In this document: one piece after another, positions 1 to 64,000 of the stretch
Numbering within the stretch: the stretch's first letter is position 1
Layout of the letters: every line of letters starts with the position of its first letter
From: Actinomycetales bacterium
GTDB lineage: Bacteria; Actinomycetota; Actinomycetes; Actinomycetales; CAWJMD01
NCBI GenBank assembly: GCA_047974565.1
Contig: JBKECN010000055.1
Location: 19,839-83,838 of the forward strand
Length of the DNA: 64,000 bases
Reading direction: 5' to 3'
Translations under genes and position numbers: made by a program
Notes under the pieces: generated by a model
Told to the model about the DNA's origin: nothing
The model's input: the letters and a program-made list of their open reading frames with translations, nothing else
The model's database searches: none

Positions 1-32
1 ATCGCCGCGGCGCAGAGGCTCGCCAAGGGGCC

Positions 33-2855
33 CTAGGCCTGGCCCAGGCCGGGGTTGTCCGGTGCCGGGGTGAGGAAGACCGCACCCAGCGGCGGCAATG
101 TCATCACCACCGAGGCGGGACGACCATGCGATTCGATCTCCTGGGCGGTGAGTTGGCCCAGGTTGCCCACGCCGGACCCGCCGTACGGCTCGGCGTCGGT
201 GTTCAGCGCCTCGATCCACTCGCCGGCGAAGGGCAGGCCGATCCGGTAGTCGCCATGCGGGCTGCCGGCGAAGTTGATGATCACCGCCACCGGGTTGCGG
301 TCCGCGTCGTAGCGCAGGAAGGCCAGCACGTTGCGCTGGTAGTCGTCCGCGTCCAGCCACTCGAAACCGACCGGCTCGTGGTCCCGCTGCCACAGGGCCG
401 GGGTGTTCTTGTACAGGGTGTTGAGGTCGCGGACGAGGGCCTGGGTGCCATGGTGCGGGAGGAACTCCAGCAGCCACCAGTCCAGGCTCTGGCCCTCGTT
501 CCATTCCGCGGACTGGGCGAACTCCGAGCCCATGAACAACAACTTCTTGCCCGGGTGGCCCCACATGTAGGCCAGGAAGGCCCGCACGTTGGCGTGTTGC
601 TGCCAGTTGTCGCCGGGCATCTTGCGCAGCAGCGAGTTCTTGCCGTGCACGACCTCGTCGTGGCTGATCGGCAGCACATAGTTCTCGCTGAAGGCGTACA
701 CCAGAGAGAAGGTCATCTCCGAGTGGTGGTACTGGCGGTACATGGGGTTCTCGGCCATGTACCGCAGCGAGTCGTTCATCCAGCCCATGTTCCACTTGAA
801 CCCGAAGCCCAGGCCGCCGGTGTCAGTGGGCTTGGTGACCCCCGGCCACGCGGTGGACTCCTCGGCGATCATCATCGAGCCGGGCACCCGCTTGTAGCAG
901 GTCGCGGTGGCCTCCTGCAGGAAGTCGATCGCCTCCAGGTGCTCGCGGCCACCGTACTGGTTGGGCACCCACTCCCCGTCCTTGCGGGAGTAGTCCAGGT
1001 AGAGCATCGAGGCGACCGCGTCCACCCGGAGGCCGTCGACGTGGAACTCCTCGAGCCAGTACAAGGCGTTGGCGACGAGGAAGTTGCGCACCTCGCGTCG
1101 GCCGAAGTCGAAGACGTGGGTGCCCCAGTCGGGGTGATCGCCGCGACGCGGGTCCGCGTACTCGTACAGCGCCTGCCCGTCGAAGCGGGCCAGCGCCCAC
1201 TCGTCCTTGGGGAAGTGTGCCGGGACCCAGTCGACGATGACCCCGATGCCGGCCTGGTGCAGCGCGTCCACCAGGTAGCGGAAGTCGTCCGGGTGGCCGA
1301 ACCGGGAGGTCGGCGCGAAGTAGCCGGTGACCTGATAGCCCCACGACGGGGTGAACGGGTGCTCGGCCACGGGCAGGAACTCGACGTGCGTGAAGCCCAT
1401 GTCCACGACGTAATCGGTGAGTTCGGTGGCCAGTTCGCGGTAGCTCAGCCCCAGCCGCCACGACCCCAGGTGCACCTCGTAGATGGCCATCGGCTTGTGG
1501 TGCTGGTCGGACGAACGAGCCTGCAAGTACTCCTGGTCGCTCCAGTCGTACGAGGATTCGACCACTCGGGAGGCATTGGCCGGCGGCACCTCGGTCCACC
1601 GGGCCATCGGGTCCGACTTGCTGCGCCAGTGCCCGTCCTTGCCGAGGATCTCGTACCGGTAGATCGTCCCGGCCCCCACGCCCGGGGCGAAGATCTCCCA
1701 GACCCCGGACGAGCCGAGGCTGCGCATCTGTGAGGAGTAGCCGTTCCAGAAGTTGGCGTCGCAGATCAGCCGCACCGCTTGGGCGTTGGGAGCCCACACC
1801 GCGAACGAGGTGCCTTCGGTGGCACCCATCGGCCCGGTGTAGGTACGGACGTGAGAGCCCAGGGCATTCCACAGTTCTTCGTGCCGGCCCTCGCCGATGA
1901 GGTGCAGGTCTATCTCGCCGAGGGTGGGCAGGAAGCGGTAGGCGTCGTCCACCACGGATTCGCCGAAGTCCGGGTAGGAGACCTTGATCCGGTAATCGCC
2001 GGCCTGGTCGCTGGGCAGCACGGCGACCCACACGCCGTGCTGCTCGTGGGTCATCTCGTGCTCGGCACCGTCCTGGGTGACCACCCGGACGTAGTCGGCC
2101 CCGGGGCGCATGGTGCGCACGGTCACCCCACCGTCGTGCGGGTGGGCGCCGAGGATGCCGTGTGGGTTGTAGTGCGCGCCCTGACCGAGCAGCGCCCAGT
2201 CCGTCTCTGACACCGGAGCCGGTGCGGCGCGGTGCCCGGCCGGGCCTGCCGGTTCGTCGACGGGAGCCGCCTGAACCGGGGCGTCGGCCGCAGTTCCCGA
2301 CGAATCTCCTTGGGCAAGAGGCAGTTCGGAGCTTCTACCGGCAATGTCAGCGGGCACGGTGACCTTCTTCGCGGGTGCGGATCCGGTGGCCTGGGCGGAC
2401 TCACCGGCGATCGGCTCTGCGGTCTCGGCGGCGGCTGCGGCAGGTTCTGCCTGCTTCGCTGCGGCCTTCTTCGCCGTGGTCTTGCCGGCCGTGGCCTTGC
2501 TGGTCGTCGCCTTCTTGGCGGTGGCCTTCTTCGCCGTCGTCTTGCCGGCCGTGGTCTTGCCGGTCGTCGCCTTCTTGGCGGTGGCCTTCTTCGCTGACGT
2601 GGCCGGGGCCGCCTCGGTGTCTGATCCAACTGCCCCCTCGGCTGCCGCGGCGGTGGCAGGGGCGGCCTTCTTGGCGGTGCTCTTCTTCGCCGTCGTCTTG
2701 CCGGCCGCGGCCTTCTTGGTGGTGGCCTTCTTGGCGGTCGTCTTCTTGGCCGCTGCCTTCGTCGCCTTCTTCGCCGGGGTCGTCTGGGGGGCGGGCTCGG
2801 CGGCGTCGGCCTGCCGGTTCGCGGCCGCAGACGTGTCGTCGGGGGTCTGGGTCAT
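33..2855 (-). CDS. glgB: 1,4-alpha-glucan branching enzyme GlgB carrying a ~200-aa Lys/Ala/Thr-rich N-terminal extension
   Basis: 940-aa ORF. The C-terminal ~730 aa has GH13 branching-enzyme motifs ([51 protein letters not shown]). The N-terminus is AKKAT/TAKK repeats. ATG at 2855 has GAAAGG upstream. Confidence 0.93.
2461..2594. repeat. 60-bp tandem direct repeat (about 2.2 copies, 56/60 identical) inside the 5' part of glgB, encoding the KKAT repeats
   Basis: The sequence lines starting at 2461 and 2521 are near-identical 60-mers. A third partial copy starts at 2581. A related degenerate block lies at about 2650-2790. Confidence 0.9.
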
Positions 2856-3001
2856 GGTGCTCAGCCTTTCACAGGAACGGGCGCTGGGACGCGGTTGGAA
2901 GCAGTGCGCTGAGTGGGTCGGACGGGGTGGTCACCGATGGCGCCGGAGGCGATCTGCGGCGTCGAGCCGGTTGTGCAGGTCAGGGATTGGCCCTGAGCAG
3001 G

Positions 3002-4372
3002 TCAGGAGTGCGTCGTGGCGGTCAGAACGGCGCCGAGCGCCGTCATCGGGATGTCGATCCAGTCCGGCCGGTTGCGGGTCTCATAGACGACCTCGTAGAG
3101 GGCCTTGTCCACCAGCAGGGCATCGAAGAGCGGGTGGCCCGGCGAGGCCGGGGCCGTCGGCAACACCTCGCGGTAGCCGGCCAGGAAAGCCCCGGTCGCG
3201 TCCTGCGCCCAGGCTCGCGCGGCCGCAGCCTGAGCCGGATCCTGCACGGCCACGAAGCCGGCGGCGTAGTCGAAGGACCGCACCATGCCGACCACGTCGC
3301 GGACCGTGACATCCGGGCGGATGCGATCTGCCAACGGGCGCAACGGCTCTCCTTCGAAATCCAGCAGGATCCAGCCGCGGGTGGGTGAGTGCAGCACCTG
3401 CCCGAGGTGGTAATCGCCGTGCACCCGTTGCAGCGAGCCCACATCGTCGGGGGTGAGCCGGGCCAGCCGCCGCACATGCTCGTCCAGCGCCTCGGCGTAG
3501 CGGTCGAGCGCGGCCACCTCACGGCGCGCCCACTCGACCCGGTCGCGCAACTGCGCGACCAGGTCGCCGACGTGTTCGGCCGAGGCCTCGAACTCACCCA
3601 GGCTACTGGCCAGAGCCTGATGGACCCGCGCCGTGGCAACACCCAGATCGGTTGCGGCGGTGGTGAAGTCGCGACCCTGCTGGGCTGCCTCGATCGCCTC
3701 GCGCCAGGCATCCTGGCTGCCCGGAAGGAACTCGGCCGAGACGGCGAGATGCCCCGACGCCGGCTGGCCGGCCTCGTCCCAGGAACCGGAGATCCAGCCG
3801 CTCACCCGGGCCACGGCGCCCACCCCGGCGGCGGACAACGCCGCGGTGACCTCCACATCCGGGTTGGCGCCGGCGGTGACGACTCGGAAGAGCTTGACCA
3901 TCAACGGATCCGGACTCTTGACGATGATCGAGGTGTTGGACTGCTCACCGCTGAGCACCACACTCTCGGCGCTCGGATCGTGGCTGGAGTCCGGGCTGGC
4001 GTGACCGGTGAGCGACATGCTGCCCGGCACGTGCTGCTGGCCGCCGATCACGGTGAGCAGGGCCGCGACGTAGGCGCGATGGTGTGGGCCGTCATAGACG
4101 TTGCCGGCCTCGATCCGGCCCACCAGGCCCGCCCCCTCGGCGCCGACCGGCTCCGACGCGATGACCAGCGGCACCTGCACCAGGGTGCCGGGGCCACCCT
4201 CGCGCGGTTGGACGGCCAGTAGCCGGTGCTGCACCGACAGTCCTTCGGGGGCAGGCAGGTTCACCTGGCCGACCTCGCTGATGGTGACCTCGCGGCCCTT
4301 GAGGGGGAACCAGCGCTGGGCGGGCAGCCATTCCTGCAGCAGGGCGGCCAGGTCGGGCGGCAGCTGCGACAC
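3002..4372 (-). CDS. mak: maltokinase (maltose 1-phosphate-forming; Mak/Pep2), stand-alone form
   Basis: 456-aa ORF with the typical N-terminus (LLQEWLPAQRWF) and a kinase-like core (VHGDYHLGQVLHSPTRGWILLDFEGEP). It sits immediately downstream of glgE with a 3-nt gap. Confidence 0.85.
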   Translation of the reverse strand: MSQLPPDLAALLQEWLPAQRWFPLKGREVTISEVGQVNLPAPEGLSVQHRLLAVQPREGGPGTLVQVPLVIASEPVGAEGAGLVGRIEAGNVYDGPHHRAYVAALLTVIGGQQHVPGSMSLTGHASPDSSHDPSAESVVLSGEQSNTSIIVKSPDPLMVKLFRVVTAGANPDVEVTAALSAAGVGAVARVSGWISGSWDEAGQPASGHLAVSAEFLPGSQDAWREAIEAAQQGRDFTTAATDLGVATARVHQALASSLGEFEASAEHVGDLVAQLRDRVEWARREVAALDRYAEALDEHVRRLARLTPDDVGSLQRVHGDYHLGQVLHSPTRGWILLDFEGEPLRPLADRIRPDVTVRDVVGMVRSFDYAAGFVAVQDPAQAAAARAWAQDATGAFLAGYREVLPTAPASPGHPLFDALLVDKALYEVVYETRNRPDWIDIPMTALGAVLTATTHS

Positions 4373-4375
4373 CGC

Positions 4376-6607
4376 TCAGCCCTTTCGCACGTGCAGGATG
4401 TGGCTCGGTTGAGCCATGTCCAGGCGGACGAAGTTGTGCTCGCCCCAGAACCAGGTCTGCCGGGTGAGCAACTCCTCGACCACGAAAGAGGCGCCTGGCC
4501 GCATCCCCAGGGCCTCCAGGTCGAGGTGCACCATCGTCTCGCGGGCCCAGGTGGCGTCGAGGTTGACGATGGTGAGGATGACGTCGTCCACTCCGGTGGG
4601 GGATTCCGCGGCCGGCACCCGGCGTGAGTAGGCGATCACATAGTCGTCGTCGGTAGCGTGGAAGGTCACCCCCCGCAACCGCTGCAGGGCCGGGTGATCG
4701 CGACGAATCTCGTTGAGCCGCTGGAGAAGTGGCTGCAAACTGTCGCCACGCTCCAAGGCGCCGGCGAAGTCTCGCGGCTTGAACTCGTACTTCTCGTTGT
4801 CGATCTGCTCCTCCGCCCCCGGGCGCGGGGTGGACTCGGCCAGTTCGTAGCCGGTGTAGATCCCCCAGGTGGGCACCATCGTCGCCGCCAGCACTGCGCG
4901 GTAGGCGAAGGCGGTCTTGCCGCCCTGAGTCATCTGCGGGGTGAGGATGTCATGGGTGGTGGGCCAGAAACTGGGCACCATGTAGTCGGCGGTGCCGGAC
5001 TTGTCGCCGGTGATGACATCGCTGGAGGTGCTGAGCTCGGTGAGGTAGTCGGTGAGTTCCTGCTTGGTGGTTCGCCACGCGAAGTACGTGTACGACTGCT
5101 GGAAGCCGACTTTGGCCAGGGTGCGCATCATCGCCGGCTTGGTGAAGGCCTCGGCGAGGAAGATCACCTCGGGGTTGGTGGCGTTCACCTTGGCGATCAG
5201 CCATTCCCAGAACTCGACCGGCTTGGTGTGCGGGTTGTCCACCCGGAAGAGCGTCACCCCGTGCTCGACCCAGGTCATGATGACCCGGTACACCTCGTGG
5301 TAGATGCCCTCGGGGTCGTTGTCGAAGTTCAGCGGGTAGATGTCTTGGTACTTCTTCGGGGGGTTCTCGGCGTAGGCGATGGTGCCGTCGGCCCGGGTGG
5401 TGAACCACTCCGGGTGCTCATGCACCCAGGGATGATCCGGGGAGCACTGCAGGGCGATGTCGAGCGCGACCTCCAGGCCCACCTCGCGGGCCCTGGCCAC
5501 GAAGGCGTCGAAGTCCTCGAAGGTGCCCAGCTCGGGGTGGATAGCGTCGTGCCCGCCGTCCGCCGAGCCGATCGCATAGGGCGAGCCGGGGTCGCCCTCC
5601 TTCACCGTGAGGGTGTTGTTCCGGCCCTTGCGGTTGGTGGTGCCGATCGGGTGCACCGGGGTCAGGTAGGCGACGTCGAAGCCCATCTCGGCGATCGCCG
5701 GCAGCCGCTCGGCGGCGGTGCGCAGGGTGCCCGAGACCCAGCTGCCGTCCGGACGCTGGTAGGCGCCCTCGGACCGGGGGAAGAACTCGTACCAACTGCC
5801 GAACAGGGCGAGCTCGCGCTGAACGCGCAGGCGGTACCGCGGGGACGCAGTGACCAGGCGACGCACCGGATGGCGGGTCATCGCCTGAACCACCGCGTCG
5901 GCGGTGCCGGCGGCCAGTCGTGCGCCCGGCGGGCGGGACTGGTCCCGAAGCCCGGTCACCGCGTTGCGCAGGTGCTCGACGTCCCCGGCCGGGCGCTCGG
6001 CGTCATCGGCGGCCTCGGCCAGCAGGTTGGCCCCCTCCACGAGCATGAGCTCCACATCCACCCCGGCGGCCACCTTGAGAGTGGCGTCGTGCAGCCAGGT
6101 GGCGTACGGGTCGTCCCAGCCCTCGACGACGAAGCTCCACTCGCCGATCTCGTCCGGGATCACCGAGGCGTGCCAGGAGTCAGTCCCGGGGCCACCCGGG
6201 GACATCGTCACCCGAGTGTGAACGCTGCCATCCGGCCGCATCAGCACCGCCGAGGCGTTCACCGCGTCGTGCCCCTCGCGGAAGACCACCGCGGAGATCG
6301 GCACCGCCTCGCCCACGCTGGCCCGGGTCGGGAATCGTCCGCCGTCGACGACCGGCATCACCTGCATGACCGGGATCCGGCCCAGTCGCCGGGTGGCGGT
6401 GGCTGCGGCGGCGTCGTCGAGGTTCTGGCGGCCGACATCGCCGGCGTAGCGGCCCAGCTCTCCGGCGTAGCGGGTCAGCTCGGCAGCGAAGTGCGAGACC
6501 TTCTGGGCGGCGCCGACGAGCTCGCCCTCGGGGCCGTCCTGGACGATCGTGGAAGTGTCTTTGGTCACGGGCGCCACGGTATCGATCCGGGACGGCTGCG
6601 TGCACAC
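4376..6607 (-). CDS. glgE: alpha-1,4-glucan:maltose-1-phosphate maltosyltransferase GlgE
   Basis: 743-aa ORF with GlgE hallmarks (FGSWYEFFPRSEGA, DVAYLTPVHPIG, LFRVDNPHTKP, IFLAEAFTKPAMM). The true start may be internal, for example the GTG at 6568. Confidence 0.92.
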   Translation of the reverse strand: MCTQPSRIDTVAPVTKDTSTIVQDGPEGELVGAAQKVSHFAAELTRYAGELGRYAGDVGRQNLDDAAAATATRRLGRIPVMQVMPVVDGGRFPTRASVGEAVPISAVVFREGHDAVNASAVLMRPDGSVHTRVTMSPGGPGTDSWHASVIPDEIGEWSFVVEGWDDPYATWLHDATLKVAAGVDVELMLVEGANLLAEAADDAERPAGDVEHLRNAVTGLRDQSRPPGARLAAGTADAVVQAMTRHPVRRLVTASPRYRLRVQRELALFGSWYEFFPRSEGAYQRPDGSWVSGTLRTAAERLPAIAEMGFDVAYLTPVHPIGTTNRKGRNNTLTVKEGDPGSPYAIGSADGGHDAIHPELGTFEDFDAFVARAREVGLEVALDIALQCSPDHPWVHEHPEWFTTRADGTIAYAENPPKKYQDIYPLNFDNDPEGIYHEVYRVIMTWVEHGVTLFRVDNPHTKPVEFWEWLIAKVNATNPEVIFLAEAFTKPAMMRTLAKVGFQQSYTYFAWRTTKQELTDYLTELSTSSDVITGDKSGTADYMVPSFWPTTHDILTPQMTQGGKTAFAYRAVLAATMVPTWGIYTGYELAESTPRPGAEEQIDNEKYEFKPRDFAGALERGDSLQPLLQRLNEIRRDHPALQRLRGVTFHATDDDYVIAYSRRVPAAESPTGVDDVILTIVNLDATWARETMVHLDLEALGMRPGASFVVEELLTRQTWFWGEHNFVRLDMAQPSHILHVRKG

Positions 6608-6657
6608 TTCGCGCTTCGGCTCCCGGTATGGGCGGCTGCGCCGTAGGCTGACGCTTC

Positions 6658-9216
6658 GTGAGAGCGATTCGGCGTTTCACAGTTCGCACCGTCCTTCCTG
6701 AACCACTCGAGCCACTGGGGGCACTGGCGCTGAACCTGCGCTGGTCCTGGCATGTGCCCACCCTCGACCTGTTCGCCGGGATCGATCCCCTGCGGTGGCA
6801 GGACCAGCGGTGCGATCCGGTCCGCCTGCTCGGTGGGCTGAGTTCGGAGCGGCTGGCCGAGTTGGCAGCCGACGGTGCCTTCGTCAAGCGGGTGCGCGCC
6901 GCCGCCAAGGATCTGGACGACTACCTGACCCGGCCTCGCTGGTACCAGTCAGCGGTGCCGGACGGCCCCGGCTGCATCGCCTACTTCAGCCCGGAGTTCG
7001 GCATCACCTCGGCCCTGCCGCAGTACTCGGGCGGTCTCGGGATCCTGGCTGGCGACCACCTCAAGAGCGCCTCCGACCTCGGTGTGCCGCTGATCGGAGT
7101 GGGTCTGCTGTACAAGGCGGGCTACTTCAAGCAGGGGCTCAACCTCGAGGGCTGGCAGGTGGAGACCTATCCGGTGGTCGACCCGGACGGGCTGCCGCTG
7201 ACACTGCTGCGCGAGGCCGACGGGACCCCGGCCATGGTGCGGGTGGAGTTGCCCGCCGGGCGCACCCTCGCCGCGCACGTGTGGCGGGCCGACGTCGGGC
7301 GGGTGCCCTTGCTGCTGTTGGACTCCGACGTACCGGAGAACGACGAGGCCGCCCGGGTGGTCACCGACCGGTTGTACGGCGGTGGCGGGGACCATCGGCT
7401 GCAGCAGGAGGTGCTGCTGGGGATCGGCGGCGTTCGGGCGCTGCGCCTGTTCAGCCGGCTCACCGGTGCTGCGGCGCCGGAGGTCTTCCACACCAACGAG
7501 GGCCACGCGGGCTTCCTCGGGCTCGAGCGGATCCGTGAGCTCATGGACGACGCCGGGCTGGACGTCGACGAGGCCGTGCAGGCGACCCGTGCGAACACCG
7601 TCTTCACCACCCACACCCCCGTCCCGGCGGGCATCGACCGGTTCGGGGTGGACGTGGTGGCCACCTTCCTCGGCGCCTCCGGAGTGATCGACCCGGTGCC
7701 GATCGCCCGGGTGCTGGAGTTGGGTTCGGAGTCCTATCCCGGTGGCACGCCCGGAGTATTCAACATGGCCGTGATGGGGTTGCGCCTGGCCCAACGGGCC
7801 GGCGGGGTCTCGCGGCTGCACGGCTCGGTGAGCCGGGCCATGTTCGCCGGGCTGTGGCCGGACTTCGATCAGGCCGAGGTGCCGATCGGGTCGATCACCA
7901 ACGGGGTGCACGCGCCCACCTGGGTCGACCGGACCCTGCTGGCGGCCGGCGGTCAGGAACTCTCGATCGACGACCCGTCGGGTTGGCAACGACTCGCGTC
8001 CGCCCCGGCCGAGCGGCTGTGGCAGGCCCGGCGCCTGATGCGCGAACAGCTCGTCGGGTACGCCCGGGGCCGGGTCCGCAAATCCTGGCTCGACCGCGGT
8101 GCCAGCCCGGCCGAGCTCGGCTGGGTGGACGAGGTCCTCGACCCGGACGTGCTGACCATCGGCTTCGCCCGCCGGGTGCCCACGTACAAACGGCTCACCC
8201 TGATGCTGCGCGATCCGGAGCGGCTCACCGAGCTGCTGCTCGACCCCGAACGCCCCATCCAGCTCGTCATCGCCGGCAAGTCGCACCCGGACGACGACAT
8301 GGGCAAACGCCTGATCCAGCAACTGGTGCACTTCGCCGACGACCCCCGGGTACGACACCGGATCGTCTTCCTGCCCAACTACGACATCGAGATGGCCCAG
8401 GTGCTCTACCCCGGGTGCGATGTGTGGCTGAACAACCCCCTGCGTCCCCTCGAGGCGTGTGGCACCTCCGGGATGAAGGCCGCCCTCAACGGCGGTCTCA
8501 ACCTGTCCATCCTGGACGGATGGTGGCAGGAGTGGTTCGACGGCGAGAACGGATGGGCGATACCCACCGCCGATGGAGTCGACGATCCGGGCCGCCGGGA
8601 CGACCTGGAGTCGGCCGGCCTGTACGACCTCATCGCCCGGCAGGTGGCCCCGGCCTTCTACGACCGGGACGAGGCCGGAGTGCCCGCCCACTGGATGTCG
8701 ATGGTGCAGCACACCCTGGGGGTCCTGGGACCCAAGGTGCTGGCCACCCGGATGGTGCGCGACTACATCGGCCAGTACTACCTGCCCGCGGCACGTGCCG
8801 GCGCGGCGATGGCCGTCGACGACTACGCCGCGGCCCGCTCGTTGGCCGAGTGGGTGGATCGGGTGCGCTCGCAGTGGCGCCAGGTGACGGTGGAGCACGT
8901 GGAGTCCTCCGGCCTGGGAGACTCGCCGCAGGCCGGAGAGGTGCTGCACACCCGGGCCTTCGTCACCCTCGGCGACCTCGAGCCCGAGGACGTCAGCGTC
9001 GAGATCGTCTTCGGCAGTGTCACCGACTCGGACCTGCTCAGCGACTATGACGTCATGCCGCTGGCGCACGTGCGCGGATTCGAGGAGGGCAGGCACGAGT
9101 TCGCCGGCGACCTGGTGTTGGAGGGCACCGGCTCCTTCGGCTACACCGTGCGGATCCTGCCCCGCCACCGCGATCTGGCCAGTTCCGCCGATCTGGGGCT
9201 GGTGGTCAACGCCTGA
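6658..9216 (+). CDS. glgP: alpha-glucan (glycogen/maltodextrin) phosphorylase, GT35 actinobacterial type
   Basis: 852-aa ORF with motifs NLRWSWH, GGLGILAGDHLKSASDLGVP and EACGTSGMKAALNG. It is divergent from glgE. Confidence 0.9.
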   Translation: MRAIRRFTVRTVLPEPLEPLGALALNLRWSWHVPTLDLFAGIDPLRWQDQRCDPVRLLGGLSSERLAELAADGAFVKRVRAAAKDLDDYLTRPRWYQSAVPDGPGCIAYFSPEFGITSALPQYSGGLGILAGDHLKSASDLGVPLIGVGLLYKAGYFKQGLNLEGWQVETYPVVDPDGLPLTLLREADGTPAMVRVELPAGRTLAAHVWRADVGRVPLLLLDSDVPENDEAARVVTDRLYGGGGDHRLQQEVLLGIGGVRALRLFSRLTGAAAPEVFHTNEGHAGFLGLERIRELMDDAGLDVDEAVQATRANTVFTTHTPVPAGIDRFGVDVVATFLGASGVIDPVPIARVLELGSESYPGGTPGVFNMAVMGLRLAQRAGGVSRLHGSVSRAMFAGLWPDFDQAEVPIGSITNGVHAPTWVDRTLLAAGGQELSIDDPSGWQRLASAPAERLWQARRLMREQLVGYARGRVRKSWLDRGASPAELGWVDEVLDPDVLTIGFARRVPTYKRLTLMLRDPERLTELLLDPERPIQLVIAGKSHPDDDMGKRLIQQLVHFADDPRVRHRIVFLPNYDIEMAQVLYPGCDVWLNNPLRPLEACGTSGMKAALNGGLNLSILDGWWQEWFDGENGWAIPTADGVDDPGRRDDLESAGLYDLIARQVAPAFYDRDEAGVPAHWMSMVQHTLGVLGPKVLATRMVRDYIGQYYLPAARAGAAMAVDDYAAARSLAEWVDRVRSQWRQVTVEHVESSGLGDSPQAGEVLHTRAFVTLGDLEPEDVSVEIVFGSVTDSDLLSDYDVMPLAHVRGFEEGRHEFAGDLVLEGTGSFGYTVRILPRHRDLASSADLGLVVNA

Positions 9217-9241
9217 GTGGGCGGCGACTGGAGGGACTCGG

Positions 9242-11596
<2,355 letters not shown>

Positions 11597-11705
11597 GCCC
11601 TGACGTGGTGGTCCGCCGCCCGGTCGGGGGGAGCCGGGCGAACCTGTCGCTGGAACGTCGAAGCCGTGCATGCGGCCAATACTGCCCGGGTTCTACGGTG
11701 GTTCC

Positions 11706-12194
11706 ATGACTAGCCCCACATCCCTGCCCGACTTCTCCGCTCCGACCCCTTCGCGACTGGACCAGGTGATGGCCGTCCTGACCCAGTTGGGCGTGAACCC
11801 CGAGATCGACTCGGAAGGTGACGTGTCAATCCGAGTGAACGACCAGCAGTTGTACGTGCGAGTCAGCGACGACGGCCCCGGGATCGTGCGGGTCTTCGGC
11901 CAATGGCAGATCCTGGACGACATCTCCGCGGACCCGGGAGTGCGCTTCGGTGCCGCCCATCACGTCACCGCGACCCACGCCCTGGTCAAGGTGAACATCT
12001 TCAACGACACCCTCGCGGTCGCGGTGGACAATCTCGCGCCGGAGGGGGCCCGTTTCGACGTCTTGCTGTCGAACTCCATCGACGCGGTGTTGTCCGGCGT
12101 CTCGACCTGGCATCGGCTGATCGTGGAATCCTCTGCGCCAACGACCGGCGACGGGGATGCTCCCGCCGAGGGCTCGCCCGGTTCGGGTCAGTAG
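11706..12194 (+). CDS. YbjN-like (putative sensory-transduction/chaperone-like) hypothetical protein
   Basis: The ORF is 11670-12194, with ATG at 11706 (MTSPTSLPDFS...). High GC3. The pattern LTQLGVNPEIDSEGDVSIRV...LYVRV resembles the YbjN family. The function call is weak. Confidence 0.5.
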   Translation: MTSPTSLPDFSAPTPSRLDQVMAVLTQLGVNPEIDSEGDVSIRVNDQQLYVRVSDDGPGIVRVFGQWQILDDISADPGVRFGAAHHVTATHALVKVNIFNDTLAVAVDNLAPEGARFDVLLSNSIDAVLSGVSTWHRLIVESSAPTTGDGDAPAEGSPGSGQ

Positions 12195-12240
12195 CCCTCG
12201 GCGGATTCGCGCACAAGCCTCGGCGGACTCAAGCCCGAAG

Positions 12241-12264
12241 GACGGGCCGGCGAGCCAGCCCGTC
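12241..12264. terminator. GC hairpin (GACGGGC-N10-GCCCGTC) between convergent genes
   Basis: 7-bp perfect inverted repeat read directly from the sequence. It has no clear U-tract. Confidence 0.4.
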
Positions 12265-12315
12265 CCTCTCACCGGCGGCAGATCTGACGGGTGGTCTGCG
12301 GTCGGCTGGTCGCAC

Positions 12316-12332
12316 GGCCCGCCTCGCGGGCC
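12316..12332 (-). terminator. hairpin GGCCCGC-CTC-GCGGGCC directly after the stop of the substrate-binding protein gene
   Basis: 7-bp perfect stem with a 3-nt loop, abutting the stop codon at 12333-12335. Confidence 0.45.
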
Positions 12333-13283
12333 TCAGGGAGCCGGCTTGGCCAGGTCCGCGATCGAGGTGAGCCCGTAGGTCTCGGCGGTCTCGCGGGTGA
12401 CGACGATGGCGTCGGCATCCTGGGCCTGCGACTGCGCCAGGACCGTCAGGCCGTCCGGCAGGGCCTCGGTCAGCGCCGTGTAGACCTCCTCGGAGTCCAC
12501 TGCGGTGGCGTTCGGGTTGAGGTAGCTCAGGATCGTGCCGCTGTACTCGGGCATCAGGTTGATCGAGCCGGCCTCCAGGGCGGGGTAGTACTTCTCCCGG
12601 CTGCCGATGTTGAGCTGGGTGCTGACCTCGGCGCCCTGGGCCCGCAGCGCCTGGGCGTAGATCTCGGCCAGGACGACGTTCTCGGGGAAGTTGGCCGAGC
12701 CGACGGTGAGGGTGACGCCCTGCGCTTGGGTGCCGGCGGCGTCCAGCCCGTTGTCGGCCAGCCACTGGGTGGCCACCGCGGAGGCGTCCTGCTTCTCCTC
12801 CTGGACCTTGGTGAGCATGTCGATCAGGCCCTCGGTGGTGAGCTTGGCCGAGACGGCGTTGAGGGTGCTGGTGACCCCGTCGGTGGCCAGATCCTTGGTG
12901 ATGATCGGCAGCACGTTCTGGGCGGCGAAATTGTTCTCCGGGTCGGTCAGTACGACGAAATCGTTCGCCTTGATCGATGGATCCGTGGTGAACAGGTCGG
13001 CAGCGTCGATCTGCCCGTTCTTCAGGGCGTTGACGGTGACCGGACCCCCCGTGTCGGTGACCGTGTAGTTGCCGAACACCACGCCGTAGTTCTTCTCCAG
13101 GCCGGGCAGGCCGTCCGCGCGGGTCTTGAACTCCGGCGGGCCGCCCATGATCAACTGCGAGGCGATGGTGCCGTCGGCGCTGGAGGCCGATCCGGAGGAT
13201 GTGGTCTCGGCACTGTCCGTGCAGGCGGTGAGCGTGGTCGCGAGGGCGAGCACTGCCGCCCCCACCAGAAGTCGGGTCTTCAT
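12333..13283 (-). CDS. glycine betaine/choline-type ABC transporter substrate-binding lipoprotein (OpuAC/OpuBC family)
   Basis: 316-aa ORF with a lipoprotein signal and lipobox (LATTLTAC). Family-level resemblance to OpuAC. It lies in an operon with two permeases and an ATPase. Confidence 0.8.
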   Translation of the reverse strand: MKTRLLVGAAVLALATTLTACTDSAETTSSGSASSADGTIASQLIMGGPPEFKTRADGLPGLEKNYGVVFGNYTVTDTGGPVTVNALKNGQIDAADLFTTDPSIKANDFVVLTDPENNFAAQNVLPIITKDLATDGVTSTLNAVSAKLTTEGLIDMLTKVQEEKQDASAVATQWLADNGLDAAGTQAQGVTLTVGSANFPENVVLAEIYAQALRAQGAEVSTQLNIGSREKYYPALEAGSINLMPEYSGTILSYLNPNATAVDSEEVYTALTEALPDGLTVLAQSQAQDADAIVVTRETAETYGLTSIADLAKPAP

Positions 13284-13488
13284 CCGTGGGCCTCTCCGTG
13301 ATACCGGCCGGCCGGTGAGCCGATCGGAGGCGTGTGACGCGGGTCGCCGGCCGCGCCGGTGGGTGGTACCCCGCCGAGCCGAGGGTCGTGGTGCTGCAGG
13401 ACGGTCCCTGCGTGGAGGTGATGGTGGATCGGCGGCTGAGTGAGGTGCAGAGTTGGGTCAGGGTATCCGGCGTCCGGTCGGCGAGCGG

Positions 13489-14247
13489 TCACTCTACGGC
13501 CATCGGGCGGCGCAGGCCCAGACGGGCGCGCAGCCCACGGCGCGTATCGGGCTCGAACCGCCCGGTCAGCCCAGCCGAGACGGTGTGCCGCTGGACGTAG
13601 GCGAGCAGGCCATCGGCGAGCAGAGCCAGTGCCGCGACCAGGACACCACCGCTGATCATCTGTGGATAGTCCTGTTGGGCCAGGCCGTCGTAGATGAACC
13701 GGCCAAGACCCCCGAGGGTGACGTAGGAGGCGATGGTGGTGGTGGCGATGACCTGCAAGGTGGCCGAGCGCAGCCCCGAGAAGATCAGCGGCAGGCTGGT
13801 GGGGAACTCGACCCCGGTGAGCACCTGGCGCCCCGTCATGCCCATGCCATAGGCGGCGTCGCGCACCGCCGGGTCGACGTTGTCCACACCCGCGAACGTG
13901 TTGGACAGGATCGGTGGCACTGCCAGCAGCACGAGCACGATCTCGGTCGGAATGAGATAGCCGATGTTCGTGCGGCCGTAGAAGTTCGGGGCGATGATCA
14001 CCACGAGCAGCACGAGCACACCCACGGTGGGTAGCGCTCGCAGCGCGTTCGCCGTCGACACCAGCCAGCGTCCCTTGCCGGTATGCCCGATCAGCAGGCC
14101 CAGCGGCAGCCCGATGAGCAGTGCGATGACCAGGGCGATGAGCGAGAACTCCACGTGGGCGCCGAGTTGGGCCCAGATGCCGGGCTCGAACTGGCTGCCC
14201 CGCCAGTGGGCGCGGTCGCCCAGCCAGTAGGCCACGTCGATGATCAT
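13489..14247 (-). CDS. ABC transporter permease (osmoprotectant/betaine type)
   Basis: Hydrophobic ORF 13489-14328. The start is set at the ATG at 14247, which overlaps the upstream stop (ATGA coupling). Confidence 0.8.
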   Translation of the reverse strand: MIIDVAYWLGDRAHWRGSQFEPGIWAQLGAHVEFSLIALVIALLIGLPLGLLIGHTGKGRWLVSTANALRALPTVGVLVLLVVIIAPNFYGRTNIGYLIPTEIVLVLLAVPPILSNTFAGVDNVDPAVRDAAYGMGMTGRQVLTGVEFPTSLPLIFSGLRSATLQVIATTTIASYVTLGGLGRFIYDGLAQQDYPQMISGGVLVAALALLADGLLAYVQRHTVSAGLTGRFEPDTRRGLRARLGLRRPMAVE

Positions 14248-14969
14248 CGGACCGCCCTGCGCCAGGGGGTCAGCGCCCGGTCCATCAGCACGATGAGCCC
14301 GTCCAGCGCCAGCGCCAACAACACGCACAACACGATGCCAAGCACGATCGGTGGATAGTAGGGCGAGGTGGTGGACAGCTTGAAACCGAGGTCGAACAGG
14401 GACCCGAGGTTGGCCATGCCGATGGTGCCGGCGATCGCCACGATGCTGACATTGGCGACCACTGCCACCCGCAGCCCGGTGGAGATCACCGGGACGGCGA
14501 TCGGAAGCTCGACCCGGAAGAAGCGTCCGACCGGTTTGTAGCCCAAAGCGGTTGCTGCCTGGAGAGTCTCACCAGGTACTGCGAGCAGCGCGTCGGCCAC
14601 CACCCGCACCAGCAGGGCCAGTGAGTACAAGGTGAGGGCAATCGGCACCTGAAGGGGCGAGAGCGGATCCAGCCCGAGCAGGGGAGGCACCAGGACGAAA
14701 AGGGCGATCGAGGGGATGGTGTAGAGGACGCCGGTGATGGACATCATCGGCGAGTAGAGCGGCGGATGCCGGCTGGCGAGCCAGCCCAGTGGCAGCGCCA
14801 GGACCAGCCCGGCGACTACCGGCACGATCGACAGCCAGGTGTGCGCCCAGAGCAGACCCAGCACCTCCCCGGAGTGCTGTTGGAAGTAGGCCCAGGTGCC
14901 CAAGGGGGAGGTGTCCACCGGGCCTGCCGCCAGCACGATGCCCGGGATGAACCCGGTCAGGTCAGGCAT
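14244..14969 (-). CDS. ABC transporter permease (osmoprotectant/betaine type)
   Basis: 241-aa multi-pass hydrophobic ORF that overlaps the ATPase stop. Confidence 0.8.
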   Translation of the reverse strand: MPDLTGFIPGIVLAAGPVDTSPLGTWAYFQQHSGEVLGLLWAHTWLSIVPVVAGLVLALPLGWLASRHPPLYSPMMSITGVLYTIPSIALFVLVPPLLGLDPLSPLQVPIALTLYSLALLVRVVADALLAVPGETLQAATALGYKPVGRFFRVELPIAVPVISTGLRVAVVANVSIVAIAGTIGMANLGSLFDLGFKLSTTSPYYPPIVLGIVLCVLLALALDGLIVLMDRALTPWRRAVR

Positions 14970-16062
14970 GACCGGCTCGTCGGGTGGCTTCGATGCTCTC
15001 CATCACATTGCGGACGTCGAGGGTGCCAAGCAGGGCGCCGGAACCGTCGATGACGATTCCCCGGCCGGACGGCGAGGACAGGCACGAATCGAGGGCCGAG
15101 CGCAGCGACCCGCCCTGGGTGAACACGGTGCCACCCCGGTTGAGCAATGCCTCGGTGACGGTATGGCCGGTGCGCACCGTGTCCAGGTTGAGCCAGCCCT
15201 GTGGGGCATTGGAGGCGTCCACCGCGACGATCCAGGGCCCCGTCTCGCTCGCCGGGGGAATGCCCGCGCCCAGGGGTGCGGTGGCCTCCTCCCGAGTGGG
15301 CAACTCGGCACCGGTGGCGAAGCCGAGCGCCCGGTATCCGCGATCTCGGCCGACGAAGGCGGCGACGAAGGCGTCCACCGGCCGGGCGAGCAGTTCGGCG
15401 GGTGGTGCCAACTGAGCCAACTCGCCGCCGACTCGCATCACCGCGACGCTGTCCCCGAGTTTGATCGCCTCGTCGATGTCGTGGGTGACGAAGACGATCG
15501 TCTTGCCCACCTCGGACTGCAGGCGCAGGAACTCGTCCTGCAGTTGCTCGCGCACCACCGGGTCGACGGCGGAGAAGGGCTCGTCCATGAGCATCACCGG
15601 CGGATCGGCGGCCAGGGCCCGCGCCACGCCCACCCGCTGCTGTTGGCCGCCGGACAGCTGTGCTGGGTACCGCGAGGCGAAGTGCGTCGGCAGGCCGACG
15701 CGCTCCAGAAGTTCCATCCCCCGTGACCGGCTCGCCTTCTTGTCCATTCCGAGCAGGTCGGGAACGGTTGCCACATTCTCCAGAATGGTGCGGTGTGGGA
15801 ACAGCCCGGCGTGCTGGATGACGTAGCCGATCTGACGCCGCAGTTCGTGTGGTGGCAGCGCGGCGGTGTCGGTCTCGTCCAGCCAGATCGTCCCCGACGT
15901 GGGTTCGATCATCCGGTTGATCATCCGCAGGCTGGTGGTTTTCCCGCATCCTGACGGACCGACGAAAACGGTTATCTCACCGTTTGGGGCTACGAGGTCG
16001 AGCTCGTTCACAGCCACTGTTCCGTCGGGAAAGCGCTTGGTGACCTGGTCGAAGCGGATCAC
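14962..16062 (-). CDS. ABC transporter ATP-binding protein with a C-terminal CBS-like regulatory region (OpuCA/ProV-like)
   Basis: Walker A GPSGCGKTT, signature LSGGQQQRV, Walker B VMLMDEPFSAVD, plus about 120 aa of C-terminal extension. Confidence 0.88.
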   Translation of the reverse strand: MIRFDQVTKRFPDGTVAVNELDLVAPNGEITVFVGPSGCGKTTSLRMINRMIEPTSGTIWLDETDTAALPPHELRRQIGYVIQHAGLFPHRTILENVATVPDLLGMDKKASRSRGMELLERVGLPTHFASRYPAQLSGGQQQRVGVARALAADPPVMLMDEPFSAVDPVVREQLQDEFLRLQSEVGKTIVFVTHDIDEAIKLGDSVAVMRVGGELAQLAPPAELLARPVDAFVAAFVGRDRGYRALGFATGAELPTREEATAPLGAGIPPASETGPWIVAVDASNAPQGWLNLDTVRTGHTVTEALLNRGGTVFTQGGSLRSALDSCLSSPSGRGIVIDGSGALLGTLDVRNVMESIEATRRAGHA

Positions 16063-16302
16063 AACGGTCCCTTCGTCCGCCTATGAGATGTGCCTGGATG
16101 GGCACGTTCGTGGTCACCCTAACCGGCGCAGCGGGAACGGTGCGTTTCTCTGGTGTCGGGGTTGTGGATGACGCCGACGTCGGACCGGCGAATTCCTCGG
16201 CTCACAACGGCCCGTTCGGGCATTTCTCCACGGCCGCAGGTGAAATCGGCCTCGTCGACTCCGAGAAATATCAGCCGTAGGGACTATTAATGACTCAAAT
16301 CA

Positions 16303-16370
16303 TCAACCCTGGGGACTACTCGGTATCAACCTCAGGGATTATCCCGGCGAGCCAAATTCAACCCTTGGGA
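16303..16370. promoter_or_regulatory. three direct copies of a 13-mer TCAACC(C)YNNGGGA in an unusually AT-rich divergent intergenic region
   Basis: TCAACCCTGGGGA at 16303-16315, TCAACCTCAGGGA at 16326-16338 and TCAACCCTTGGGA at 16358-16370. Each contains a CCC-N-GGG mini-palindrome. The region lies between the opu-like operon and the SDR gene. Confidence 0.45.
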
Positions 16371-16484
16371 GCACTCATTGGAGTGTCGCCCAGCCCACCG
16401 TCTTCCAGAGGTGGGCGATCAGGGTGGACCCGTACTGTCTGTCCGTGCAGGGGTCCGTCACGGGTCAAGACAGCGGGAGGCGAT

Positions 16485-17399
16485 GTGTACGACATTCCGG
16501 ACCAGCGGGACCGGCGAATCGTGGTGACCGGGGCCAACAGCGGGACCGGCCTGGAGGCCACTCGCCGCCTGGCGCGCGCCGGTGCCCAGATCGTGATGGC
16601 GGTGCGCAGCCTGGACAAGGGCGAGGCGGCTTGCGAGCGGATCCGCCGGGAGATTCCCGGGGCCAGGCTCGAGGTGCGGCGTCTCGACTTGGCCGATCTG
16701 ACTCAGGTGCGGGACTTCTGCGAGGCGCTGGCGCGGGTGGGTGAACCCGTGCACGCGCTGGTCAACAACGCCGGGGTGATGGCTCCGCCGGACCGGATGA
16801 TCACCCGCGACGGTCACGAACTGCAATGGGCGACGAACTTCCTCGGCCCGTTCGCGCTCACCAACCTGCTTCTGCCGGTATTGCTGGCGGCCGATCGTCC
16901 GCGGGTGGTGACCATGTCCAGTTCGGCCGCTGCGCTCGGCCGGATCGATTTCGGCGACCTGGACGCCGAGCGGCGGTACGGCGGGGCCCGCGCATACGCC
17001 CAGTCCAAGCTGGCGGATCTGCTCCTGGCGCTCCGGTTGGCCAGGGTCGCGCACGAGCGCGGCTGGCCCCTGCTCAGCCTGGCCGCCCACCCGGGTTACA
17101 CCCGCACGAACCTGCAGCAGACCGGTCCCCGCCTTGGGCGGGGCCGGGCGACGATCGCCACGCGACTGCTCGATGTGGGCTGGCGGGGACAGGACGTGCG
17201 GGTCGGGGCCGAACCCCTGCTCTACGCGATCGCAGACCCTGGCGCGGTCAACGGGGGCTACTACGGACCCAGCGGTCGGTGGGAGCTGACCGGGCCGACG
17301 GCCAGGGTGCGACCGCCCCGCAGCGCCAACGCTCCCAGCTTGGCCGACTCCCTGTGGGCGGTGGCCGCCGACCTGACCGGAACCGACCTTCCGGCCTGA
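16485..17399 (+). CDS. short-chain dehydrogenase/reductase (SDR) family oxidoreductase
   Basis: The ORF is 16290-17399. The GTG at 16485 has GGGAGG 5 nt upstream. Rossmann motif VVTGANSGTGLE and catalytic YAQSKLA are present. The upstream part of the ORF has low GC3 and contains the 13-mer repeats. Confidence 0.85.
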   Translation: MYDIPDQRDRRIVVTGANSGTGLEATRRLARAGAQIVMAVRSLDKGEAACERIRREIPGARLEVRRLDLADLTQVRDFCEALARVGEPVHALVNNAGVMAPPDRMITRDGHELQWATNFLGPFALTNLLLPVLLAADRPRVVTMSSSAAALGRIDFGDLDAERRYGGARAYAQSKLADLLLALRLARVAHERGWPLLSLAAHPGYTRTNLQQTGPRLGRGRATIATRLLDVGWRGQDVRVGAEPLLYAIADPGAVNGGYYGPSGRWELTGPTARVRPPRSANAPSLADSLWAVAADLTGTDLPA

Positions 17400-17428
17400 C
17401 GACCCGGGCCGGGCCCAGGAGTCTGCGT

Positions 17429-17460
17429 TCACGCGTATCAGGTTTCACGGGTATCAGGTC
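17429..17460. promoter_or_regulatory. two abutting 16-bp direct repeats TCACGCGTATCAGGTT / TCACGGGTATCAGGTC upstream of the flavin reductase gene
   Basis: 14/16 identical, perfectly tandem, 49 nt upstream of the GTG at 17509. A third GTTCAC half-site occurs at about 17481. Confidence 0.4.
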
Positions 17461-17508
17461 CGGCCAGACCCTCTCTTCCCGTTCACATTTGTTCGGGGGG
17501 AGCAGGCC

Positions 17509-18186
17509 GTGGCCAGAGCATCAGGGGTACCCGGATCGCGGCTCGGGGCGCGATGTGCCCGAGCCGACGCAGCGGACACCGTCTCGTCCCTTCCCCGGCC
17601 CGTGTGCCTGCTCGCCGTCTCCAGCCTGTCTGGCCCGCACCTGGTGACGGTGACCTCGGTCAGCGTGGCCGCGGTGGACCCGGTGCTGGTGACCGTCGCG
17701 CTCGGCTCGCAGAGCCGGATGAACGGCCTCATCGCAGCCACGGGAGCCTTCGCGCTGGGTGTGCTCGCCGCTGAACAACGGGAGCTGGCCGAACGCTTCG
17801 CCCGGCCGGGACGCGCGCCGGACCTGGCGCAACTGGACGGCCTGCGCTGGCACTCGACCCCGTACTCGAACTCACCCCTGCCTCAGGCCCTCGTTGCCTG
17901 GCTGGACTGCGAACTGGTCGCCCGCAACGCGGCACCCGGCGTATCGGTGATCGTCGGCCAGGCCCGAGCGGTGAGCGGGGCCGGCCGGGGAACGGGGCGG
18001 CCGCTGCTACGGCTGCGCGGGGAGTATCTGCCGGCATCGGCTCCCGTCCGCTCGTCGAACCACCCGCAGCGTCGTGACTCGACGACGCCGGGCCTGCACG
18101 TGGTCACCGGCGGTGCCGGCGACCGAGACAACCGTTGGAGGGAGGTGAAAAGCCATGAAGAAGATCAGCGTGCGCAAGGTCGGTGA
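17509..18186 (+). CDS. flavin reductase-like (FMN-binding split-barrel) protein with a low-complexity C-terminal tail
   Basis: 225-aa ORF. The core (LVTVTSVSVAAVDPVLVTVALG...AFALGVLAAEQRELAERFARPG...) resembles NAD(P)H-flavin reductase domains. The last ~55 aa look non-domain and overlap the small ORF at 18155. Confidence 0.6.
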   Translation: MARASGVPGSRLGARCARADAADTVSSLPRPVCLLAVSSLSGPHLVTVTSVSVAAVDPVLVTVALGSQSRMNGLIAATGAFALGVLAAEQRELAERFARPGRAPDLAQLDGLRWHSTPYSNSPLPQALVAWLDCELVARNAAPGVSVIVGQARAVSGAGRGTGRPLLRLRGEYLPASAPVRSSNHPQRRDSTTPGLHVVTGGAGDRDNRWREVKSHEEDQRAQGR

Positions 18187-18259
18187 GGTGCGCCTCACCG
18201 CCCGGGCCTGTTACTGCTACTGCTGCTGTTGCTGCGCAGGAAGCGTGCTGGCCCCGTGA
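18155..18259 (+). CDS. 34-aa poly-cysteine small ORF: candidate RiPP/metallophore precursor peptide (or Cys-sensing leader peptide)
   Basis: ATG at 18155 is preceded by GGAGGGAGGTGA (18137-18148). It translates to MKKISVRKVGEVRLTARACYCYCCCCCAGSVLAP with stop TGA at 18257-18259. 28 of 33 sense codons end in G/C, like real genes here. It is absent from the ORF track only because it is shorter than 60 aa. Confidence 0.65.
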   Translation: MKKISVRKVGEVRLTARACYCYCCCCCAGSVLAP

Positions 18260-18265
18260 CCCCTC

Positions 18266-18298
18266 GGGTGGCGGCGGGCCGACTTGCCGCCGCCACCC
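18266..18298 (+). terminator. perfect 12-bp GC stem-loop (GGGTGGCGGCGG-N9-CCGCCGCCACCC) 7 nt after the small ORF stop
   Basis: Read directly from the sequence. There is no U-tract, so it would be a partial terminator, processing/stabilising hairpin, or attenuator element. Confidence 0.55.
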
Positions 18299-18324
18299 TC
18301 CAGCACTCCTGGAAGGCACCGCAG

Positions 18325-19596
18325 ATGGACTCCTCGTTGAGATTTCACCCGCTCACCTACCTCCACGACGGCGACGACGTGGTCGTCGGACGGCGGGACG
18401 TGGATGTCTACGTCGCGCTCCCACCCGAAGGCGCCGAACTGCTGCGCCGACTCGAGGGCGGTACTCGTCCGGAGGTGGCCGCGCAGTGGTTCATCCAGAC
18501 CTACGGGGAGAGCGTCGACATGGTCGACTTCATCGAGGCCATGACCGACGCCGGTTTCGTCGTGGGCGACTCGCAGGGTCACCCGGAGAACGGCTCGGTC
18601 CTGGTTGCCGGGACTGGCTCGGCCCGGCAGGCAGGTGCCGCCGGCGACCCCGCCGTGGTACCGCAGGTGCGCTGGCGTCGACTGGCCTCGGCGCTGTTCA
18701 GCACCCCCGCCTGGATCGGGTACGGGGCACTGGTGATCGCAGCGGTGCTGGCCTGCATCGACTCGCCCTCGCTCATACCGGACCACTCGGATGTCTTCTT
18801 CGTGCCATCGCTGGTGGCCATCGAGGTGATCCTGATGGTCCTGACGATTCCGTTGACGTTGGTACACGAGCTCTCTCACGTCCTGGCCGGTCGCCGGCTC
18901 GGGCTGCGCAGCCGAGTCCGGCTGGCAAACCGCTTCTACTTCCTGGTCTTCGAGACGGTCATGGACGGCCTGGTGAGCGTGCCGCGCCGGCAGCGATACC
19001 TTCCGATGCTTGCCGGGCTGCTGGCCGACATCCTCGTGCTGGCCGGTTTGATCTGCCTGGCCTGGCTGTTGCGTGGCCCGGCCCAGACCCTGCCCGGGGC
19101 CGCGCTGGGGTCCGGCCTGGCCCTGGCGCTGGCCTTCACCACGTTGCCCAGGATGGCCTGGCAGGGGTACTTCTTCCTTCGCACGGACGGCTACTACCTG
19201 GTGGCCACGGTCACCGGTTGCCAGAACCTGCACGAGGCGGCCTGGTGGCGGGTCCGTGGCTGGGCGTCGAGGCACACCGGCAGGCGCATCCCGCCCCCCG
19301 ATGCGCGCTCAGATCAATTCAGTGCCAGGGACCTTCAGGTATCGCGCTGGTATGCCCCGCTGCTGCTCGGCGGCTACCTGCTCGCGCTCATCACCCTGTT
19401 CGTCGTCGTCCTGCCGCTCGCCTGGACCTTCTTCTCCCTGGCGTTCACCCGGGTCGGTGCCGGGCCGTCCGCAGGATCGGCCGGCTTCGTCGATGCCGCC
19501 GTGGTGCTGGCCATCACCGCCGGTCAGCTCCTGGCGGCCGGGGTGCTGGCATTGCGGGGCCGGCGCCGGCGAGACAGGGCCGGGACCAACGGCTGA
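18325..19596 (+). CDS. fusion protein: N-terminal PqqD/RRE-like peptide-binding domain plus multi-pass membrane HExxH metalloprotease (M50/YydH-like)
   Basis: The ORF is 18229-19596. The ATG at 18325 has GGAAGG 8 nt upstream. Residues ~5-80 (VYVALPPEGAELLRRLEGGTRPEVAAQWFIQTYGESVDMVDFIEAMTDAGFV) look PqqD-like. HELSH is at nt 18865-18879 inside a TM helix, with several further TM segments and an FFLRTDGYY motif. Confidence 0.7.
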   Translation: MDSSLRFHPLTYLHDGDDVVVGRRDVDVYVALPPEGAELLRRLEGGTRPEVAAQWFIQTYGESVDMVDFIEAMTDAGFVVGDSQGHPENGSVLVAGTGSARQAGAAGDPAVVPQVRWRRLASALFSTPAWIGYGALVIAAVLACIDSPSLIPDHSDVFFVPSLVAIEVILMVLTIPLTLVHELSHVLAGRRLGLRSRVRLANRFYFLVFETVMDGLVSVPRRQRYLPMLAGLLADILVLAGLICLAWLLRGPAQTLPGAALGSGLALALAFTTLPRMAWQGYFFLRTDGYYLVATVTGCQNLHEAAWWRVRGWASRHTGRRIPPPDARSDQFSARDLQVSRWYAPLLLGGYLLALITLFVVVLPLAWTFFSLAFTRVGAGPSAGSAGFVDAAVVLAITAGQLLAAGVLALRGRRRRDRAGTNG

Positions 19597-19758
19597 GCGC
19601 AGCGATCGGCGTCCTCGGCTTCAGGCAGCAGATCCCGGTCGACGCGGCCACGGATCCGGGAGTGCCCGTTCCACGAGGAAACGTCAACGACTCCAGGGCA
19701 ACCGGTTTCACACCCGAGAACAAAAACTGACAGTCAATCACCAAGAAGGAGAACGATT

Positions 19759-21606
19759 GTGTCAACTCTCACCGTCACCGCGCACCGCAACGATCATGGC
19801 CCCTTCACCGCCCCGGGCAACATCCTGCGGGCGCTGCGCGTCGACCTGCTGCGCGATCACCGTGACCTCCTCCAGGCGCACGATGTCGAGGTGCTTTCGG
19901 CGGCTCCGGAGTACGCGGCCGACCTGGCCAACCTGCGCCCGACGCAGACCTCGTCGATCGATCCCCGAGCGCGGACCCGCTACTACCCGCCCGCGTGGAT
20001 CACCCGGATCTGCCACGGCCTGGTCGATCTCATGCTGGTGCTGGCCGAGCGTGGCGTCCTGCGGACGATCGAGTTCACCCACCTGGCGAACGCGGACCCG
20101 TCCGACACCGAGTTCGTCGCCGTCCTCGCTCGTCGCAGCGCGGGACGGATCCTGGTGCGCGAGGTAGCCGCGCAGGACCCGCCGCCGGCACCGGATCTGG
20201 CCACCTACTACGTTGAAACAGACTGTGTCAGTGACGATCCCGAGGTGTTGTCGGCCTACGTCGAGCTTGAGGAGGCCGTCCGACAGGCCCTGCACGGCAA
20301 GCGGATGCGCCAGATCCGCGAGGCCATCGCCGGGGGATGCACCAGCCTGCGTCGGTGGACCCTGGCCATGCATGCCGAGCGGTCTGGCGACCCGCAGCAG
20401 GCGGTGAGCGCTCTGACCGAGGCGATTGAGGCGTGTGTTCTCGAGGGGTTCTACGACGCCGTCGTCGAGCTGGGGAGCAGGCTCCTGCCGCTCCTGGATC
20501 CGGCGAGCCAGCCGGATGAGCGGTGGCTGGTGATCGCCAAGGTGACTCTGGCGCAAAGTGCCCTGGGTCGCCTGGAGGACGCCGAGGCCGCCTATGACGA
20601 GGCGTGCGCCGCCACCACGCACCCCAGCACGCACCTGCAGAGCTACTACGGGCGAGCCATGCTGCTGACCCGCTTCGCCGAGCCGAGCGAGCGCGACCAT
20701 CGCCGCGCCGAAGCCCTGGTCAACACGGCGATCACCATCGCCTCGTTGCTGCCGGACGACGCACGTCGTGAGTTCAACACGACCTTCAACGAGAACGGGC
20801 TCGCCCTGGTCGAGATGCACCTGGGGAATCTGCACGAGTCGCTGCGCCTGGTGGAGACCGGCATCGCCCGGCTGGACCAGGCCACCGAGCATGACCGGGA
20901 CCTCCAGCATCGATGGGTTCTGGAGCACAACCGAGCCCAACTGCTCACCGCACTGGCCCGCCCGCACGAGGCTCTGGAGTGCTATGCCGAGCTGCTCCAG
21001 GTGGATCCGCACCACAGCGAGTATCACCTCGACCATGCCGGGGTGCTTCGGGCCGTGGGCCGGCTGGAGGAGGCCGAAAGCGAACTGGGCGAGGCGATCC
21101 GGTGCAGTCCGCCATACCCGGAGGCGGTGTACAACCGCGCCGATCTACGTGCCTCCTGCGGCGACCTGGCGGGAGCTGTGGCCGATCTTCGCCGAGTGCT
21201 CGAGCTCGACCCGGCCTTCCCGAATGCCTGCGCCAACCTCGCCGGCCTGCTCCTGGAAGAGGGTCAGGCGCGTCTCGCCCGGGAGGTGGCTGCGAACGGA
21301 TTGCGGGCGGACCCGGCGGACGTCGCATTGCGCACCGTGTTGGCCCAGGCCGAGCATGAACTCGGCGATCTCGACGCGGCAGTGAGCGGATACCGCGCAG
21401 CCCTCGAGATCGACCCGCACTTCGTGCCGGCACTGGCCGGACGAGCTGTCGCGGCCTTCGAGGTCGGCACCGCAGACAGCCTGCACACGGCCGTGGAGTG
21501 TCTGGAGCGAGCGGTCAGGCTCAGCGACGACCCCGACCTGGTCGAGAACCTGGCTCTGGCCGTATCCCGTCAGGAGGTCCTGGGTAAGACCGCCTCGGGA
21601 GACTGA
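19759..21606 (+). CDS. TPR-repeat protein with an uncharacterised ~190-aa N-terminal domain
   Basis: 615-aa ORF. The GTG at 19759 has AAGGAG 7 nt upstream. The C-terminal ~400 aa are tandem TPR-like helices (for example AEAAYDEA, LEEAESELGEAIRCSPPYPEAVYNRADL, YRAALEIDPHFVPAL). Confidence 0.75.
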   Translation: MSTLTVTAHRNDHGPFTAPGNILRALRVDLLRDHRDLLQAHDVEVLSAAPEYAADLANLRPTQTSSIDPRARTRYYPPAWITRICHGLVDLMLVLAERGVLRTIEFTHLANADPSDTEFVAVLARRSAGRILVREVAAQDPPPAPDLATYYVETDCVSDDPEVLSAYVELEEAVRQALHGKRMRQIREAIAGGCTSLRRWTLAMHAERSGDPQQAVSALTEAIEACVLEGFYDAVVELGSRLLPLLDPASQPDERWLVIAKVTLAQSALGRLEDAEAAYDEACAATTHPSTHLQSYYGRAMLLTRFAEPSERDHRRAEALVNTAITIASLLPDDARREFNTTFNENGLALVEMHLGNLHESLRLVETGIARLDQATEHDRDLQHRWVLEHNRAQLLTALARPHEALECYAELLQVDPHHSEYHLDHAGVLRAVGRLEEAESELGEAIRCSPPYPEAVYNRADLRASCGDLAGAVADLRRVLELDPAFPNACANLAGLLLEEGQARLAREVAANGLRADPADVALRTVLAQAEHELGDLDAAVSGYRAALEIDPHFVPALAGRAVAAFEVGTADSLHTAVECLERAVRLSDDPDLVENLALAVSRQEVLGKTASGD

Positions 21607-21624
21607 GGCGAGGCAGGGCGGGGA

Positions 21625-21655
21625 TTACGAGACACGCCTGGGGTGTGTCTCGTAA
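21625..21655. terminator. 14-bp stem hairpin (TTACGAGACACGCC-TGG-GGTGTGTCTCGTAA) 19 nt after the TPR gene stop
   Basis: 13 Watson-Crick pairs plus 1 G-U pair, with a 3-nt loop. The left arm is repeated at 21787-21800. Confidence 0.6.
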
Positions 21656-21800
21656 GGCAAGCCCGTCGCGAGCAGGCTCTGGCGGAGTGGGCGGCAAGGC
21701 GGACGAGCGAGGGCGTGGCAGAGCCACGTCGAGTCGAGGACAACGCCGCCGGACGCCCGCCAGGGTCCTGCGCAGCAGGGGCGGGATTACGAGACACGCC

Positions 21801-22463
21801 CTAGTCCAGCGGCCGCAACTCGTCGGCGTAGGAGACCGACACCCGGCGCAGCATGCCGCTGGGGCTCACGGCGTACTGGCCCATCCGCCACAGCGGGGGC
21901 GAGTAGGCGTGAATCGACACCGAGTTCGGCTCCAGGCCGGTGAGCCGGTGAATGTGCTCGGGGCCGAAGGAGAAGACCTGCCCGGCCTCCACCCGGGTGG
22001 CGAGTTCCGGTTGCCCGATGGCCAGGTTGTGCTCGATCAGGGCGCCCTCGGCGACGGCCACCGCGCCGGAGGAGATGTCGTGGTCGTGCCAGCCGGTGTC
22101 GTTGGCCGGAGTCCAGCAGAGCACCCACACGTCGATGTGGGAGTCGCGGTACAGGCTCACGTAGTGGCGGTGGTCATCGGTGTAGTCGACGTACTGGTGC
22201 CACAGCTCGGGCCGGGCCGCCACACTCGCGGCCAGCACCCGCAACTCCTGCGAATCCAGGTCGGTGCCGGTAACCGCCTCGAATCCGGCGAAGTCCGGAT
22301 CGTCCGCGTCGGAGAGCGGCTCGGCTCGCTGCGCCGGCACTCCCACGGTGGATGGCCCGGCAACCAGTTGGGCGGCCTCCTCCAACGGGATGGGCTCGGG
22401 GGCCGGTGCCAGCTCCGGTAGAGCCGGGGCGATGGCAGGGTGCGAGGTGAGGCCGTCTGTCAC
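21801..22463 (-). CDS. cysteine dioxygenase type I-like (thiol dioxygenase, cupin) protein
   Basis: The ORF is 21801-22640. The GTG at 22463 has AAAGGAG 7 nt upstream and overlaps the upstream stop (GTGA). Cupin core: DVWVLCWTPANDTGWHDHDISSGAVAV...GPEHIHRL. Confidence 0.75.
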   Translation of the reverse strand: MTDGLTSHPAIAPALPELAPAPEPIPLEEAAQLVAGPSTVGVPAQRAEPLSDADDPDFAGFEAVTGTDLDSQELRVLAASVAARPELWHQYVDYTDDHRHYVSLYRDSHIDVWVLCWTPANDTGWHDHDISSGAVAVAEGALIEHNLAIGQPELATRVEAGQVFSFGPEHIHRLTGLEPNSVSIHAYSPPLWRMGQYAVSPSGMLRRVSVSYADELRPLD

Positions 22464-23629
22464 GGCGAGACTCCTTTCGGTTGTGCCGAGGCCGGCGGGG
22501 CCTGGGTCGGCGTGCGGTCCCCGGGGAGCGGGTCCGGCGGGTGGCCGAGGGCTCGATGGCCCTCGGGGTGGGCAAGGTGGACGGGGTATGCAGTCACGTC
22601 CGTCGTGGATGCCGTACGACCGTCCTGGTGGGTGGGCCATCCGGGACGAAACCCGGCATCCGGCCGGGTGGCGACCGGTGCGCCACGACGGTGGCCGGGC
22701 ACGTGGGGATGAGGCAGAGCGTGCCCTCCCAGCAGCCGGCGAGGGTTGGTGACGCTGATCGCGTGCCAGGCTGCCTCGCCCAGGTGCGGATCCACCGGGT
22801 GGGCGTAGGGCCGGTCGCTGCCCAGCACCACCGTGTCGATGCCGAGGGCCCGCACCAAGGCATCCACGCCCTGCCGGCGATAGGACGAGGTCTCCACGAA
22901 AACCAGGGGATCGACCACGAAGGGTTGTCCGCTGCGTACCGCGAAGCGCTCGTGGTGGGCCGGTGCCAGCCCGGCTCCGGCCGCGAAACAGATTCGTAAC
23001 TCAGGCAGTTCGACCCGGCCTGCGGCTCGGAAGGCCCACCAGGCGGCCTGCATCTGGGTGGGGTAGTCGACCATCGCGGGCCACCACGAGGGCACCGCCG
23101 GGGCTCGGTGCTCCGGGGTTCGGTGTGCCGGCCCGGGGTGGACCAGCACCGGGCGTCCGAGTTCCTCGCAGAGGGCGAGGGTGGCGAGCACTCCGGTGAG
23201 CGCCGCCGGGTCGCGCATCCAGGTGGCCGAGATCTGCAGCCCGACCACCTCTGGACGCTGCAGCCGGTCACGAAGGGCATCGAGGTCTGGCTCGAGGTGG
23301 GTGGTGGCGGCCCAGTAGCCGTAGCGATGGGCTGCGTCGGCGACGCCGCCGTGCCAGGCGTCGAGCAACTCGGCGGCCTCCTCCGGCGGCAGTTCCTCGA
23401 TGCCCAACGGCGTCGACAGCGAGAGCAGGATCAGGTCGATGTCCGGGTCCAGGCGAGACCTGACCGCCGGGTCGTGATCGGTGGGCCTGATCTCGAAGGG
23501 AGCTTCGTACTCGGTGTGCAGGGTCCAGCCGTCCAACCGCGGTGGGCGGTTCCGGCGTCGCAGGGCGTCGATGAGCGCCTCGGGCCACAGATGTTGATGG
23601 ACGTCCACCCGCAGCACTGACCGCTGCAT
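22460..23629 (-). CDS. amidohydrolase-2 (ACMSD-like metal-dependent hydrolase/decarboxylase) family protein with an odd ~90-aa C-terminal tail
   Basis: The ORF is 22460-23791. The ATG at 23629 has GGGAGGTGAGG upstream. The N-terminal motif VDVHQHLWP is typical of the family. The tail after ...NPRRLLGG is Pro/His/Arg-rich with lower GC3. Confidence 0.75.
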   Translation of the reverse strand: MQRSVLRVDVHQHLWPEALIDALRRRNRPPRLDGWTLHTEYEAPFEIRPTDHDPAVRSRLDPDIDLILLSLSTPLGIEELPPEEAAELLDAWHGGVADAAHRYGYWAATTHLEPDLDALRDRLQRPEVVGLQISATWMRDPAALTGVLATLALCEELGRPVLVHPGPAHRTPEHRAPAVPSWWPAMVDYPTQMQAAWWAFRAAGRVELPELRICFAAGAGLAPAHHERFAVRSGQPFVVDPLVFVETSSYRRQGVDALVRALGIDTVVLGSDRPYAHPVDPHLGEAAWHAISVTNPRRLLGGHALPHPHVPGHRRGAPVATRPDAGFRPGWPTHQDGRTASTTDVTAYPVHLAHPEGHRALGHPPDPLPGDRTPTQAPPASAQPKGVSP

Positions 23630-23680
23630 CGACCTCACCTCCCTGTCTGCTCTTGTGACCGCGCTGATGCGCGGTGTACC

Positions 23681-23736
23681 TGGTGCGTCCGGTGGACGCG
23701 GTGTTGCTTGGTGCGTCCGGTGGACGCGGTGCTGCT
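23681..23736. promoter_or_regulatory. two tandem 28-bp repeats, each containing the palindrome GCGTCC-GGT-GGACGC
   Basis: TGGTGCGTCCGGTGGACGCGGTGTTGCT at 23681-23708 and TGGTGCGTCCGGTGGACGCGGTGCTGCT at 23709-23736 (27/28 identical). They lie 52-107 nt upstream of the amidohydrolase start. Confidence 0.5.
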
Positions 23737-24062
23737 CAACTCGCGGCTCGAGCCGTGCTGCTCGCCCGGCGCTGCGTCCGCCAACGGGCACTGCACGAGT
23801 CGGGCCCTCACCCGAGACGGCGATCGCGCCTCGCCGATGGGCCGTGGCGAACCGATCGGTACGGCGCGCACTCCGGCCGACGTCGGCGACGGGGCGCTCT
23901 CAGCGTGTCGTCGCGTGCGCGGCTCTCGACGACCGGCACTACGACCTGCCGCCGGGCGATGCTGCCACCGGAATCGGTGCCGCCGCAGGGTCGGGGTGGG
24001 TCCAAGCCGCTGCCCGGCCGCCGAGGCCGCCTGCTGTCCGCGGGCTCGCGAGACCATCTCAG

Positions 24063-24076
24063 TTTAAACGCTTAAG
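24063..24076. promoter_or_regulatory. AT-rich CG-centred pseudo-palindrome TTTAAACGCTTAAG (LacI-family-operator-like) upstream of the LacI gene
   Basis: It has a central CG and half-sites TTTAAAC / CTTAAGC (5/7 symmetric). A related site, TTTAACCGCTTCAC, occurs at 33671-33684. Confidence 0.35.
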
Positions 24077-24196
24077 TGTCAAGGCGCCAGTGGTTTCGGG
24101 AACGAGACGTCACCCTTTCCGGCGCCGATGGGACGCTACGGGCGATACGAGAGTGTTCCGGAGGATGGCGCGAGGCCACATTGCTAGGGTGCGGGC

Positions 24197-25210
24197 GTGG
24201 CTCAACCACGCCGCGTGACTCTGCGCGACATCTCCGCCGACACCGGACTCTCGGTGGCGGCGGTTTCGTACGCGCTGCGTGGGCTGCACGTCCCCGAGGA
24301 GACGCAGATTCGCGTCCGCGAGTCTGCTGAGCGACTCGGCTACAAGGTCAACCCGATCGCCCGCGCCTTGGCATCCGGCCGCTCCGACCAGGTGGGGGTG
24401 ATGTGTCGCTCCCTGGCGGATCTGTGGCAGCAGGGTACCTCCGCCAGGCTTGGCCGGGCACTGCTGGCCACCGGTCGGCAGGCTCTCATCGTCGACTCCT
24501 GTGACGATCCCGATCTGGAGGAAAGACTGGCTCGCCGGCTGCTCGACCAGCGGGTCGACGCCCTGCTCACCTTCCCGGTGAATCCGGCGGCCGAGCACTG
24601 GGCGCAGGCCGCGCAGGAGACCGTGTTGGTCTCCATCGGGGATGCCCTGCCCGGCGCGGCCACGTATGCCGAGATCGTCTTCGACAATCAGCGAGCGGTT
24701 CGCTCGGCCCTCGACGGTCTGGTCGGTCTTGGACATTCGCGAATCGCGGTGCTCACCCACATCGACAACTCGACTCCGGACCGGCCGATCGAACTCGTCG
24801 TGCAGCAGATGGCCGAGGATTCGCACGCCGATATTCGGCTGCACACCTGCATGAGCGACCTCGAAGGGTCGGCCACCGTGGTCACGCGGCTTCTTCAGGG
24901 CGCGGACCCCCCTACCGCTTTCTGCTGTCTGGCGGACTCGATGGCCTACGGCGTCTACTCGGCCGCCCGGGCCCTGGGCCTGTCCATCCCCGAGGACATC
25001 TCCGTGGTTGGCAACGACGACAACCCGATCTCGACGCTGCTCACGCCCCCGCTGTGGAGCTACGAGTGGCCTGTCTCGGAGGTGGTGAGCGCGATCGTCG
25101 ACGCCACCACCGAGGGCGTGGTGGACGAGATCCGCCGGGGCCGTACGGTGATCTCGGCCCGCGAGCATCGCCGAGCATCGGCGGCCGCGCCCCCCGGCGC
25201 GGATTCCTGA
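24197..25210 (+). CDS. LacI-family transcriptional regulator
   Basis: 337-aa ORF with an N-terminal HTH (VTLRDISADTGLSVAAVSYALRG) and a periplasmic-binding-protein-like effector domain. Confidence 0.9.
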   Translation: MAQPRRVTLRDISADTGLSVAAVSYALRGLHVPEETQIRVRESAERLGYKVNPIARALASGRSDQVGVMCRSLADLWQQGTSARLGRALLATGRQALIVDSCDDPDLEERLARRLLDQRVDALLTFPVNPAAEHWAQAAQETVLVSIGDALPGAATYAEIVFDNQRAVRSALDGLVGLGHSRIAVLTHIDNSTPDRPIELVVQQMAEDSHADIRLHTCMSDLEGSATVVTRLLQGADPPTAFCCLADSMAYGVYSAARALGLSIPEDISVVGNDDNPISTLLTPPLWSYEWPVSEVVSAIVDATTEGVVDEIRRGRTVISAREHRRASAAAPPGADS

Positions 25211-25238
25211 GCGTCAGCCGGACCGGGTCGCCTCGGTT

Positions 25239-25303
25239 GGTCGGGGTTGTTTTCGGTCGGGGGTTGCTTTCGATCGGGGCAGGTTGGGGTCAGGGCAGGT
25301 TGG
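25239..25303 (+). repeat. four consecutive ~16-nt G-rich units (GGTCGGGGTTGTTTTC, GGTCGGGGGTTGCTTTC, GATCGGGGCAGGTTGG, GGTCAGGGCAGGTTGG)
   Basis: Read directly from the sequence. It lies between the LacI stop and etfB, and each unit carries a G3-5 tract. Confidence 0.6.
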
Positions 25304-25505
25304 TCTGCCATGGTTTGGCAGGTGGAGCCAGGTGGTTGAGACTGGCGGCGTCGCACCCCAGGTCGGCACGGCCGAATGCTACTTGCGGGTAATCACCGTC
25401 TAGGGTGATGCCTGCATCACACCAAGCGTGACCGGGATGGCCTGAGCTGCCGCCGCCTGGCAGGGTGTGAACTCTCAGCGTCATCGTCCAAGGAGGGATG
25501 AGTTC

Positions 25506-26285
25506 GTGAAGATCGTCGTCTGTGTCAAGTACTGTCCGGACGCTCAGGCAGACCGGCGGTTCACCGCCGACAACACCACCGAGCGTGAGGCGGTCGACGG
25601 TGTCCTCTCCGAACTGGACGAGTACGCGGTCGAGCAGGCCCTGGTGATCACCGAGGCCGAAGGGGGCGAGGTCGTCGCCCTGACCATCGGCCCCGAGCCG
25701 GCCAGCCTGGCGGTACGCAAGTCGTTGCAGATGGGGGCCGACTCGGGTGTCCACGTGCAGGACGACGCGATCCATGGCTCCGATGCGGTAGCGACGTCCC
25801 TGTTGCTGGCCCGCGCCGTGGAGAAGGTGGGCGACGTCGACCTAGTGATGACCGGGATGTCCTCCACCGACGGGGCGATGGGCGTGGTCCCGACGATGGT
25901 CGCGGCCCGACTCGGACTGCCCGCGGTCACCTACGCCTCCGAACTCACCGTGGGCGGCGGGTCGGTGACCGCGGTGCGCGACGGCGACGCCTCCTCGCAG
26001 ACCGTCACCGCGAGCCTGCCCGCTGTGATCTCGGTGACCGACCACATCAACGAGCCGCGCTACCCCTCCTTCAAGGGCATCATGGCGGCGAAGAAGAAGC
26101 CGGTGGAGACTTGGTCGTTGGCCGACCTCGGGGTGGACGCCGGGCAGGTGGGTCTGGGGGCATCCTGGACGAACGTGTCGGCGGTCACCGCCCGCCCGCC
26201 TCGCGAGGCCGGGGAGATCGTCACCGATGAGGGAGACGGCGGAGCCAAGCTCGTCGAGTTCCTCAAAGCCCGCAAGTTCGCCTGA
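25506..26285 (+). CDS. etfB: electron transfer flavoprotein beta subunit
   Basis: The GTG at 25506 follows AAGGAGGG. The N-terminus VKIVVCVKYCPD is typical of EtfB/FixA. Confidence 0.92.
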   Translation: MKIVVCVKYCPDAQADRRFTADNTTEREAVDGVLSELDEYAVEQALVITEAEGGEVVALTIGPEPASLAVRKSLQMGADSGVHVQDDAIHGSDAVATSLLLARAVEKVGDVDLVMTGMSSTDGAMGVVPTMVAARLGLPAVTYASELTVGGGSVTAVRDGDASSQTVTASLPAVISVTDHINEPRYPSFKGIMAAKKKPVETWSLADLGVDAGQVGLGASWTNVSAVTARPPREAGEIVTDEGDGGAKLVEFLKARKFA

Positions 26286-26315
26286 GTCCGACGACGTAAC
26301 TGGAGGTTTCTGATC

Positions 26316-27263
26316 ATGGGTAATGTTCTGGTGCTCGTCGACCACACCGACGGGGAAGTCCGCAAGACCACGAATGAGTTGCTCACCATCGCCGGCCACC
26401 TCGGTGAGCCGGTGGCGGTGTTCATCGGCAGCGGTGCGGACGCGGCGCTCGCCCAGCTCGGTGAGTACGGCGCCGGCACGGTGTATGTCGTCGACGATCC
26501 GGCCGTGTCGTCCTCGCTCGTGGTGGGACAGGCCGAGGCGCTGGCTCAGATCGCCGGCCAGGTGTCGCCGACCGCGGTTCTCGTGCCGGCCTCGCAGGAG
26601 GGCAAGGAGGTGGCCGCCAGGCTCGCTCTGCTGCTGGAGTCCGGGCTGATCACCGACGCCACCGCCGTGCAGGCGGGAGCGGACGGAGCGATCACCTCCC
26701 AGGCGGCCTTCGCCGCCAACTTCACCGTAGAGGCGGCCGTCACCACCGGCAGCCCGATCATCGCGGTCAAGCCGAACTCGGTTGCGCCCGAGCCCAAACC
26801 GGTGACCCCGCAGGTCGAGTCGGTCTCGGTTCAGCTGTCCGACCTGGCCCGCTCGGTGCAGATCACCGAGACCCGGCCACGGGAGAAGTCCGGCCGCCCG
26901 GATCTGCAGGAGGCGGCCGTGGTGGTCTCCGGCGGTCGTGGCACGAACGGGGACTTCACCGCGGTGGAGGCCTTCGCCGACAGCCTCGGAGCCGCCGTCG
27001 GCGCATCGCGGGCCGCGGTCGACTCGGGCTGGTACCCGCACTCCAACCAGGTCGGCCAGACCGGCAAGCAGGTCTCCCCCCAGCTATACGTGGCCGCCGG
27101 GATCTCCGGCGCCATCCAGCACCGGGCCGGCATGCAGACCTCGAAGACCATCGTCGCGGTGAACAAGGACCCGGAGGCGCCGATGTTCGAACTCGTCGAC
27201 TTCGGTGTGGTCGGTGACCTGTTCGACGTGCTTCCCCAGGCCACCACGACACTCTCGGAGTAG
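26316..27263 (+). CDS. etfA: electron transfer flavoprotein alpha subunit
   Basis: 315-aa ORF with the FAD-binding C-terminal motif [30 protein letters not shown]. Confidence 0.92.
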
Positions 27264-27354
27264 TCGACCGGGCAAGGCCGGGCGATGCTCGTCGCCCGGC
27301 CTGCTCATTGCGCACGTGATCGCGAAGGGACCGTAGCCGTCGACACGTCCTCGG

Positions 27355-28053
27355 ATGTGCCACGGCATCTGGGTGGCCCACTACTCTCAGGCCGTGACCG
27401 TCTGGCCCGTCATCGTGCACTCCCTGCCGGTGCTCTTGCTCGCCGCAGTGAGCCCGGTCCTCTTCCTCAACGCCAGCAGGGCGCTGACCGCCCACGGCAG
27501 GCGGGGTGGCGTGCTCTTCGCGATCGGCTCCGCGCTGGTCCTGGCGCTGCTCGGAGTCCTGGCGATGGGCCTGATGGGTGCGGCCGCATCCCAGGCGGTC
27601 GAGCGCGAACTGGCCTCCCGCGCGGTGGACGCCGCCCTGGGTGCCCTGCTGATCGTCTACGCGGGGTGGATGTTACGAGAGCGCCGCGCCGGCGAGACGT
27701 CCCGGCGGGTGGACGAGGCCACCGAACGCTCCAGCCCGTCCCGGGTGCACTCCGACTTCTTCGCCGGAATGCTCGGGATGGCGACGAACTTCACCACGCT
27801 GCCACTGTTCATGTCCGCCGCCCAGCGCCTGGGTACGGCCACCGGTGGCTGGCTGGTCAAGGTCCCCGCGCTGGCGCTGGCGGTGCTGATCGTCGCCCTG
27901 CCGTCCTGGCTTCCCATCGTCATCTCGATCCTGCTCCCGCGCAGCAAGGGCATCACCCCGGCTCGCGAGCGCAGGATCAAGCGGGCCACCGGTGACATCA
28001 GCATCGCGGCCTGTCTGATCGGCGGCCTGGTGATCCTGATCCGCCTCGTCTGA
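27355..28053 (+). CDS. integral membrane protein of unknown function (possibly GAP/DUF2910-like)
   Basis: 232-aa ORF with about 6 hydrophobic segments. The start is uncertain. Confidence 0.45.
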   Translation: MCHGIWVAHYSQAVTVWPVIVHSLPVLLLAAVSPVLFLNASRALTAHGRRGGVLFAIGSALVLALLGVLAMGLMGAAASQAVERELASRAVDAALGALLIVYAGWMLRERRAGETSRRVDEATERSSPSRVHSDFFAGMLGMATNFTTLPLFMSAAQRLGTATGGWLVKVPALALAVLIVALPSWLPIVISILLPRSKGITPARERRIKRATGDISIAACLIGGLVILIRLV

Positions 28054-28096
28054 GCAGCCGGGGTCACTCGGCTGAGCCAGCCGGACTCACGGGGAG

Positions 28097-29602
28097 TCAG
28101 TCGCCCAGTTCGGTCCGGCGCCGGTCGACGAACTCTTGCAACTCGCGTTCCACCTCTGGATCCAGGGCGGGCTGCGCGTACTCCTGGAGGGTGGCTCGCC
28201 AGATTTCACCCGCGCGCGCCTGGGTGTCGCGGGCGCCCTTGGACGTCCACCGCTCGAAGTTCTCCGTCGAGCTGAGCATCGGCCGGTAGAAGCAGTCCCG
28301 GAACCGTTCCAGCGTGTGCATGCAGCCGAGGAAATGCCCGCCGTGTCGCACCTCGTCGTGTGCGTCGAAGGCCAGGGCCTCGTCGTCGATCACCAGGGGT
28401 GTGTACTGCTGGCGCAGGGTGCGCAGCAACTCCACGTCCATGACGAGTTTCTCCGGGCAGGACACCAGTCCGGACTCCAGCCACCCCGCCGATTGGACGA
28501 TGAGGTTGGCCCCCGCACCGAAGGCGGCGTTGAGGGTGTTGAAGGCCTCGTAACCGGCTTGGGCGTCCACCGTCTGGCTGGCGGTCAGGCCGCCCCCGCC
28601 GGCTCGCCAGGGCAGAGCGTAGCGACGCGCCAGCTGGCCCGAGGCGAGCAAGCCGGCGGCCGATTCGGGCCCGCCGAAACTCGGTGAGCCGGACTGCATG
28701 TCGATGGTCGACAGGAACGAGCCCATCACCGCAGGGGTCCCCGGGCGCAGCGCCTGCATCAGGGCGATCCCGGTCAGTGCCTCAGCACTCTGCTGGGCCA
28801 GCGCCGAGGCGACCGTCACCGGTGACATCGCGCCCATCAGCAGGAAGGGGGTGACGACCACCGCCTGCCCGGCCTTTGCATAGGCGAGCATGGCCTCGAG
28901 CATGCGGGTGTCGAAGCGCAGTGGGGAGTTCGCGTTGGCGATGGTGATGATCGAACACATCGGCCTGTCGTGTCCGCTCGCCCCCGCCGGCCGGAACACC
29001 CCGGCCCCCGGTCCGTCCGACTCGAAGCCGGTGTTATCGCTGCGGGAGAACAAGATTCGAGCCATCTCGATGGAGTCGTCGGAGTTGACGTCCGAGAGTG
29101 CCGATCCGAACACCACCTTGTCGGTCAGGCTCATCGCGGCCAGGATCATGTCCAGGTGACGAGAGTCCAACGGCCTGTCGTTCGGTTCGATGATCGGCAT
29201 CGTGCTGGCGTCGAGTTCGGGGAAGGCCTGGACCAGTTTGGCCATCAGCCGGTAGTCCTCGAGAGTGCCGTCCCGGCGTTCGTCACCGATCCGGAAGAAC
29301 GGTGGCCCTGACACCGGGGTGCACACCACGTGACGTCCGCCGAGGGTGATGTCGTGCTCCGGGTTCCGAGCCCGGACGTCGAACTCGCTCGGAGCCAGGC
29401 GTACCTGCTCGAGTACCCAGTCGGGGTCGAAGTGAACGACCTCGCCTTCCACTCGTTGCCCCGCGTCGGCCAGCACGCTCAGTGCCTCGGGGTGCATGAA
29501 CTCCACCCCGATCTCACTCACCAGGCGCTTCCAGCCGCGCTCGATGGTGTCCAGCGACTCGGGGGAGAGGGGCTCCTGGGGGGCCATCTGGTGTCGAAAC
29601 AC
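28097..29602 (-). CDS. MttB-superfamily (trimethylamine methyltransferase-like, non-pyrrolysine) quaternary-amine methyltransferase
   Basis: 501-aa ORF with no in-frame internal stop. Family-level resemblance throughout (N-terminal LSPESLDTIERGWKRLVSEIGVEF...). Confidence 0.8.
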   Translation of the reverse strand: MFRHQMAPQEPLSPESLDTIERGWKRLVSEIGVEFMHPEALSVLADAGQRVEGEVVHFDPDWVLEQVRLAPSEFDVRARNPEHDITLGGRHVVCTPVSGPPFFRIGDERRDGTLEDYRLMAKLVQAFPELDASTMPIIEPNDRPLDSRHLDMILAAMSLTDKVVFGSALSDVNSDDSIEMARILFSRSDNTGFESDGPGAGVFRPAGASGHDRPMCSIITIANANSPLRFDTRMLEAMLAYAKAGQAVVVTPFLLMGAMSPVTVASALAQQSAEALTGIALMQALRPGTPAVMGSFLSTIDMQSGSPSFGGPESAAGLLASGQLARRYALPWRAGGGGLTASQTVDAQAGYEAFNTLNAAFGAGANLIVQSAGWLESGLVSCPEKLVMDVELLRTLRQQYTPLVIDDEALAFDAHDEVRHGGHFLGCMHTLERFRDCFYRPMLSSTENFERWTSKGARDTQARAGEIWRATLQEYAQPALDPEVERELQEFVDRRRTELGD

Positions 29603-29727
29603 GATGTCTCCTGGTGCGTTTGGGTGGGGACGAAGGTTCGCCCCGGTGTTCGGGTACCTCCCGGGACTTCACGTGCTCCAGGGAGTGCTCCGACTGCCCG
29701 GGTGGGCAACCGGATGGATGGGACCGG

Positions 29728-32220
29728 TCAGGCCCGTGGACGAAGCCCTTGCGGGTCGACGGGGCTTGGCGCGATCACCCGGGCAGGCCGGCGCCGGCCG
29801 ACCACGTGGATTTCGACCTCGGTGCCGACCTCGGCGTGTGCCCGGTCGACATAGCCCAGCGCCAGGCTCGCTCCGACGCAGTGGCCGTATCCACCGGAGG
29901 TGACGTAGCCGATCCGATGGTCCCCGACCCACACGGGATCGAAGACGGAGGCGTCGGCGTCCTCGGCAGACACCTCGAAGGTGACCAGACGCTGATCCGA
30001 GCCTTCCGTCCCGCCTTCCCGCCGGTCTGCCGAGTCTCGTTCTGCCAGTGCGGCATCGCGTCCGACGAAGGTGGACTTGTCGTAGTCCACGAATCGGTCC
30101 AGACCACACTGGAGGGGGGTGTGACCTTGGGTGAACTCGTGGTTCCAGATGCCATAGGACTTCTCCAATCGCAGACTGTCCAGGGCTGCATACCCGATCG
30201 GGACGGCACCCAGCGGTGCGCCGGCCTGACGCAACGCCCGGTAGAGCCCCGGGAGTTCACCGGCGGGAAGGTTGAGTTCATAGCCGAGTTCGCCGGTCAC
30301 GCTCATCCGCACCGCCCGGACCCGGTTGAGGCCGAGGTCGAGTTCGCCGGCCGACATGAAGCTCAGATCCACCGGATCGCAGGCGATCGCGGTGAGCAGC
30401 TCCGTGCTGCCGGGCCCGCACACCGCCACCCCGGCCACCGCGTCGCTGAGGTCGCGGATCGTGACGCTGCCATCACCGGGAAGATGGTCGGCGAACCAGC
30501 GAAGGTGCCAGGAACGCAGGTAGTACGAACCGACTACCCAGAACTCGTCCTCGCTCCAGCAGGTCGTGGTGAGGTCGCCCATCAGGCGGCCTCCGGCGCC
30601 GAGCATCGGGGTGAGCCGCACCCGCCCCTGCGTCGGCAGCCGACCCGCCAGCATCCGGTCCAGCCAGTCCCGAGCCCCCGGGCCGCTGACCTGGTAGCGG
30701 GCGAAGGAGGTGATGTCGAGCAGGCCCACCCCCTCGCGGGTGGCCCGGCATTCGGCGCCCACGATCTCGAAGGCGTTGCTCCGGCGCAGGGTGAGGTTCT
30801 CGGTGAAATCCGGCTGGTCGGGGGTGAAGTACAGCGGCGTCTCCAACCCCCAGGTGACGCCGAAGTGGGCGCCCTCGCCGGCCAGCGTCTCGTGCAAGGC
30901 GGAGGTGCGCAGGTTGCGTCCGGCCGGCAACTGCTCGTTGGGGTAGGTGAGTTCGAAACGCTTGGCGTAGAACTGCCCGGTGGTGGCGGTGAGGTAGCCG
31001 TCCGCGCAGGCGTAGGGCCCGTAGCGGGCCACGTCCATGCCCAGCACGTCCCGAGCGGGTTCACCTTCGACCATCCACTCGGCCAGCGCCAGCCCGACGC
31101 CGCCGCCCTGGCTGAACCCGGCCATCACCCCGCACGCGGCCCAGTAGTTGGTCAGCCCCGGCACCGGGCCGATCAGCGGGTTGCCGTCGGGGGTGAAGGT
31201 GAAGGCGCCGTTCACCCAGGTCTTGATCCCGGCGGTCTCCAGGCATGGGTAGCGGGCCAGACCGACTGCCAGTTCGGGCTCGATCCGGTCCAGGTCCGGG
31301 CGCAGCAGGGTCATCCCGAAGTCCCACGGAGCGCCCTCGACGTGCCAGTGCTGCGGTCGGCGTTCGTACACCCCGAGCAGCAGGCCGGGGCCTTCCTGGC
31401 GTAGGTAGGTGAAGCCGTCCAGGTCCATCATCATCGGCAGTTCGCCGTGCTGGGCGGTGTGGGCGACGACTTCGTCGAGTTCCTCGGTGATCAGGTAGTG
31501 GTGCTCCATCGGCACCACCGGCAGGTCCACGCCAGCCATCCGGGCCAGCCGACGAGCCCACAGCCCGCCGGCGTTCACGACGTGTTCGGCCGTGATCTCG
31601 CCCTGCTCGGTGCCCAGCCGCCAGCCTTGGGGGGTCTGGGTCAGGCTGAGAACCGCGTTGTGCAGGACGATCTCGACTCCCCGCTGCCGGGCAGCGGCGG
31701 CGTAGGCATGGGTGGTGCCCGAGGCGTCCAGGTGCCCCTCGTACGGGTCGTACATCGCGCCGTGGATTCCGGTGACGTCGACAATCGGGCTGAGCGAGGC
31801 GACCTCGTCGGGGTCGATCAGCCGCACGGCCTGATTGCCGATGGTCTGCAGTACGGCCCACTGGGCCTGCACCTGCTCCCAGCGTTCGGCGCTGGCGGCC
31901 AGGTTCAGCCCGCCGGTGATGTGCAGGCCGCAGGAGCGGCCGGTCTCGGCCTCCAACTCGGAGTACAGGTCGATGGTGTACTTCTGCAGGGCGGCCACGT
32001 TGGGATCCCCGTTGAGGGTGTGGAAGCCGGCCGCGGCGTGCCAGGTGGAGCCGGCGGTCAGCTCGGATCGTTCGATCAGCAGCACGTCGGTCCACCCGAG
32101 TTTGGCCAGGTGATACGCCACACTCACCCCGACCACTCCTCCGCCGATCACGACGGCCCGGTAGTTGTTCTGCTGCAATGGATCTCCTGGTGTACTGGGT
32201 GGAAGTGCCCGCAGGTCCAC
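29728..32220 (-). CDS. dimethylglycine/sarcosine dehydrogenase-like protein (FAD DAO domain fused to GcvT folate-binding aminomethyltransferase domain)
   Basis: 830-aa ORF with the FAD fingerprint AVVIGGGVVGVSVAYHLAK. The C-terminal half is GcvT-like. Confidence 0.85.
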   Translation of the reverse strand: MDLRALPPSTPGDPLQQNNYRAVVIGGGVVGVSVAYHLAKLGWTDVLLIERSELTAGSTWHAAAGFHTLNGDPNVAALQKYTIDLYSELEAETGRSCGLHITGGLNLAASAERWEQVQAQWAVLQTIGNQAVRLIDPDEVASLSPIVDVTGIHGAMYDPYEGHLDASGTTHAYAAAARQRGVEIVLHNAVLSLTQTPQGWRLGTEQGEITAEHVVNAGGLWARRLARMAGVDLPVVPMEHHYLITEELDEVVAHTAQHGELPMMMDLDGFTYLRQEGPGLLLGVYERRPQHWHVEGAPWDFGMTLLRPDLDRIEPELAVGLARYPCLETAGIKTWVNGAFTFTPDGNPLIGPVPGLTNYWAACGVMAGFSQGGGVGLALAEWMVEGEPARDVLGMDVARYGPYACADGYLTATTGQFYAKRFELTYPNEQLPAGRNLRTSALHETLAGEGAHFGVTWGLETPLYFTPDQPDFTENLTLRRSNAFEIVGAECRATREGVGLLDITSFARYQVSGPGARDWLDRMLAGRLPTQGRVRLTPMLGAGGRLMGDLTTTCWSEDEFWVVGSYYLRSWHLRWFADHLPGDGSVTIRDLSDAVAGVAVCGPGSTELLTAIACDPVDLSFMSAGELDLGLNRVRAVRMSVTGELGYELNLPAGELPGLYRALRQAGAPLGAVPIGYAALDSLRLEKSYGIWNHEFTQGHTPLQCGLDRFVDYDKSTFVGRDAALAERDSADRREGGTEGSDQRLVTFEVSAEDADASVFDPVWVGDHRIGYVTSGGYGHCVGASLALGYVDRAHAEVGTEVEIHVVGRRRPARVIAPSPVDPQGLRPRA

Positions 32221-32330
32221 GGTCGAGGCAGGCCGGCGTGACTGGTGGAGCGGGCCGGGCCGGTGGCCCGGTGTCGGTGCTGGGACTGCGGTAGCGGGGT
32301 TGGTTGGCGGTGCGGCGGTGTCCTGCCGGG

Positions 32331-33644
32331 TCAGCCCATTACCGTGTTGGAGGAGTTCGGGTCAGGCTGACGAAGACGTGAGTAGGCGGACAGGTCGATC
32401 TGTAGCCCGGTGCGCGGGAGAGTGTGCCGGACGGGGTCGGTGTCGTGATCGTGCCCGCTCTCGCAGGCGTCGATGATGGCCCGCAGGTAGTCGCCCACCA
32501 CCGGAGCGTTCTTGAACTGGTTACCGGAGGTGCCTATCGCCACATAGAAGCCCGGCACGGCGGTCTTGTCGTAGATCGGGATCCAGTCGTCGGCGACGTC
32601 GTAACAGGCGGCGATGCCCTTGGGTGTGTTCGGCACCTGCAAGGCGGGCACCCGGCGGGCGGCCCGCAGCAGTTGCGCCTCGGAGATCGCGGCTGTGACG
32701 TGCCGGTCGAAGTCCTCGCCGTCCTCGACATAGTGCACTGGGTCGCACTCGGGTTCGGCACCTCCGACGATGAGGTCGCCCGAGGGGGTGCCGCGCAGGT
32801 AGGTACCCAGGTCCATGTCCGAGACGATCGGGCCGGGCCGGTCAGGGGGGTCGAACCCCGCCGGGACGGGCACCGTGTTGACCTCCACCCGCACGGGGCG
32901 GTTACCGATTCCGAAATCGTCGCCGACCCCGGCCATGGAGTTGATCTTGGGCGAGGCCGGCCCGCCCACGTTGACCACCACGGGTGTGTCGATGCGAGTG
33001 CCATCGGCCAGCATCACCCCGGTAACGCGGCCGGAGCTGGTGTCGACCCCGCTGACCTCGGTGCGCATGGAGAAACGAACCCCCAGCCGTTGGGCGCTGG
33101 TGGCCAGGTTGTGGGCTGCGTAGCCGGGATCGTCGACGAAGCCGGCATCCGGACAGTGGTAGCCGCCCACCTCCCCGTCGGGTTCGTCCCAGAAGGCCTC
33201 GTCCGAGAGGGCCTTGGGCGGGTAATGCCGGGCCGGGTCGAGCCAGGCGAAGTGCTCTCGCACCTGTTCGGCGGTCCACACCTCGTAGGGCACCCCGACC
33301 TGGTCGAAGAGTCGCAGCACCTTGCCGGGGTCGTGCACTGGAGCGTCCAGGCTCAGCGCGCCGGTGCGGATGAAGCGCGCCACCCCACCGTCCTGATCGG
33401 GGCCGCCGAGGAAGTTCTGCCAGTCCAGCCAGGCGTAATGCGACTCCCAGGCGGTCGCCACGCCCGCCAGGGTGGAGTAGTTGAACCGGATGATCGCGGA
33501 GGAGGAACTCGTCGAGCCCTGACCGGGCCCGGAGAGCTTGTCCACCACGAGCACGTCCCGCCCGCCAGCCGCCAACGACCGCGCGACCGAACAGCCGATC
33601 ACCCCGGCACCGATGACGACGGCGTCCGCAGTCTGGTGTGGCAC
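32331..33644 (-). CDS. FAD-dependent oxidoreductase (sarcosine oxidase beta / DAO family)
   Basis: 437-aa ORF with the fingerprint AVVIGAGVIGCSVARSLAAGGRDVLVVDK. Confidence 0.8.
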   Translation of the reverse strand: MPHQTADAVVIGAGVIGCSVARSLAAGGRDVLVVDKLSGPGQGSTSSSSAIIRFNYSTLAGVATAWESHYAWLDWQNFLGGPDQDGGVARFIRTGALSLDAPVHDPGKVLRLFDQVGVPYEVWTAEQVREHFAWLDPARHYPPKALSDEAFWDEPDGEVGGYHCPDAGFVDDPGYAAHNLATSAQRLGVRFSMRTEVSGVDTSSGRVTGVMLADGTRIDTPVVVNVGGPASPKINSMAGVGDDFGIGNRPVRVEVNTVPVPAGFDPPDRPGPIVSDMDLGTYLRGTPSGDLIVGGAEPECDPVHYVEDGEDFDRHVTAAISEAQLLRAARRVPALQVPNTPKGIAACYDVADDWIPIYDKTAVPGFYVAIGTSGNQFKNAPVVGDYLRAIIDACESGHDHDTDPVRHTLPRTGLQIDLSAYSRLRQPDPNSSNTVMG

Positions 33645-33670
33645 TCTCGAGCCCCTTCCGTCCGCTGCTA

Positions 33671-33684
33671 TTTAACCGCTTCAC
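33671..33684. promoter_or_regulatory. TTTAACCGCTTCAC, second copy of the LacI-operator-like motif, ~30 nt upstream of the FAD-oxidase operon start
   Basis: 10/14 identical to 24063-24076, and both are followed by a GTGT element. It is an AT-rich island in GC-rich DNA. Confidence 0.35.
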
Positions 33685-33701
33685 AGTGTTGTAGCAGGTG
33701 T

Positions 33702-33729
33702 CGGTGTGGATGGCTACCCATCCACACCG
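33702..33729. promoter_or_regulatory. perfect 12-bp inverted repeat CGGTGTGGATGG-CTAC-CCATCCACACCG
   Basis: Read directly from the sequence, in the divergent region between the FAD-oxidase operon and the cysteine desulfurase gene. Confidence 0.5.
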
Positions 33730-33838
33730 AGCATTGTCATCCATGGTGGGTTCCGGTGGGTGGCATCGGTCCTTTGCGGTCCGGGCCGAGCACGAGCTGA
33801 GGGGACGCGCCTGGTCCCCGCACGCGTAGAATCGGCCG

Positions 33839-35029
33839 GTGACCGCCTATCTCGACCATGCGGCCTCCACGCCGATCCGGCCGGAGGCGCTGCAGGCGTA
33901 CACCGAGGCGGCTCTGGCCTGCGGCAACTCCTCGTCGGTACACAGCGCCGGGCGGCGTTCGCGACGGCTGCTGGAGGAGAGCCGCGAGCGTCTGGCCAGA
34001 GCCATCGGTGCCAATCCCTTCGAGGTCGTGTTCACCTCGGGTGGCACCGAGTCGGACAATCTCGCGCTCAAAGGCATCTATCGGGGGCGTCGTGGGGCGG
34101 ACCCGGAGTGCCGGCGCATCCTGCTCTCCCGCGTGGAACACCATGCCGTCCTGGACGCCGCTGAGTGGCTGGCCGAGCACGAGGGGGCAGAGTTGGTGTG
34201 GCTTGCGGTCGATGCCGCAGGCCGGGTGCACCCCGGCGAAGTGGCTGCGGCGTTGGCCCAAGCTCCGCAGCGCACTGCCTTGGTGAGTGCGATGTGGGCC
34301 AACAATGAGGTCGGGTCCATCTCGGCCATCGCAGACATCGTGGCCGTGGCGCACGAGGCAGCCGTGCCGGTGCACACCGACGCGGTGCAGGCGGTGGGGT
34401 CGGTGCCGGTGGACGTCAACGCTTGCGGGGTGGACGCGCTGTCGTTGTCCGGCCACAAGTTCGGCGGTCCGTTGGGGGTCGGTGCCCTGGTGGCCCGACG
34501 CGGCCTGCCCTTGGTGCCACTCCTGCAAGGAGGCGGCCAGGAGCAGGGGCAGCGTTCGGGAACCGTGAACGTGCCTGGCGCGGTTGGCCTGTCGGTGGCG
34601 GCCGAGGTGGCGGTGGCCGCGCTCGAGGACCAGTCGGTGCGGATCGCCGCGCTGCGGGATCTGTTGTTGACCGGCATCCTGGCGCGGGTGCCCGATGCCG
34701 TGGTCGCCGGGGCACCCGTCGGCGAGGGTCGGCTGCCGGGTAACGCTCATGTGAGATTCCCTGGATGCGAGGGAGATTCGTTGTTGTACCTGCTCGATGC
34801 GGCCGGAGTGGAGTGCTCCACCGGCTCAGCGTGTCAGGCCGGTGTCCCGCAGCCGAGTCACGTGCTCACCGCGATGGGCGTTCCCGCCGAGAGCGCCCAT
34901 GGGGCATTGCGGTTCAGCCTCGGTCACACCTCGACCGAGGCGGACGTCCGCCAGGTGCTGGCCGTCATCGGCGACGTGGTGGAGCGGGCTCGCACCGCCG
35001 GCCTGGCGTCGGTGGGCGGGGGTTCCTGA
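33839..35029 (+). CDS. cysteine desulfurase (class V aminotransferase, IscS/NifS-like)
   Basis: Typical N-terminus [15 protein letters not shown] lysine motif [10 protein letters not shown] and active-site Cys in STGSACQAG. The stop overlaps the mnmA start (TGATG). Confidence 0.9.
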
Positions 35030-36141
35030 TGCGGGTGCTGGCCGCGATGAGCGGCGGGGTGGATTCGGCCGTCGCCGCGGCACGGGTCAAGGCCGCCGGT
35101 CATGAGGTGGTGGGGGTGCACCTGGCCCTGGCCCGGGACCGCGCCACCAACCGCACCGGTGCCCGCGGATGCTGCACCATCGAGGACGCCACCGATGCCC
35201 GCAGGGTCGCCGATCTGCTCGAGATCCCCTTCTACGTCTGGGATCTGGCCGAGCGATTCGACGCCGACGTGGTGCAAGACTTCGTCGCCGAGTATGCCGC
35301 CGGGCGCACTCCGAACCCGTGTGTGCGGTGCAACCAGAAGATCAAGTTCTCCGCACTGCTGGATAAGGCGGTGGCGCTCGGATTCGACGCGGTGGCCACC
35401 GGCCACTACGCGGCGGTGCGGCAGACTCCGGACGGGCCGGAACTGGCCCGGGCTGCGGACGCCGCCAAGGATCAGTCCTACGTGCTCGCCGTGGTGGAGC
35501 CGGAACGCTTGCGACGAGCCATCTTTCCGTTGGGTGATGTCCCGGGGAAGGACGTGGTGCGGGCCGAGGCCGCAGCCTTGGGGCTGGGGGTGGCGGCCAA
35601 GCCGGACAGTCACGACATCTGCTTCATCCCCGACGGAGACACTCGCGGATTCCTGTCCGGGCGACTGAACGGCTCGGTGGGTAGCCGGCCGGGTCCCATC
35701 CTGGACACCTCCGGAACCCAGGTGGGTGAGCACTCCGGTGCCGCCGGCCACACGATCGGGCAGCGTCGGGGCCTGCGCTTGGGGCATCCCGCCCCGGACG
35801 GACGGCCTCGCTACGTGCTCGACGTGAGCGTGGTCGACAACACTGTCACGGTGGGCTCGGCAGCCGAACTCGCCGTGGAACAAGTGCTGGTGTCGGCGAT
35901 GGTGTGGCACGCGCCCGTCGAGCGGGGGCAGGACCTGCGCGCCCAGGTACGGGCCCACGGCGTCAGCGTGCCGGCTCGCCTGGTCGACCTGGAGCGCGCC
36001 GAGACCCGGATCGGCCTGCACGTCCCGCTCACCGGGGTGGCGCCGGGCCAGTCCCTCGTGCTGTACGACGAGTCCGATCGCCGGGTGGTGGGCGCCGGCA
36101 CCGTGGAGAGCACGGTGCGGGCCGCGGTGGCGACCCGGTGA
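35029..36141 (+). CDS. mnmA: tRNA 2-thiouridine(34) synthase MnmA
   Basis: The ATG at 35029 gives [17 protein letters not shown] (PP-loop). Also has CCTIEDA and NPCVRCN motifs. Confidence 0.92.
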
Positions 36142-37220
36142 GCGGGCCGATCGGCTCCGAGTCCGAGGTGGCCGAGCAGGGTGGATCTGCCGCCGAGCCG
36201 GCGGCGCCTGCCCGGTGGGATCTCCCATCGGGTACCGGAGTGGGGCCGATGCCGGGTGAGAATCCTTTGGAGGCAGCACGTCTGGTCTTCGGAGAGCTCG
36301 GCGGCGAACCCGGCATGCCCTTCCTGCCTCAGTTGCCCGAGCGGGGTCCGGGAGCCGACCCGGTGGGGCGGGCCGCCGCTCTGCTGGTGGACCTGCCGGT
36401 GGATCTGCAGCCCTCGGGATGGCGGTTGGTGGATCGCCCCGGCCGGGACCTGCATCGGGCTCGCTCCTACCTCACCTCGGACACCGATGCGCTGGCCGAG
36501 GCCGCCGATGGCTATCGCGGCCCGCTGCTGACCACCGTGACCGGGCCGTGGACCCTGGCCGGGGCGATCTGGCTGCAGCGCGGCGAGCGGATCGCCTGTG
36601 ACCTCGGGGCCGCCCGCGATCTGGCCGCCTCGCTGGCCGAGGGGGTGGCCGAACACGTGCGCACGCTGCAACGGTTGGTGCCCGGTGCCGAGGTGATCGT
36701 GCAGTTCGACGAGCCCGGCTTGCCGGCCGCGCTGGAGGGCCGGCTGGCGACAGTCAGTGGCTACGGTCGCTTGCGCGCGGTCGAGCCGTACGTGGCCCAG
36801 GAAGTGCTCACCAGCGCGGTGGCCACGATCCGGCTGGCGGGTGCCCGAGTGAGCCTGCGCTGCAATGCTTCCCGCGCACCGATGCCTGTGCTGCGTGGTG
36901 CCGCGCCGGACGCGCTGGCGGTCAACCTCGGTGGGCTGACTCCGCGGGCCTGGGAGTCGGTGGCGGTCGCCGTGGAGTCGGGTATTCGGCTGACGGCAGG
37001 GGTGCTCGACGTGGACGAGACGGCTCTGCCGTCGACCGCCTCGGTTGTCGACGAGGTCATCGCGCACTGGGAGCGGGTGGGGCTGAGCGCGCAGGATCTG
37101 CTGCGAGTGGACATCGCACCGACAGCGGGATTCTCGGGTGTGCACTTACGACGGATCCGGCAACTGCTTGAGCTGGCGGTCCGCGCAGCCGGCGCACTCA
37201 CCGACGTCGCCCGCGGATAG
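36138..37220 (+). CDS. cobalamin-independent methionine synthase (MetE C-terminal)-like family protein
   Basis: The ORF is 35904-37220. The GTG at 36138 overlaps the mnmA stop (GTGA). It sits in the conserved actinobacterial position between mnmA and ligA. The function call is family-level only. Confidence 0.6.
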
Positions 37221-37394
37221 CGCGCCGCTCCCCGCACATCGTCCGTCTTCTCCGGGCCCGTTCGGGATGCCGATCTGATCGCCTCGCACATGGGGATGAG
37301 TGCCTCGACGATGGCTCGTGCGCTGCGCGCGCGATTGTCTGGAGTCACCGGCTTCGACCATCGGGGTCACGAGGCCATACAGAACGGAGCAGCG

Positions 37395-38192
37395 ATGATC
37401 CTGGTCATCGGCGGGAACGGCAAGACCGGCGGGCGGGTCGCGGCGCGACTGGCTGACCGCGGGGTGGAGTACCGGATCGGCTCTCGATCGGCGCACGTGC
37501 GCTTCGACTGGAACGAACCCGCGACCTGGGCGCCGGCTCTGCAGGGAGTCCAGGCAGCGTATGTGACGTACTACCCCGATCTGGCCTTCCCGGGAGTCAG
37601 CGACCTGATCGCCGACTTCGCGGCCACCGCCAAACAGGTCGGCGTCCGCAAGCTGGTGCTGCTGTCCGGCCGGGGTGAGGAGGGGGCCGAGGCCAGTGAG
37701 CGGTCGGTGCAGAACTGCGGTCTGCGCTGGACGATCGTGCGCTGCAACTGGTTCAACCAGAACTTCAGCGAGTCCTTCTTCCTCGAACCGGTCCGCGAAG
37801 GCGTGATCGCGATCCCGGCCGGCGACGCCGTGGAACCCTTCGTCGACGCCGATGACATCGCAGATGTGGCGGTGGCCGCCCTCACCGAGGACGGGCACGA
37901 CGGCAACGTCTACGAACTCTCCGGACCTCGTCTGCTGAGCTTCACCGACGTGGCCGAGGAACTGAGCCGAGCCACCGGGCGGACCATCCGGTATCAACCG
38001 GTCTCCGCGCAGGAGTATCGGCGGACCCTGGACAAGGAAGGGCTCCCTCCCGACTTCGTGGACCTGTTCACTCTCATTCTCGACGGTCGCAATGCCTCGC
38101 TCACCGACGGAGTGTCCCGGGCCCTGGGCAGAGCACCCAGGGACTTCTCCGACTACGCCCGCGCCGCCGCGTCGTCGGGAGTGTGGGCGTAA
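37395..38192 (+). CDS. NAD(P)H-binding NmrA-like / atypical SDR protein
   Basis: The ATG at 37395 follows GGAG. N-terminus is MILVIGGNGKTGGRVAARLADRG. Confidence 0.8.
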   Translation: MILVIGGNGKTGGRVAARLADRGVEYRIGSRSAHVRFDWNEPATWAPALQGVQAAYVTYYPDLAFPGVSDLIADFAATAKQVGVRKLVLLSGRGEEGAEASERSVQNCGLRWTIVRCNWFNQNFSESFFLEPVREGVIAIPAGDAVEPFVDADDIADVAVAALTEDGHDGNVYELSGPRLLSFTDVAEELSRATGRTIRYQPVSAQEYRRTLDKEGLPPDFVDLFTLILDGRNASLTDGVSRALGRAPRDFSDYARAAASSGVWA

Positions 38193-38375
38193 GGGCCCGC
38201 CAGCAAATTACTTCTGCGTGCCGAGCAATCCCCCGCGCCCGCAAGTTCCGGCCCCCGCTCGAGCGAACCCGCCCGCTGGTGCCACCGTGGTCTCGCCGGC
38301 GGGCGATGCCGCTGGGGAGGCGGATCAGTTGGCGGCGTGGGCGCTTCGGGCCGCGGGGCACCTGTCCCGTGGTGA

Positions 38376-40601
<2,226 letters not shown>

Positions 40602-40660
40602 CCCTGACCACGGTGGAGTGCTGCGGAGGGCGCGTGCGGCCAGGCCCTAGGATCGGACGC

Positions 40661-40957
40661 ATGTCTGCTCTGTCGCTCGACGAGGTGGCGCACCTCGCCC
40701 GGCTTGCCCGCATCGACCTCACCGAGGAGGAACTCCAGACCATATCCGGTCAATTGGGGCACATCCTCGATGCAGTCGCCCAGGTGCAGCAGGTGGCCGG
40801 CGACGATGTGCCCGCCACCTCACACCCGATCCCACTGACCAATGTCTTCCGCGAAGACGTGGTGGCCCCCTCGTTGGGTGCTCAGGCCGCCCTCGCGGGA
40901 GCCCCAGCGGCCGATGAGGATCGTTTCCAGGTGCCCCGAATCCTGGACGAGGAGTGA
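40661..40957 (+). CDS. gatC: Asp/Glu-tRNA amidotransferase subunit C
   Basis: The ATG at 40661 gives [25 protein letters not shown], typical of GatC. It overlaps the gatA start. Confidence 0.9.
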
Positions 40958-42489
40958 GCGTGACCCAGACGCAGCGCACCGCCGTCGAACTCGCAGCCGG
41001 GATCGCCCGCGGTGACTTCACCAGCGAAGAGGTTGTCACCGAGCACCTTTCCCGGATCGAGGCCGTCGACGCCGACGTGCACGCCTTCCTGCATGTCAGC
41101 GCGGACGAAGCCCTCACCGAGGCCCGCGCGGTCGACGCGAGGCTGGCGGCCGGGGAGTCCCTGGGGCCGTTGGCCGGCGTCCCGATCGCGGTCAAGGACG
41201 TCATCGCCACCAAGGGAGTACCCACCACGTGTGGTTCGCGCATCCTGCAGGGCTGGGTACCGCCGTATGACGCCACGGTGATGACCCGGCTGCGTGCGGC
41301 CGGGTTGGTCATGCTCGGCAAGACCAACATGGACGAGTTCGCCATGGGCTCCTCCACCGAACACTCCGCCTACGGCCCGACCCGCAACCCGTGGGATCTG
41401 GAGCGGATCCCCGGCGGATCCGGCGGCGGATCGGCGGCTGCGCTGGCCGCTTTCGAGGCCCCGCTGGCGATCGGCACAGACACCGGAGGCTCGATCCGTC
41501 AGCCCGCCTCGGTCACCGGAACGGTGGGAGTCAAGCCGACCTACGGAGGAATCAGCCGGTACGGGTTGGTGGCGATGGCCTCCAGCCTCGACCAGGCCGG
41601 CCCCTGCGCACGCACCGTGCTGGACGCAGCCCTGCTGCACGAGGCGCTCGGCGGCCACGACCCGATGGACTCCACCAGCCTCACCGACCCGCTCGGGGAC
41701 AAGCCGCTGTCGGCGCTGTCCGAAGCGGCTCGCCGGGGTGCCCGCGACGGGCTGGCCGGGGTGCGCGTCGGATTGTTGCGCGAACTCTCCGGAACCGGAT
41801 ATCAGGACGGCGTGCTGGCGCGGTTCACCGAGGCCGTCGAGGCATTACGCGGCGCGGGTGCCGAGGTCGTCGAGGTCTCCTGCCCCAACGTGGTCCATGC
41901 GCTCGCCGCCTACTACCTCATCATGCCCAGCGAGGTCTCCTCCAACCTGGCGCGCTTCGACGCGATGCGGTACGGGCTGCGGGTCAGTCCGGACGGGGAC
42001 CCGTCCGCCGAGCAGGTGATGGCGGCGACCCGCGAGGCGGGCTTCGGCGCCGAGGCCAAGCGCCGCATCATCCTGGGCACCTACGCCCTGTCCTCGGGCT
42101 ATTACGACGCGTACTACGGCTCGGCGCAGAAGGTCCGCACCCTCGTCCAGGCCGATTTCGCCGCGGCCTTCGCCAACGTCGACGTGCTCGTCAGCCCCAC
42201 CTCGCCCACCACGGCCTTCCGGCTGGGCGACAAGCTCGCCGACCCGGTGGCGATGTACCTCAACGACGTCGCGACCATCCCGGCGAACCTCGCCGGCATC
42301 CCCGGCATCAGCCTGCCCGCCGGGCTGGCCGAGGACGGCCTGCCGGTCGGCTTCCAGGTGCTGGCGCCGGCCCGGGCCGATGACCGTCTCTATCTCGTCG
42401 GGGCTGCCTTGGAGGCTGCGCTGGACGCCGAGCGCGGCGGCCCGCTGCTGGCAGGCGCACCCGAGCTCGCGCTGGGAGGTACCCGATGA
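40954..42489 (+). CDS. gatA: Asp/Glu-tRNA amidotransferase subunit A
   Basis: Amidase signature [13 protein letters not shown] and 511 aa. GTGA overlap with gatC. Confidence 0.93.
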
Positions 42490-44045
42490 CCACGACCACC
42501 ACCCCCGCCCTCGTCGATTACGACGACCTGGTCACCCGGTACGACCCGGTGCTCGGCCTGGAGGTGCACGTCGAGCTGTCCACCGCCTCGAAGATGTTCT
42601 GCGGCTGTGCCACCACCTTCGGAGCAGCGCCGAACAGCCAGGTGTGTCCGGTCTGCCTGGCTTTGCCTGGTGCGCTTCCGGTGGTGAACGGCACAGCGGT
42701 CGAGTCCGCGATCCGGATCGGGCTCGCGCTCGGCTGTTCCATCGCTGCGACGTGTCGCTTCGCCCGGAAGAACTACTTCTACCCGGACATGCCGAAGAAC
42801 TTCCAGACCTCCCAGTACGACGAGCCGATCGCCTTCGACGGCCAGGTCGAGATCGAGGTCCCGGCCTCGGACGAGGGACCCGCCTTCACCTTCACGGTGC
42901 CCATCGAGCGCGCCCACATGGAGGAGGACACCGGCAAGTCTCTGCACGTGGGTGGCGCAACCGGCCGCATCCACGGCGCCGAATACTCCCTCGTCGACTA
43001 CAACCGGGCAGGCATTCCGCTCATCGAGATCGTCACTAAGCCGATCGAGGGAGCCGGACGCCGTGCCCCCGAGGTGGCCCGGGCTTTCGTGGCCACCCTG
43101 CGTGATCTGCTGCGCGGGCTGGACGTCTCCGACGTCCGCATGGAGCAGGGCAGCCTGCGATGTGACGCCAACGTCTCGCTGCGCACCAAGGTCGGGGACG
43201 ACCCGAGCGCTGCCGCCCAGCACGAGGTGCCCTTGGGCATCCGCTCGGAGACCAAGAACGTCAACTCGCTGCGCAGCGTCGAACGTGCCATCCGCTACGA
43301 GATGACCCGGCATGCGGGCGTGCTGGACGCCGGCGGACGGGTCACCCAGGAAACCCGGCACTGGCACGAGGACACCGGGATCACCACCGCCGGGCGCTCG
43401 AAGGAGGAGGCCGAGGACTACCGGTACTTCCCCGAGCCCGACCTCGTCCCGATCGAATGCTCGGCCGACTGGGTGGAGCAGTTGCGCGGCACCATCCCGA
43501 TGAGCCCCGCCGAGCGGCGCGCCGGGTGGCAGCAGGCGTGGGGGCTGTCCGACCTGGAACTGCGCGACGTCGTCAACGCCGGGGCCGGTGACCTGATCGA
43601 GGCCAGTGTTGCGGCCGGCGCGACCCCGGCCGCCGCCCGCAAGTGGTGGATGGGCGAACTCTCCAGGCACGCCAAGACCGCCGGAGTCGCCCTGGACGAC
43701 CTGTCGATCGACGCCGCTCAGGTGGCGCAGCTGTCAGGCCTGGTCGCCGAGGGCAGGCTCAACGACTCGCTGGCCCGGCAGGTCATCGAAGCCGTGCTGG
43801 CCGGCGAGGGAGACCCGGCCGAGGTGATGACCGCCCGCGGGCTCGAACTGGTCAGCGACGACGGCGCCCTGGCCGAAGCCGTCGACGCCGTGATCGCCGC
43901 CAACCCCGACATCGTCGCCAAGATCCAGGACGGCAAGGCCGCAGCGGCCGGCGCACTCATCGGGCAGGTGATGAAGCGGATGGCAGGAAAGGCCGACGCG
44001 GGAGCGGTTCGAGCGATGATCGCCGAGCGAATCCCGACCCCCTGA
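42486..44045 (+). CDS. gatB: Asp/Glu-tRNA amidotransferase subunit B
   Basis: 519-aa ORF with ATGA overlap with gatA and typical GatB N- and C-terminal regions. Confidence 0.93.
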
Positions 44046-44280
44046 GAAGACGCCGCAGCAGCCGCCCACCTGTGGCGGGTCGTTTCCTCCACCGCAGCGG
44101 TCACTCCATCTCGCTGGGTGAAGACGGGAACGTGTGTGCGTAAGTCTGGCTCCCATCCGACGGACATTGAAGGCGAAACGGTGCACGTCGGCGCAGGCCA
44201 CTGAGTAGTCTCGACTGACAGCCTCGACTCACAGCACAGCGAGCCGGCCTTGCGCCGGGGGGAGAAGTCAGGACTCCGAC

Positions 44281-46542
44281 ATGGCCGCCACCCGAGTGCG
44301 CACTGCGCTTTTGTGGTTGGTCGGGGGCGGCGGCCTGCTCGGCCTGGCGATCGTCCTGACGCTCGTCTGGCGGGGCTCGCCGTTGGCGATCTCCGCGGCC
44401 TACCTCGTGGTGGTACCCCAGCAACTGCTCGGCGGTGCGGTGCTGCTGCGCTCGGGTCTCAAGGGCGGCCGGGCGGCTCGCTTCCGGACCTTGATGGCTG
44501 TCGGCATGTTCATCGTCGCCGGCGGTGCCCTGGTCAACCTCGCGCTCGGCATCCCGGACCGGGCCGGGCCGGCGGCCGGCGACTACGTCCAGACCCTGGC
44601 CATCCCGGTGATCATCGCGGCGCTGGCGTTATTACCCCGCCAGCGGCAAAGCGCCCTGCACTGGATAAGGCACCTCTTCGAGGGGATCGGCCTGGGCACC
44701 TTCATCACCCTCACCTGGTGGGGATGGCTCATCCGGCTGGGCGGCCCGGACCCGGCGGTATCCCCGGCAGTCCTGGCCGTGGTCACGGTGAACTCGGTAC
44801 TCATCGCCATCGTGCTGATGTCCGCAGTGACCAACCCCAGCGGGGGCGCCTACCTGGCCGCGACGGGTGGCGTTCTGGTGCTCATGCCGGACGCCATGAC
44901 CACCCTGATGGCCGCCGCCACGGGCGCGGTGAACTGGACCGTCGTGCTCCCGATGGTCGCCATGGCCTGGCCCGTGCTCACCGTCGGCCTGCTGCTGGTC
45001 AACAGCAACCCCCCGGATCTGGGGGAGCAGGAGGCAATCGCCGCCGACACCCGCAGCTACCTCGTGGTCAGCCTGGTCACCCTCGGCTTCATGATCGCCG
45101 CGTTGCTGGCGTGGACTCAGGCCGGCCGGGTGCCGTCCAGCGCGATCGTCCTGGCCGGGGTGGGCCTGGTCACCATCTGGTGCCGGGACGGGGTCCGGGC
45201 CACCCAGGTGCTGGGCCTGATGACCGCGATGACCTCCCTGGCGCTGCGGGATCCCCTCACCCAGTTGGCCAACAGGCGCGCCCTGGAGGAGCAGTTGCGC
45301 GCCTGCGGGCGCCAGCGCGGAGCGTTCAGCGTGCTGACCATCGACCTGGACGGCTTCAAGAACGTGAACGATCAACTCGGCCATGACGCTGGGGACCGGC
45401 TGCTCGTGCGGGTGGCGCGGCTCGTCGAACACGAGGCGCTGGCGATCGGGGGGTCGGCCTTTCGGATCGGTGGCGACGAGTTCGTGCTGCTCTCGCGCGC
45501 GGGCTGGGAGGCCAGCGAGCGGGCCGGGGCCAATATCGTCGCCGCGGCCCAGCAGGCCGGCACCGAGAACGGCTCGCGCGGCAGCGTCTTCGTCGGCGCC
45601 AGCGTCGGCATCGTGCACCGGGAGATCGACGCCTACCTGCCGGCCGAGACCCTGCTCAGCGACGTCAGCGCCGCCGGCTCCGCGATGCGCCAGGCCAAAC
45701 GCAGCGGCGCCGGCCGGGTTGTCGTGCATGACGAGACGATGGCAGCCAAGACCCGCCGACGGCTCCTGGTGGAGAAGAGGCTCACCGCCGCGGTCGCCGA
45801 CGGCACCATCGGCGTACGTTTCCAGCCGATCATCTCGCTGCGCACCGGCCTGCTCACCGGCGTCGAGGCACTGGCTCGCTGGTCCGATCCGGTCATCGGG
45901 GACGTCGCACCGGGCGAGTTCATCCCGGTCGCCGAAGAGTCCGGGCTGATCCGGGACCTGGGCGATCTGGTGTTGACCACCGCGCTCGGCGACTGCGCCC
46001 GGATCGGTCTGGCCGAGCAGGGGCTGATGGTCTCGCTCAACGTCTCGACCCTGCAGTTGCGGGCGCCCGGATACGTGGACACGGTTGCCCGCCGACTCGC
46101 CGAGGCCGGGATCCAGCCGCGCCAGCTGACCTTGGAGGTGACCGAGTCGGTCTTCGTCCGGCAGGACGACCCGGCGGTGCGGGCCCTGACCGACCTATCC
46201 CGACTGGGGGTGCGTCTGGCCCTGGACGACTTCGGCACCGGGTACTCGTCCCTGGGGTATCTGACCCGCCTGCCGGTCACCGCGCTCAAACTGGACCGGT
46301 CGATCACCGTGCGGCTGGCGGACCGCGCCGTCTGGGTGATCGCTCGCTCGGTCGTCGACATGGCTGCCGCCCTCGGACTCGACGTGGTCGCCGAGGGGGT
46401 GGAGACCCGGGCTCAGGAGGCCAACGTACGACGCCTGGGCGCGGACCTCGCCCAGGGCTGGTACTTCGCCGATGCGCTCTCCGCAGCCGAACTCGGCCAA
46501 CTCATCCACCGTCCCCAGGGTGACCGCACGTTCCGGCATTGA
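44281..46542 (+). CDS. membrane-anchored GGDEF-EAL protein (c-di-GMP turnover)
   Basis: About 300 aa of multi-pass hydrophobic N-terminus, followed by a GGDEF domain (RIGGDEF) and an EAL domain (VEALARW ... DDFGTGYSSL). Confidence 0.9.
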   Translation: MAATRVRTALLWLVGGGGLLGLAIVLTLVWRGSPLAISAAYLVVVPQQLLGGAVLLRSGLKGGRAARFRTLMAVGMFIVAGGALVNLALGIPDRAGPAAGDYVQTLAIPVIIAALALLPRQRQSALHWIRHLFEGIGLGTFITLTWWGWLIRLGGPDPAVSPAVLAVVTVNSVLIAIVLMSAVTNPSGGAYLAATGGVLVLMPDAMTTLMAAATGAVNWTVVLPMVAMAWPVLTVGLLLVNSNPPDLGEQEAIAADTRSYLVVSLVTLGFMIAALLAWTQAGRVPSSAIVLAGVGLVTIWCRDGVRATQVLGLMTAMTSLALRDPLTQLANRRALEEQLRACGRQRGAFSVLTIDLDGFKNVNDQLGHDAGDRLLVRVARLVEHEALAIGGSAFRIGGDEFVLLSRAGWEASERAGANIVAAAQQAGTENGSRGSVFVGASVGIVHREIDAYLPAETLLSDVSAAGSAMRQAKRSGAGRVVVHDETMAAKTRRRLLVEKRLTAAVADGTIGVRFQPIISLRTGLLTGVEALARWSDPVIGDVAPGEFIPVAEESGLIRDLGDLVLTTALGDCARIGLAEQGLMVSLNVSTLQLRAPGYVDTVARRLAEAGIQPRQLTLEVTESVFVRQDDPAVRALTDLSRLGVRLALDDFGTGYSSLGYLTRLPVTALKLDRSITVRLADRAVWVIARSVVDMAAALGLDVVAEGVETRAQEANVRRLGADLAQGWYFADALSAAELGQLIHRPQGDRTFRH

Positions 46543-46644
46543 CTGCGGGGGAGCACCCACAGGCGTGCGCGACCTGGTCAGCCGGTCGGACCTGAGCGCC
46601 CGGCTACCGAGGGGGTCGGGAACTCGCCGCTGCCGCAGGCTCGC

Positions 46645-47232
46645 TCACGCGTGCGAACGCAGCAGGTCGACCTCGGCGCGAGCCCAGGCGGCACGCGCTT
46701 GCGCCACGGCCGCCTGCCCCTGGAAGACATGCGCCTTGAGCCGGGCGATCCGCTCGTGCTCGTGCGAGGGCCGCCTCGTCAACCGTTCGCGCAGCAGCGG
46801 GGTGTCCATCGCAGCGAGGCGGTCGCTGTGCTCGCGAGAGTCGCGGGCGATCCTGTCCTGCTCGGCGATATAGGCCTCCAGGACGGTGATCGCGTCGGCC
46901 GGGTCGATCATGTCGAAGAGCAGGGCCTGGGTGAGCATCGGGTCACGGCTGCCCGGGCTCGGGTGAGTGGCAGAGACCCACTCCTTGAGTTCGCCGAGAC
47001 CGCTCGGGGTGATCGAGTAGATCTTCCTGTTGAGTTTCGTCCCCCGGATCTGGTTCTCGCTGACGATGGCGCCGTCGTCCTCCATCTTGTTCAGCAGCGG
47101 GTAGATCTGGCTGTGGGTGGCAGTCCACACCCAGCCGGTCGAGGAGTCGAAGAACTGGCTCAGCTCATAGCCGCTCATCGGCCGGGCCGCCAGCACCCCG
47201 AGCAGTGCGGGCCGCAGAGACATGATTGTCAT
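46645..47232 (-). CDS. PadR-family transcriptional regulator
   Basis: Winged-helix N-terminus LLGVLAARPMSGYELSQFF...HSQIYPLLNKMEDDGAI...KIYSITPSG. Confidence 0.9.
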   Translation of the reverse strand: MTIMSLRPALLGVLAARPMSGYELSQFFDSSTGWVWTATHSQIYPLLNKMEDDGAIVSENQIRGTKLNRKIYSITPSGLGELKEWVSATHPSPGSRDPMLTQALLFDMIDPADAITVLEAYIAEQDRIARDSREHSDRLAAMDTPLLRERLTRRPSHEHERIARLKAHVFQGQAAVAQARAAWARAEVDLLRSHA

Positions 47233-47350
47233 CGTAGGGCGAGCCGTGGTGCCGCCGAGCCACCCCGCTCACTCGCGTGCCGATCCCGGGGACGTGCCAC
47301 GGATGCGGCCGGCCCCGGGGGCAAGGACGGCGACCGACGACACGACCCGC

Positions 47351-48295
47351 TCAGACCGGCGCGGTGGCGTGACCGGTGGTGAGGGTGGATGTGGCGGCAG
47401 CGTCCGAATCATTGTCGACGGTGAGGATCTGGCGCTGAGTGGAGGGCTTCTGGGAACTGCCGCCCCACATGTCGATGGCTCCGAAGGTGGTGGGGTCGAA
47501 GGTGCGCGGCACGTGGTTCTCGTCGTCCTCGATCCGGCCGACGCCGTAGGAGTACTCGTAGGTCAGGCCCTCGGGACCCTTGAAGTACAGGAAGATCGCA
47601 CCCGACTGTGGGTGGCGGCCCGGGCCTTGTTCGATCTCGACCTCGTGCTCCTTGATGAAGTTCCAGTTCCGGAAGAGGGCGTCGATGGTGTCGACCTGGA
47701 AGTTCATGTGGCACAGGCCCGGCTCGTCCCCCTGGAAGACCGCCAGGGTGTGGTGCACCGGGTTGAACCGCATGAGCGCCGCAGCGCCCTGGACCCAGTC
47801 GGAGACCTTGACGTTGAAGTTCTCGTTCCAGAACCGGGCCGCCTGATAGATGTCGGCGGCGTCCACGCAGATGTGCCCGAACTCGGTGATCCCGCTGGAC
47901 GGGCGGGTGAGTTCGAGGAACGACGGATCGTGAATCTGGCCGATCACCAGGTCGAACTTGTTGCCCCATGGGTCGTCGAAGGAGATGAAGTCGGTGACCC
48001 GTCGGCTGCGGGCCTGCTCCGGGGTGCCGCGGTGCACGGCGATCCCGATGGACTCCAGATGGGTGGCCGCGTCGTCCAGGGCAGCCGCATCCCGCAGCAC
48101 CAGCCCGCTGGAGAGCACGCCGCTGTTGCCCTCGACGAAGGCCAGGCAGTGGTGCCGGTGGTCGGCGCGCAGGTAGTGCACGCCGTCCTCGCTGCCCTGG
48201 TACTTCAGCCCGACGATGTCGCGGGCGAATCGGACGCAGGTGTCGATGTCCGCAGCGCCGCTGCGGACGTAGGCGATGTCGATGAGTTCGATCAT
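47351..48295 (-). CDS. two-domain VOC-family extradiol ring-cleavage dioxygenase (BphC/HsaC-like)
   Basis: The ORF is 47351-48361. The ATG at 48295 follows GAAAGGGAA. Motifs: HYLRADHRHHCLAF, FGHICV, HHTLAVF, LTYEYSYG. Confidence 0.85.
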   Translation of the reverse strand: MIELIDIAYVRSGAADIDTCVRFARDIVGLKYQGSEDGVHYLRADHRHHCLAFVEGNSGVLSSGLVLRDAAALDDAATHLESIGIAVHRGTPEQARSRRVTDFISFDDPWGNKFDLVIGQIHDPSFLELTRPSSGITEFGHICVDAADIYQAARFWNENFNVKVSDWVQGAAALMRFNPVHHTLAVFQGDEPGLCHMNFQVDTIDALFRNWNFIKEHEVEIEQGPGRHPQSGAIFLYFKGPEGLTYEYSYGVGRIEDDENHVPRTFDPTTFGAIDMWGGSSQKPSTQRQILTVDNDSDAAATSTLTTGHATAPV

Positions 48296-48326
48296 GATCG
48301 GTTCCCTTTCAGTGGTTTTCGCGGTG

Positions 48327-49019
48327 TCAGGGGGTGGTCGGTGGGGTGGGGCCGGGGTCACGAAGATCGGCCCAGATCCGCCCCAGGATCTCGCTGGCCA
48401 CCTGCTGCCAGGCGGCCTGCTCCGCGGCCGAGATCGGGGTTGGTCGGCCGGCCGCCGCGGCGATGCTGTTCATGCGCGCGGACGCTTCGAGCACCCACAT
48501 GCGTGCCACCGCCTCCCCGACGGTGGAGCCGACAGTGACCGCGCCGTTGCCACGCATCAGCACGGCGGGGGCGTCGCCGAGCACCTGCGCCAGGTCCACG
48601 GCACGGTCTTCGTCGCGCACCAAGGTCGCGTCGTCGAAGACCGGCACCGTGGGCCCCAGGTAGGCGCCCTGTCCGTGCAACGGCAGGATCGGCACCCCGG
48701 CTGAGGCCAGCGCCGTGGCCACCGGGGGCTGCGCTCGGCAGATACCGCCCACGTCGGGGCGCCGGCGAGCCACGGCCACATGGATCCAGGCCTCCTTGGG
48801 GACGTCGCGAGGCAGGTCGTGCGCGTCCAGATCCAGTGCGGTCCATGCCGAATCGGGGGTCAGCCGTCCGAGCGCCATAGGTGGGGTGATGAGAACCCGG
48901 TTCTCGCCGGCCCGGCCCGACAGGTGCCCGAAGGCGGTCACCAGCCCGGTACGGCTCAGGGCGTGCCCCCCGAGGAGCAGGTCGTCGACGAGGCGCGCCG
49001 GGTGAGTGGACTGGGTCAT
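48327..49019 (-). CDS. class II aldolase/adducin-family protein
   Basis: The ORF is 48327-49040. The second ATG (49019) is preferred because the first abuts the operator. Family-level resemblance (GHLSGRAGENRVLITPP...). Confidence 0.75.
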   Translation of the reverse strand: MTQSTHPARLVDDLLLGGHALSRTGLVTAFGHLSGRAGENRVLITPPMALGRLTPDSAWTALDLDAHDLPRDVPKEAWIHVAVARRRPDVGGICRAQPPVATALASAGVPILPLHGQGAYLGPTVPVFDDATLVRDEDRAVDLAQVLGDAPAVLMRGNGAVTVGSTVGEAVARMWVLEASARMNSIAAAAGRPTPISAAEQAAWQQVASEILGRIWADLRDPGPTPPTTP

Positions 49020-49044
49020 CGCACAAGCATCACCTGTCATTTAG

Positions 49045-49066
49045 AACATGTCAATCATGACATGTT
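49045..49066. promoter_or_regulatory. PadR-type operator: perfect 9-bp inverted repeat AACATGTCA-ATCA-TGACATGTT containing ATGT-N8-ACAT
   Basis: ATGT at 49048-49051 and ACAT at 49060-49063. It is an AT-rich island in the divergent promoter region of an operon that ends with the PadR gene. Confidence 0.7.
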
Positions 49067-49167
49067 TAGTAGGAGGCATCTTCCGGTGAGCGAAAGGTGT
49101 ACCTCGCGGCGGCGGACGCCGTGGGGCCCTGCACCGACGCGGGCGCAGGCGTGGCAGGCTGGGCCAC

Positions 49168-50112
49168 ATGGCCGACCTTCCCATCGTGACACTCCCCGAG
49201 CGGTCCCTCATCGAGGCGCTGAGCCAGGGCGCCGATGGTGTGGAACTGCGGTACTGGGATGTGGCAGGCGAGCCCGACTTCGCGGGTGTGGAGCGCATTC
49301 ACCTGGTCGTCCTGCCGTACCTGAACCCGCCGCAGGCACTGGCGCGGCTCGCGCAGATGCCCGCGGTTCGGGCCGTGCAAACGCTCACGGCGGGGTACGA
49401 CGGTCTGATCGAGCAATTGCCCGATGGAGTGGCGCTGTGCAACGCGGCCGGGGTGCACGACGCCAGCACCGCTGAACTCGCCGTCGGCCTCATGCTCGCC
49501 GGGCAACGCGGCATCGGCGACGCAGCTCGCGAGCAGGTGGCCGGCGAGTGGAATCACATCACCCGGCCGTCCCTGGCGGATCGCCGAGTGCTAGTGGTCG
49601 GCGTCGGGGGAGTGGGCACCGCGATCGCCGCCCGGCTCGAGCCCTTCGAGGTGACCATCACCAGGGTGGGTACCCGCGCCCGGGCTGACGACCTGTCGGG
49701 CCGGTTCGGGGACGTGCACGGCATCGACGAACTGCCCGCACTGCTGCCCGACCACGACATCGTCGCGCTCGCGGTGCCGTTGTCGGCGAGCACGCGTGGA
49801 TTGTTCGGGGCGGAACTGCTTGCGGCGATGGCGGACGACGCTCTGCTCGTCTCGGTGGCGCGGGGGCCGGTGGTGGACACCGACGCCCTGACCGCCGAGG
49901 TCGGCAGCGGTCGCCTGCGGGCAGCGGTGGACGTCATAGATCCGGAACCGTTCCCCGCCGATCACCCGCTGCGACTCATGCCAGGCTTTCTGATGACCCC
50001 GCATGTGGGCGGAGACACCGATGCCTTCGTCCCGCGGGCCGAACGCATGCTCGCCGCACAGGTGGCCCGGGTGGCCGCAGGCGAGCCCCTGGCCAATATC
50101 GTCCATCCTTGA
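49168..50112 (+). CDS. D-isomer-specific 2-hydroxyacid dehydrogenase family protein
   Basis: NAD-binding motif RVLVVGVGGVGTAIAARL and catalytic region LLVSVARG...TPHVGG. Confidence 0.85.
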   Translation: MADLPIVTLPERSLIEALSQGADGVELRYWDVAGEPDFAGVERIHLVVLPYLNPPQALARLAQMPAVRAVQTLTAGYDGLIEQLPDGVALCNAAGVHDASTAELAVGLMLAGQRGIGDAAREQVAGEWNHITRPSLADRRVLVVGVGGVGTAIAARLEPFEVTITRVGTRARADDLSGRFGDVHGIDELPALLPDHDIVALAVPLSASTRGLFGAELLAAMADDALLVSVARGPVVDTDALTAEVGSGRLRAAVDVIDPEPFPADHPLRLMPGFLMTPHVGGDTDAFVPRAERMLAAQVARVAAGEPLANIVHP

Positions 50113-50125
50113 GAGGAAATCCCTT

Positions 50126-50506
50126 ATGCCTTTGGTCCGTATCGACTTCTTCGAGGGATACCCCGACGACTTCGGAAGCCGGGTCGCCCAGATCGTGTAC
50201 CGGACCATGATGGCCGAGTTCGGAGTGCCCGAACACGACAACTTCCAGGTGGTCAACGAGCACCGGCCCGGCGGCATCGTCTTCGACCACGAGTACCTCG
50301 GAATCGAGCGGACCACCGGCATCGTGATCGTCCAGATCACCCTCAATGCCGGGCGTAGCGTGGAGAAGAAGCAGGCTTTCTACGCCGCGCTCGCGGCTGG
50401 ACTCTCCGCCGAACTGAGCGTGCGCCCCGAGGATCTCCTGATCAGCCTGGTCGAGGTCGCCAAGGAGAACTGGTCGTTCGGCAATGGGGTGGCCCAGTAC
50501 GTGTGA
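50126..50506 (+). CDS. tautomerase-superfamily protein (4-OT/MSAD-like)
   Basis: The ATG at 50126 gives MPLVRIDFFEG, with Pro-1 after Met removal. 126 aa. Confidence 0.75.
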   Translation: MPLVRIDFFEGYPDDFGSRVAQIVYRTMMAEFGVPEHDNFQVVNEHRPGGIVFDHEYLGIERTTGIVIVQITLNAGRSVEKKQAFYAALAAGLSAELSVRPEDLLISLVEVAKENWSFGNGVAQYV

Positions 50507-50641
50507 GACACACCGCGCAGGGGGGTGGCCCGCTCCGCGGGTCGTGTGCCGGGGGTCCGGCGCGGCGCGGGTGGTGTGGCCTCACGCGGCGGCGCGACGC
50601 GACTGGCGGAGACGCCAGATGAACACCGACGCCCCGGAGCG

Positions 50642-50671
50642 TTGACCCAGCGAGCAAAAAGGACTTATCCT
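50642..50671 (+). promoter_or_regulatory. candidate sigma-70-type promoter (TTGACC-N18-TATCCT)
   Basis: TTGACC at 50642-50647 and TATCCT at 50666-50671, about 25 nt upstream of the ATG at 50697, which follows a G-rich RBS. Confidence 0.3.
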
Positions 50672-50696
50672 CGCGCAACGGACCAGGGGGGAAGCC

Positions 50697-52316
50697 ATGC
50701 GGGAACGGTTCTGGGGTCGATGGGCAGTCGTCGCGGTCGTCGCCCTCGCCATGTCAGTGTTGTCGGCCACGGGGTCGCATGCGGAGTCGGCGGGCCTGAG
50801 TCCCGAAACTGCCCGGACGATCGATCTGCCGGGGGTGCTGCGCAGCCCGATTCCCAACCCCTCCGACGAGGCTCCCGAGGCCACTGACCCGGCCGCCCGG
50901 CTCGCGGCAGACACCTGTGACGGCGGAGTACCGATCTACGGCGCTCTGTGGGTGCGCTACACCGCCACAGCGGACGTCCGATTCCTGGCAAACGCCATGC
51001 AGTACACCTACTCCAGCCGTCACTCCGGGCTCGCCGTGCTGAACTCCACTCTCACCCAGGTGGTCACCTGCGCTCGCCCAACAGCGGATGGAGGGGACCG
51101 GATGCGCACCGACCCGCTGGAGCTCTCGGCCGGAGAGACGGTCTACTTCCTGCACTACGTGCGCGTTCCGTTCGCCGGCGACGGGGCTCAGTTGTACCTC
51201 ACGCCAACCACGATCCCGCAGCCGAACGACTTGCGTGCCAACGCGTCGGTGATCGACTCGGTACCCTTCGCGGCTGACTTCGACTCGACCCAGACGGTGG
51301 CAGGCGTCGAGAACGACTGTGACCAAGAGTACGACCTGCCCACGCACGACCTGTGGTGGTCGTTTACGCCGACCCAGGCGGGCACATACCGGGCGACCAC
51401 CACACCCACCTATCCAGGGTTCGGCTCGTGGGGATCACAGTTCTTCGACCTGTCCGGCGCCTGCGTGAACCCGAGCCGCTACAACACCGCCGACTTGCAG
51501 GCGGGCCAGACCTATCTGGTCCGGGTTGCCGGCTACGAAGGGCACGGAGGTTACGACTTCGTCGTCACCGGACTCGGCACCCTGCACGTCGAGCAACTAG
51601 ACAGCACCCCACCCGTGTGGACCAAGTTGCCCACGACTGCCATCCCGCTGGGGGCCACGTTGTCGACGGTGCCCTCGCCGTGCGAGAACGGCGTACGGAA
51701 CTCCTCGATCCCCGTCGACATCTATTACCGAGCCGAGGATCCCGAGTCGGGGGTGGCCAACTATGGCCCGGTCCTCGGCACCCGTACCCGTGATACCGCG
51801 GTGGCCGTGGAAAACGAAACGGCCTGCGGCGGGACACGCACCATGCGCGGGTACGTGGCGGTCAACGGCAGCGGTTACTACTCGACGGTGGCCCGCTGGC
51901 AGCCCTCACGGCTCGCGGTGGTCGAACAGGTGAATATGACGAGATCGGGTCGTTGGTCAACGGTGAACTGTGCCTGCTTCTCGGACGGTACGTCGTGGCG
52001 CAGTACCACGGCGGGGGCCTCGCTGAAGTACCGGGTACCGGCCTACTTGGTGAACGAAGGCGGAACCGTGATCAACGCCTCCGGCTATTCAATCGGTTTG
52101 GTGGCGGCGCGTGGTCCGCTGCGGGGGAAGGCAGCGATCTACCTCGACGGCACCCACGTCGCCATCATCGACACCTACGCCGAGTCCAACATCAACTCCA
52201 CCGTCGTGTGGCGGCAGGCAGTCGCTCCCGGTGCACACACGCTCACCGTGGTGAACCTGGCCACTGACGGACGGCCGCGTCTCGACGTGGACGCGGTCAC
52301 GCTGCTCGCCAAGTAA
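50697..52316 (+). CDS. secreted protein of unknown function
   Basis: 539-aa ORF with an N-terminal signal peptide (WAVVAVVALAMSVLSATGSHA-ES). High GC3. I recognise no catalytic motif. Confidence 0.7.
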   Translation: MRERFWGRWAVVAVVALAMSVLSATGSHAESAGLSPETARTIDLPGVLRSPIPNPSDEAPEATDPAARLAADTCDGGVPIYGALWVRYTATADVRFLANAMQYTYSSRHSGLAVLNSTLTQVVTCARPTADGGDRMRTDPLELSAGETVYFLHYVRVPFAGDGAQLYLTPTTIPQPNDLRANASVIDSVPFAADFDSTQTVAGVENDCDQEYDLPTHDLWWSFTPTQAGTYRATTTPTYPGFGSWGSQFFDLSGACVNPSRYNTADLQAGQTYLVRVAGYEGHGGYDFVVTGLGTLHVEQLDSTPPVWTKLPTTAIPLGATLSTVPSPCENGVRNSSIPVDIYYRAEDPESGVANYGPVLGTRTRDTAVAVENETACGGTRTMRGYVAVNGSGYYSTVARWQPSRLAVVEQVNMTRSGRWSTVNCACFSDGTSWRSTTAGASLKYRVPAYLVNEGGTVINASGYSIGLVAARGPLRGKAAIYLDGTHVAIIDTYAESNINSTVVWRQAVAPGAHTLTVVNLATDGRPRLDVDAVTLLAK

Positions 52317-52359
52317 CTCGCTCCCCACCTCGTCGGCCCTGGTCCGTGGCCGCCTGCGG

Positions 52360-53148
52360 TCAGGGCGTCAGAGCCCGACTCAGCAGGTCGACGACTCGGG
52401 GCCGGTCTCCGCTGACGATGAGCACCGCAGGATCGGCGCGCTTCCACAGGCTGAGCACCAGCTGGGTCCCGGTGCCCGATGCGGTCCCGGCGTGAGCTCC
52501 TGCCCCGAGATGCCACTGGTGTGCTGAGTCGTCACTGATCAGGGTGATCGAGTAGTCGGGCAACTCGAGTCGGCCCTCGTTCAGGCGCAGCCGCATCATC
52601 GTGTCGACCACTTCACTGACCGCGTCCGCAGCCAGCTCAGGGGAGATTGTCGGAGTCATTCCCAGCGTCAGCTCCGCATCCGCACGATGCACGACATTCT
52701 CCATGGCCTGGCGCCGGAGCCAGAAACCCAACGTTCGATTCTCTGGATCGAAAGACCATGCCGCAGTGGCGGTATCGCCGTCCAGGCGCCTCAGCAGGGC
52801 GGCGGCGCCAGACTCCAGCCAGTTCACCAGATCTCGATCGTGCGGCGGGCCGGAGTCGACGCCTCGCGGCGGCTCACCGGTGGCGATGGCGCTCTCGACC
52901 CGACGATGCACCTGACCCAGGTGCCGCACCAGGTCGCGCATTCGCCACTCGGGGCAGGTGGGCACGGGCAGGTCCAAGCGCGCGGTGTCGGCCTCCAGCA
53001 GGGTGACGATCCGGGCGACGTCGGCGGCGATGCAGCCACGATAGTGCCCGGCCGACAATCGCGTGTTCGGCGCCTCGCCGACCCGTGCGGACGGACTAGG
53101 AGCGGCGTTCGCTTGCCGGGTGTCCGCCCCTGAATCCGGTGGGCTCAT
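52360..53148 (-). CDS. maleylpyruvate isomerase-family mycothiol-dependent enzyme (DinB/MDMPI_N, TIGR03083-like)
   Basis: Motif PTCPEWRMRDLVRHLGQVHRRV. ATGA overlap with the upstream PEBP gene. Confidence 0.7.
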   Translation of the reverse strand: MSPPDSGADTRQANAAPSPSARVGEAPNTRLSAGHYRGCIAADVARIVTLLEADTARLDLPVPTCPEWRMRDLVRHLGQVHRRVESAIATGEPPRGVDSGPPHDRDLVNWLESGAAALLRRLDGDTATAAWSFDPENRTLGFWLRRQAMENVVHRADAELTLGMTPTISPELAADAVSEVVDTMMRLRLNEGRLELPDYSITLISDDSAHQWHLGAGAHAGTASGTGTQLVLSLWKRADPAVLIVSGDRPRVVDLLSRALTP

Positions 53149-53681
53149 CCGGCGGGCTCGGCGTACGTGGCGTGGACCACCGCGCGGGCAATGGCCTTGA
53201 AGGCGAGGTTGAACGAGACCACCGCCAGGCTGGCGCCTGCGTCAACCCCGAGGCTCTCCTGACCCACAGCGTGCACCACGAAGTAGTAGCGGTGGGCGAC
53301 GTCCCCCGGCGGTGGGCCGGCGCCCTCGAAGGCGAGCGCACCTCCGTCCGAACGGACGTGGAAGGCGCCCGCCGGAAGACCGGCTCCGGCGGATCCGGCA
53401 CCGGTGTCGAGACTGGTCACGTCGGCGGGCAGATCGATCAGGCCCCAGTGCCAGTAGCCGGACGGTGTGGGAGCGTCCGGGTCGTAACACGTCACCACGA
53501 AACTCTTCGTTTCGGCGGGGAATCCGCTCCAGGACAACTGCGGAGAGGTGTTGCCCTTGGCGGCCACATGCAGGTCGGCCAGGGTGCCGCCGTCACTCAG
53601 GTCCGTGCTCGTGACGGTGAAGGACGGCAACTGCGGCATCCGCTCGTAGGGATCCGGGGGCAGGGGACGCTCGAGGCTCAT
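53145..53681 (-). CDS. YbhB/YbcL-family PEBP (Raf kinase inhibitor-like) protein
   Basis: Motif CYDPDAPTPSGYWHWGLIDLP. 178 aa. Confidence 0.85.
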   Translation of the reverse strand: MSLERPLPPDPYERMPQLPSFTVTSTDLSDGGTLADLHVAAKGNTSPQLSWSGFPAETKSFVVTCYDPDAPTPSGYWHWGLIDLPADVTSLDTGAGSAGAGLPAGAFHVRSDGGALAFEGAGPPPGDVAHRYYFVVHAVGQESLGVDAGASLAVVSFNLAFKAIARAVVHATYAEPAG

Positions 53682-53748
53682 GAACCGACCCTACTCGTCA
53701 CCGTGCTGGGCCGCAGCGGCCGGGCTTTCCGGCCCGATGGCCGCCGCG

Positions 53749-55149
53749 TCAGTGGTGGAACGAGGCCGTCGCGCGGTACGGCATGGGGCTCTCCAGCCGA
53801 TCGAGGAAATCGACCTCCGCCTGCAGATCGGCGAGGAACTCCCTGGCCAGATCGTGGCTGAAGCCGTTCCGCACGACGATCCGTTGCACGGTCAGGTCAC
53901 TCATGTTCTGCGGCATCGGATAAGCCGGCACCAGCCATCCCTTCATCCGCAGTCGATCGCTGAGCTGATAGAGATCCCACAGGTCGGTGTGGCCCTGTTT
54001 CAGGCTCCACGCGAACACGGGGATGTCCGAGCCGTCGTTCCAGAGTTCGAAGGCGTCCATCCGCCCGATCTCGTCCGCCAGGTACCTGGCCACGTCGTGC
54101 GAGGTCTGCTGGACCCGGGTGAAGCCTTCATGTCCGAGCCGCAGGAACAGGTAGTACTGCAAAAGCACCTGGGCGCCCGGCCGGGAGAAGCTCAGCGCCA
54201 GAGTGGGCATCGACCCGCCCAGGTACGACACCGTGAAGATCAGATCCTCGGGCAGGGCCGCGCGATCCCGCCAGACGATCCAGCCCAGACCCGGATAGAC
54301 GAGTCCGTACTTGTGTCCGGAGGTGTTGATCGACACCACCCGGTCGACCCGGAAGTCCCAGGCCAGGTCGGGTTGGATGAAGGGCGCGATCATCGCACCG
54401 GATGCCCCGTCCACGTGGATCTTCACGTCCAGTCCGGTGTCCTGCTGGATCTCATCGAGAGCGCGGGCGATCTGTTCGACCGGCTCGTACATCCCGGTGT
54501 ACGTGACCCCCATGATGGCCACCACACCGATCGTGTTCTCGTCGACGTAGGTGGCCAGGTCGTGCCCGTCGAGCACCTTGTGATCGGAACTGATCGGCAC
54601 CTGGCGCGCCTCGACGTCCCAGTAGTTGCAGAACTTCTCCCAACAGACCTGCACCGCACTGGACATCACCAGGTTGGGCCGGTCGGTGGGTTTGCCCTCG
54701 GCGCGACGCCGCTGCTGCCAGGCCCGCTTGAGCGCCAACCCGCCGAGCATCGCCGCCTCCGACGAGCCGATCGTCGACGTGCCGATGCAGTCCTGCCGGT
54801 CGGGGACATTCCACAGATCCGCGAGCATGTGCCAGCAACGCTCTTCGATGGCCGCGGTCCTGGGGTACTCGTCCTTGTCGATCATGTTCTTGTCGACGCT
54901 TTCCAGGTACAGCCGGTTGGCCTGGTCGTCCATCCAGGTCCCGACGAAGGTCGCCAGGTTCAGCCGGGCGTTCCCGTCGAGCATCGCCTCGTCGTGCACG
55001 ATCTGATAGGCGGTCGACGGCAGATTCTCCTCGGCCGGAAAGCGATCGCGGGTGAAGCAGGTGGCCTCGCCGGGGCGCGCGAACAGGGGATTGAGTTCGC
55101 TGACCGCGGCCTCGCTGCGCGGTTCCTCGGGGGTGTCCTTCGCGGTCAC
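53749..55149 (-). CDS. gad: glutamate decarboxylase (PLP-dependent)
   Basis: The ORF is 53749-55440. The GTG at 55149 has GAGGAGG 6-7 nt upstream and gives a typical ~466-aa length. PLP lysine motif SINTSGHKYGLVYPGLG. Confidence 0.88.
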   Translation of the reverse strand: MTAKDTPEEPRSEAAVSELNPLFARPGEATCFTRDRFPAEENLPSTAYQIVHDEAMLDGNARLNLATFVGTWMDDQANRLYLESVDKNMIDKDEYPRTAAIEERCWHMLADLWNVPDRQDCIGTSTIGSSEAAMLGGLALKRAWQQRRRAEGKPTDRPNLVMSSAVQVCWEKFCNYWDVEARQVPISSDHKVLDGHDLATYVDENTIGVVAIMGVTYTGMYEPVEQIARALDEIQQDTGLDVKIHVDGASGAMIAPFIQPDLAWDFRVDRVVSINTSGHKYGLVYPGLGWIVWRDRAALPEDLIFTVSYLGGSMPTLALSFSRPGAQVLLQYYLFLRLGHEGFTRVQQTSHDVARYLADEIGRMDAFELWNDGSDIPVFAWSLKQGHTDLWDLYQLSDRLRMKGWLVPAYPMPQNMSDLTVQRIVVRNGFSHDLAREFLADLQAEVDFLDRLESPMPYRATASFHH

Positions 55150-55554
55150 GCCGAGCCTCCTCGTCGTCGGTCTTCGCGTCGGCCCGCCCCTACCGGGCAG
55201 GACGGGGCGTCCGGTCACGTGAGTGTCGGCCATGGCGGCCGACCAAGTATGAATCGACCCTAATGGTCGGGGGTGCCTGTGGGGTCGGCCGGGCTCCAGC
55301 GGCATCGCACGGGAGTGCCGAGCCCACGGGCGTGCGCCTCGGACCAGATCGACGGCGACACGAGCCACCATGCCGGTATTGGGTAGTTCTAGTGTGATTG
55401 GGCAGGTCCATTCTCGTTGGGTGTGTCTGTTCCTTCCCATCCTGCGCGCTGGAGGCCGCCGGTTTGTGGGCGTCCGCCTCGTGGGGAGGTGACGACGTGC
55501 CCGCGGCCGTTTCCACGTTGTGCGCGGCCACCGAACTTCAAGGGAGGCACTGCC

Positions 55555-58113
55555 TTGTCCGATTGGCCACTGGGTTCCAGTTCATCCTTCGACGACATCT
55601 TCGATCGCTTCTTCGGCTCGGTGCGCCCGGCCGGCACGCCGGTGCAGCGGGTCGACCTGTCCCGGCTGCTCACCGACGGTGCCAAGCGGGAACTCGCTGT
55701 GGCCTCCCAGGCGGCCGCCGAACGAGGCAACGTGGAGATCACTCCCGAGCACCTGGTGTACGCGATCGCCAGCCAGGAGCCGGGACGCACCATGCTCGCC
55801 GACCTGGGCATCCAGCCCGACGCGGTGGCCGCCCAGATGATGCAGGTGATCGAGTCGATGCCCACCCAGGACGGGGTCGAGCCGCGGATCGGGCCCCGGC
55901 TGCGGGCCGCCATCCGGGTCGCCCAGCAGCAGGCAGCCCAGTCCGGCGCCGGGTACATCAGCCCGCAACTGCTCCTGTACGGCATCGCCTCCAATGGTGA
56001 GAACCCCGCCGCCCAGGCGCTGACCGGCTCCACCATCGAGGCTCCTGCCGCCCAGGGCGACAAGGGCAGCGCCAGCACCACCCCGACCCTGGACGAGTTC
56101 GGCCGCGACCTCACCGCTCAGGCCCGCGCCGGCGACCTCGACCCGGTCGTCGGCCGCGAGGACGAGATCGCCGAGACCGTCGAGATCCTGTCCCGACGCC
56201 GCAAGAACAATCCGGTGCTGATCGGCGACCCCGGTGTCGGCAAGACCGCGATCGTCGAGGGCATCGCCCAGCGCATCGTCAACGGGGATGTCGCCTCCTC
56301 GCTGGCCGACGCCCGGGTGATCGCCTTGGACCTGGGCGCGCTGGTGGCGGGCTCGAAGTATCGGGGAGAGTTCGAGGAACGCCTGAAGAAGGTGCTCGAC
56401 GAGGTCGAGGAGAACTCCGACAAGACCATCCTGTTCATCGACGAACTCCACACCGTGGTCGGTGCGGGGTCGGGCGGGGACAGCGCCATGGACGCCGGGA
56501 ATCTCCTCAAACCGGCCCTGGCCCGGGGCGCCTTGCACACGATCGGCGCCACCACCATCGATGAGTACCGCCGGTACATCGAGAAGGACGCAGCCCTGGA
56601 ACGGCGATTCCAACCGGTCCTGGTCAGCGAGCCGAGTGTCGATGACACGATCGAGATCCTGCGCGGCCTGATCGACGTGTACGAAGCACACCACGGCGTG
56701 ACCTACACCGATGAATCCCTCGTGGCGGCGGCCGAACTCTCCGACCGCTACATCACCGACCGGTTCATGCCCGACAAGGCCATCGACCTCGTCGACCAGG
56801 CCGGAGCCCGAACCCGGCTCAAGCACAAGACCCCTGACGCGGACACCAAGGCCGCCGAAGATGAACTGGCCAGACTCAACCGAGAGATCGACCGGGCAGT
56901 CGAGGAGGAGAACTTCGACGCGGCCTCGGCGATGAAGAAGGAGCGGGCCGCAGTACAAGCCCGACTGGAGGACCTCAAGGAGGAGCACACCCCGGTCGTC
57001 GACGTGGTGGACATCGCCGAGGTGGTCTCGCGCCGCACCGGCATCCCGGTGGCCGACCTCACCGTCGCCGAACGCACCCGGCTGCTCAAGCTGGAGGATC
57101 TGCTGCACGAGCGAGTGATCGGCCAGGGTGAGGCGGTCACCGCGGTGGCCGAGGCGGTGCGCCGCGGTCGAGCCGGTCTGGCGGACCCGAACCGGCCGCT
57201 GGGCTCCTTCCTCTTCCTCGGGCCCACCGGAGTCGGCAAGACCGAGCTGGCAAAAGCGTTGGCGGAAGCGGTCTTCGGCGACGAGGGCCGCATGATCCGG
57301 CTGGACATGAGCGAGTTCCAGGAGAAGCACACCGTCTCGCGCCTGGTCGGCGCCCCGCCCGGGTACATCGGGTATGACGACGCCGGACAGCTCACCGACA
57401 AGGTGCGTCGCCAGCCGTATTCGGTGGTGCTCTTCGACGAGGTCGAGAAGGCTCACCCGGACGTCTTCAACACGCTGCTGCAATTGCTCGACGACGGTCG
57501 GCTCACCGACGCCCAGGGCCGCACCGTGGACTTCACCCACACCATCGTCATCATGACCAGCAACATCGGCTCGGATCTGATCCTGCGTACCGACGGTGAT
57601 CTGGCCACGATCGAGCCGCAGATCATGCAGGCCCTGCGCAGCCACTTCCGGCCCGAGTTCCTCAACCGGATCGACCAGACGGTGATCTTCCACCGGCTGA
57701 CCAAGGACGAACTCCGCCAGATCGTCGACCTCATCCTCGCCGGCACTGCGCGCCTGCTGCACGCGCAGGGCGTTCGGCTGCAGGTCGGCGACGCGGCCAA
57801 GGACTGGCTCGTCGAGCAGGGTTTCGACCCGCAGTTCGGCGCCCGGCCGCTGCGGCGCACCATCCAGCGCGAACTCGACAACCGGCTCTCCAGGCTGCTG
57901 CTCGACGGCACCCTGGGCGAGGGCGACCAGGTGTGGGTGAGCGTGGCAGACGATGACCTGGAGTTGCAGGTCACGGGAGCCGACGCCAGCGACGACCGGG
58001 TCGTCACAGGTGACACGGACACGGTGGTCGACCTGGGGGATCACGAGCCCACGACCGAAGCGTCCGCATCGGCCGGGTCGGGATCGACCAAGAGTGCGGG
58101 CCCGCCCACGTGA
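55555..58113 (+). CDS. Clp/Hsp100 AAA+ ATPase with Clp_N repeats and a short ClpC-type middle region
   Basis: The ORF is 55417-58113. The TTG at 55555 follows AAGGGAGG. Two Walker A motifs ([26 protein letters not shown]). Confidence 0.88.
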
Positions 58114-58252
58114 GACCGTTCACCGACGGCCGCGACACCTTCGGTGCGAGCGCGAGAGCGCCCCTGCGAGCACCGCAAACTGTCACTGCCGGAAACGATC
58201 TCGTGGTCAGAAACGGGCAACAGCGGGCTGGACGGTGACCTACGCTCAGCCT

Positions 58253-58597
58253 GTGACAGAGCACCTCACCATCTTCGAACCGGACGATGACCAGGACACC
58301 TACACCCTCTACATGCCGGCCGATGTGCCGGGGGACGTGCACGTGGAGGAGTCCGGCCATCTGCCCAACGGGTACTTCTGGGAGGGCGTGCTCGACTACC
58401 TGGTGCAGACCACGGAGCCCGGCCTGGGCGAGCGCTATGAGACAGACTCCGAGGCGGACACCTTCGTCGTGGAGAGCTCGGATCGCGACGTGGTCGAACG
58501 GCTCGCCGCCCTCCTGGCGCCCTACGTGTCGGGCAACGCGGACGTCGTCGCCTTGGTGGCCGCGGCAGAGGCCGACGGGTACGAGTTCGACGATTGA
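58253..58597 (+). CDS. small acidic hypothetical protein
   Basis: The C-terminal 114 aa of ORF 57953-58597 are Asp/Glu-rich with high GC3. The GTG at 58253 lacks an obvious RBS, so the start is uncertain. Confidence 0.45.
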   Translation: MTEHLTIFEPDDDQDTYTLYMPADVPGDVHVEESGHLPNGYFWEGVLDYLVQTTEPGLGERYETDSEADTFVVESSDRDVVERLAALLAPYVSGNADVVALVAAAEADGYEFDD

Positions 58598-58727
58598 GCA
58601 ACGACGCCGGCGACCTCTCGGGCCGGAACGCCTCGCGAGTCAGACCCGACTGTCGAGCCTGAATGTCCACGATGCGGGACGCAGCATCCCGCAAGTTGAC
58701 ACGGGCGAGGCAGCAGGCGAGGCTTTC

Positions 58728-58781
58728 ATGGTGCCCAGAATCAGGACCAACCACGTCCTCGTACTTGGCCGGCGCGCGTAG
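58728..58781 (+). CDS. ilvB leader peptide (17 aa, MVPRIRTNHVLVLGRRA)
   Basis: ATG at 58728 follows GGCGAGG. It has a run of branched-chain codons (V-L-V-L plus I and V). It is followed 26 nt later by an intrinsic terminator and lies upstream of ilvBNC. Confidence 0.65.
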   Translation: MVPRIRTNHVLVLGRRA

Positions 58782-58806
58782 CCGGTTGAACACTGGCACG
58801 CGCGCA

Positions 58807-58841
58807 GCCCCTCCGAGCCCACCAGGCCCGAGGGGTTTTTT
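58807..58841 (+). terminator. attenuator terminator: CCCCTC...GAGGGG stem (with inner GCC/GGC pairs) followed by TTTTTT
   Basis: Stem arms are at 58808-58813 and 58830-58835, with a T6 run at 58836-58841. This is the only clear stem-plus-U-tract terminator I saw in the window. Confidence 0.7.
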
Positions 58842-59240
58842 CATGCCGACCCCGGCATGGCTGCCCGACCCGAGCCGGTGCGGCATCCCGTTCGCGGGCT
58901 GCGGCACCGGCCGGGTCCGAGGGGGCCGCGACGCGGTATAGCGTCATGGTCGAGAATCGAGCGGCGACCGGACCGTCCCGCGCGGTCTCGGGCTCCTCGG
59001 GGCCGGGCAGCCCGGTGGCCCTGAGGCTGCGGGGATCCGCCAGCCCCCGGAGAACGAGAGCAGCACGCACGAGTAGCGCAGGAGACAACACCGCAGTTCG
59101 ACAGCAGCACCACGATCCTCGACCGGCAGTGGCTGAGCAGACCGGCAGCAGACGAGCACCACGGACAGCATGAGCACCACAGGTACGAGCACCAGAACAG
59201 ACTGCGCAGACCAGGCAGTCGAACGAGACAGGAGCATGTG

Positions 59241-61091
59241 ATGGCGAGCACGTCGTCCGACGCCACGCCCCGTCCGGGCCCGAACCGCCCGGCGCCCCGC
59301 GCGGGCTTGCCCGAGCCCGAGGTGATGACCGGAGCGCAGAGTCTGGTCAGGTCGTTGGAGCAGGTCGGGGTCGACGTCGTCTTCGGCATCCCCGGCGGCG
59401 CGATCCTGCCCGCCTACGACCCGCTGCTGGACAGCGAGAAGGTGCGTCACATCCTCGTCCGGCACGAGCAGGGCGCCGGGCACGCCGCCCAGGGCTACGC
59501 CCAGGCCACCGGCCGGGTCGGGGTGTGCATGGCCACGTCAGGCCCGGGTGCGACGAACCTCGTCACCCCGATCGCCGACGCCTATATGGACTCGGTGCCG
59601 ATGGTCGCCATCACCGGTCAGGTCGCCTCGACCTCGATCGGCACCGACGCCTTCCAAGAGGCCGACATCGCGGGCATCACCATCCCGGTCACCAAGCACA
59701 ACTACCTCGTCACCGACGCCGCCGAGATTCCCCGGGCGATCGCCGAGGCCTTCCACATCGCCGCCACCGGCCGGCCCGGCCCCGTCCTGGTCGACATCGC
59801 CAAGGACGCGCTGCAGGCCAAGACCACTTTCGTGTGGCCGGAGCGGCTCGACCTGCCCGGCTACCGCCCGGTCACCCGCCCGCACGGCAAGCAGGTGCGC
59901 GAGGCCGCCCGGTTGCTGGTGAGTTCACGACGTCCGGTGCTGTACGTCGGCGGGGGAGTGATCAAGGCCGAGGCCAGCGACGAACTGCGGGACCTCGTCG
60001 ACCTCACCGGCGTGCCCGTGGTCACCACCCTGATGGCCCGCGGCGCCCTGCCCGACTCGCACCCCTCCCACCTGGGCATGCCCGGCATGCATGGCACCGT
60101 GGCGGCAGTGACCGCGCTGCAGAAGGCCGACCTCATCGTCAGCCTCGGAGCCCGGTTCGACGACCGGGTCACCGGCAAGCTGTCCACCTTCGCCCCCGGC
60201 GCCACCATCGTCCACGCCGACATCGACCCGGCCGAGATCGGCAAGAACCGGCACACCGACGTGCCCATCGTCGGCGACGCCAAGGAGGTCATCGGCGACC
60301 TCGTGGTGGCCGTGCGGTCCGAGCACGAGTCCGGGCGCACCGCCCGGCTCGAGCAGTGGTGGAAGTTCCTCGACGACATCCGCAGCACCTACCCGCTCGG
60401 ATACACCGACACCGAGGACGGCTTCCTGTCGCCGCAGTACGTCATCGAACGGCTCGGCGCGCTCGCCGGCCCGGAGGCCATCTATGTCGCGGGCGTGGGC
60501 CAGCACCAGATGTGGGCGGCGCAGTTCGTCGGATACGCACGTCCCCGGTCGTGGATCAACTCCGGCGGCCTCGGCACGATGGGCTTCGCGGTCCCGGCCG
60601 CGATGGGCGCCAAGGTGGGCGACCCGGGCCGGGTGGTGTGGGCGATCGACGGCGACGGCTGCTTCCAGATGACCAACCAGGAGTTGGCCACCTGCGCGAT
60701 CGAGGGCATCCCGGTCAAGATCGCCGTGATCAACAACTCGAGCCTGGGCATGGTGCGGCAGTGGCAGACCCTGTTCTACGAGGGCCGCTACTCCAACACC
60801 GATCTGTCCACCGGCACCGGGGTGGAGGCGCACCTGCGGATCCCCGACTTCGTCAAGCTGGCCGAGGCCTACGGCTGCGCCGGGCTGCGGTGTGAGCGGG
60901 CCGAGGACGTCGACGCCGTCATCGAGCAGGCGATGGCGATCAACGATCGCCCGGTCGTGGTGGATTTCCTGGTCAGCCGGGATGCCATGGTGTGGCCGAT
61001 GGTTCCGGCCGGAGTGAGCAACGACGACATCCAGGTGGCGCGCGGCATGTCGCCGGTCTGGGACAGAGATGAGGAGGCAAGCAGCCAGTGA
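59241..61091 (+). CDS. ilvB: acetolactate synthase large subunit
   Basis: The ORF starts at 59238. The ATG at 59241 has AGGAG 6 nt upstream. TPP motif [17 protein letters not shown] and N-terminal [25 protein letters not shown]. Confidence 0.93.
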
Positions 61092-61597
61092 GTCGCCACA
61101 CCCTGAGTGTGCTCGTGGAGAACCGGCCCGGTGTGCTCACCCGAGCCGCCGGCCTGTTCGCCCGGCGCAACTTCAACATCCACTCCCTCGCGGTGGGGCC
61201 CACCGAGCACCCCGAGGTGTCCCGGATGACCGTGGTCGTCGAGGTCGAGGGGCTGCCACTGGAGCAGGTGACCAAGCAACTCAACAAGCTCGTCAACGTG
61301 CTCAAGGTCGCCGAGTTGGAGCAGCCGGCCTCGGTGCAGCGCGAGCTCATCCTGGTCAAGGTGCGGGCCGAGGGCGCTCAGCGCTCGGCGGTGCTGGAGA
61401 TCGTCCAGTTGTTCCGGGCCAAGGTGGTCGACGTGGCCACCGAGTCGGTGACCATCGAAGCCACCGGCGACTCGGACAAGATCGACGCGCTGCTGCGCGT
61501 GCTGGAGCCCTACGGCATCCGCGAACTGGTCAAGTCGGGGATGGTGGCGCTCGGACGTGGCCCCCGCTCGATGACCGACCGGTCCGCCCGCTCCTGA
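61088..61597 (+). CDS. ilvN: acetolactate synthase small (regulatory) subunit
   Basis: GTGA overlap with ilvB. ACT-domain N-terminus [28 protein letters not shown]. Confidence 0.92.
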
Positions 61598-62719
<1,122 letters not shown>

Positions 62720-62764
62720 CAGCTCACGTGGTGGCGTCGTCGTCACCGGCATTCGTTGCCCAGT

Positions 62765-62802
62765 TCGATGCCCAGGCGCGCGCCGGCGTGCCTGGGCATC
62801 GA
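62765..62802 (+). terminator. 13-bp perfect stem hairpin TCGATGCCCAGGC-N12-GCCTGGGCATCGA after ilvC
   Basis: Read directly from the sequence, 46 nt after the ilvC stop. It has no strong U-tract. Confidence 0.55.
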
Positions 62803-63102
62803 CGTCTGTGGTCACCCAGGTCGAGGGATCGGCCGGCACGAGGTGGCCGACACAAACCAGGCTGTGGATGCAGGAGGTGGAGCTGAGCTCCAGTGATGGG
62901 CTGTGGGGCCGGGTTTGTTTGTGTTGCGCGTGGTCGTGGCCGGCGTGGGCGGTGCCGGTTTCGCGCGAGTCCGGTGGCGGCTGGTGCCGGTTCGCGTCGG
63001 TCGTGCGGCGAGGCGGGTCCGTCGGGTGGCTCGTACCGTCGTGGTCCGGGAGCGAGGGCGCGTGCGGGATGGCCAGTTGGGCGCCCTAGTAGGGTCTGGG
63101 CC

Positions 63103-64000
63103 GTGAGCGTGCACACCCCCGACGGCAAGCCCGTCGTCCTCATCAGCGAGAAGCTCTCCCCGGCGACGGTCGACGCCCTCGGTGGGGACGTGCAGGTCCG
63201 TCACGTCGACGGCACCGACCGGGCTGCGCTGCTGGCCGAGATCGCCGATGCCTCAGCTCTGCTGGTGCGTTCGGCCACCCAGGTCGACGCCGAGTTGCTG
63301 GCCGCCGCCCCGAAGTTGCAGGTGGTGGCCCGGGCCGGGGTCGGCCTCGACAACGTCGACGTGCCGGCGGCCACCACCGCCGGCGTCATGGTCGTCAACG
63401 CCCCCACCTCGAACATCCGGTCCGCCGCAGAGCACGCGTGTGCGCTCATCCTGGCCGCCGCCCGTCGTGTCGCCCCCGCCAGCCAGACGCTCAAGGCCGG
63501 CACCTGGGAACGGAACCGGTTCACCGGAACAGAACTGGCCGGCAAGACCCTTGGCGTGGTCGGCCTCGGCCGGATCGGGGTGCTCGTCGCGCAGCGGATG
63601 GCGGCCTTCGACATGACGGTGATGGCCTACGACCCGTACGTATCCGCCTCGCGCGCCGCGCAACTCGGGGTCCACCTGACCGGGCTCGACGAGCTGATGG
63701 CCGCCAGCGACGTGGTCACCGTGCACCTGCCCAAGACCCCCGAGACCCTGGGGCTCATCGACGAGCGGCTGCTCGCCGCCGCGAAGCCGGGGCTCGTCCT
63801 GGTCAACGCCTCCCGCGGTGGCATCGTGGACGAGGACGCCCTTGCCGGCGCGCTGACAGAAGGCCGGGTGTCCGCGGCCGGACTCGACGTCTTCGCGGCC
63901 GAACCCTGCACCGAGTCACCGCTTTTCGGCTTCGACCAGGTCGTCGTCACCCCGCACCTGGGCGCCTCGACCCACGAGGCCCAGGAACAGGCCGGCATCG
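63103..64000 (+). CDS. serA: D-3-phosphoglycerate dehydrogenase, 5' part (runs off the window)
   Basis: My own translation from the GTG at 63103 gives VSVHTPDGKPVVLISEKLSPATVDAL...GKTLGVVGLGRIGVLVAQR...VVTPHLGASTHEAQ. It is not in the track because no stop is reached before the window ends. Confidence 0.85.
   Translation, partial: MSVHTPDGKPVVLISEKLSPATVDALGGDVQVRHVDGTDRAALLAEIADASALLVRSATQVDAELLAAAPKLQVVARAGVGLDNVDVPAATTAGVMVVNAPTSNIRSAAEHACALILAAARRVAPASQTLKAGTWERNRFTGTELAGKTLGVVGLGRIGVLVAQRMAAFDMTVMAYDPYVSASRAAQLGVHLTGLDELMAASDVVTVHLPKTPETLGLIDERLLAAAKPGLVLVNASRGGIVDEDALAGALTEGRVSAAGLDVFAAEPCTESPLFGFDQVVVTPHLGASTHEAQEQAGI

What the first reader, a model, noticed from the sequence alone, without database searches (positions are those of the whole stretch)
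16485..23629. Cluster-level view: poly-Cys peptide locus flanked only by redox/thiol enzymes, with no canonical RiPP maturase
On the + strand the order is SDR, flavin reductase, poly-Cys ORF, PqqD-protease, TPR protein. Convergent on the - strand is a translationally coupled amidohydrolase-2 / cysteine-dioxygenase-like pair (GTGA overlap at 22460-22463). Within 7 kb of the peptide gene there is no radical SAM, YcaO, LanB/C/M, MNIO, or ABC exporter. A thiol dioxygenase next to a 7-Cys peptide raises the possibility of peptide-Cys oxidation (sulfinate formation). The SDR and flavin reductase could supply redox tailoring. This block interrupts an otherwise coherent betaine uptake/catabolism region, and carries its own operator-like repeats at both ends (17429-17460 and 23681-23736). 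Functional linkage of the flanking enzymes is speculative.
Basis: inference. Interest (0 to 1): 0.7.

Follow-up and report, generated by a model that had tools for sequence, protein, structure and literature searches.

The report
Cys/Tyr peptide, leader-guided membrane protease, TPR partner
The seven-cysteine mini-gene is real and belongs to a widespread, unstudied actinobacterial three-gene unit (small peptide, leader-recognising membrane protease, TPR protein, often with a flavin reductase). The neighbouring cysteine-dioxygenase, amidohydrolase and SDR genes never travel with it.

Summary
The described genes, domains, GTGA overlap and repeats are all present. Comparison with 97 related loci splits the 7-kb "cluster".

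The conserved unit has three parts:
- A 25-40 aa precursor. Its leader is almost invariant (MKKIxVRKxGxVRLT[A/S]) and its 10-27 aa core is hypervariable. The core always has at least one Cys and nearly always a Tyr. Poly-Cys cores are a minority (26 of 79).
- A six-TM HExxH membrane protein with an N-terminal RRE/PqqD-like domain.
- A cytoplasmic protein of about 600-700 aa with a degenerate AAA_16 N-domain and a TPR superhelix.

A PF01613 flavin reductase abuts this trio in about 40% of loci with enough flanking sequence, in three different arrangements, so it is a genuine accessory.

No known RiPP maturase accompanies the trio anywhere. The closest known part is the daptide leader peptidase MpaP (an RRE fused to an intramembrane protease). 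The precursor, partners and chemistry are not those of daptides.

The most likely mechanism is that the RRE docks the leader and the cytoplasm-facing zinc site cuts leader from core. The roles of the TPR protein and the flavin reductase, and the product's function, remain inferred. I found no description of this family in the held literature. At least 645 clusters at 50% identity exist.

The parts
17428..17459 (.). Tandem 16-nt direct repeat, TTCACG[C/G]GTATCAGGT x2. It lies in the 109-nt gap between the SDR stop and the flavin-reductase start. Candidate operator or promoter element of the cassette operon.
   Evidence: 2 matches against 0.02 expected. The regulatory role is inferred.
17509..18186 (+). 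Flavin reductase-like protein (PF01613). Accessory member of the cassette. Its 3' end overlaps the peptide start by 32 nt.
   Evidence: 76 bits; homologues abut the trio in 32 of 97 loci, in three arrangements.
18155..18259 (+). Precursor peptide, 34 aa. The leader is MKKISVRKVGEVRLTA(R); the core is ACYCYCCCCCAGSVLAP (7 Cys, 2 Tyr).
   Evidence: GGAGG ribosome-binding site; 79 unique homologues lie upstream of the protease gene; 9 synonymous and 0 nonsynonymous codon differences against L002 over 27 codons.
18325..18564 (+). N-terminal RRE (PqqD-like winged helix), residues 1-80 of the membrane protein. Predicted leader-binding domain.
   Evidence: three strands and three helices, pLDDT 80-97; best PDB matches are TbiB1 and TfuB1 leader complexes and the RREs of ThcOx, TigE, SkfB and CteB. 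PqqD E 0.009.
18325..19596 (+). RRE-HExxH intramembrane metalloprotease-like protein, 423 aa, six TM helices, N and C termini inside. HELSH (residues 181-185, nt 18865-18879) sits at the cytoplasmic end of TM2.
   Evidence: H181, E182, H185, E210, D235 and D288 are invariant in 30 sequences; topology. NF041824 daptide_HExxH E 1e-4. M50 E 0.15; family size.
19759..21606 (+). Cytoplasmic partner protein, 615 aa. A small alpha/beta N-domain derived from AAA_16 (P-loop lost) is followed by a long TPR superhelix. It has its own AAGGAG ribosome-binding site.
   Evidence: always directly downstream of the protease gene wherever the contig extends that far; pLDDT 95. AAA_16 in 12 of 20 homologue N-domains; degenerate Walker A; ribosome-binding site.
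21616..21664 (+). Strong hairpin 10 nt after the TPR stop codon. Likely the operon terminator, and it folds on both strands.
   Evidence: -33.6 kcal/mol, z -5.7. On the reverse strand -26.8 kcal/mol, z -5.4.

Best explanation
The functional unit is not the 7-kb block. It is a four-gene operon: flavin reductase, precursor, protease, TPR protein (17509-21606). This operon is one instance of a widespread, uncharacterised, mainly actinobacterial peptide-processing cassette.

Proposed mechanism:
1. The 34-aa precursor is translated in the cytoplasm.
2. Its nearly invariant leader (MKKIxVRKxGxVRLT[A/S]) is captured by the N-terminal RRE of the six-TM membrane protein, as a strand added to the RRE sheet.
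3. This places the small-residue linker between the leader and the conserved Tyr at the HExxH zinc site. That site sits at the cytoplasmic end of TM2. It cuts leader from core, as proposed for the daptide peptidase MpaP.
4. The cytoplasmic pseudo-STAND/TPR protein is an obligatory partner. It probably binds an invariant ligand, either the leader or the protease itself, and gates or scaffolds the cleavage.
5. The flavin reductase is a dispensable redox accessory acting on, or protecting, the Cys (or Tyr) of the core.
6. The released product is a short Tyr/Cys peptide. In this window it is an extreme 7-Cys variant that could additionally chelate soft metals.

What is shown:
- The gene is real and under purifying selection.
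- The trio is strictly conserved.
- The N-terminal domain has an RRE fold.
- HExxH and several acidic residues are invariant.
- The active site faces the cytoplasm.
- The flavin reductase is linked to the trio; CDO, amidohydrolase and SDR are not.

What is inferred: proteolysis itself, the cleavage site, the roles of the TPR protein and flavin reductase, and the fate and function of the product.
For: Synteny:
- The protease and TPR genes are adjacent in every locus whose contig extends far enough.
- Together with the window there are 92 precursor copies, 79 of them unique. No precursor was found in L007, L029, L035, L036, L038, L065, L072, L073 and L086. These have only 7-606 nt before the protease match.
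- Some loci carry 2-3 precursor copies, for example L027 and L039.
- Outside the trio only the flavin reductase recurs widely. A cluster of BTAD/TPR-type regulator-like ORFs recurs in 7 loci. Immediate neighbours in loci without a flavin reductase are heterogeneous.

Coding:
- Strong ribosome-binding site.
- Synonymous changes greatly exceed nonsynonymous ones.

Protease:
- RRE fold.
- PqqD match below threshold.
- Invariant H181, E182, H185, E210, D235 and D288.
- Basic cytoplasmic loops place HExxH at the inner face.
- Weak but specific similarity to the daptide RRE-protease. Its architecture and proposed role are described in PMC10028931.

Partner coupling:
- The protease and TPR genes overlap by 4 nt in L015.
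- A called protein (P0112) joins the protease to the AAA_16 region.

Operon limits:
- Repeat upstream.
- Hairpin downstream.

Family size: 645 cluster representatives at 50% identity with E <= 1e-30 and 1161 with E <= 1e-10.
Against: - No proteolysis, product or phenotype has been observed; the mechanism is entirely in silico.
- The membrane domain does not reach the Pfam M50 threshold (11.8 bits against 27.2). It has no solved structural relative by Foldseek or by sequence. It could therefore catalyse something other than hydrolysis.
- If proteolysis is the only step, the near-invariance of Tyr and Cys in an otherwise hypervariable core is left unexplained. That pattern hints at chemistry that no identified enzyme accounts for.
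- No exporter is conserved, so the product's destination is unknown.
- The flavin reductase is absent next to about 60% of the cassettes with enough flank.
Confidence: 0.55

Rival explanations
1. A new RiPP class with a non-canonical maturase. The TPR/pseudo-AAA_16 protein, the split-barrel flavoprotein, or the HExxH membrane domain itself modifies the conserved Tyr and Cys before or during leader removal. Possible modifications are a Tyr-Cys link, thiol oxidation or dehydrogenation.
For: - All 79 unique cores have at least one Cys and 77 have at least one Tyr. The first Tyr lies 4-8 residues after RLT, while the rest of the core is hypervariable.
- An RRE, a conserved leader and multi-copy precursors are RiPP hallmarks.
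- The flavoprotein keeps its adjacency through gene-order changes.
- A distant relative is fused to PqqD+ThiF (P0376). This suggests that these proteases serve modification pathways.
Against: - The Tyr-Cys spacing and order vary (YC, CY, YxxxC, CxxY), which is awkward for a single cross-linking enzyme.
- The TPR protein matches only TPR scaffolds. Its NTPase remnant has lost Walker A.
- The flavin reductase is missing beside most cassettes.
- PF01613 proteins have no known peptide-modifying member (my own knowledge).
Confidence: 0.22
2. A peptide-signalling or regulatory module. The processed peptide, or the released leader, is the ligand of the STAND-like TPR sensor. This would be analogous to RRNPP pheromone systems, whose propeptides are cut by the site-2 protease Eep.
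For: - The partner has the STAND layout: an AAA_16-derived N-domain followed by a TPR sensor.
- All components face the cytoplasm and no exporter is conserved.
- The variable core with a conserved leader resembles pheromone specificity divergence.
- The RRNPP/Eep analogy is from my own knowledge.
Against: - The TPR protein has no HTH, kinase, phosphatase or other output domain.
- The P-loop is lost.
- The precursor has no secretion signal.
- No Opp-type importer is linked.
Confidence: 0.15
3. The block is a 7-kb redox/thiol tailoring cluster. The CDO-like enzyme oxidises peptide cysteines to sulfinates, and the amidohydrolase, SDR and flavin reductase contribute further tailoring.
For: - Physical proximity in this one genome.
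- The CDO_I and Amidohydro_2 domain assignments are correct.
Against: - CDO and amidohydrolase occur in 0 of 97 related loci. An SDR occurs in 1 of 97, about 7 kb away.
- The closest relatives with almost the same peptide (L001, L002) lack all three.
- The pair is a separate convergent operon behind a strong hairpin, with its own unrelated upstream repeats.
Confidence: 0.03
4. A metallothionein-like metal buffer. The poly-Cys peptide binds Cu(I), Zn or Cd. The flavin reductase acts as a metal or disulfide reductase.
For: - This window's core has 7 Cys in 10 residues.
- 26 of 79 cores have at least 4 Cys.
- Among the flavin reductase's weak NCBIfam hits is the flavin reductase FerA.
Against: - 35 of 79 cores have a single Cys, so metal clustering cannot be the function of the family.
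- Metallothioneins need neither a leader nor an RRE-protease.
- No metal-resistance genes are linked.
Confidence: 0.05

Closest known systems
Daptide biosynthesis, leader peptidase MpaP/DapP (NCBIfam NF041824; Ren et al. 2023, PMC10028931)
   Same: - An N-terminal RRE is fused to an intramembrane HExxH ('site-2-type') protease.
- It is encoded next to short precursors with a conserved leader, mostly in Actinomycetota.
- Some loci have multiple precursor copies.
   Different: - Sequence similarity is marginal: 21 bits against an equivalog cut-off of 300.
- The daptide leader motif ELExMEAP, the aliphatic core and the invariant C-terminal Thr are absent.
- No PLP aminotransferase, alcohol dehydrogenase, methyltransferase, DUF-RRE protein or ABC transporter is present.
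- The TPR/pseudo-AAA_16 partner and the Tyr/Cys core are not part of daptide clusters.
Lasso-peptide B1 proteins / PqqD-type RREs (TbiB1 5V1U, TfuB1 6JX3)
   Same: - The N-terminal 80 residues have the same three-strand, three-helix fold (TM 0.67-0.71).
- Binding of the leader as an added strand is presumed.
- The leader has a Thr near its end, as lasso leaders do (my own knowledge).
   Different: - There is no B2 cysteine protease and no C cyclase.
- The core has no Asp or Glu for ring closure.
- The RRE is fused to a membrane metalloprotease.
Site-2 proteases (Peptidase M50: RseP, SpoIVFB, Eep, YydH)
   Same: - HExxH lies in a TM helix of a polytopic membrane protein.
- Conserved acidic residues lie in later helices.
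- Eep and YydH process small peptides (my own knowledge).
   Different: - The protein does not reach Pfam M50 (E 0.15, HExxH region only).
- No solved M50 structure was retrieved.
- There are no PDZ or CBS domains.
- The substrate is a soluble cytoplasmic peptide recruited by an RRE, not a membrane-spanning segment.
STAND NTPases with TPR sensors (AAA_16/MalT-like, LAL regulators)
   Same: An AAA_16-derived N-domain is followed by a TPR array.
   Different: - Walker A is degenerate or absent. The window protein lacks even the first strand.
- There is no DNA-binding or other effector domain.
SCIFF/ranthipeptides and other Cys-rich RiPP precursors
   Same: A short precursor with a Cys-dense core.
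   Different: - There is no radical SAM maturase here or in any of the 97 related loci.
- Cys density is not conserved in the family.

Membership tests
RiPP biosynthetic cluster (generic) | Short precursor with a conserved leader and a variable core | tested here: met
   79 unique precursors. The leader MKKIxVRKxGxVRLT[AS] is nearly invariant and the cores are hypervariable.
RiPP biosynthetic cluster (generic) | RRE / PqqD-like leader-binding domain | tested here: met
   The predicted fold matches TbiB1 and TfuB1 (probability 1.0, TM 0.67-0.71). Pfam PqqD is below threshold, 16.8 bits against 23.4.
RiPP biosynthetic cluster (generic) | A post-translational modification enzyme acting on the core | tested here: inconclusive
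   No known maturase family occurs in the window or is conserved across the 97 loci. Only a flavin reductase and a TPR protein are linked, and neither is a known maturase.
Daptide | RRE-intramembrane protease of the NF041824 equivalog family | tested here: not met
   21.2 bits against a cut-off of 300. The architecture is shared; family membership is not.
Daptide | [quoted passage not shown] | tested here: not met
   Precursor sequences; criterion from PMC10028931.
Daptide | Co-occurring PLP aminotransferase, alcohol dehydrogenase, methyltransferase and ABC transporter | tested here: not met
   None in the window block. None recur in the related loci.
Peptidase M50 (site-2 protease) | Pfam PF02163 at the gathering threshold | tested here: not met
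   11.8 bits against 27.2; only 22 residues around HExxH align.
Peptidase M50 (site-2 protease) | HExxH in a TM helix plus a conserved Asp in a later TM helix | tested here: met
   H181, E182 and H185 in TM2; D235 in TM3; D288 in TM4. All are invariant in 30 sequences.
Peptidase M50 (site-2 protease) | Proteolytic activity | not testable with these tools
   Needs biochemistry.
STAND / AAA_16 NTPase | AAA_16 domain detectable | tested here: inconclusive
   12 of 20 homologue N-domains hit at E <= 0.1 (best 1e-6), all below the gathering score. The window protein gives no hit.
STAND / AAA_16 NTPase | Intact Walker A, GxxxxGK[ST] | tested here: not met
   Homologues show remnants such as GPQHRGRE. 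The window protein starts after that segment.
   0 of 97 loci.
Metallothionein-like peptide | High Cys content conserved across homologues | tested here: not met
   35 of 79 cores have one Cys and 14 have two.
SCIFF / ranthipeptide | Adjacent radical SAM maturase | tested here: not met
   None in the window block. The only radical SAM neighbour seen, in L071, is RlmN-like.
Anti-phage defence systems (PADLOC) | Match to a defence-system protein model | tested here: not met
   There was only a TPR-region hit, below E 1e-4, to a PrimPol model.

The most novel reading that the evidence does not exclude
The trio may carry function with no described counterpart. Two forms are possible.

(a) A new RiPP class. 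The conserved Tyr and Cys would be modified by a non-canonical catalyst: the pseudo-STAND/TPR protein, the PF01613 flavoprotein, or the HExxH membrane domain acting as more than a hydrolase.

(b) An actinobacterial intracellular peptide-ligand switch. An RRE-tethered intramembrane protease would generate the ligand for a STAND-derived TPR sensor.

Either would define a new family, with hundreds to about a thousand members at 50% identity clustering, in soil Actinomycetota.
Probability: 0.35. Interest if true: 0.85.

Novelty: new variant of a known kind. Interest (0 to 1): 0.62.

Why it matters
RRE-guided genome mining has repeatedly opened new RiPP chemistry, with daptides as the precedent for this very protease architecture. 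This cassette has three features that make it attractive:
- It is compact, at three or four genes.
- It is widespread. It occurs in cultured Micromonospora, Lentzea, Umezawaea, Streptomyces, Dactylosporangium, Stackebrandtia and Actinokineospora.
- No recognisable maturase is linked to it.

The cassette therefore represents one of two things. It may be the minimal leader-dependent peptide-release system. Alternatively it may hide an unrecognised enzyme acting on Tyr and Cys. The small size makes heterologous reconstitution straightforward.

For annotation, the result shows that the striking poly-Cys run is a lineage-specific extreme. It is probably driven by TGC/TGT triplet expansion within a Tyr/Cys peptide family. 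The result also shows that the adjacent thiol dioxygenase is a coincidence.

Tried and rejected
- Foldseek on the TPR model returned only generic TPR superhelices (OGT, APC subunits). It says nothing about the N-domain.
- Profile searches of the PDB with the protease family and with the TPR N-domain found nothing.
- PADLOC gave no defence-system match.
- Rfam gave nothing in the block or in the whole window, and there are no tRNAs.
- The sigma-70 and terminator consensus scans were uninformative for this high-GC DNA.
- The look-up of P0035 found no record.
- Four literature searches found no paper on this trio. The terms covered RiPP, PqqD, metalloprotease, TPR, site-2 protease, daptide and tetratricopeptide. 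The 2026 Bacillota 'lpp' RiPP family uses a signal-peptidase-like enzyme and is unrelated.
- I looked for a substitute partner in cassettes lacking the flavin reductase. The immediate neighbours were an ABC membrane protein, Zn-ADH, HD, CSD, DUF4129, RlmN-like, DUF2087, LuxR, FKBP, fumarase and GNAT. There is no pattern.
- Lasso peptide was considered and rejected: there is no acidic ring-closing residue and no B2 or C genes.
- An AIP-like thiolactone was considered and rejected: the distance from Cys to the C-terminus is not conserved, and a metalloprotease forms no acyl-enzyme intermediate.
- A cofactor precursor like PqqA or MftA was considered. It is judged unlikely because the Tyr-Cys spacing varies and precursor copies differ within a locus.

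Full report
**1. What is in the window**

The window is high-GC (about 0.70) actinobacterial DNA. The TPR protein is 100% identical to a protein from an 'Actinomycetales bacterium' MAG (P0121, 85.7-kb contig).

- SDR, 16485-17399: adh_short 83 bits, PRK05854 307 bits.
- PF01613 flavin reductase, 17509-18186.
- A 34-aa ORF, 18155-18259, encoding MKKISVRKVGEVRLTARACYCYCCCCCAGSVLAP. It follows GGAGG.
- A 423-aa HExxH membrane protein, 18325-19596.
- A 615-aa TPR protein, 19759-21606, with its own AAGGAG ribosome-binding site.
- Convergent on the - strand, Amidohydro_2 (22460-23620, 47 bits) and a CDO_I-like cupin (21801-22463, 59 bits). They overlap as GTGA at 22463-22460 behind an AAAGGAG site.

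The flanks are:
- alpha-glucan genes and an OpuA-type betaine ABC importer upstream;
- LacI, EtfBA, an MttB-family methyltransferase and a DAO+GCV_T dehydrogenase downstream.

The block does sit between betaine uptake genes and betaine catabolic genes.

**2. The repeats**

Both tandem repeats exist and are non-random, but they are unrelated to each other.
- TTCACG[C/G]GTATCAGGT x2 (17428-17459) lies between the SDR stop and the flavin-reductase start. That is upstream of the peptide operon and inside the proposed block.
- The 2 x 28-nt repeat (23681-23736) carries the palindrome GCGTCCGGTGGACGC. It lies upstream of the amidohydrolase/CDO operon, in the gap shared with the divergent LacI gene.

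A strong hairpin (21616-21664, -33.6 kcal/mol, z -5.7) follows the TPR stop codon. The transcription units are therefore:
- the SDR alone;
- flavin reductase, peptide, protease and TPR protein together;
- amidohydrolase and CDO together, convergent.

**3. The decisive test: synteny**

I collected 97 loci encoding relatives of the membrane protein.
- 14 from species-representative genomes.
- 3 from exact-protein look-ups.
- 80 from metagenomes.

The results were as follows.
- The TPR gene lies directly downstream of the protease gene wherever the contig reaches that far. In L015 the two overlap by 4 nt.
- A homologous small ORF lies upstream in 88 of the 97 loci. The nine without one (L007, L029, L035, L036, L038, L065, L072, L073, L086) have only 7-606 nt before the protease match. 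L027 has two copies and L039 has three.
- A flavin reductase homologue lies within 300 bp of the trio in 32 loci. Of the 38 loci with at least 1 kb on each side, 15 have it. It occurs upstream on the same strand, upstream and divergent, or just downstream of the TPR gene. Adjacency that survives rearrangement is good evidence of a functional link.
- CDO and amidohydrolase homologues: 0 of 97. SDR: 1 of 97, about 7 kb away. LacI: 1 of 97.
- The closest relatives, with almost the same peptide (L001, L002), share none of the window's other flanking genes.
- Neighbours in loci without a flavin reductase are heterogeneous.

It is not met for the flavin reductase.

**4. The peptide family**

There are 79 unique precursors.
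- The leader MKKIxVRKxGxVRLT[A/S] is almost invariant.
- The 10-27-residue core is hypervariable. It always contains at least one Cys.
- 77 of 79 cores contain at least one Tyr. The first Tyr lies 4-8 residues after RLT.
- Cys counts per core are: one in 35 cores, two in 14, three in 4, and four or more in 26.
- The window's core, with 7 Cys, is at the extreme.
- The only two cores without Tyr are pure Cys runs (L046, L048).

The gene is under purifying selection. Against L002, the window's ORF has 9 synonymous and 0 nonsynonymous codon differences over the first 27 codons, including TGC/TGT swaps. The Cys run is a TGC/TGT triplet array. Slippage is therefore a plausible source of the length variation (inference).

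**5. The membrane protein**

- An alignment of 30 family members shows H181, E182, H185, E210, D235 and D288 invariant, and C299 nearly so.
- The AlphaFold model is confident (pLDDT 86.9).
- Residues 1-80 form three strands and three helices. The best PDB matches are lasso B1 RREs in complex with their leaders (TbiB1 5V1U, TfuB1 6JX3). Next come the RREs of ThcOx, TigE, SkfB and CteB.
- Pfam PqqD is below threshold (E 0.009). M50 aligns only around HExxH (E 0.15).
- The only NCBIfam hit is the daptide intramembrane metalloprotease: E 1e-4, 21 bits against a cut-off of 300.
- Hydropathy and the positive-inside rule give six TM helices with both termini inside. HExxH sits at the cytoplasmic end of TM2. 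It is followed by a strongly basic cytoplasmic hairpin that carries E210.
- The active site is therefore on the same side of the membrane as the RRE and the precursor.
- The family is large. A full scan of 1.84 billion representatives found 645 with E <= 1e-30 and 1161 with E <= 1e-10. Sources name its members 'hypothetical protein' or, once, 'PqqD family protein'.

**6. The TPR protein**

- The model is very confident (pLDDT 95, pTM 0.92). It shows a small alpha/beta N-domain with three strands, followed by about 450 residues of TPR superhelix.
- Foldseek finds only TPR scaffolds.
- In 12 of 20 homologues the N-domain gives AAA_16 hits below threshold, the best at 1e-6.
- The alignment shows degenerate Walker A remnants such as GPQHRGRE. 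The window protein lacks that segment altogether.
- It is therefore a STAND-derived pseudo-NTPase with a TPR array and no output domain.
- Its most conserved motifs (HLQxxYGRAM, FNENGLAL, MHLG, DPxHxxY, PPYPExxYNR) lie in the TPR part. This suggests an invariant ligand, namely the leader or the protease, rather than the variable core (inference).
- One called protein (P0112) joins the protease to the AAA_16 region.

**7. Mechanism**

The best-supported reading is as follows.
- The precursor's leader is bound by the RRE.
- The small-residue linker after RLT[A/S] is presented to the cytoplasm-facing zinc site and cut. This is what has been proposed for the daptide peptidase MpaP (PMC10028931).
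- The TPR protein is an obligatory partner that gates or scaffolds the reaction.
- The flavin reductase is a redox accessory.

Only the anatomy and the linkage are shown. Cleavage, its position, the partners' roles and the fate of the product are inferred.

Two observations remain unexplained if proteolysis is the only step:
- the near-invariant Tyr and Cys in an otherwise free-running core;
- the absence of any conserved exporter.

These keep open a hidden-maturase model and a ligand/sensor model. A distant family member fused to PqqD+ThiF (P0376) suggests that such proteases can serve modification pathways.

**8. Comparison with what is known**

- It works like the daptide leader-removal step but is not a daptide. 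The leader motif, the C-terminal Thr, the tailoring enzymes and the transporters are all absent. The protease is far below the equivalog threshold.
- It is not a lasso, SCIFF/ranthipeptide, lanthipeptide, YcaO or MNIO system.
- It is not in PADLOC.
- Four full-text searches found no description of this trio.
- I class it as a new variant of a known kind: an RRE-dependent peptide-processing (RiPP-like) cassette.

**9. Verdict**

The peptide, protease and TPR protein are linked, the flavin reductase is an accessory, and there is no canonical maturase. The CDO, amidohydrolase and SDR linkage and the sulfinate idea are refuted.

Noticed in passing
window 21608-21638 and 21770-21800: A 31-nt direct repeat (87% identical) contains GATTACGAGACACGCC. 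The first copy is the left arm of the hairpin after the TPR stop codon. The second is a half-copy that abuts the CDO stop codon. The 16-mer occurs only at these two places in the 64 kb (0.03 expected). It may be a duplicated terminator or the remnant of a small mobile repeat at the junction of the two convergent operons.
   Followed up: partly
window 23681-23736: A 2 x 28-nt tandem repeat. Each unit carries the perfect palindrome GCGTCC-GGT-GGACGC. It lies in the gap between the amidohydrolase/CDO operon and the divergent LacI-family gene (24197-25210). It looks like a duplicated operator for that regulator rather than anything tied to the peptide locus.
   Followed up: partly
window 17428-17490: The 16-nt tandem repeat has the layout TTCAC-n6-CAGGT twice. 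A third TTCAC follows about 40 nt downstream. Direct-repeat half-sites of this kind are typical of OmpR-family response-regulator boxes in actinomycetes (my own knowledge). No regulator gene is linked.
   Followed up: no
P0376, P0384, P0112 (relatives of the membrane protein): Fusion proteins in the wider family. P0376 is PqqD + ThiF (E1-like) + RRE-protease. P0384 is the protease + DUF3105. P0112 is the protease + the AAA_16 start of the TPR partner. The ThiF fusion hints at other RiPP-like pathways that use this protease type. Their genomic contexts could not be looked up.
   Followed up: partly
L039 about 980-1425; L027 5374-5845: Some cassettes carry two or three tandem precursor genes with the same leader and different cores. 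In L039 the cores are ..AAQPLYSGGCGGGALPNTPVLA, ..AALTLYAEGCVIITPL and ..AAQTLYGGGCGPVIV.
   Followed up: partly
L015 801-3900 (Lentzea terrae): A class II lanthipeptide locus (LanM with DUF4135+LANC_like, plus a DUF6229 small gene) and two BTAD/TPR regulator genes lie just upstream of the cassette. This is probably an independent neighbouring cluster.
   Followed up: no
L001 6308-7600: The closest relative's cassette has an almost identical 7-Cys peptide. It is followed directly by an exporter-type ABC membrane-domain gene. This is absent from the window and from most other loci. It is the only hint of a dedicated exporter.
   Followed up: partly
window 28097-32220: An MttB-family methyltransferase scores 247 bits against a TIGR02369 cut-off of 525, so it is likely a non-pyrrolysine betaine-type member. 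A DAO+GCV_T dehydrogenase lies next to EtfBA. Together they form a coherent glycine-betaine/dimethylglycine demethylation set downstream of the block.
   Followed up: partly
window 18155-18186: The flavin-reductase ORF runs 32 nt into the peptide ORF. It has an unconserved C-terminal tail of about 50 aa. In L002-L004 the reductase stops 8-10 nt before the peptide start. The tail may be a lineage-specific extension or a frameshift in the MAG.
   Followed up: no

Follow-up and report, generated by a model that had tools for sequence, protein, structure and literature searches.

A short open reading frame (ORF) whose product packs seven cysteines and two tyrosines into nine residues raises the question as to whether such a frame is a gene at all and, if so, what kind of peptide it specifies. 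The ORF lies within a stretch of 64,000 nucleotides from an Actinomycetales bacterium (GCA_047974565.1, contig JBKECN010000055.1, positions 19,839-83,838 of the forward strand); this whole stretch is referred to as the window, and all coordinates below are positions within it. A preliminary description of this DNA read the ORF as a RiPP-type precursor lying directly upstream of an RRE-protease gene, and named a cysteine-responsive attenuator and a mini-metallothionein as alternatives.

Conservation of the poly-cysteine ORF

The ORF (18155-18259, plus strand) starts with an ATG at 18155, ends with a stop codon at 18257-18259 and specifies, in 34 codons plus stop, the peptide MKKISVRKVGEVRLTARACYCYCCCCCAGSVLAP, whose CYCYCCCCC segment holds the seven Cys and two Tyr in nine residues. 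Its Shine-Dalgarno (SD) sequence, GGAGGGAGGTGA (18137-18148, plus strand), is located 6 nt before the ATG, and G or C is the final base in 28 of the 33 codons that follow the ATG. The ORF, its SD sequence, its Cys and Tyr content and its codon usage had been listed in the preliminary description, and they match the sequence and its translation exactly. Underlying the Cys tract is an imperfect (CTG/TGC)n trinucleotide run (18214-18235, plus strand), for which Tandem Repeats Finder gives 7.3 copies of a period of 3 with 78% matches, so that the poly-Cys ORF, taken alone, could have been a chance product of a repeat.

Comparison with other genomes speaks against such an origin. A peptide identical to the window precursor is present in a public collection (P0121), and more than 100 relatives occupy the corresponding place upstream of genes homologous to that at 18325-19596. 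In 79 of 87 distinct homologous precursor genes, an ATG or GTG start codon immediately precedes the KK residues, while the SD core is well placed in 72 of the 87, at 5 nt in 65 and at 4 nt in seven. Codon entropy in the leader is 1.07 at the third position versus 0.57 and 0.40 at the first and second. Since the identical peptide and its many relatives occupy the same position, third codon positions drift, and start codon and SD are conserved, the ORF is not a product of chance, and comparative evidence indicates that it is a real gene. The small ORF is kept next to homologous PqqD-protease genes, the condition without which, by the preliminary description, the claim would have failed, and the synonymous drift of the leader places the frame under purifying selection.

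Scans of peptide families (Pfam, NCBIfam, PADLOC) returned no match for the window precursor, a literature search using the leader and core strings retrieved no paper, and a scan for promoter and terminator consensus sequences gave no match. A role in anti-phage defence was considered and dropped, as PADLOC lent it no support.

Leader and core regions of the precursor family

The first 15 residues of the precursor (M1-T15, MKKISVRKVGEVRLT; 18155-18199, plus strand) form a leader block that is nearly invariant in 86 distinct genes and represents the predicted RRE recognition sequence. The family consensus, MKKIxVRKxGxVRLT, is conserved at 90-100% per position while its codons vary synonymously; R7 and T15, for example, are each present in 86 of 86 distinct genes and are each specified by four different codons. 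We infer that this leader block binds the RRE domain.

The core region (ARACYCYCCCCCAGSVLAP; 18200-18256, plus strand), in which the first Tyr is found at +5 after the leader Thr, belongs to a hypervariable set of 116 distinct cores. Cys is present in all 116 of these and Tyr in 113, the three Tyr-less cores being those of L040, L043 and P0164. Among the Tyr-containing cores, the first Tyr is located at +5 to +7 after the leader in 108 of 113, and a Cys is found at most five residues from a Tyr in 111 of 113. Poly-Cys cores, with four or more Cys, account for 44 of the 116, and most orthologous cores possess only one or two Cys. Hence, the cores indicate that what marks the family is Tyr plus Cys rather than poly-Cys, the latter being one large subclass. 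In four loci (L016, L020, L026 and L033) the precursor genes are arrayed in tandem, with 2-7 copies. The layout of a leader followed by a Cys-rich core, as originally suggested for the window peptide, is borne out by orthologues in which the leader is conserved and the core varies.

An RRE domain joined to a metalloprotease-like membrane domain

The gene that follows the precursor (18325-19596, plus strand) encodes an RRE-HExxH intramembrane metalloprotease-like protein of 423 aa, the predicted leader peptidase, whose AlphaFold2 (AF2) model has a pLDDT of 88.5. Its family comprises at least 660 clusters (50% identity) at E<=1e-30, and these clusters span Actinomycetes, Acidimicrobiia and Thermoleophilia. 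Residues 1-80 (18325-18564, plus strand), modelled with pLDDT values of mostly 81-98, form three beta-strands followed by three helices. The top Foldseek matches of this PqqD-like domain in the PDB are leader-bound lasso B1 RREs, 5v1u/5v1v (prob 1.00, TM 0.67-0.69) and 6jx3 (prob 1.00); TigE, PqqD, CteB and SkfB are ranked after these. Judged from the model, the N-terminal domain thus folds as an RRE. At the level of sequence, Pfam PqqD gives weak matches in 12 of 56 members, that of the window protein (E=0.14) being below threshold.

The HExxH zinc-binding motif, HELSH (residues 181-185; 18865-18879, plus strand), is placed in a predicted membrane helix that spans residues 163-191 in the model. 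Five residues, namely H181, E182, H185, E210 and G215, are invariant among 56 homologues, and a downstream Asp motif has the consensus FETxLDG, which reads FETVMDG in the window protein. Matches to Peptidase_M50 (PF02163) are weak, occurring in 23 of 56 members and all below the Pfam threshold. Foldseek returned no convincing PDB structural match for the membrane domain, solved S2P structures included, and a profile of the full protease found no match among PDB sequences. The fusion of a PqqD/RRE-like domain to a membrane metalloprotease, as first proposed from the letters of the DNA, is supported by the RRE fold of the model and by the HExxH and xDG motifs of the membrane domain.

Locus organisation and distribution

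In nearly all homologous loci with enough upstream sequence, an equivalent small ORF is found directly upstream of the gene pair and on the same strand. The order small ORF, RRE-HExxH gene, TPR gene was observed in several MAGs as well as in Micromonospora, Lentzea, Dactylosporangium and Nocardia genomes, and again in 80 metagenome loci; a TPR homologue follows the protease gene in 65 of 67 loci. All-against-all clustering of the loci revealed the TPR protein and a flavin reductase as the sole conserved neighbours, with no conserved transporter across homologous loci. SARP/BTAD regulators are encoded close by in 11 loci. Neither Pfam nor NCBIfam has a model that describes the family, and a literature search found no paper on it. 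Taken together, these distributions indicate that the system is widespread in Actinomycetota, large and undescribed.

Besides the flavin reductase, the window genes at 9-27 kb encode an isoamylase-like enzyme, an OpuA-type ABC transporter and an SDR, as well as a CDO-like protein, an amidohydrolase, a LacI-type regulator and ETF. The SDR (16290-17399), the CDO-like gene product (21801-22640) and the amidohydrolase were examined as possible members of the system and set aside, as none is conserved in other loci.

Immediately 3' of the precursor stop codon lies a perfect G+C-rich stem of 12 bp that is closed by a 9-nt loop and lacks a U-tail (18266-18298, plus strand). Such a hairpin recurs after the precursor in other loci without conservation of its sequence: 66 of 70 loci have an uninterrupted stem of 8 bp or more, and the stability relative to shuffled sequences has a median z of -3.1, with z < -2 in 51 of 70. 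The RRE-protease gene's ribosome-binding site, GGAAGG (approximately 18311-18316, plus strand), is located outside the hairpin.

A TPR partner protein and an accessory flavin reductase

The third gene (19759-21606, plus strand) encodes a 615-aa protein with TPR Pfam matches, composed in its AF2 model (pLDDT 90.7) of an alpha/beta N-domain (residues 1-140) and a long TPR/helical domain. Foldseek of this model against the PDB retrieved generic TPR proteins only, and a profile of the N-domain found no match among PDB sequences. A relationship emerged from comparison with BhaC1 and AmmC1, the FMN-dependent peptidyl-Trp trihydroxylases of the pearlin/ammosamide pathways (PMC9850906, PMC11002830). 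When the TPR family was aligned to the BhaC1 family by hhalign, the latter represented by sequences rebuilt from an OCR'd supplementary alignment, the local alignment scored Prob 98.3% (E 1.7e-14) and the global alignment Prob 99.4% (E 8.6e-21). The N-domain alone gave Prob 94.1% (E 1.3e-7) and the middle region Prob 83.4% (E 8.4e-6), compared with 0.1-0.2% for reversed-sequence controls. The homology is collinear in three separately tested segments at an identity of about 14%. Over roughly the last 70 residues the global alignment does not convince, and the conserved C-terminal motif of BhaC1, KLNRPFDLxNLY, lacks a clear counterpart in the TPR protein, whose DDPDLxxNL resembles it loosely. 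A conserved pocket of the TPR protein comprises R305, N346, H384 and N391. As an obligate partner of the protease gene and a distant homologue of BhaC1/AmmC1, the TPR protein is a candidate modifying enzyme, and more precisely a candidate Tyr-oxidising enzyme. A STAND/AAA_16 function for its N-domain was rejected, as the matches, with E 1.7e-5 to 0.013, are weak and cover no more than the model's second half, and a Walker A lysine is missing; these matches possibly reflect a deep relationship in fold rather than in function.

A flavin reductase-like gene (17509-18186, plus strand; Pfam Flavin_Reduct, PF01613, E=4e-21) precedes the precursor and overlaps its start by 32 nt at its 3' end. A homologue is adjacent, always on the same strand, in 26 of 90 loci including the window, located just upstream of the precursor in 12 and just after the TPR gene in 14. 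Among the loci with full context, it is present in 14 of 36 and absent from 22, including the closest relative (L001). This pattern of occurrence marks the flavin reductase as an accessory member of the system.

Proposed biosynthesis

The conserved ORF, its leader, the modelled fold and the protease motifs together support the main reading of the preliminary description, that of a RiPP-type precursor directly upstream of an RRE-protease gene. We consider it likely that the ORF encodes the precursor of an uncharacterised RiPP-type system with three core components, namely precursor, RRE-HExxH protease and BhaC1-like TPR protein, which are joined in many loci by a flavin reductase. To judge from the gene content and the cores, the product is likely an oxidised tyrosine/cysteine peptide unlike any reported so far.

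In such a system, the strong SD would drive translation of the precursor, and the stem-loop 3' of its stop codon would probably raise the amount of precursor mRNA relative to that of the enzymes. The RRE at the cytoplasmic N-terminus of the membrane protein, a domain whose fold is apparent in the model, would bind the near-invariant basic leader, KKIxVRK-xG-xVRLT. The TPR protein may then oxidise the core Tyr at +5 to +7, using reduced flavin supplied by the adjacent flavin reductase. The catechol or quinone so formed could be attacked by neighbouring Cys thiols, and S-aryl cross-links like those in cysteine tryptophylquinone would arise. The HExxH domain would remove the leader at or in the membrane, presumably by a cut within the small-residue stretch that follows RLT. 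For the window core, with its two Tyr and seven Cys, one may speculate that the product is a compact, sulfur-rich molecule with dense cross-links, which may bind metal or be redox-active.

In its most specific form, this reading describes a new RiPP class, the work of an enzyme combination not seen before, in which a BhaC1-like TPR flavoenzyme would make a (hydroxy)quinone of an internal Tyr to which Cys adds, such that poly-Cys cores yield a multiply bridged thio-quinone peptide that an RRE-guided intramembrane protease releases at the membrane. The links would be of the cysteinyl-tyrosylquinone S-aryl type and the product redox-active and possibly metal-binding. We put forward this specific form only tentatively. 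Points that count against the broader RiPP-type reading include the distant relationship to BhaC1 (14% identity, on OCR-rebuilt sequences), the lack of a clear counterpart to its KLNRPFDLxNLY motif and of a PEARL enzyme, the 22 of 36 full-context loci that are devoid of a flavin reductase, the three Tyr-less cores, the sub-threshold M50 matches and unconvincing PDB matches of the membrane domain, and the lack of a conserved transporter.

Alternative explanations

A cysteine-responsive attenuator, in which ribosomes stall in the Cys run and the downstream hairpin controls the operon, has a precedent in mycobacteria, where polycysteine leaderless short ORFs act as attenuators (10.1101/834739). 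Here, too, a short Cys-run ORF is first in an operon of an actinobacterium, and its seven Cys codons within nine are followed by a strong stem-loop. This explanation falters on the orthologues, however, most of which have one or two Cys: in 72 of 116 cores fewer than four Cys are present, and in 52 a single one, while leader, hairpin and downstream genes are unchanged. Strong purifying selection furthermore acts on residues outside the Cys run, and the ORF possesses an SD and starts inside the 3' end of an upstream gene on the same strand, so that it is not leaderless. The downstream genes, encoding the RRE-protease and the TPR protein, do not belong to cysteine metabolism, and the hairpin leaves the GGAAGG of the next gene uncovered. 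We therefore reject attenuation as extremely improbable. Dense thiols and a Cys tract made of an imperfect (TGC)n run could also be expected of a free-standing, MymT-like mini-metallothionein or of a chance trinucleotide-repeat ORF. Frame, leader, SD and position are nonetheless conserved in about 90 loci with differing codons and cores, many of which have a single Cys, and a peptide that is coupled to an RRE domain and a protease is unlikely to act unprocessed. A metallothionein, which the preliminary description had listed as a further option, would leave leader, RRE and protease unexplained, and we reject this pair of explanations as very improbable; metal binding may nevertheless be a property of the mature, processed peptide.

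The two remaining alternatives accept the precursor and differ as to its fate. The peptide could belong to a signalling module without modification, in which a pro-pheromone is clipped by the membrane metalloprotease and the TPR protein serves as a cytoplasmic receptor of the RRNPP type. In Firmicutes, Eep processes SHP and sex-pheromone peptides in a parallel manner. A small peptide, an M50-like membrane protease and a large TPR protein fit this pattern, core variability resembles that of pheromone families, and rSAM, YcaO, LanM and MNIO are absent from the window, with no other widely common gene in the locus clustering. The TPR protein, however, carries no DNA-binding or other output domain and is homologous along its length, the non-TPR N-domain included, to the BhaC1/AmmC1 enzymes; many loci have an adjacent same-strand flavin reductase for which a receptor has no need. 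The fixed register of the Tyr/Cys pair looks like a chemical requirement, an export/import system is not present, and precursor arrays reach seven genes. A signalling module is thus quite unlikely. An unlikely explanation, too, is a scaffold or cofactor pathway akin to those of pearlin/ammosamide, PQQ or mycofactocin, in which the Tyr-Cys unit alone would matter: turned into a small thio-quinone-type molecule while still on the peptide, it would then be excised, with the rest of the peptide acting as carrier. Tyr and Cys are indeed the sole conserved core residues, the known relatives of the TPR protein act in scaffold pathways (PMC9850906, PMC12424672), and a PqqD-type domain is present. Cofactor precursors, though, are normally single-copy and conserved, whereas the cores here are hypervariable, in many cases contain numerous Cys and are found in arrays; no more than one protease is encoded, and the PEARL, TldD/E and dipeptidase genes of the amm/bha clusters are absent.

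The preferred reading, a RiPP-type precursor with its own RRE-protease and TPR enzyme, would, if true, define a large RiPP family that has so far been neither named nor characterised. Its more than 100 different natural cores amount to ready-made chemical diversity, and the poly-Cys members, with up to seven thiols in nine residues, are unusual in themselves. If the reading holds, BhaC1-type TPR flavoenzymes extend beyond their niche on pearlin scaffolds, where they act on a C-terminal Trp, to internal Tyr residues of ordinary leader-core precursors, RRE-guided intramembrane leader removal gains a second case after the daptides, and Tyr-quinone/Cys cross-linking may emerge as a RiPP modification. 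With 3-4 genes in about 4 kb, it is compact enough for a direct test by heterologous expression.

Comparison with known systems

The enzymes that define lanthipeptides, thiopeptides, sacti- and ranthipeptides (SCIFF), bufferins and methanobactins, namely LanB/M/KC/L, YcaO, radical SAM-SPASM and MNIO/DUF692, are encoded nowhere at 9-27 kb in the window, and none is conserved across homologous loci. In the preliminary description, the core had not been recognised as that of a lanthipeptide, thiopeptide, SCIFF/ranthipeptide, bufferin or methanobactin. Neither RRE-Finder nor a 2025 RRE survey mentions an HExxH or TPR context, and TMcins, which were considered as relatives, are unrelated.

The daptides share the architecture of the leader peptidase: their protease, MpaP, is a fusion of an RRE with an intramembrane protease (PMC10036551), and an RRE joined to an intramembrane metalloprotease is common to MpaP and the window protein. 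Daptide protease genes likewise occur in Actinomycetota beside short precursor genes, sometimes several per locus. The NCBIfam model daptide_HExxH aligns with residues 116-321 of the window protein (model positions 112-309) at 21.4 bits, against a cut-off of 300 bits, and the window protein is the only one of 56 family members to be matched. The precursors differ, with the daptide leader ELExMEAP in place of MKKIxVRKxGxVRLT and aliphatic cores with an invariant C-terminal Thr in place of Tyr/Cys cores. The present precursor family is not among the entries of the daptide supplement. Furthermore, genes for MpaB, MpaC, MpaD and MpaM are absent here, and the partner is instead the BhaC1-like TPR protein.

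BhaC1 is a TPR-containing FMN enzyme without a recognisable flavin domain, which performs better where flavin reductases are present and depends on the spacing between recognition residues and the target residue (PMC9850906). BhaC1/AmmC1 and the TPR protein are alike in size (about 600-670 aa) and in the succession of an N-terminal alpha/beta part and a helical/TPR part. HxxKINILSN aligns with HRSVLxYN, and YTKRL with LYTRF; the Asn of the first motif pair may be the residue predicted in the BhaC1 paper to contact the substrate ring. A ribosomal peptide is the presumed substrate of the TPR protein, as it is the substrate of BhaC1/AmmC1, and both are linked to flavin reductase activity; the adjacent flavin reductase gene lends indirect support to a putative FMN-dependent hydroxylase activity. 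The target of BhaC1 is a C-terminal Trp appended by a PEARL enzyme, whereas that presumed for the TPR protein is an internal Tyr, and no PEARL (LanB-like) ligase is a conserved neighbour across the loci. The BhaC1/AmmC1 substrate peptide is strongly acidic while the present precursor is basic, and the TPR protein, unlike those enzymes, is paired with an RRE-protease.

The N-terminal 80 residues of the protease share the three-strand, three-helix fold of lasso B1/PqqD proteins, the top PDB matches being TbiB1 and a lasso B1 protein, each with its leader peptide bound, and the NCBIfam model lasso_PqqD_Strm gives weak matches in two family members. The lasso B1 protein is a stand-alone RRE, however, while the RRE here is fused to a membrane metalloprotease, and the cyclase, B2 cysteine protease and YxxPxL leader of lasso systems are all absent.

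Finally, the proposed chemistry has a conceptual counterpart in the biogenesis of cysteine tryptophylquinone (CTQ), the protein-bound cofactor of quinohemoprotein amine dehydrogenase. In that pathway, whose enzymes are QhpG and the rSAM protein QhpD, a small peptide rich in Cys has one of its aromatic residues hydroxylated by a flavoenzyme, after which a thioether is formed from Cys to the ring, much as may occur between the Tyr and Cys residues of the present cores.

A conserved leader and hypervariable cores

The precursor ORF lies on the forward strand, from an ATG at 18155 to a stop codon at 18257-18259, and encodes MKKISVRKVGEVRLTARACYCYCCCCCAGSVLAP. A Shine-Dalgarno sequence (GGAGGGAGGTGA, forward strand, 18137-18148) was read upstream of it, and the ORF position and product reported in the preliminary description matched exactly on re-reading of the sequence and its translation. 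An imperfect (CTG/TGC)n run (18214-18235) codes for the cysteine tract; read on the opposite strand, it gives poly-Gln at the termini of spurious ORFs. Slippage during replication of this trinucleotide repeat could alter the Cys count, and relatives carry four to seven Cys there. Since a poly-Cys frame could be a product of chance in G+C-rich DNA, the case for a gene must rest on cross-sequence comparison.

A counterpart of the small ORF, in the same orientation, closely precedes the homologous protease gene in three genome loci, in five more genome or assembly loci (Micromonospora, Lentzea, Dactylosporangium, Nocardia and locus L009), and in nearly all of the 80 metagenome loci with enough upstream sequence. 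When six of these peptides were combined into a profile, it recovered 46 annotated small proteins, and one has exactly the sequence of the window peptide. The leader, MKKIxVRKxGxVRLT, is near-invariant in a set of 86 distinct genes, and its codon entropy is highest at the third position (1.07, versus 0.57 and 0.40 at positions 1 and 2); R7 and T15 are each present in 86 of 86 genes, each with four codons. An ATG or GTG start codon directly precedes KK in 79 of 87 precursor genes, and a Shine-Dalgarno core is found in 72 of 87. On this comparative evidence, the ORF at 18155-18259 is a gene under purifying selection.

Beyond the leader the cores are hypervariable, with 116 distinct sequences of 10-27 residues. 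A large poly-Cys subclass with at least four Cys (e.g., YCYCCCCC, YCYGCCCC and YCYCNCCCC) accounts for 44 of the 116, while other subclasses carry one or two Cys (e.g., AAFYDDPSCPI, PLYGxxC and SCYCGG). All 116 cores contain at least one Cys and 113 contain Tyr; the first Tyr is located 5-7 residues past the leader Thr in 108 of these 113, and a Cys is found within five residues of a Tyr in 111. The Tyr/Cys pair is invariant and keeps its register relative to the leader. Tandem arrays of two (L020, 5377-5844), three (L016, 5404-5843), six (L026, 3091-4373) and seven (L033, 426-1428) precursor genes share a common leader, differ in their PLY-x-x-x-C cores, and are positioned upstream of a single protease/TPR pair. 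The combination of conserved leader, variable core and multiplied precursor genes is the classical RiPP pattern. The preliminary description had proposed a RiPP precursor and a search for its conservation; both are borne out, the small ORF being kept beside homologous protease genes with a near-invariant leader.

Two groups of precursors depart from this scheme. In loci L040 (1335-1415) and L043 (672-758), the leader ends in IRPT and the cores consist almost entirely of Cys and lack Tyr (CCCCCCCGSAAA and CCCCRCCCGGIAAA); only broken ORFs, and no intact TPR gene, were detected downstream in L043, which may reflect assembly errors or decay. In five further loci (L054, L056, L079, L080 and L087), the precursors upstream of the protease gene carry an N-terminal extension of 15-20 residues before the conserved block (e.g., MNSVNTQQITEPPVLKTIAVRKAGSIRPT...), and Pro replaces the Leu of RLT.

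The precursor stop codon is followed by a hairpin (18266-18298) whose 12-bp stem is perfect and whose loop spans 9 nt. The position of this hairpin is conserved, its sequence is not: in 70 distinct loci, the stretch of 70 nt beyond the final precursor stop folded better than its shuffles, with a median z of -3.1; z fell below -2 in 51 loci, and an uninterrupted stem of 8 bp or more was present in 66. The window stem leaves the ribosome-binding site serving the next gene uncovered, and no U-tail was found after it. By analogy with lantibiotic operons, the hairpin is read as a putative partial terminator, or an element stabilising the mRNA, through which precursor transcript would come to exceed enzyme transcript.

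The RRE-HExxH membrane protein

Actinomycetota homologues of the 423-aa product of the downstream gene (18325-19596, forward strand) number in the hundreds; when all 1.84 billion cluster representatives were scanned with an HMM, 660 clusters passed E<=1e-30 and 1165 passed E<=1e-10. Neither Pfam nor NCBIfam has a model for this protein, whose sole match, NCBIfam daptide_HExxH, scored 21 bits where the cut-off is 300. A confident AlphaFold2 model based on 56 homologues (pLDDT 88.5) places three strands followed by three helices in residues 1-80. The top Foldseek matches in the PDB were the lasso-peptide B1 proteins TbiB1 (5v1u, 5v1v) and 6jx3 (probability 1.00, TM 0.67-0.69), all solved with leader peptide bound, followed by TigE, PqqD and the RRE domains of CteB and SkfB; the Pfam PqqD match was sub-threshold. 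The predicted structure thus supports assignment of the N-terminal domain as an RRE.

The remainder is a helical membrane domain to which the RRE fold is fused. H181, E182 and H185 of its HExxH motif are invariant among the 56 homologues, with a FETxLDG motif 25 residues further on; 23 of the 56 show a weak Peptidase_M50 match, and Foldseek returned no matching solved structure from the PDB for this domain. The initial assignment of a PqqD/RRE-like domain joined to a membrane metalloprotease is supported. Among known proteins, this component is most closely related to MpaP, the leader peptidase of the daptides, which has the same fusion, its RRE being N-terminal to an intramembrane site-2-type protease (PMC10036551).

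The TPR protein is related to BhaC1 and AmmC1

A homologue of the 615-aa TPR protein (19759-21606, forward strand) follows the protease gene in 65 of the 67 loci with enough sequence and is an obligate partner. Over its first 360 residues, which were the region searched, the window protein matches a 615-aa NCBI MAG protein at 100% identity, and the window appears to derive from an uncultured Actinomycetales MAG. The AlphaFold2 model (pLDDT 90.7) comprises a small N-terminal alpha/beta domain and about 17 helical hairpins, and a fold search returned generic TPR proteins only. The N-domain (residues 1-140; 19759-20178) gave weak partial AAA_16 matches in four homologues, with no Walker A lysine; it has a P-loop-like GPxTAAG lacking the lysine, together with invariant RTRxY and RR motifs, and may descend from a P-loop domain that now serves a different ligand, perhaps flavin. 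Among 48 homologues, many invariant polar residues fall in this domain and the first half of the helical domain; the invariant positions include H9, R24, R72, T73, R74, Y76, D113, D116, R125, R126, H179, H205, C226, Y297, R305, N346, H384 and N391, which would exceed the need of a passive scaffold.

BhaC1 and AmmC1, two FMN-dependent enzymes with TPR domains, convert the C-terminal Trp of a peptide by trihydroxylation into a hydroxyquinone (PMC11002830; PMC9850906). They lack any recognisable flavin-binding domain and depend on how far the recognition residues lie from the target residue, and BhaC1 is reported to be more effective when flavin reductases are present (PMC9850906). Nine BhaC1-family sequences were rebuilt from the OCR-derived supplementary alignment text of PMC9850906, and profiles were compared with hhalign. 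The whole proteins aligned over 450 collinear columns in local mode (probability 98.3%, E 1.7e-14) and over 548 columns in global mode (99.4%, E 8.6e-21), while the non-TPR N-domain alone gave 94.1% (E 1.3e-7, 130 columns) and the middle region alone 83.4% (E 8.4e-6, 160 columns). Reversed-template controls reached 0.1-0.2% (E 0.34-0.44, 11-15 columns). Paired motifs (window family/BhaC1) are GPYTaaG/GYSGIA, VAPEL/FAPEI, P-ERTRfY/APSsRRRLH, LYTRF/YTKRL, FNENGLAL/WLYNLKAL and HRSVLxYN/HxIKINILSN; the last may hold the Asn predicted in the BhaC1 paper to contact the substrate ring, the sequence being OCR-derived. Identity is only about 14%, and the BhaC1 C-terminal KLNRPFDLxNLY has no clear counterpart. 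We conclude from these profiles that the TPR protein is a distant relative of this family of peptide-modifying flavoenzymes, not an orthologue.

Flavin reductase and neighbouring genes

All-against-all comparison of ORFs from 90 loci identified a flavin reductase as the only other widely shared gene. It occurs in 26 of the 90, always on the same strand (12 directly upstream of the precursor, 14 directly after the TPR gene), and in 14 of the 36 with complete context; this frequent linkage is tight, with a stop/start overlap in both annotated genomes. The window copy (17509-18186, forward strand; PF01613, E=4e-21) overlaps the precursor start by 32 nt in another frame (18155-18186), which suggests tight translational packing or a read-through tail; the Pfam match ends at residue 173 of 225, leaving about 50 residues beyond the domain.

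SARP/BTAD regulators are near the system in 11 loci. Two of them are beside it in Lentzea (L005, 801-7525), where it also adjoins a class II lanthipeptide cluster (LanM-type gene, DUF6229 precursor and ABC transporter). In the window, genes for a cysteine dioxygenase type I-like cupin (21801-22640, reverse strand; PF05995, E=7e-16), tempting beside a poly-Cys peptide, and an Amidohydro_2 protein (22460-23791, reverse strand) are convergent to the TPR gene. Both are absent from all eight other loci searched (L001-L009), and neither they nor the window SDR gene are conserved elsewhere. The wider surroundings (9242-16062 and 24197-27263) are ordinary: an isoamylase/GlgX-like enzyme, a four-gene OpuA-type glycine-betaine ABC transporter, a LacI-family regulator, and electron-transfer flavoprotein beta and alpha subunits.

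Proposed pathway and alternatives

It is probable that 18155-18259 encodes the precursor of an RRE-protease/BhaC1-like maturation system. In the pathway that we envisage, the leader would be bound by the RRE, a core Tyr oxidised by the TPR enzyme using reduced flavin, and the quinone so formed joined by one or more Cys thiols, on the model of cysteine tryptophylquinone; the HExxH domain would then remove the leader at the membrane. The window core, with two Tyr and seven Cys, could yield a compact, multiply bridged, sulfur-rich product, possibly with metal binding or redox activity. The specific Tyr-quinone/Cys chemistry is tentative, and we regard it as somewhat unlikely to hold in this form.

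Use of the Tyr-Cys unit alone, in a scaffold or cofactor pathway, would agree with the relatives of the TPR enzyme but fits poorly with hypervariable, multi-copy, multi-Cys cores. RRNPP/SHP-like signalling, with the TPR protein as receptor, is weakened by the homology of that protein to an enzyme family, its lack of an output domain, the linked flavin reductase gene and the absence of transport genes. The preliminary description had also considered a cysteine attenuator, which is ruled out because single-Cys cores occur in equivalent loci with the same leader, hairpin and downstream genes. Its other alternative, a MymT-like mini-metallothionein, is contradicted by the comparative data, as is a chance ORF.

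Comparison with known systems

The curated models of Pfam and NCBIfam cover neither the peptide, the protease nor the TPR protein, and no paper matching the leader/core strings or the gene combination was found in the literature searched. The system is of high interest for the natural-products field, fits a 4-kb construct and is directly testable. Its building blocks are each of a known kind, namely a RiPP precursor, an RRE, an S2P-like leader peptidase and a BhaC1-like flavoenzyme; novelty appears to lie in the precursor family, in the way the genes are combined and in the likely chemistry.

What the first reader, a model, noticed from the sequence alone, without database searches (positions are those of the whole stretch)
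18325..19596. PqqD/RRE-like domain fused to a polytopic HExxH membrane metalloprotease
Residues ~5-80 have the winged-helix-like PqqD pattern (ALPPEGAELLRRLEGGTRPEVAAQWFIQTYGESVDMVDFIEAMTDAGFV). In RiPP pathways this domain is the leader-peptide recognition element. The rest of the protein is a multi-pass membrane domain with HELSH (nt 18865-18879) embedded in a helix, like site-2-protease/M50 enzymes. An M50 protease, YydH, matures the Bacillus YydF epipeptide. A single polypeptide that both recognises a leader and cleaves it at the membrane would couple proteolysis to export. I am not aware of this fusion having been characterised.
Basis: partly seen in the sequence, partly recalled or inferred. 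Interest (0 to 1): 0.78.

Follow-up and report, generated by a model that had tools for sequence, protein, structure and literature searches.

The report
Leader-binding membrane protease peptide cassette
This gene encodes a membrane zinc protease with a built-in peptide-docking domain, and it sits in a widespread, unannotated three-gene actinobacterial cassette (small Cys/Tyr peptide, protease, TPR protein); the fusion design itself was already published for the daptide peptides.

Summary
ORF 18325-19596 encodes a 423-aa protein with a cytoplasmic N-terminal RRE/PqqD-fold domain and a six-helix membrane domain carrying HELSH. The AF2 model (pLDDT 89) matches lasso B1 leader-binding RREs. The family profile aligns end to end (hhalign 99.8%, E 1.8e-27) to a protein that passes Pfam Peptidase_M50.

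The 34-aa ORF upstream (18155-18259) is a real precursor gene. A near-invariant leader, MKKIxVRKxGxVRLT, followed by a variable Cys/Tyr core, lies upstream on the same strand in 74 of 81 loci under a strict motif. Three more loci carry near-variants and three lack upstream DNA. There are 1-7 copies per locus, and invariant residues show only synonymous changes.

A cytoplasmic TPR protein with a degenerate AAA_16-like N-domain (19759-21606) follows in 79 of 80 loci. No known modifying enzyme or exporter is conserved.

RRE domains fused N-terminally to an intramembrane site-2 protease were the discovery hook for daptides (MpaP, Ren et al. 2023). This family is not a daptide system, and I found no published description of its leader or its TPR partner.

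Most likely it is an RRE-guided leader peptidase of a new peptide family. Verdict: new variant of a known kind, moderate interest.

The parts
18155..18259 (+). Precursor peptide gene (34 aa): MKKISVRKVGEVRLTARA | CYCYCCCCCAGSVLAP. The conserved leader is aa 1-18 (nt 18155-18208). The variable core, with 7 Cys and 2 Tyr, is aa 19-34 (nt 18209-18256).
   Evidence: ORF. GGAGG lies 9-14 nt upstream. The same leader is found upstream on the same strand in 74/81 loci, with near-variants in 3 more. Invariant residues show only synonymous codon changes, for example L14 1079 synonymous vs 0 non-synonymous. Gene callers do not call it.
18325..19596 (+). RRE-fused S2P/M50-clan intramembrane metalloprotease (423 aa), the putative leader peptidase.
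   Evidence: AF2 pLDDT 89.3, pTM 0.83. hhalign of the family profile to a Pfam-passing Peptidase_M50 protein gives 99.8%, E 1.8e-27, 356 columns. 1,814 related clusters.
18346..18564 (+). RRE / PqqD-fold domain (aa 8-80): three beta-strands then three helices, predicted cytoplasmic.
   Evidence: DSSP on the model: E11-15, E18-23, E28-32, H34-44, H49-60, H66-75. Foldseek: TbiB1 5v1u/5v1v TM 0.67-0.69, lasso B1 6jx3 TM 0.73, prob 1.0. PqqD sub-threshold in 16/60 members and lasso_PqqD_Strm in 10/60. It is as conserved as the catalytic core, 0.69 mean top-residue frequency.
18565..18660 (+). Unconserved, disordered linker (aa 81-112) between the RRE and the membrane domain.
   Evidence: pLDDT below 50 for aa 88-105. 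Mean conservation 0.12.
18865..18879 (+). HELSH zinc-binding/catalytic motif (H181, E182, H185) at the cytoplasmic end of TM2. The extended motif is HELSHVLAGRRLGLRS.
   Evidence: Invariant in 60/60 members. Aligns to RseP HEFGHFWVARRCGVRV. Lies in helix 163-191. Topology.
18907..18966 (+). Beta-hairpin (aa 195-214, invariant E210 and T211) directly after the HExxH helix. It is the candidate equivalent of the S2P membrane-reentrant beta-sheet that binds substrate by strand addition.
   Evidence: DSSP E195-203 and E206-214. Invariant columns. S2P MRE-beta feature described in PMC11864173. The equivalence is inferred, not superposed.
19027..19029 (+). D235 in the invariant LAGxLAD motif (TM3). 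It aligns to Asn in the M50-passing Nocardia homologue and is a candidate equivalent of the S2P 'Asn clamp'.
   Evidence: Invariant A230, G231, D235. hhalign pairs LAGLLAD with LAGIATN. Asn clamp on TM3 per PMC11864173. Inference.
19186..19188 (+). D288 in the invariant RTDxY motif, in the cytoplasmic loop after TM4. It is the candidate third zinc ligand, equivalent to the Asp of the S2P LDG motif.
   Evidence: Invariant T287, D288, Y290. Conserved as RTDIY in the Nocardia M50 homologue. Location.
19759..21606 (+). Obligatory partner: a cytoplasmic 615-aa protein with a small alpha/beta N-domain (a degenerate AAA_16/STAND-like NTPase lacking the Walker-A Lys) followed by a long TPR superhelix.
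   Evidence: Present in 79/80 loci by tblastn. Directly downstream on the same strand, median gap 43 nt. AF2 pLDDT 94.3. Foldseek returns generic TPR superhelices such as OGT. AAA_16 sub-threshold in 4/10 N-domains, best E 1.2e-4. TPR Pfam hits.
17509..18186 (+). Flavin reductase-like gene (PF01613), an accessory member of the cassette in about a quarter of loci. Its 3' end overlaps the peptide ORF start by 32 nt.
   Evidence: Pfam E 4e-21. Adjacent in 19 loci and on the same strand in 18 of them, either just upstream of the peptide (poly-Cys subfamily, including the window) or just after the TPR gene.
18266..18298 (+). Perfect 12-bp GC-rich hairpin between the peptide gene and the protease gene. 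It may be a transcript attenuator or stabiliser, but it is not statistically distinguishable from background at this GC content.
   Evidence: strand folding: stem GGGUGGCGGCGG/CCGCCGCCACCC, z = -1.62, 13/200 shuffles fold as well.

Best explanation
The 423-aa protein is a leader peptidase built from two fused modules. A cytoplasmic RRE (PqqD-fold) domain recognises the leader, and a site-2-protease/M50-clan intramembrane zinc protease does the cutting. Its substrate is the small precursor encoded just upstream.

Proposed mechanism:
1. The near-invariant leader MKKIxVRKxGxVRLT docks on the RRE, probably as an added beta-strand as in other RREs.
2. The flexible 30-residue linker lets the RRE deliver the downstream segment to the active site at the cytoplasmic face of the membrane. 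That site comprises HExxH on TM2, the beta-hairpin, and D288.
3. The peptide is cut near the conserved small-residue triplet (S/A-A-A, which is A-R-A in the window).
4. This releases a short Cys- and Tyr-containing core, here CYCYCCCCCAGSVLAP.

The invariably co-encoded TPR protein is a cytoplasmic peptide-binding partner (chaperone, scaffold or receptor), not a recognisable enzyme.

Shown here: the domain folds, homology to M50, the conservation and coding status of the precursor, gene linkage, and predicted topology.

Inferred: leader binding, proteolysis and its site, the role of the TPR protein, and the fate of the product.
For: - RRE fold: the AF2 model has pLDDT 89 and a beta3-alpha3 N-domain. 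The top Foldseek PDB hits are exclusively leader-binding RREs, with TM 0.67-0.73 and prob 1.0.
- Recurrent weak family hits: PqqD in 16/60 members, lasso_PqqD in 10/60, Peptidase_M50 in 26/60 (best E 9e-5, covering profile positions 9-181 of 221), plus DUF3267, YydH/LiaK, daptide_HExxH and RseP.
- Homology to M50: the family profile aligns end to end to Nocardia WP_331722898.1 (hhalign 99.8%, E 1.8e-27, 356 columns). That protein passes the Peptidase_M50 gathering score (34.1 vs 27.2 bits) and is annotated by PGAP as a site-2 protease family protein.
- Active-site motif: HExxH-x4-RR-x-G-x-R matches RseP. H181, E182, H185 and D288 are invariant.
- S2P-like order of elements: HExxH helix, then beta-hairpin, then a TM helix with AG...D/N, compared with the S2P features in PMC11864173.
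- Topology: N-in, with the RRE and the active site cytoplasmic.
- Precursor: the leader is present in 74/81 loci (about 77 of the 78 with upstream DNA), in 1-7 tandem copies, always upstream on the same strand. Leader positions are near-invariant while cores vary. All 65 unique cores contain Cys and 64/65 contain Tyr. Invariant residues show purely synonymous variation.
- Portability: the same MKKIxVRK-type leader accompanies distant RRE-S2P paralogues that have a different partner (ThiF), including in a Priestia plasmid. This indicates the leader goes with the RRE-protease module.
- Precedent: MpaP in daptides is an RRE-S2P fusion proposed to remove the leader. EpeP, TglG/TmoG and TmcP are M50/S2P-clan RiPP peptidases.
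Against: - The window protein itself passes neither the Pfam PqqD nor the Peptidase_M50 threshold, and it scores only 21 bits against the 300-bit daptide_HExxH cut-off.
- The third zinc ligand and the beta-hairpin equivalence are inferred from sequence, not from model geometry.
- No cleavage, leader binding or product has been observed.
- Classical S2P substrates are transmembrane helices, whereas this peptide is short and not hydrophobic.
- No exporter or known modifying enzyme is conserved, so the product's destination and any modification are unknown.
Confidence: 0.75

Rival explanations
1. This is a signalling cassette rather than a natural-product cassette. The RRE-protease still cleaves the precursor, but the released short peptide is a cell-cell or intracellular signal. 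The STAND-like TPR protein is its receptor, analogous to RRNPP quorum sensing in Firmicutes, where the S2P Eep processes pheromones and TPR proteins such as Rap, which has no DNA-binding domain, bind them.
For: - The TPR partner is present in 79/80 loci.
- It has no recognisable catalytic fold, only a TPR superhelix.
- Its N-domain resembles a degenerate AAA_16/STAND NTPase typical of signal-transduction proteins.
- No modifying enzyme or dedicated exporter is conserved.
- SARP-type regulators flank 20 loci.
- Core diversification could reflect pherotypes.
- The comparison with RRNPP, Eep and Rap rests on my own background knowledge, not on a tool result.
Against: - The TPR protein has no DNA-binding or other output domain.
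- Up to 7 tandem, diverging precursor copies and poly-Cys cores are more typical of bacteriocin or RiPP arrays.
- No oligopeptide permease or exporter is linked.
- There is no evidence of peptide binding by the TPR protein.
Confidence: 0.2
2. The TPR/AAA_16-like protein is a new kind of peptide-modifying enzyme or an essential modification scaffold, for example acting on the universally conserved Cys and Tyr, sometimes with the linked flavin reductase. That would make this a new RiPP class with the RRE-protease as its leader peptidase.
For: - The TPR protein occupies the position held by an enzyme (ThiF) in the sister cassette that shares the leader type.
- It has invariant His residues and near-invariant Cys residues (H179, H205, H292, C226, C283) in the helical region.
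- Cys is present in 65/65 cores and Tyr in 64/65, with Tyr fixed at position 22 in 55/65.
- A flavin reductase is tightly linked in 19 loci.
Against: - No catalytic fold or family was detected by Pfam, NCBIfam, PDB sequence search or Foldseek.
- The Walker-A lysine is absent.
- The flavin reductase is missing from about 75% of loci.
- The conserved residues could be structural or involved in peptide binding.
Confidence: 0.15
3. The membrane HExxH domain is not a leader peptidase. It acts on a membrane-protein substrate in regulated intramembrane proteolysis, as classical S2Ps do, or it is a non-proteolytic metalloenzyme. In that case the small peptide would be a regulator or inhibitor that binds the RRE.
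For: Classical S2P substrates are transmembrane segments. The membrane domain has no structural match to a solved S2P.
Against: - No anti-sigma or sigma pair, or other membrane substrate gene, is conserved nearby.
- The precursor has classic leader/core architecture with tandem diversified copies.
- Closely analogous M50/S2P-clan enzymes act on soluble or small RiPP precursors: MpaP, EpeP, TglG and TmcP.
Confidence: 0.05

Closest known systems
MpaP/DapP, the RRE-fused intramembrane site-2 protease of daptide gene clusters (Ren et al. 2023, Nat Commun 14:1624)
   Same: Same architecture: an RRE at the N-terminus of an M50/S2P-type membrane protease, encoded next to short precursors with a conserved leader, and proposed to remove the leader in an RRE-dependent way. 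There is a weak direct sequence relationship to NF041824 (E 1.2e-4, aa 116-321).
   Different: - It is not an equivalog: 21 bits against a 300-bit cut-off.
- No DapB, DapC, DapD or DapM genes are nearby.
- The leader is MKKIxVRKxGxVRLT, not ELExMEAP.
- Cores end mostly in Ala; only 1 of 73 ends in Thr, whereas daptides have an invariant C-terminal Thr.
- The obligatory partner is a TPR protein.
EpeP/YydH (epipeptide) and TglG/TmoG (pearlin) M50 proteases; TmcP (TMcin, DUF3267)
   Same: These are M50/S2P-clan membrane metalloproteases dedicated to maturing ribosomal peptides. EpeP is also proposed to export its product. There are weak hits to RiPP_HExxH_LiaK (4/60 members) and DUF3267 (4/60).
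   Different: - None of these papers describes an RRE in the enzymes.
- Their clusters contain defined modifying enzymes.
- No such enzymes are found here.
Lasso peptide B1 (RRE) plus B2 (leader peptidase), and fused B proteins
   Same: The RRE of this protein is structurally closest to lasso B1 proteins TbiB1 and 6jx3. Ten of 60 members weakly hit lasso_PqqD_Strm. The logic is the same: an RRE presents the leader to a peptidase.
   Different: The lasso peptidase is a soluble Cys protease, and no lasso cyclase is present. Here the peptidase is a polytopic zinc enzyme.
Canonical site-2 proteases (RseP, SpoIVFB, MjS2P)
   Same: HExxH lies in a TM helix with the extended motif HExxH-x4-(R)R-x-G. 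A beta-hairpin follows the HExxH helix. There is an AG...N/D motif on the next TM helix and a distal invariant Asp. The active site faces the cytoplasm.
   Different: - There is no PDZ or CBS domain; an RRE takes that place.
- The predicted substrate is a short soluble peptide rather than a TM helix.
- Sequence similarity to RseP is limited to the active-site helix.
- No Foldseek hit to a solved S2P.
ThiF-linked RRE-S2P cassettes on Streptomyces, Nocardia and Priestia plasmids (unpublished as far as I could find)
   Same: The RRE-S2P protein is homologous over its full length at 24-31% identity. The leader type is the same, for example MKKIVVRKLATVTVPQLRPGT in three copies in Priestia.
   Different: The partner is a ThiF-family adenylyltransferase, with transporters in Priestia, instead of the TPR protein. 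The cores are very short and lack the Cys/Tyr signature.

Membership tests
RRE / PqqD-like domain (PF05402; RiPP recognition element) | Winged-helix-like fold: a three-stranded antiparallel beta-sheet followed by three helices. | tested here: met
   AF2 DSSP shows E11-15, E18-23, E28-32, H34-44, H49-60, H66-75, with pLDDT 91-98 over most of the domain. Foldseek top hits are TbiB1, lasso B1, ThcOx, TigE, McbB, SkfB and CteB.
RRE / PqqD-like domain (PF05402; RiPP recognition element) | Score above the curated Pfam gathering threshold. | tested here: not met
   13 bits against 23.4 (E 0.14) for the window protein. Hits are sub-threshold in 16/60 members, best E 1e-3.
RRE / PqqD-like domain (PF05402; RiPP recognition element) | Encoded next to a precursor peptide with a conserved leader. 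| tested here: met
   74/81 loci under a strict motif, and about 77 of the 78 loci that have upstream DNA.
RRE / PqqD-like domain (PF05402; RiPP recognition element) | Physical binding of the leader peptide. | not testable with these tools
Peptidase M50 / site-2 protease (MEROPS clan MM) | HExxH inside a transmembrane helix. | tested here: met
   H181, E182 and H185 are invariant. They lie in helix 163-191 and in the hydrophobic segment 157-186.
Peptidase M50 / site-2 protease (MEROPS clan MM) | Sequence homology to PF02163 members. | tested here: met
   Directly, hits are sub-threshold: none for the window protein, 26/60 members, best 22.4 bits against 27.2. Transitively, hhalign gives 99.8% and E 1.8e-27 over 356 columns to a protein scoring 34.1 bits on PF02163.
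Peptidase M50 / site-2 protease (MEROPS clan MM) | A distal Asp (LDG-type motif) as the third zinc ligand. | tested here: inconclusive
   D288 (RTDGY) is invariant and conserved in the M50-passing homologue. Its proximity to the His pair could not be measured.
Peptidase M50 / site-2 protease (MEROPS clan MM) | Membrane-reentrant beta-sheet next to the active site, and a conserved Asn on the following TM helix. | tested here: inconclusive
   A beta-hairpin at 195-214 follows the HExxH helix. D235 aligns to Asn in the Nocardia homologue. The features are as described in PMC11864173. No superposition was done.
Peptidase M50 / site-2 protease (MEROPS clan MM) | Fold similarity to a solved S2P structure. 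| tested here: not met
Daptide biosynthesis protease (NF041824, MpaP/DapP) | Equivalog score, DapB/C/D/M neighbours, and precursors with an invariant C-terminal Thr. | tested here: not met
   21.4 bits against a 300-bit cut-off. No such neighbours among the conserved clusters. Only 1 of 73 cores ends in Thr.
YydH/LiaK epipeptide protease (NF058609) | Family score and a radical-SAM epimerase neighbour. | tested here: not met
   Only 4/60 members give weak hits, best E 0.0097. No radical SAM gene is conserved nearby.
STAND NTPase with TPR sensor (AAA_16 + TPR), for the partner protein | P-loop NTPase domain with an intact Walker A GxxxxGK[ST]. | tested here: not met
   AAA_16 is sub-threshold in 4/10 N-domains. 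The Walker-A position reads RGP[YF]TAAG or HGPFTAPG, with no Lys.
RRNPP-type peptide signalling | A TPR receptor with an output domain, a secreted and re-imported peptide, and peptide-receptor binding. | not testable with these tools
   The TPR domain is present. No HTH domain was detected, no Opp or exporter is linked, and binding is unknown.

The most novel reading that the evidence does not exclude
The three-gene cassette (MKKIxVRKxGxVRLT-leader peptides with Cys/Tyr cores, an RRE-S2P protease, and a degenerate-STAND/TPR protein) is a previously undescribed, widespread actinobacterial peptide system. In it, the TPR protein would do something new. It could be the first TPR-type intracellular peptide receptor paired with an RRE-guided intramembrane protease in Actinomycetota (an RRNPP-like circuit). 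Alternatively it could be a new non-canonical modification or chaperone partner that defines a new RiPP class, for example producing poly-cysteine metal-binding or cross-linked peptides such as CYCYCCCCC.
Probability: 0.3. Interest if true: 0.8.

Novelty: new variant of a known kind. Interest (0 to 1): 0.55.

Why it matters
- The fusion of a leader-recognition domain with a membrane protease is a compact solution to substrate selection by intramembrane proteases, and it is known only from the daptide clusters. This finding shows the same module serves at least two further, undescribed peptide systems: one TPR-linked and one ThiF-linked.
- These systems share a portable leader, MKKIxVRK..., and are very common. 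There are 380 species genomes and more than 1,800 protein clusters, yet the proteins are annotated as 'hypothetical' and the peptide genes are not called.
- This gives genome miners a simple handle (leader motif plus RRE-S2P) for a large set of unexplored short Cys/Tyr peptides, including extreme poly-Cys cores.
- It also offers S2P enzymologists a natural case of exosite-guided cleavage of a soluble substrate.
- It raises the question of what the invariably linked TPR protein does.

Tried and rejected
- Direct sequence search of the PDB, with the family profile and with the member closest to M50, found no S2P.
- hhalign of the profile against E. coli RseP aligned only the 21-residue active-site helix (probability 5.9%). 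It is useful for the motif but not as homology evidence.
- Foldseek against PDB gave RRE hits only; nothing was found for the membrane domain.
- Daptide membership is rejected.
- The window's other neighbours are rejected as parts of the system because none recurs in the 80 related loci. These are the CDO-like gene at 21801-22640 (-), the amidohydrolase-like ORF at 22460-23791 (-), the SDR at 16290-17399 and the LacI-type regulator at 24197-25210. A cysteine-dioxygenase-like gene next to a poly-Cys peptide is tempting, but it looks coincidental.
- The hairpin after the peptide gene is not significant against shuffles (z = -1.6), so I make no attenuator claim.
- Fold search of the TPR partner returned only generic TPR solenoids. 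A PDB sequence search of its N-domain found nothing.
- Literature searches for the leader strings returned nothing. The RRE-Finder paper, the structure-based RRE paper and the LPP paper do not mention this family.
Full report
**1. The observation**

The ORF at 18325-19596 (+) is real and translates to 423 aa. HELSH is aa 181-185, exactly nt 18865-18879. The ATG start is supported by the homologue consensus.

On its own, the protein gives only marginal family hits. PqqD scores E 0.14, 13 bits against a cut-off of 23.4. Peptidase_M50 gives nothing. NCBIfam daptide_HExxH scores E 1.2e-4, 21 bits against a cut-off of 300.

**2. The N-terminal domain is an RRE**

I built an alignment of 60 diverse homologues (A1) from a search that returned more than 300 relatives, nearly all annotated 'hypothetical'. 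It gave an AlphaFold2 model with mean pLDDT 89.3 and pTM 0.83.

Residues 11-75 form three beta-strands followed by three helices. Residues 88-105 are disordered. Foldseek against the PDB returned, as its best hits, only RiPP leader-binding domains. These were lasso B1 proteins TbiB1 (5v1u/5v1v, target TM 0.67-0.69, 25% identity) and 6jx3 (TM 0.73), then the RREs of ThcOx, TigE, McbB, SkfB and CteB.

Across the 60 members, PqqD is hit 16 times and the lasso PqqD chaperone model 10 times, always below threshold. The RRE is as conserved as the catalytic core (0.69 against 0.69 mean top-residue frequency), whereas the linker is not conserved (0.12).

**3. The membrane domain belongs to the site-2-protease/M50 superfamily, as a divergent branch**

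Peptidase_M50 is hit in 26 of 60 members. The best hit is E 9e-5 and spans profile positions 9-181 of 221, which is far more than the HExxH motif. There are scattered hits to DUF3267, YydH/LiaK, daptide_HExxH and RseP.

The decisive link came from plasmid records. Nocardia sp. NBC_00511 WP_331722898.1 is annotated by PGAP as 'site-2 protease family protein' and scores 34.1 bits on PF02163 against a gathering score of 27.2. The A1 profile aligns to it with hhalign probability 99.8% and E 1.8e-27 over 356 columns, from the RRE to the last helix.

The motif evidence:
- The active-site helix reads HELSHVLAGRRLGLRS, against RseP HEFGHFWVARRCGVRV.
- H181, E182, H185, E210, T211, A230, G231, D235, T287, D288 and Y290 are invariant.
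- The predicted order is HExxH helix, then a beta-hairpin (195-214), then a TM helix with LAGxLAD, then RTDxY.
- This order matches published S2P hallmarks: a catalytic TM core, a membrane-reentrant beta-sheet that binds substrate by strand addition, and a conserved Asn on the next TM helix (PMC11864173).
- D235 aligns with Asn in the Nocardia protein, and D288 is conserved there.
- D288 is therefore my candidate for the third zinc ligand. This is an inference, because I could not read the model coordinates.

Hydrophobicity and the positive-inside rule give six TM segments with the N-terminus inside. That places the RRE, the HExxH end of TM2 and D288 on the cytoplasmic side.

**4. The neighbouring small ORF is a genuine, conserved precursor gene**

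In 80 loci from GTDB species genomes (380 relatives in all) plus the window, a strict leader motif is found in 74 of 81 loci. Three more loci have near-variants and three lack upstream DNA. The peptide gene is always upstream on the same strand, 66-1,100 nt away, in 1-7 tandem copies.

Among 65 unique peptides:
- M1, K2, R7, L14 and T15 are invariant.
- K3, I4, K8, G10, V12 and R13 are nearly invariant.
- Position 18 is Ala in 57.
- Position 22 is Tyr in 55.
- All 65 have at least one Cys, and 64 have Tyr.
- Otherwise the cores are highly variable.

The window belongs to a poly-Cys subfamily, CYCY(C/G)CCCC.

At invariant residues the codons differ only synonymously: R7 651 synonymous vs 0 non-synonymous, L14 1079 vs 0, T15 851 vs 0. 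This proves selection at the protein level. Gene callers miss the ORF, and the 423-aa protein carries no Pfam label in the public record.

**5. The cassette**

Clustering of neighbours and tblastn show that the 615-aa TPR protein (19759-21606) follows the protease gene in 79 of 80 loci, with a median gap of 43 nt. Its model (pLDDT 94.3) is a long TPR superhelix that matches only generic TPR structures such as OGT.

It is preceded by a roughly 170-aa alpha/beta domain. That domain weakly matches the Walker-B half of AAA_16 in 4 of 10 homologues (best E 1.2e-4) and lacks the Walker-A lysine. No enzyme fold was detected.

A flavin reductase (17509-18186 in the window) is tightly linked in 19 loci. 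It sits either before the peptide, as here and in the poly-Cys subfamily, or right after the TPR gene. SARP-like regulators flank 20 loci.

The window's CDO-like, amidohydrolase-like, SDR and LacI genes do not recur. The surrounding window is ordinary chromosomal housekeeping DNA at 69% GC. No exporter and no known RiPP-modifying enzyme is conserved.

**6. A wider superfamily with a portable leader**

The exhaustive profile search finds 1,814 clusters at 50% identity (656 at E <= 1e-30), mostly spanning both domains.
- A 36%-identical paralogue on a Streptomyces plasmid has the same peptide-protease-TPR layout, with a Cys-free core: MRKISVRRTEPIKVTSAPFSHQPAIVPV.
- Paralogues at 24-31% identity on Streptomyces, Nocardia and Priestia plasmids are paired with a ThiF-family adenylyltransferase instead.
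- These also have unannotated peptides with the same leader style, for example three copies of MKKIVVRKLATVTVPQLRPGT in Priestia koreensis.

The leader thus travels with the RRE-protease module, while the partner gene changes. This is what one expects if the RRE reads the leader.

**7. Comparison with what is known**

Ren et al. 2023 found the daptides by following 'RRE domains ... [quoted passage not shown] M50/S2P-clan peptidases are also established in other RiPP pathways. These include EpeP (thought to both cleave and export), TglG/TmoG and TmcP.

The present family is nevertheless not a daptide system:
- It fails the equivalog model by a wide margin.
- It lacks all the daptide enzymes.
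- Its leader is different.
- Its cores almost never end in Thr.

I found no paper containing the leader strings. The RRE-Finder paper, the structure-based RRE paper, the LPP paper and the protease review do not mention an RRE-S2P plus TPR cassette.

**8. Verdict**

- The interpretation (RRE plus M50-like protease acting on the adjacent peptide) is well supported by fold, transitive homology and very strong genomic linkage. It is not demonstrated biochemically.
- 'Coupling to export' is speculation, and predicted topology argues for cytoplasmic-side cleavage.
- Novelty is more modest than claimed for the fusion itself. It is real at the level of the system: a large, unannotated family with a new precursor type and an unexplained TPR/STAND-like partner.
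- I rate it a new variant of a known kind, with interest 0.55.
- The most novel reading not excluded is a new signalling or modification role for the TPR partner, defining a new peptide class, at about 0.3 probability.

Noticed in passing
L085:2964-3240 (Priestia koreensis plasmid NZ_CP061869.1); also L082:8199-8255 and L084:5572-5694: There is a sister cassette in which the RRE-S2P homologue is paired with a ThiF-family adenylyltransferase. In Priestia it also has two substrate-binding proteins and an MFS transporter. It carries unannotated small ORFs with the same leader style: three identical copies of MKKIVVRKLATVTVPQLRPGT in Priestia, MEIKVRKVEDVKATGLQV in Streptomyces, and a longer variant in Nocardia. 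This may be a second undescribed peptide system, perhaps involving C-terminal adenylation.
   Followed up: partly
window 21801-22640 (-) and 22460-23791 (-): A cysteine-dioxygenase-type-I-like gene (Pfam CDO_I, E 7e-16) and an overlapping ORF with an amidohydrolase-like 'VDVHQHLWP' start lie just downstream of the poly-Cys peptide cassette on the opposite strand. Neither recurs in the 80 related loci, so the adjacency is probably coincidental.
   Followed up: partly
window 18155-18186: The 3' end of the flavin reductase ORF (17509-18186) overlaps the start of the peptide ORF by 32 nt in a different frame. The Flavin_Reduct domain ends at about residue 173 of 225, so the C-terminal tail may or may not be functional.
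   Followed up: no
window 18266-18298: A perfect 12-bp GC stem with a 9-nt loop lies between the peptide stop codon and the protease start. It is not significant against dinucleotide shuffles (z = -1.6), and no T-run follows it.
   Followed up: yes
L026 (Kitasatospora nipponensis), L023 (Kitasatospora humi), L054 (Phytomonospora sp.): These loci have arrays of 7, 4 and 3 tandem precursor genes with identical leaders and diverging cores (SAAQPLYG...). The pattern resembles multi-precursor RiPP or bacteriocin loci.
   Followed up: partly
cores in L016, L023, L027, L042, L061, L064 and others: One core subfamily ends in Cys followed by three small or aliphatic residues (CVAA, CQAA, CAAV, CGIA), which superficially resembles a CaaX box. 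No prenyltransferase is conserved nearby, so the significance is unknown.
   Followed up: no
L012 (MAG labelled Candidatus Melainabacteria) and L079 (MAG labelled Deltaproteobacteria): Two of the 80 loci come from bins assigned outside Actinomycetota, although their cassettes are typical. L012 carries MKKITVRKAGSVRLTSAAQPLYGGCVAV. This is either mis-binning or horizontal transfer.
   Followed up: no
P0358 (722 aa): One representative carries the RRE-S2P module at residues 335-717 behind an N-terminal extension of about 330 aa. This may be a further fusion, for example with a partner enzyme.
   Followed up: no
window 19759-21606 (TPR partner) and flanking SARP-like genes in 20 related loci: The partner's layout (degenerate AAA_16-like domain plus TPR) resembles the C-terminal two-thirds of AfsR-type large SARP regulators without the DNA-binding part. 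Stand-alone SARP-like genes of about 300 aa often sit nearby. This could hint at a split regulator, but the AfsR comparison comes from my background knowledge and was not tested.
   Followed up: no
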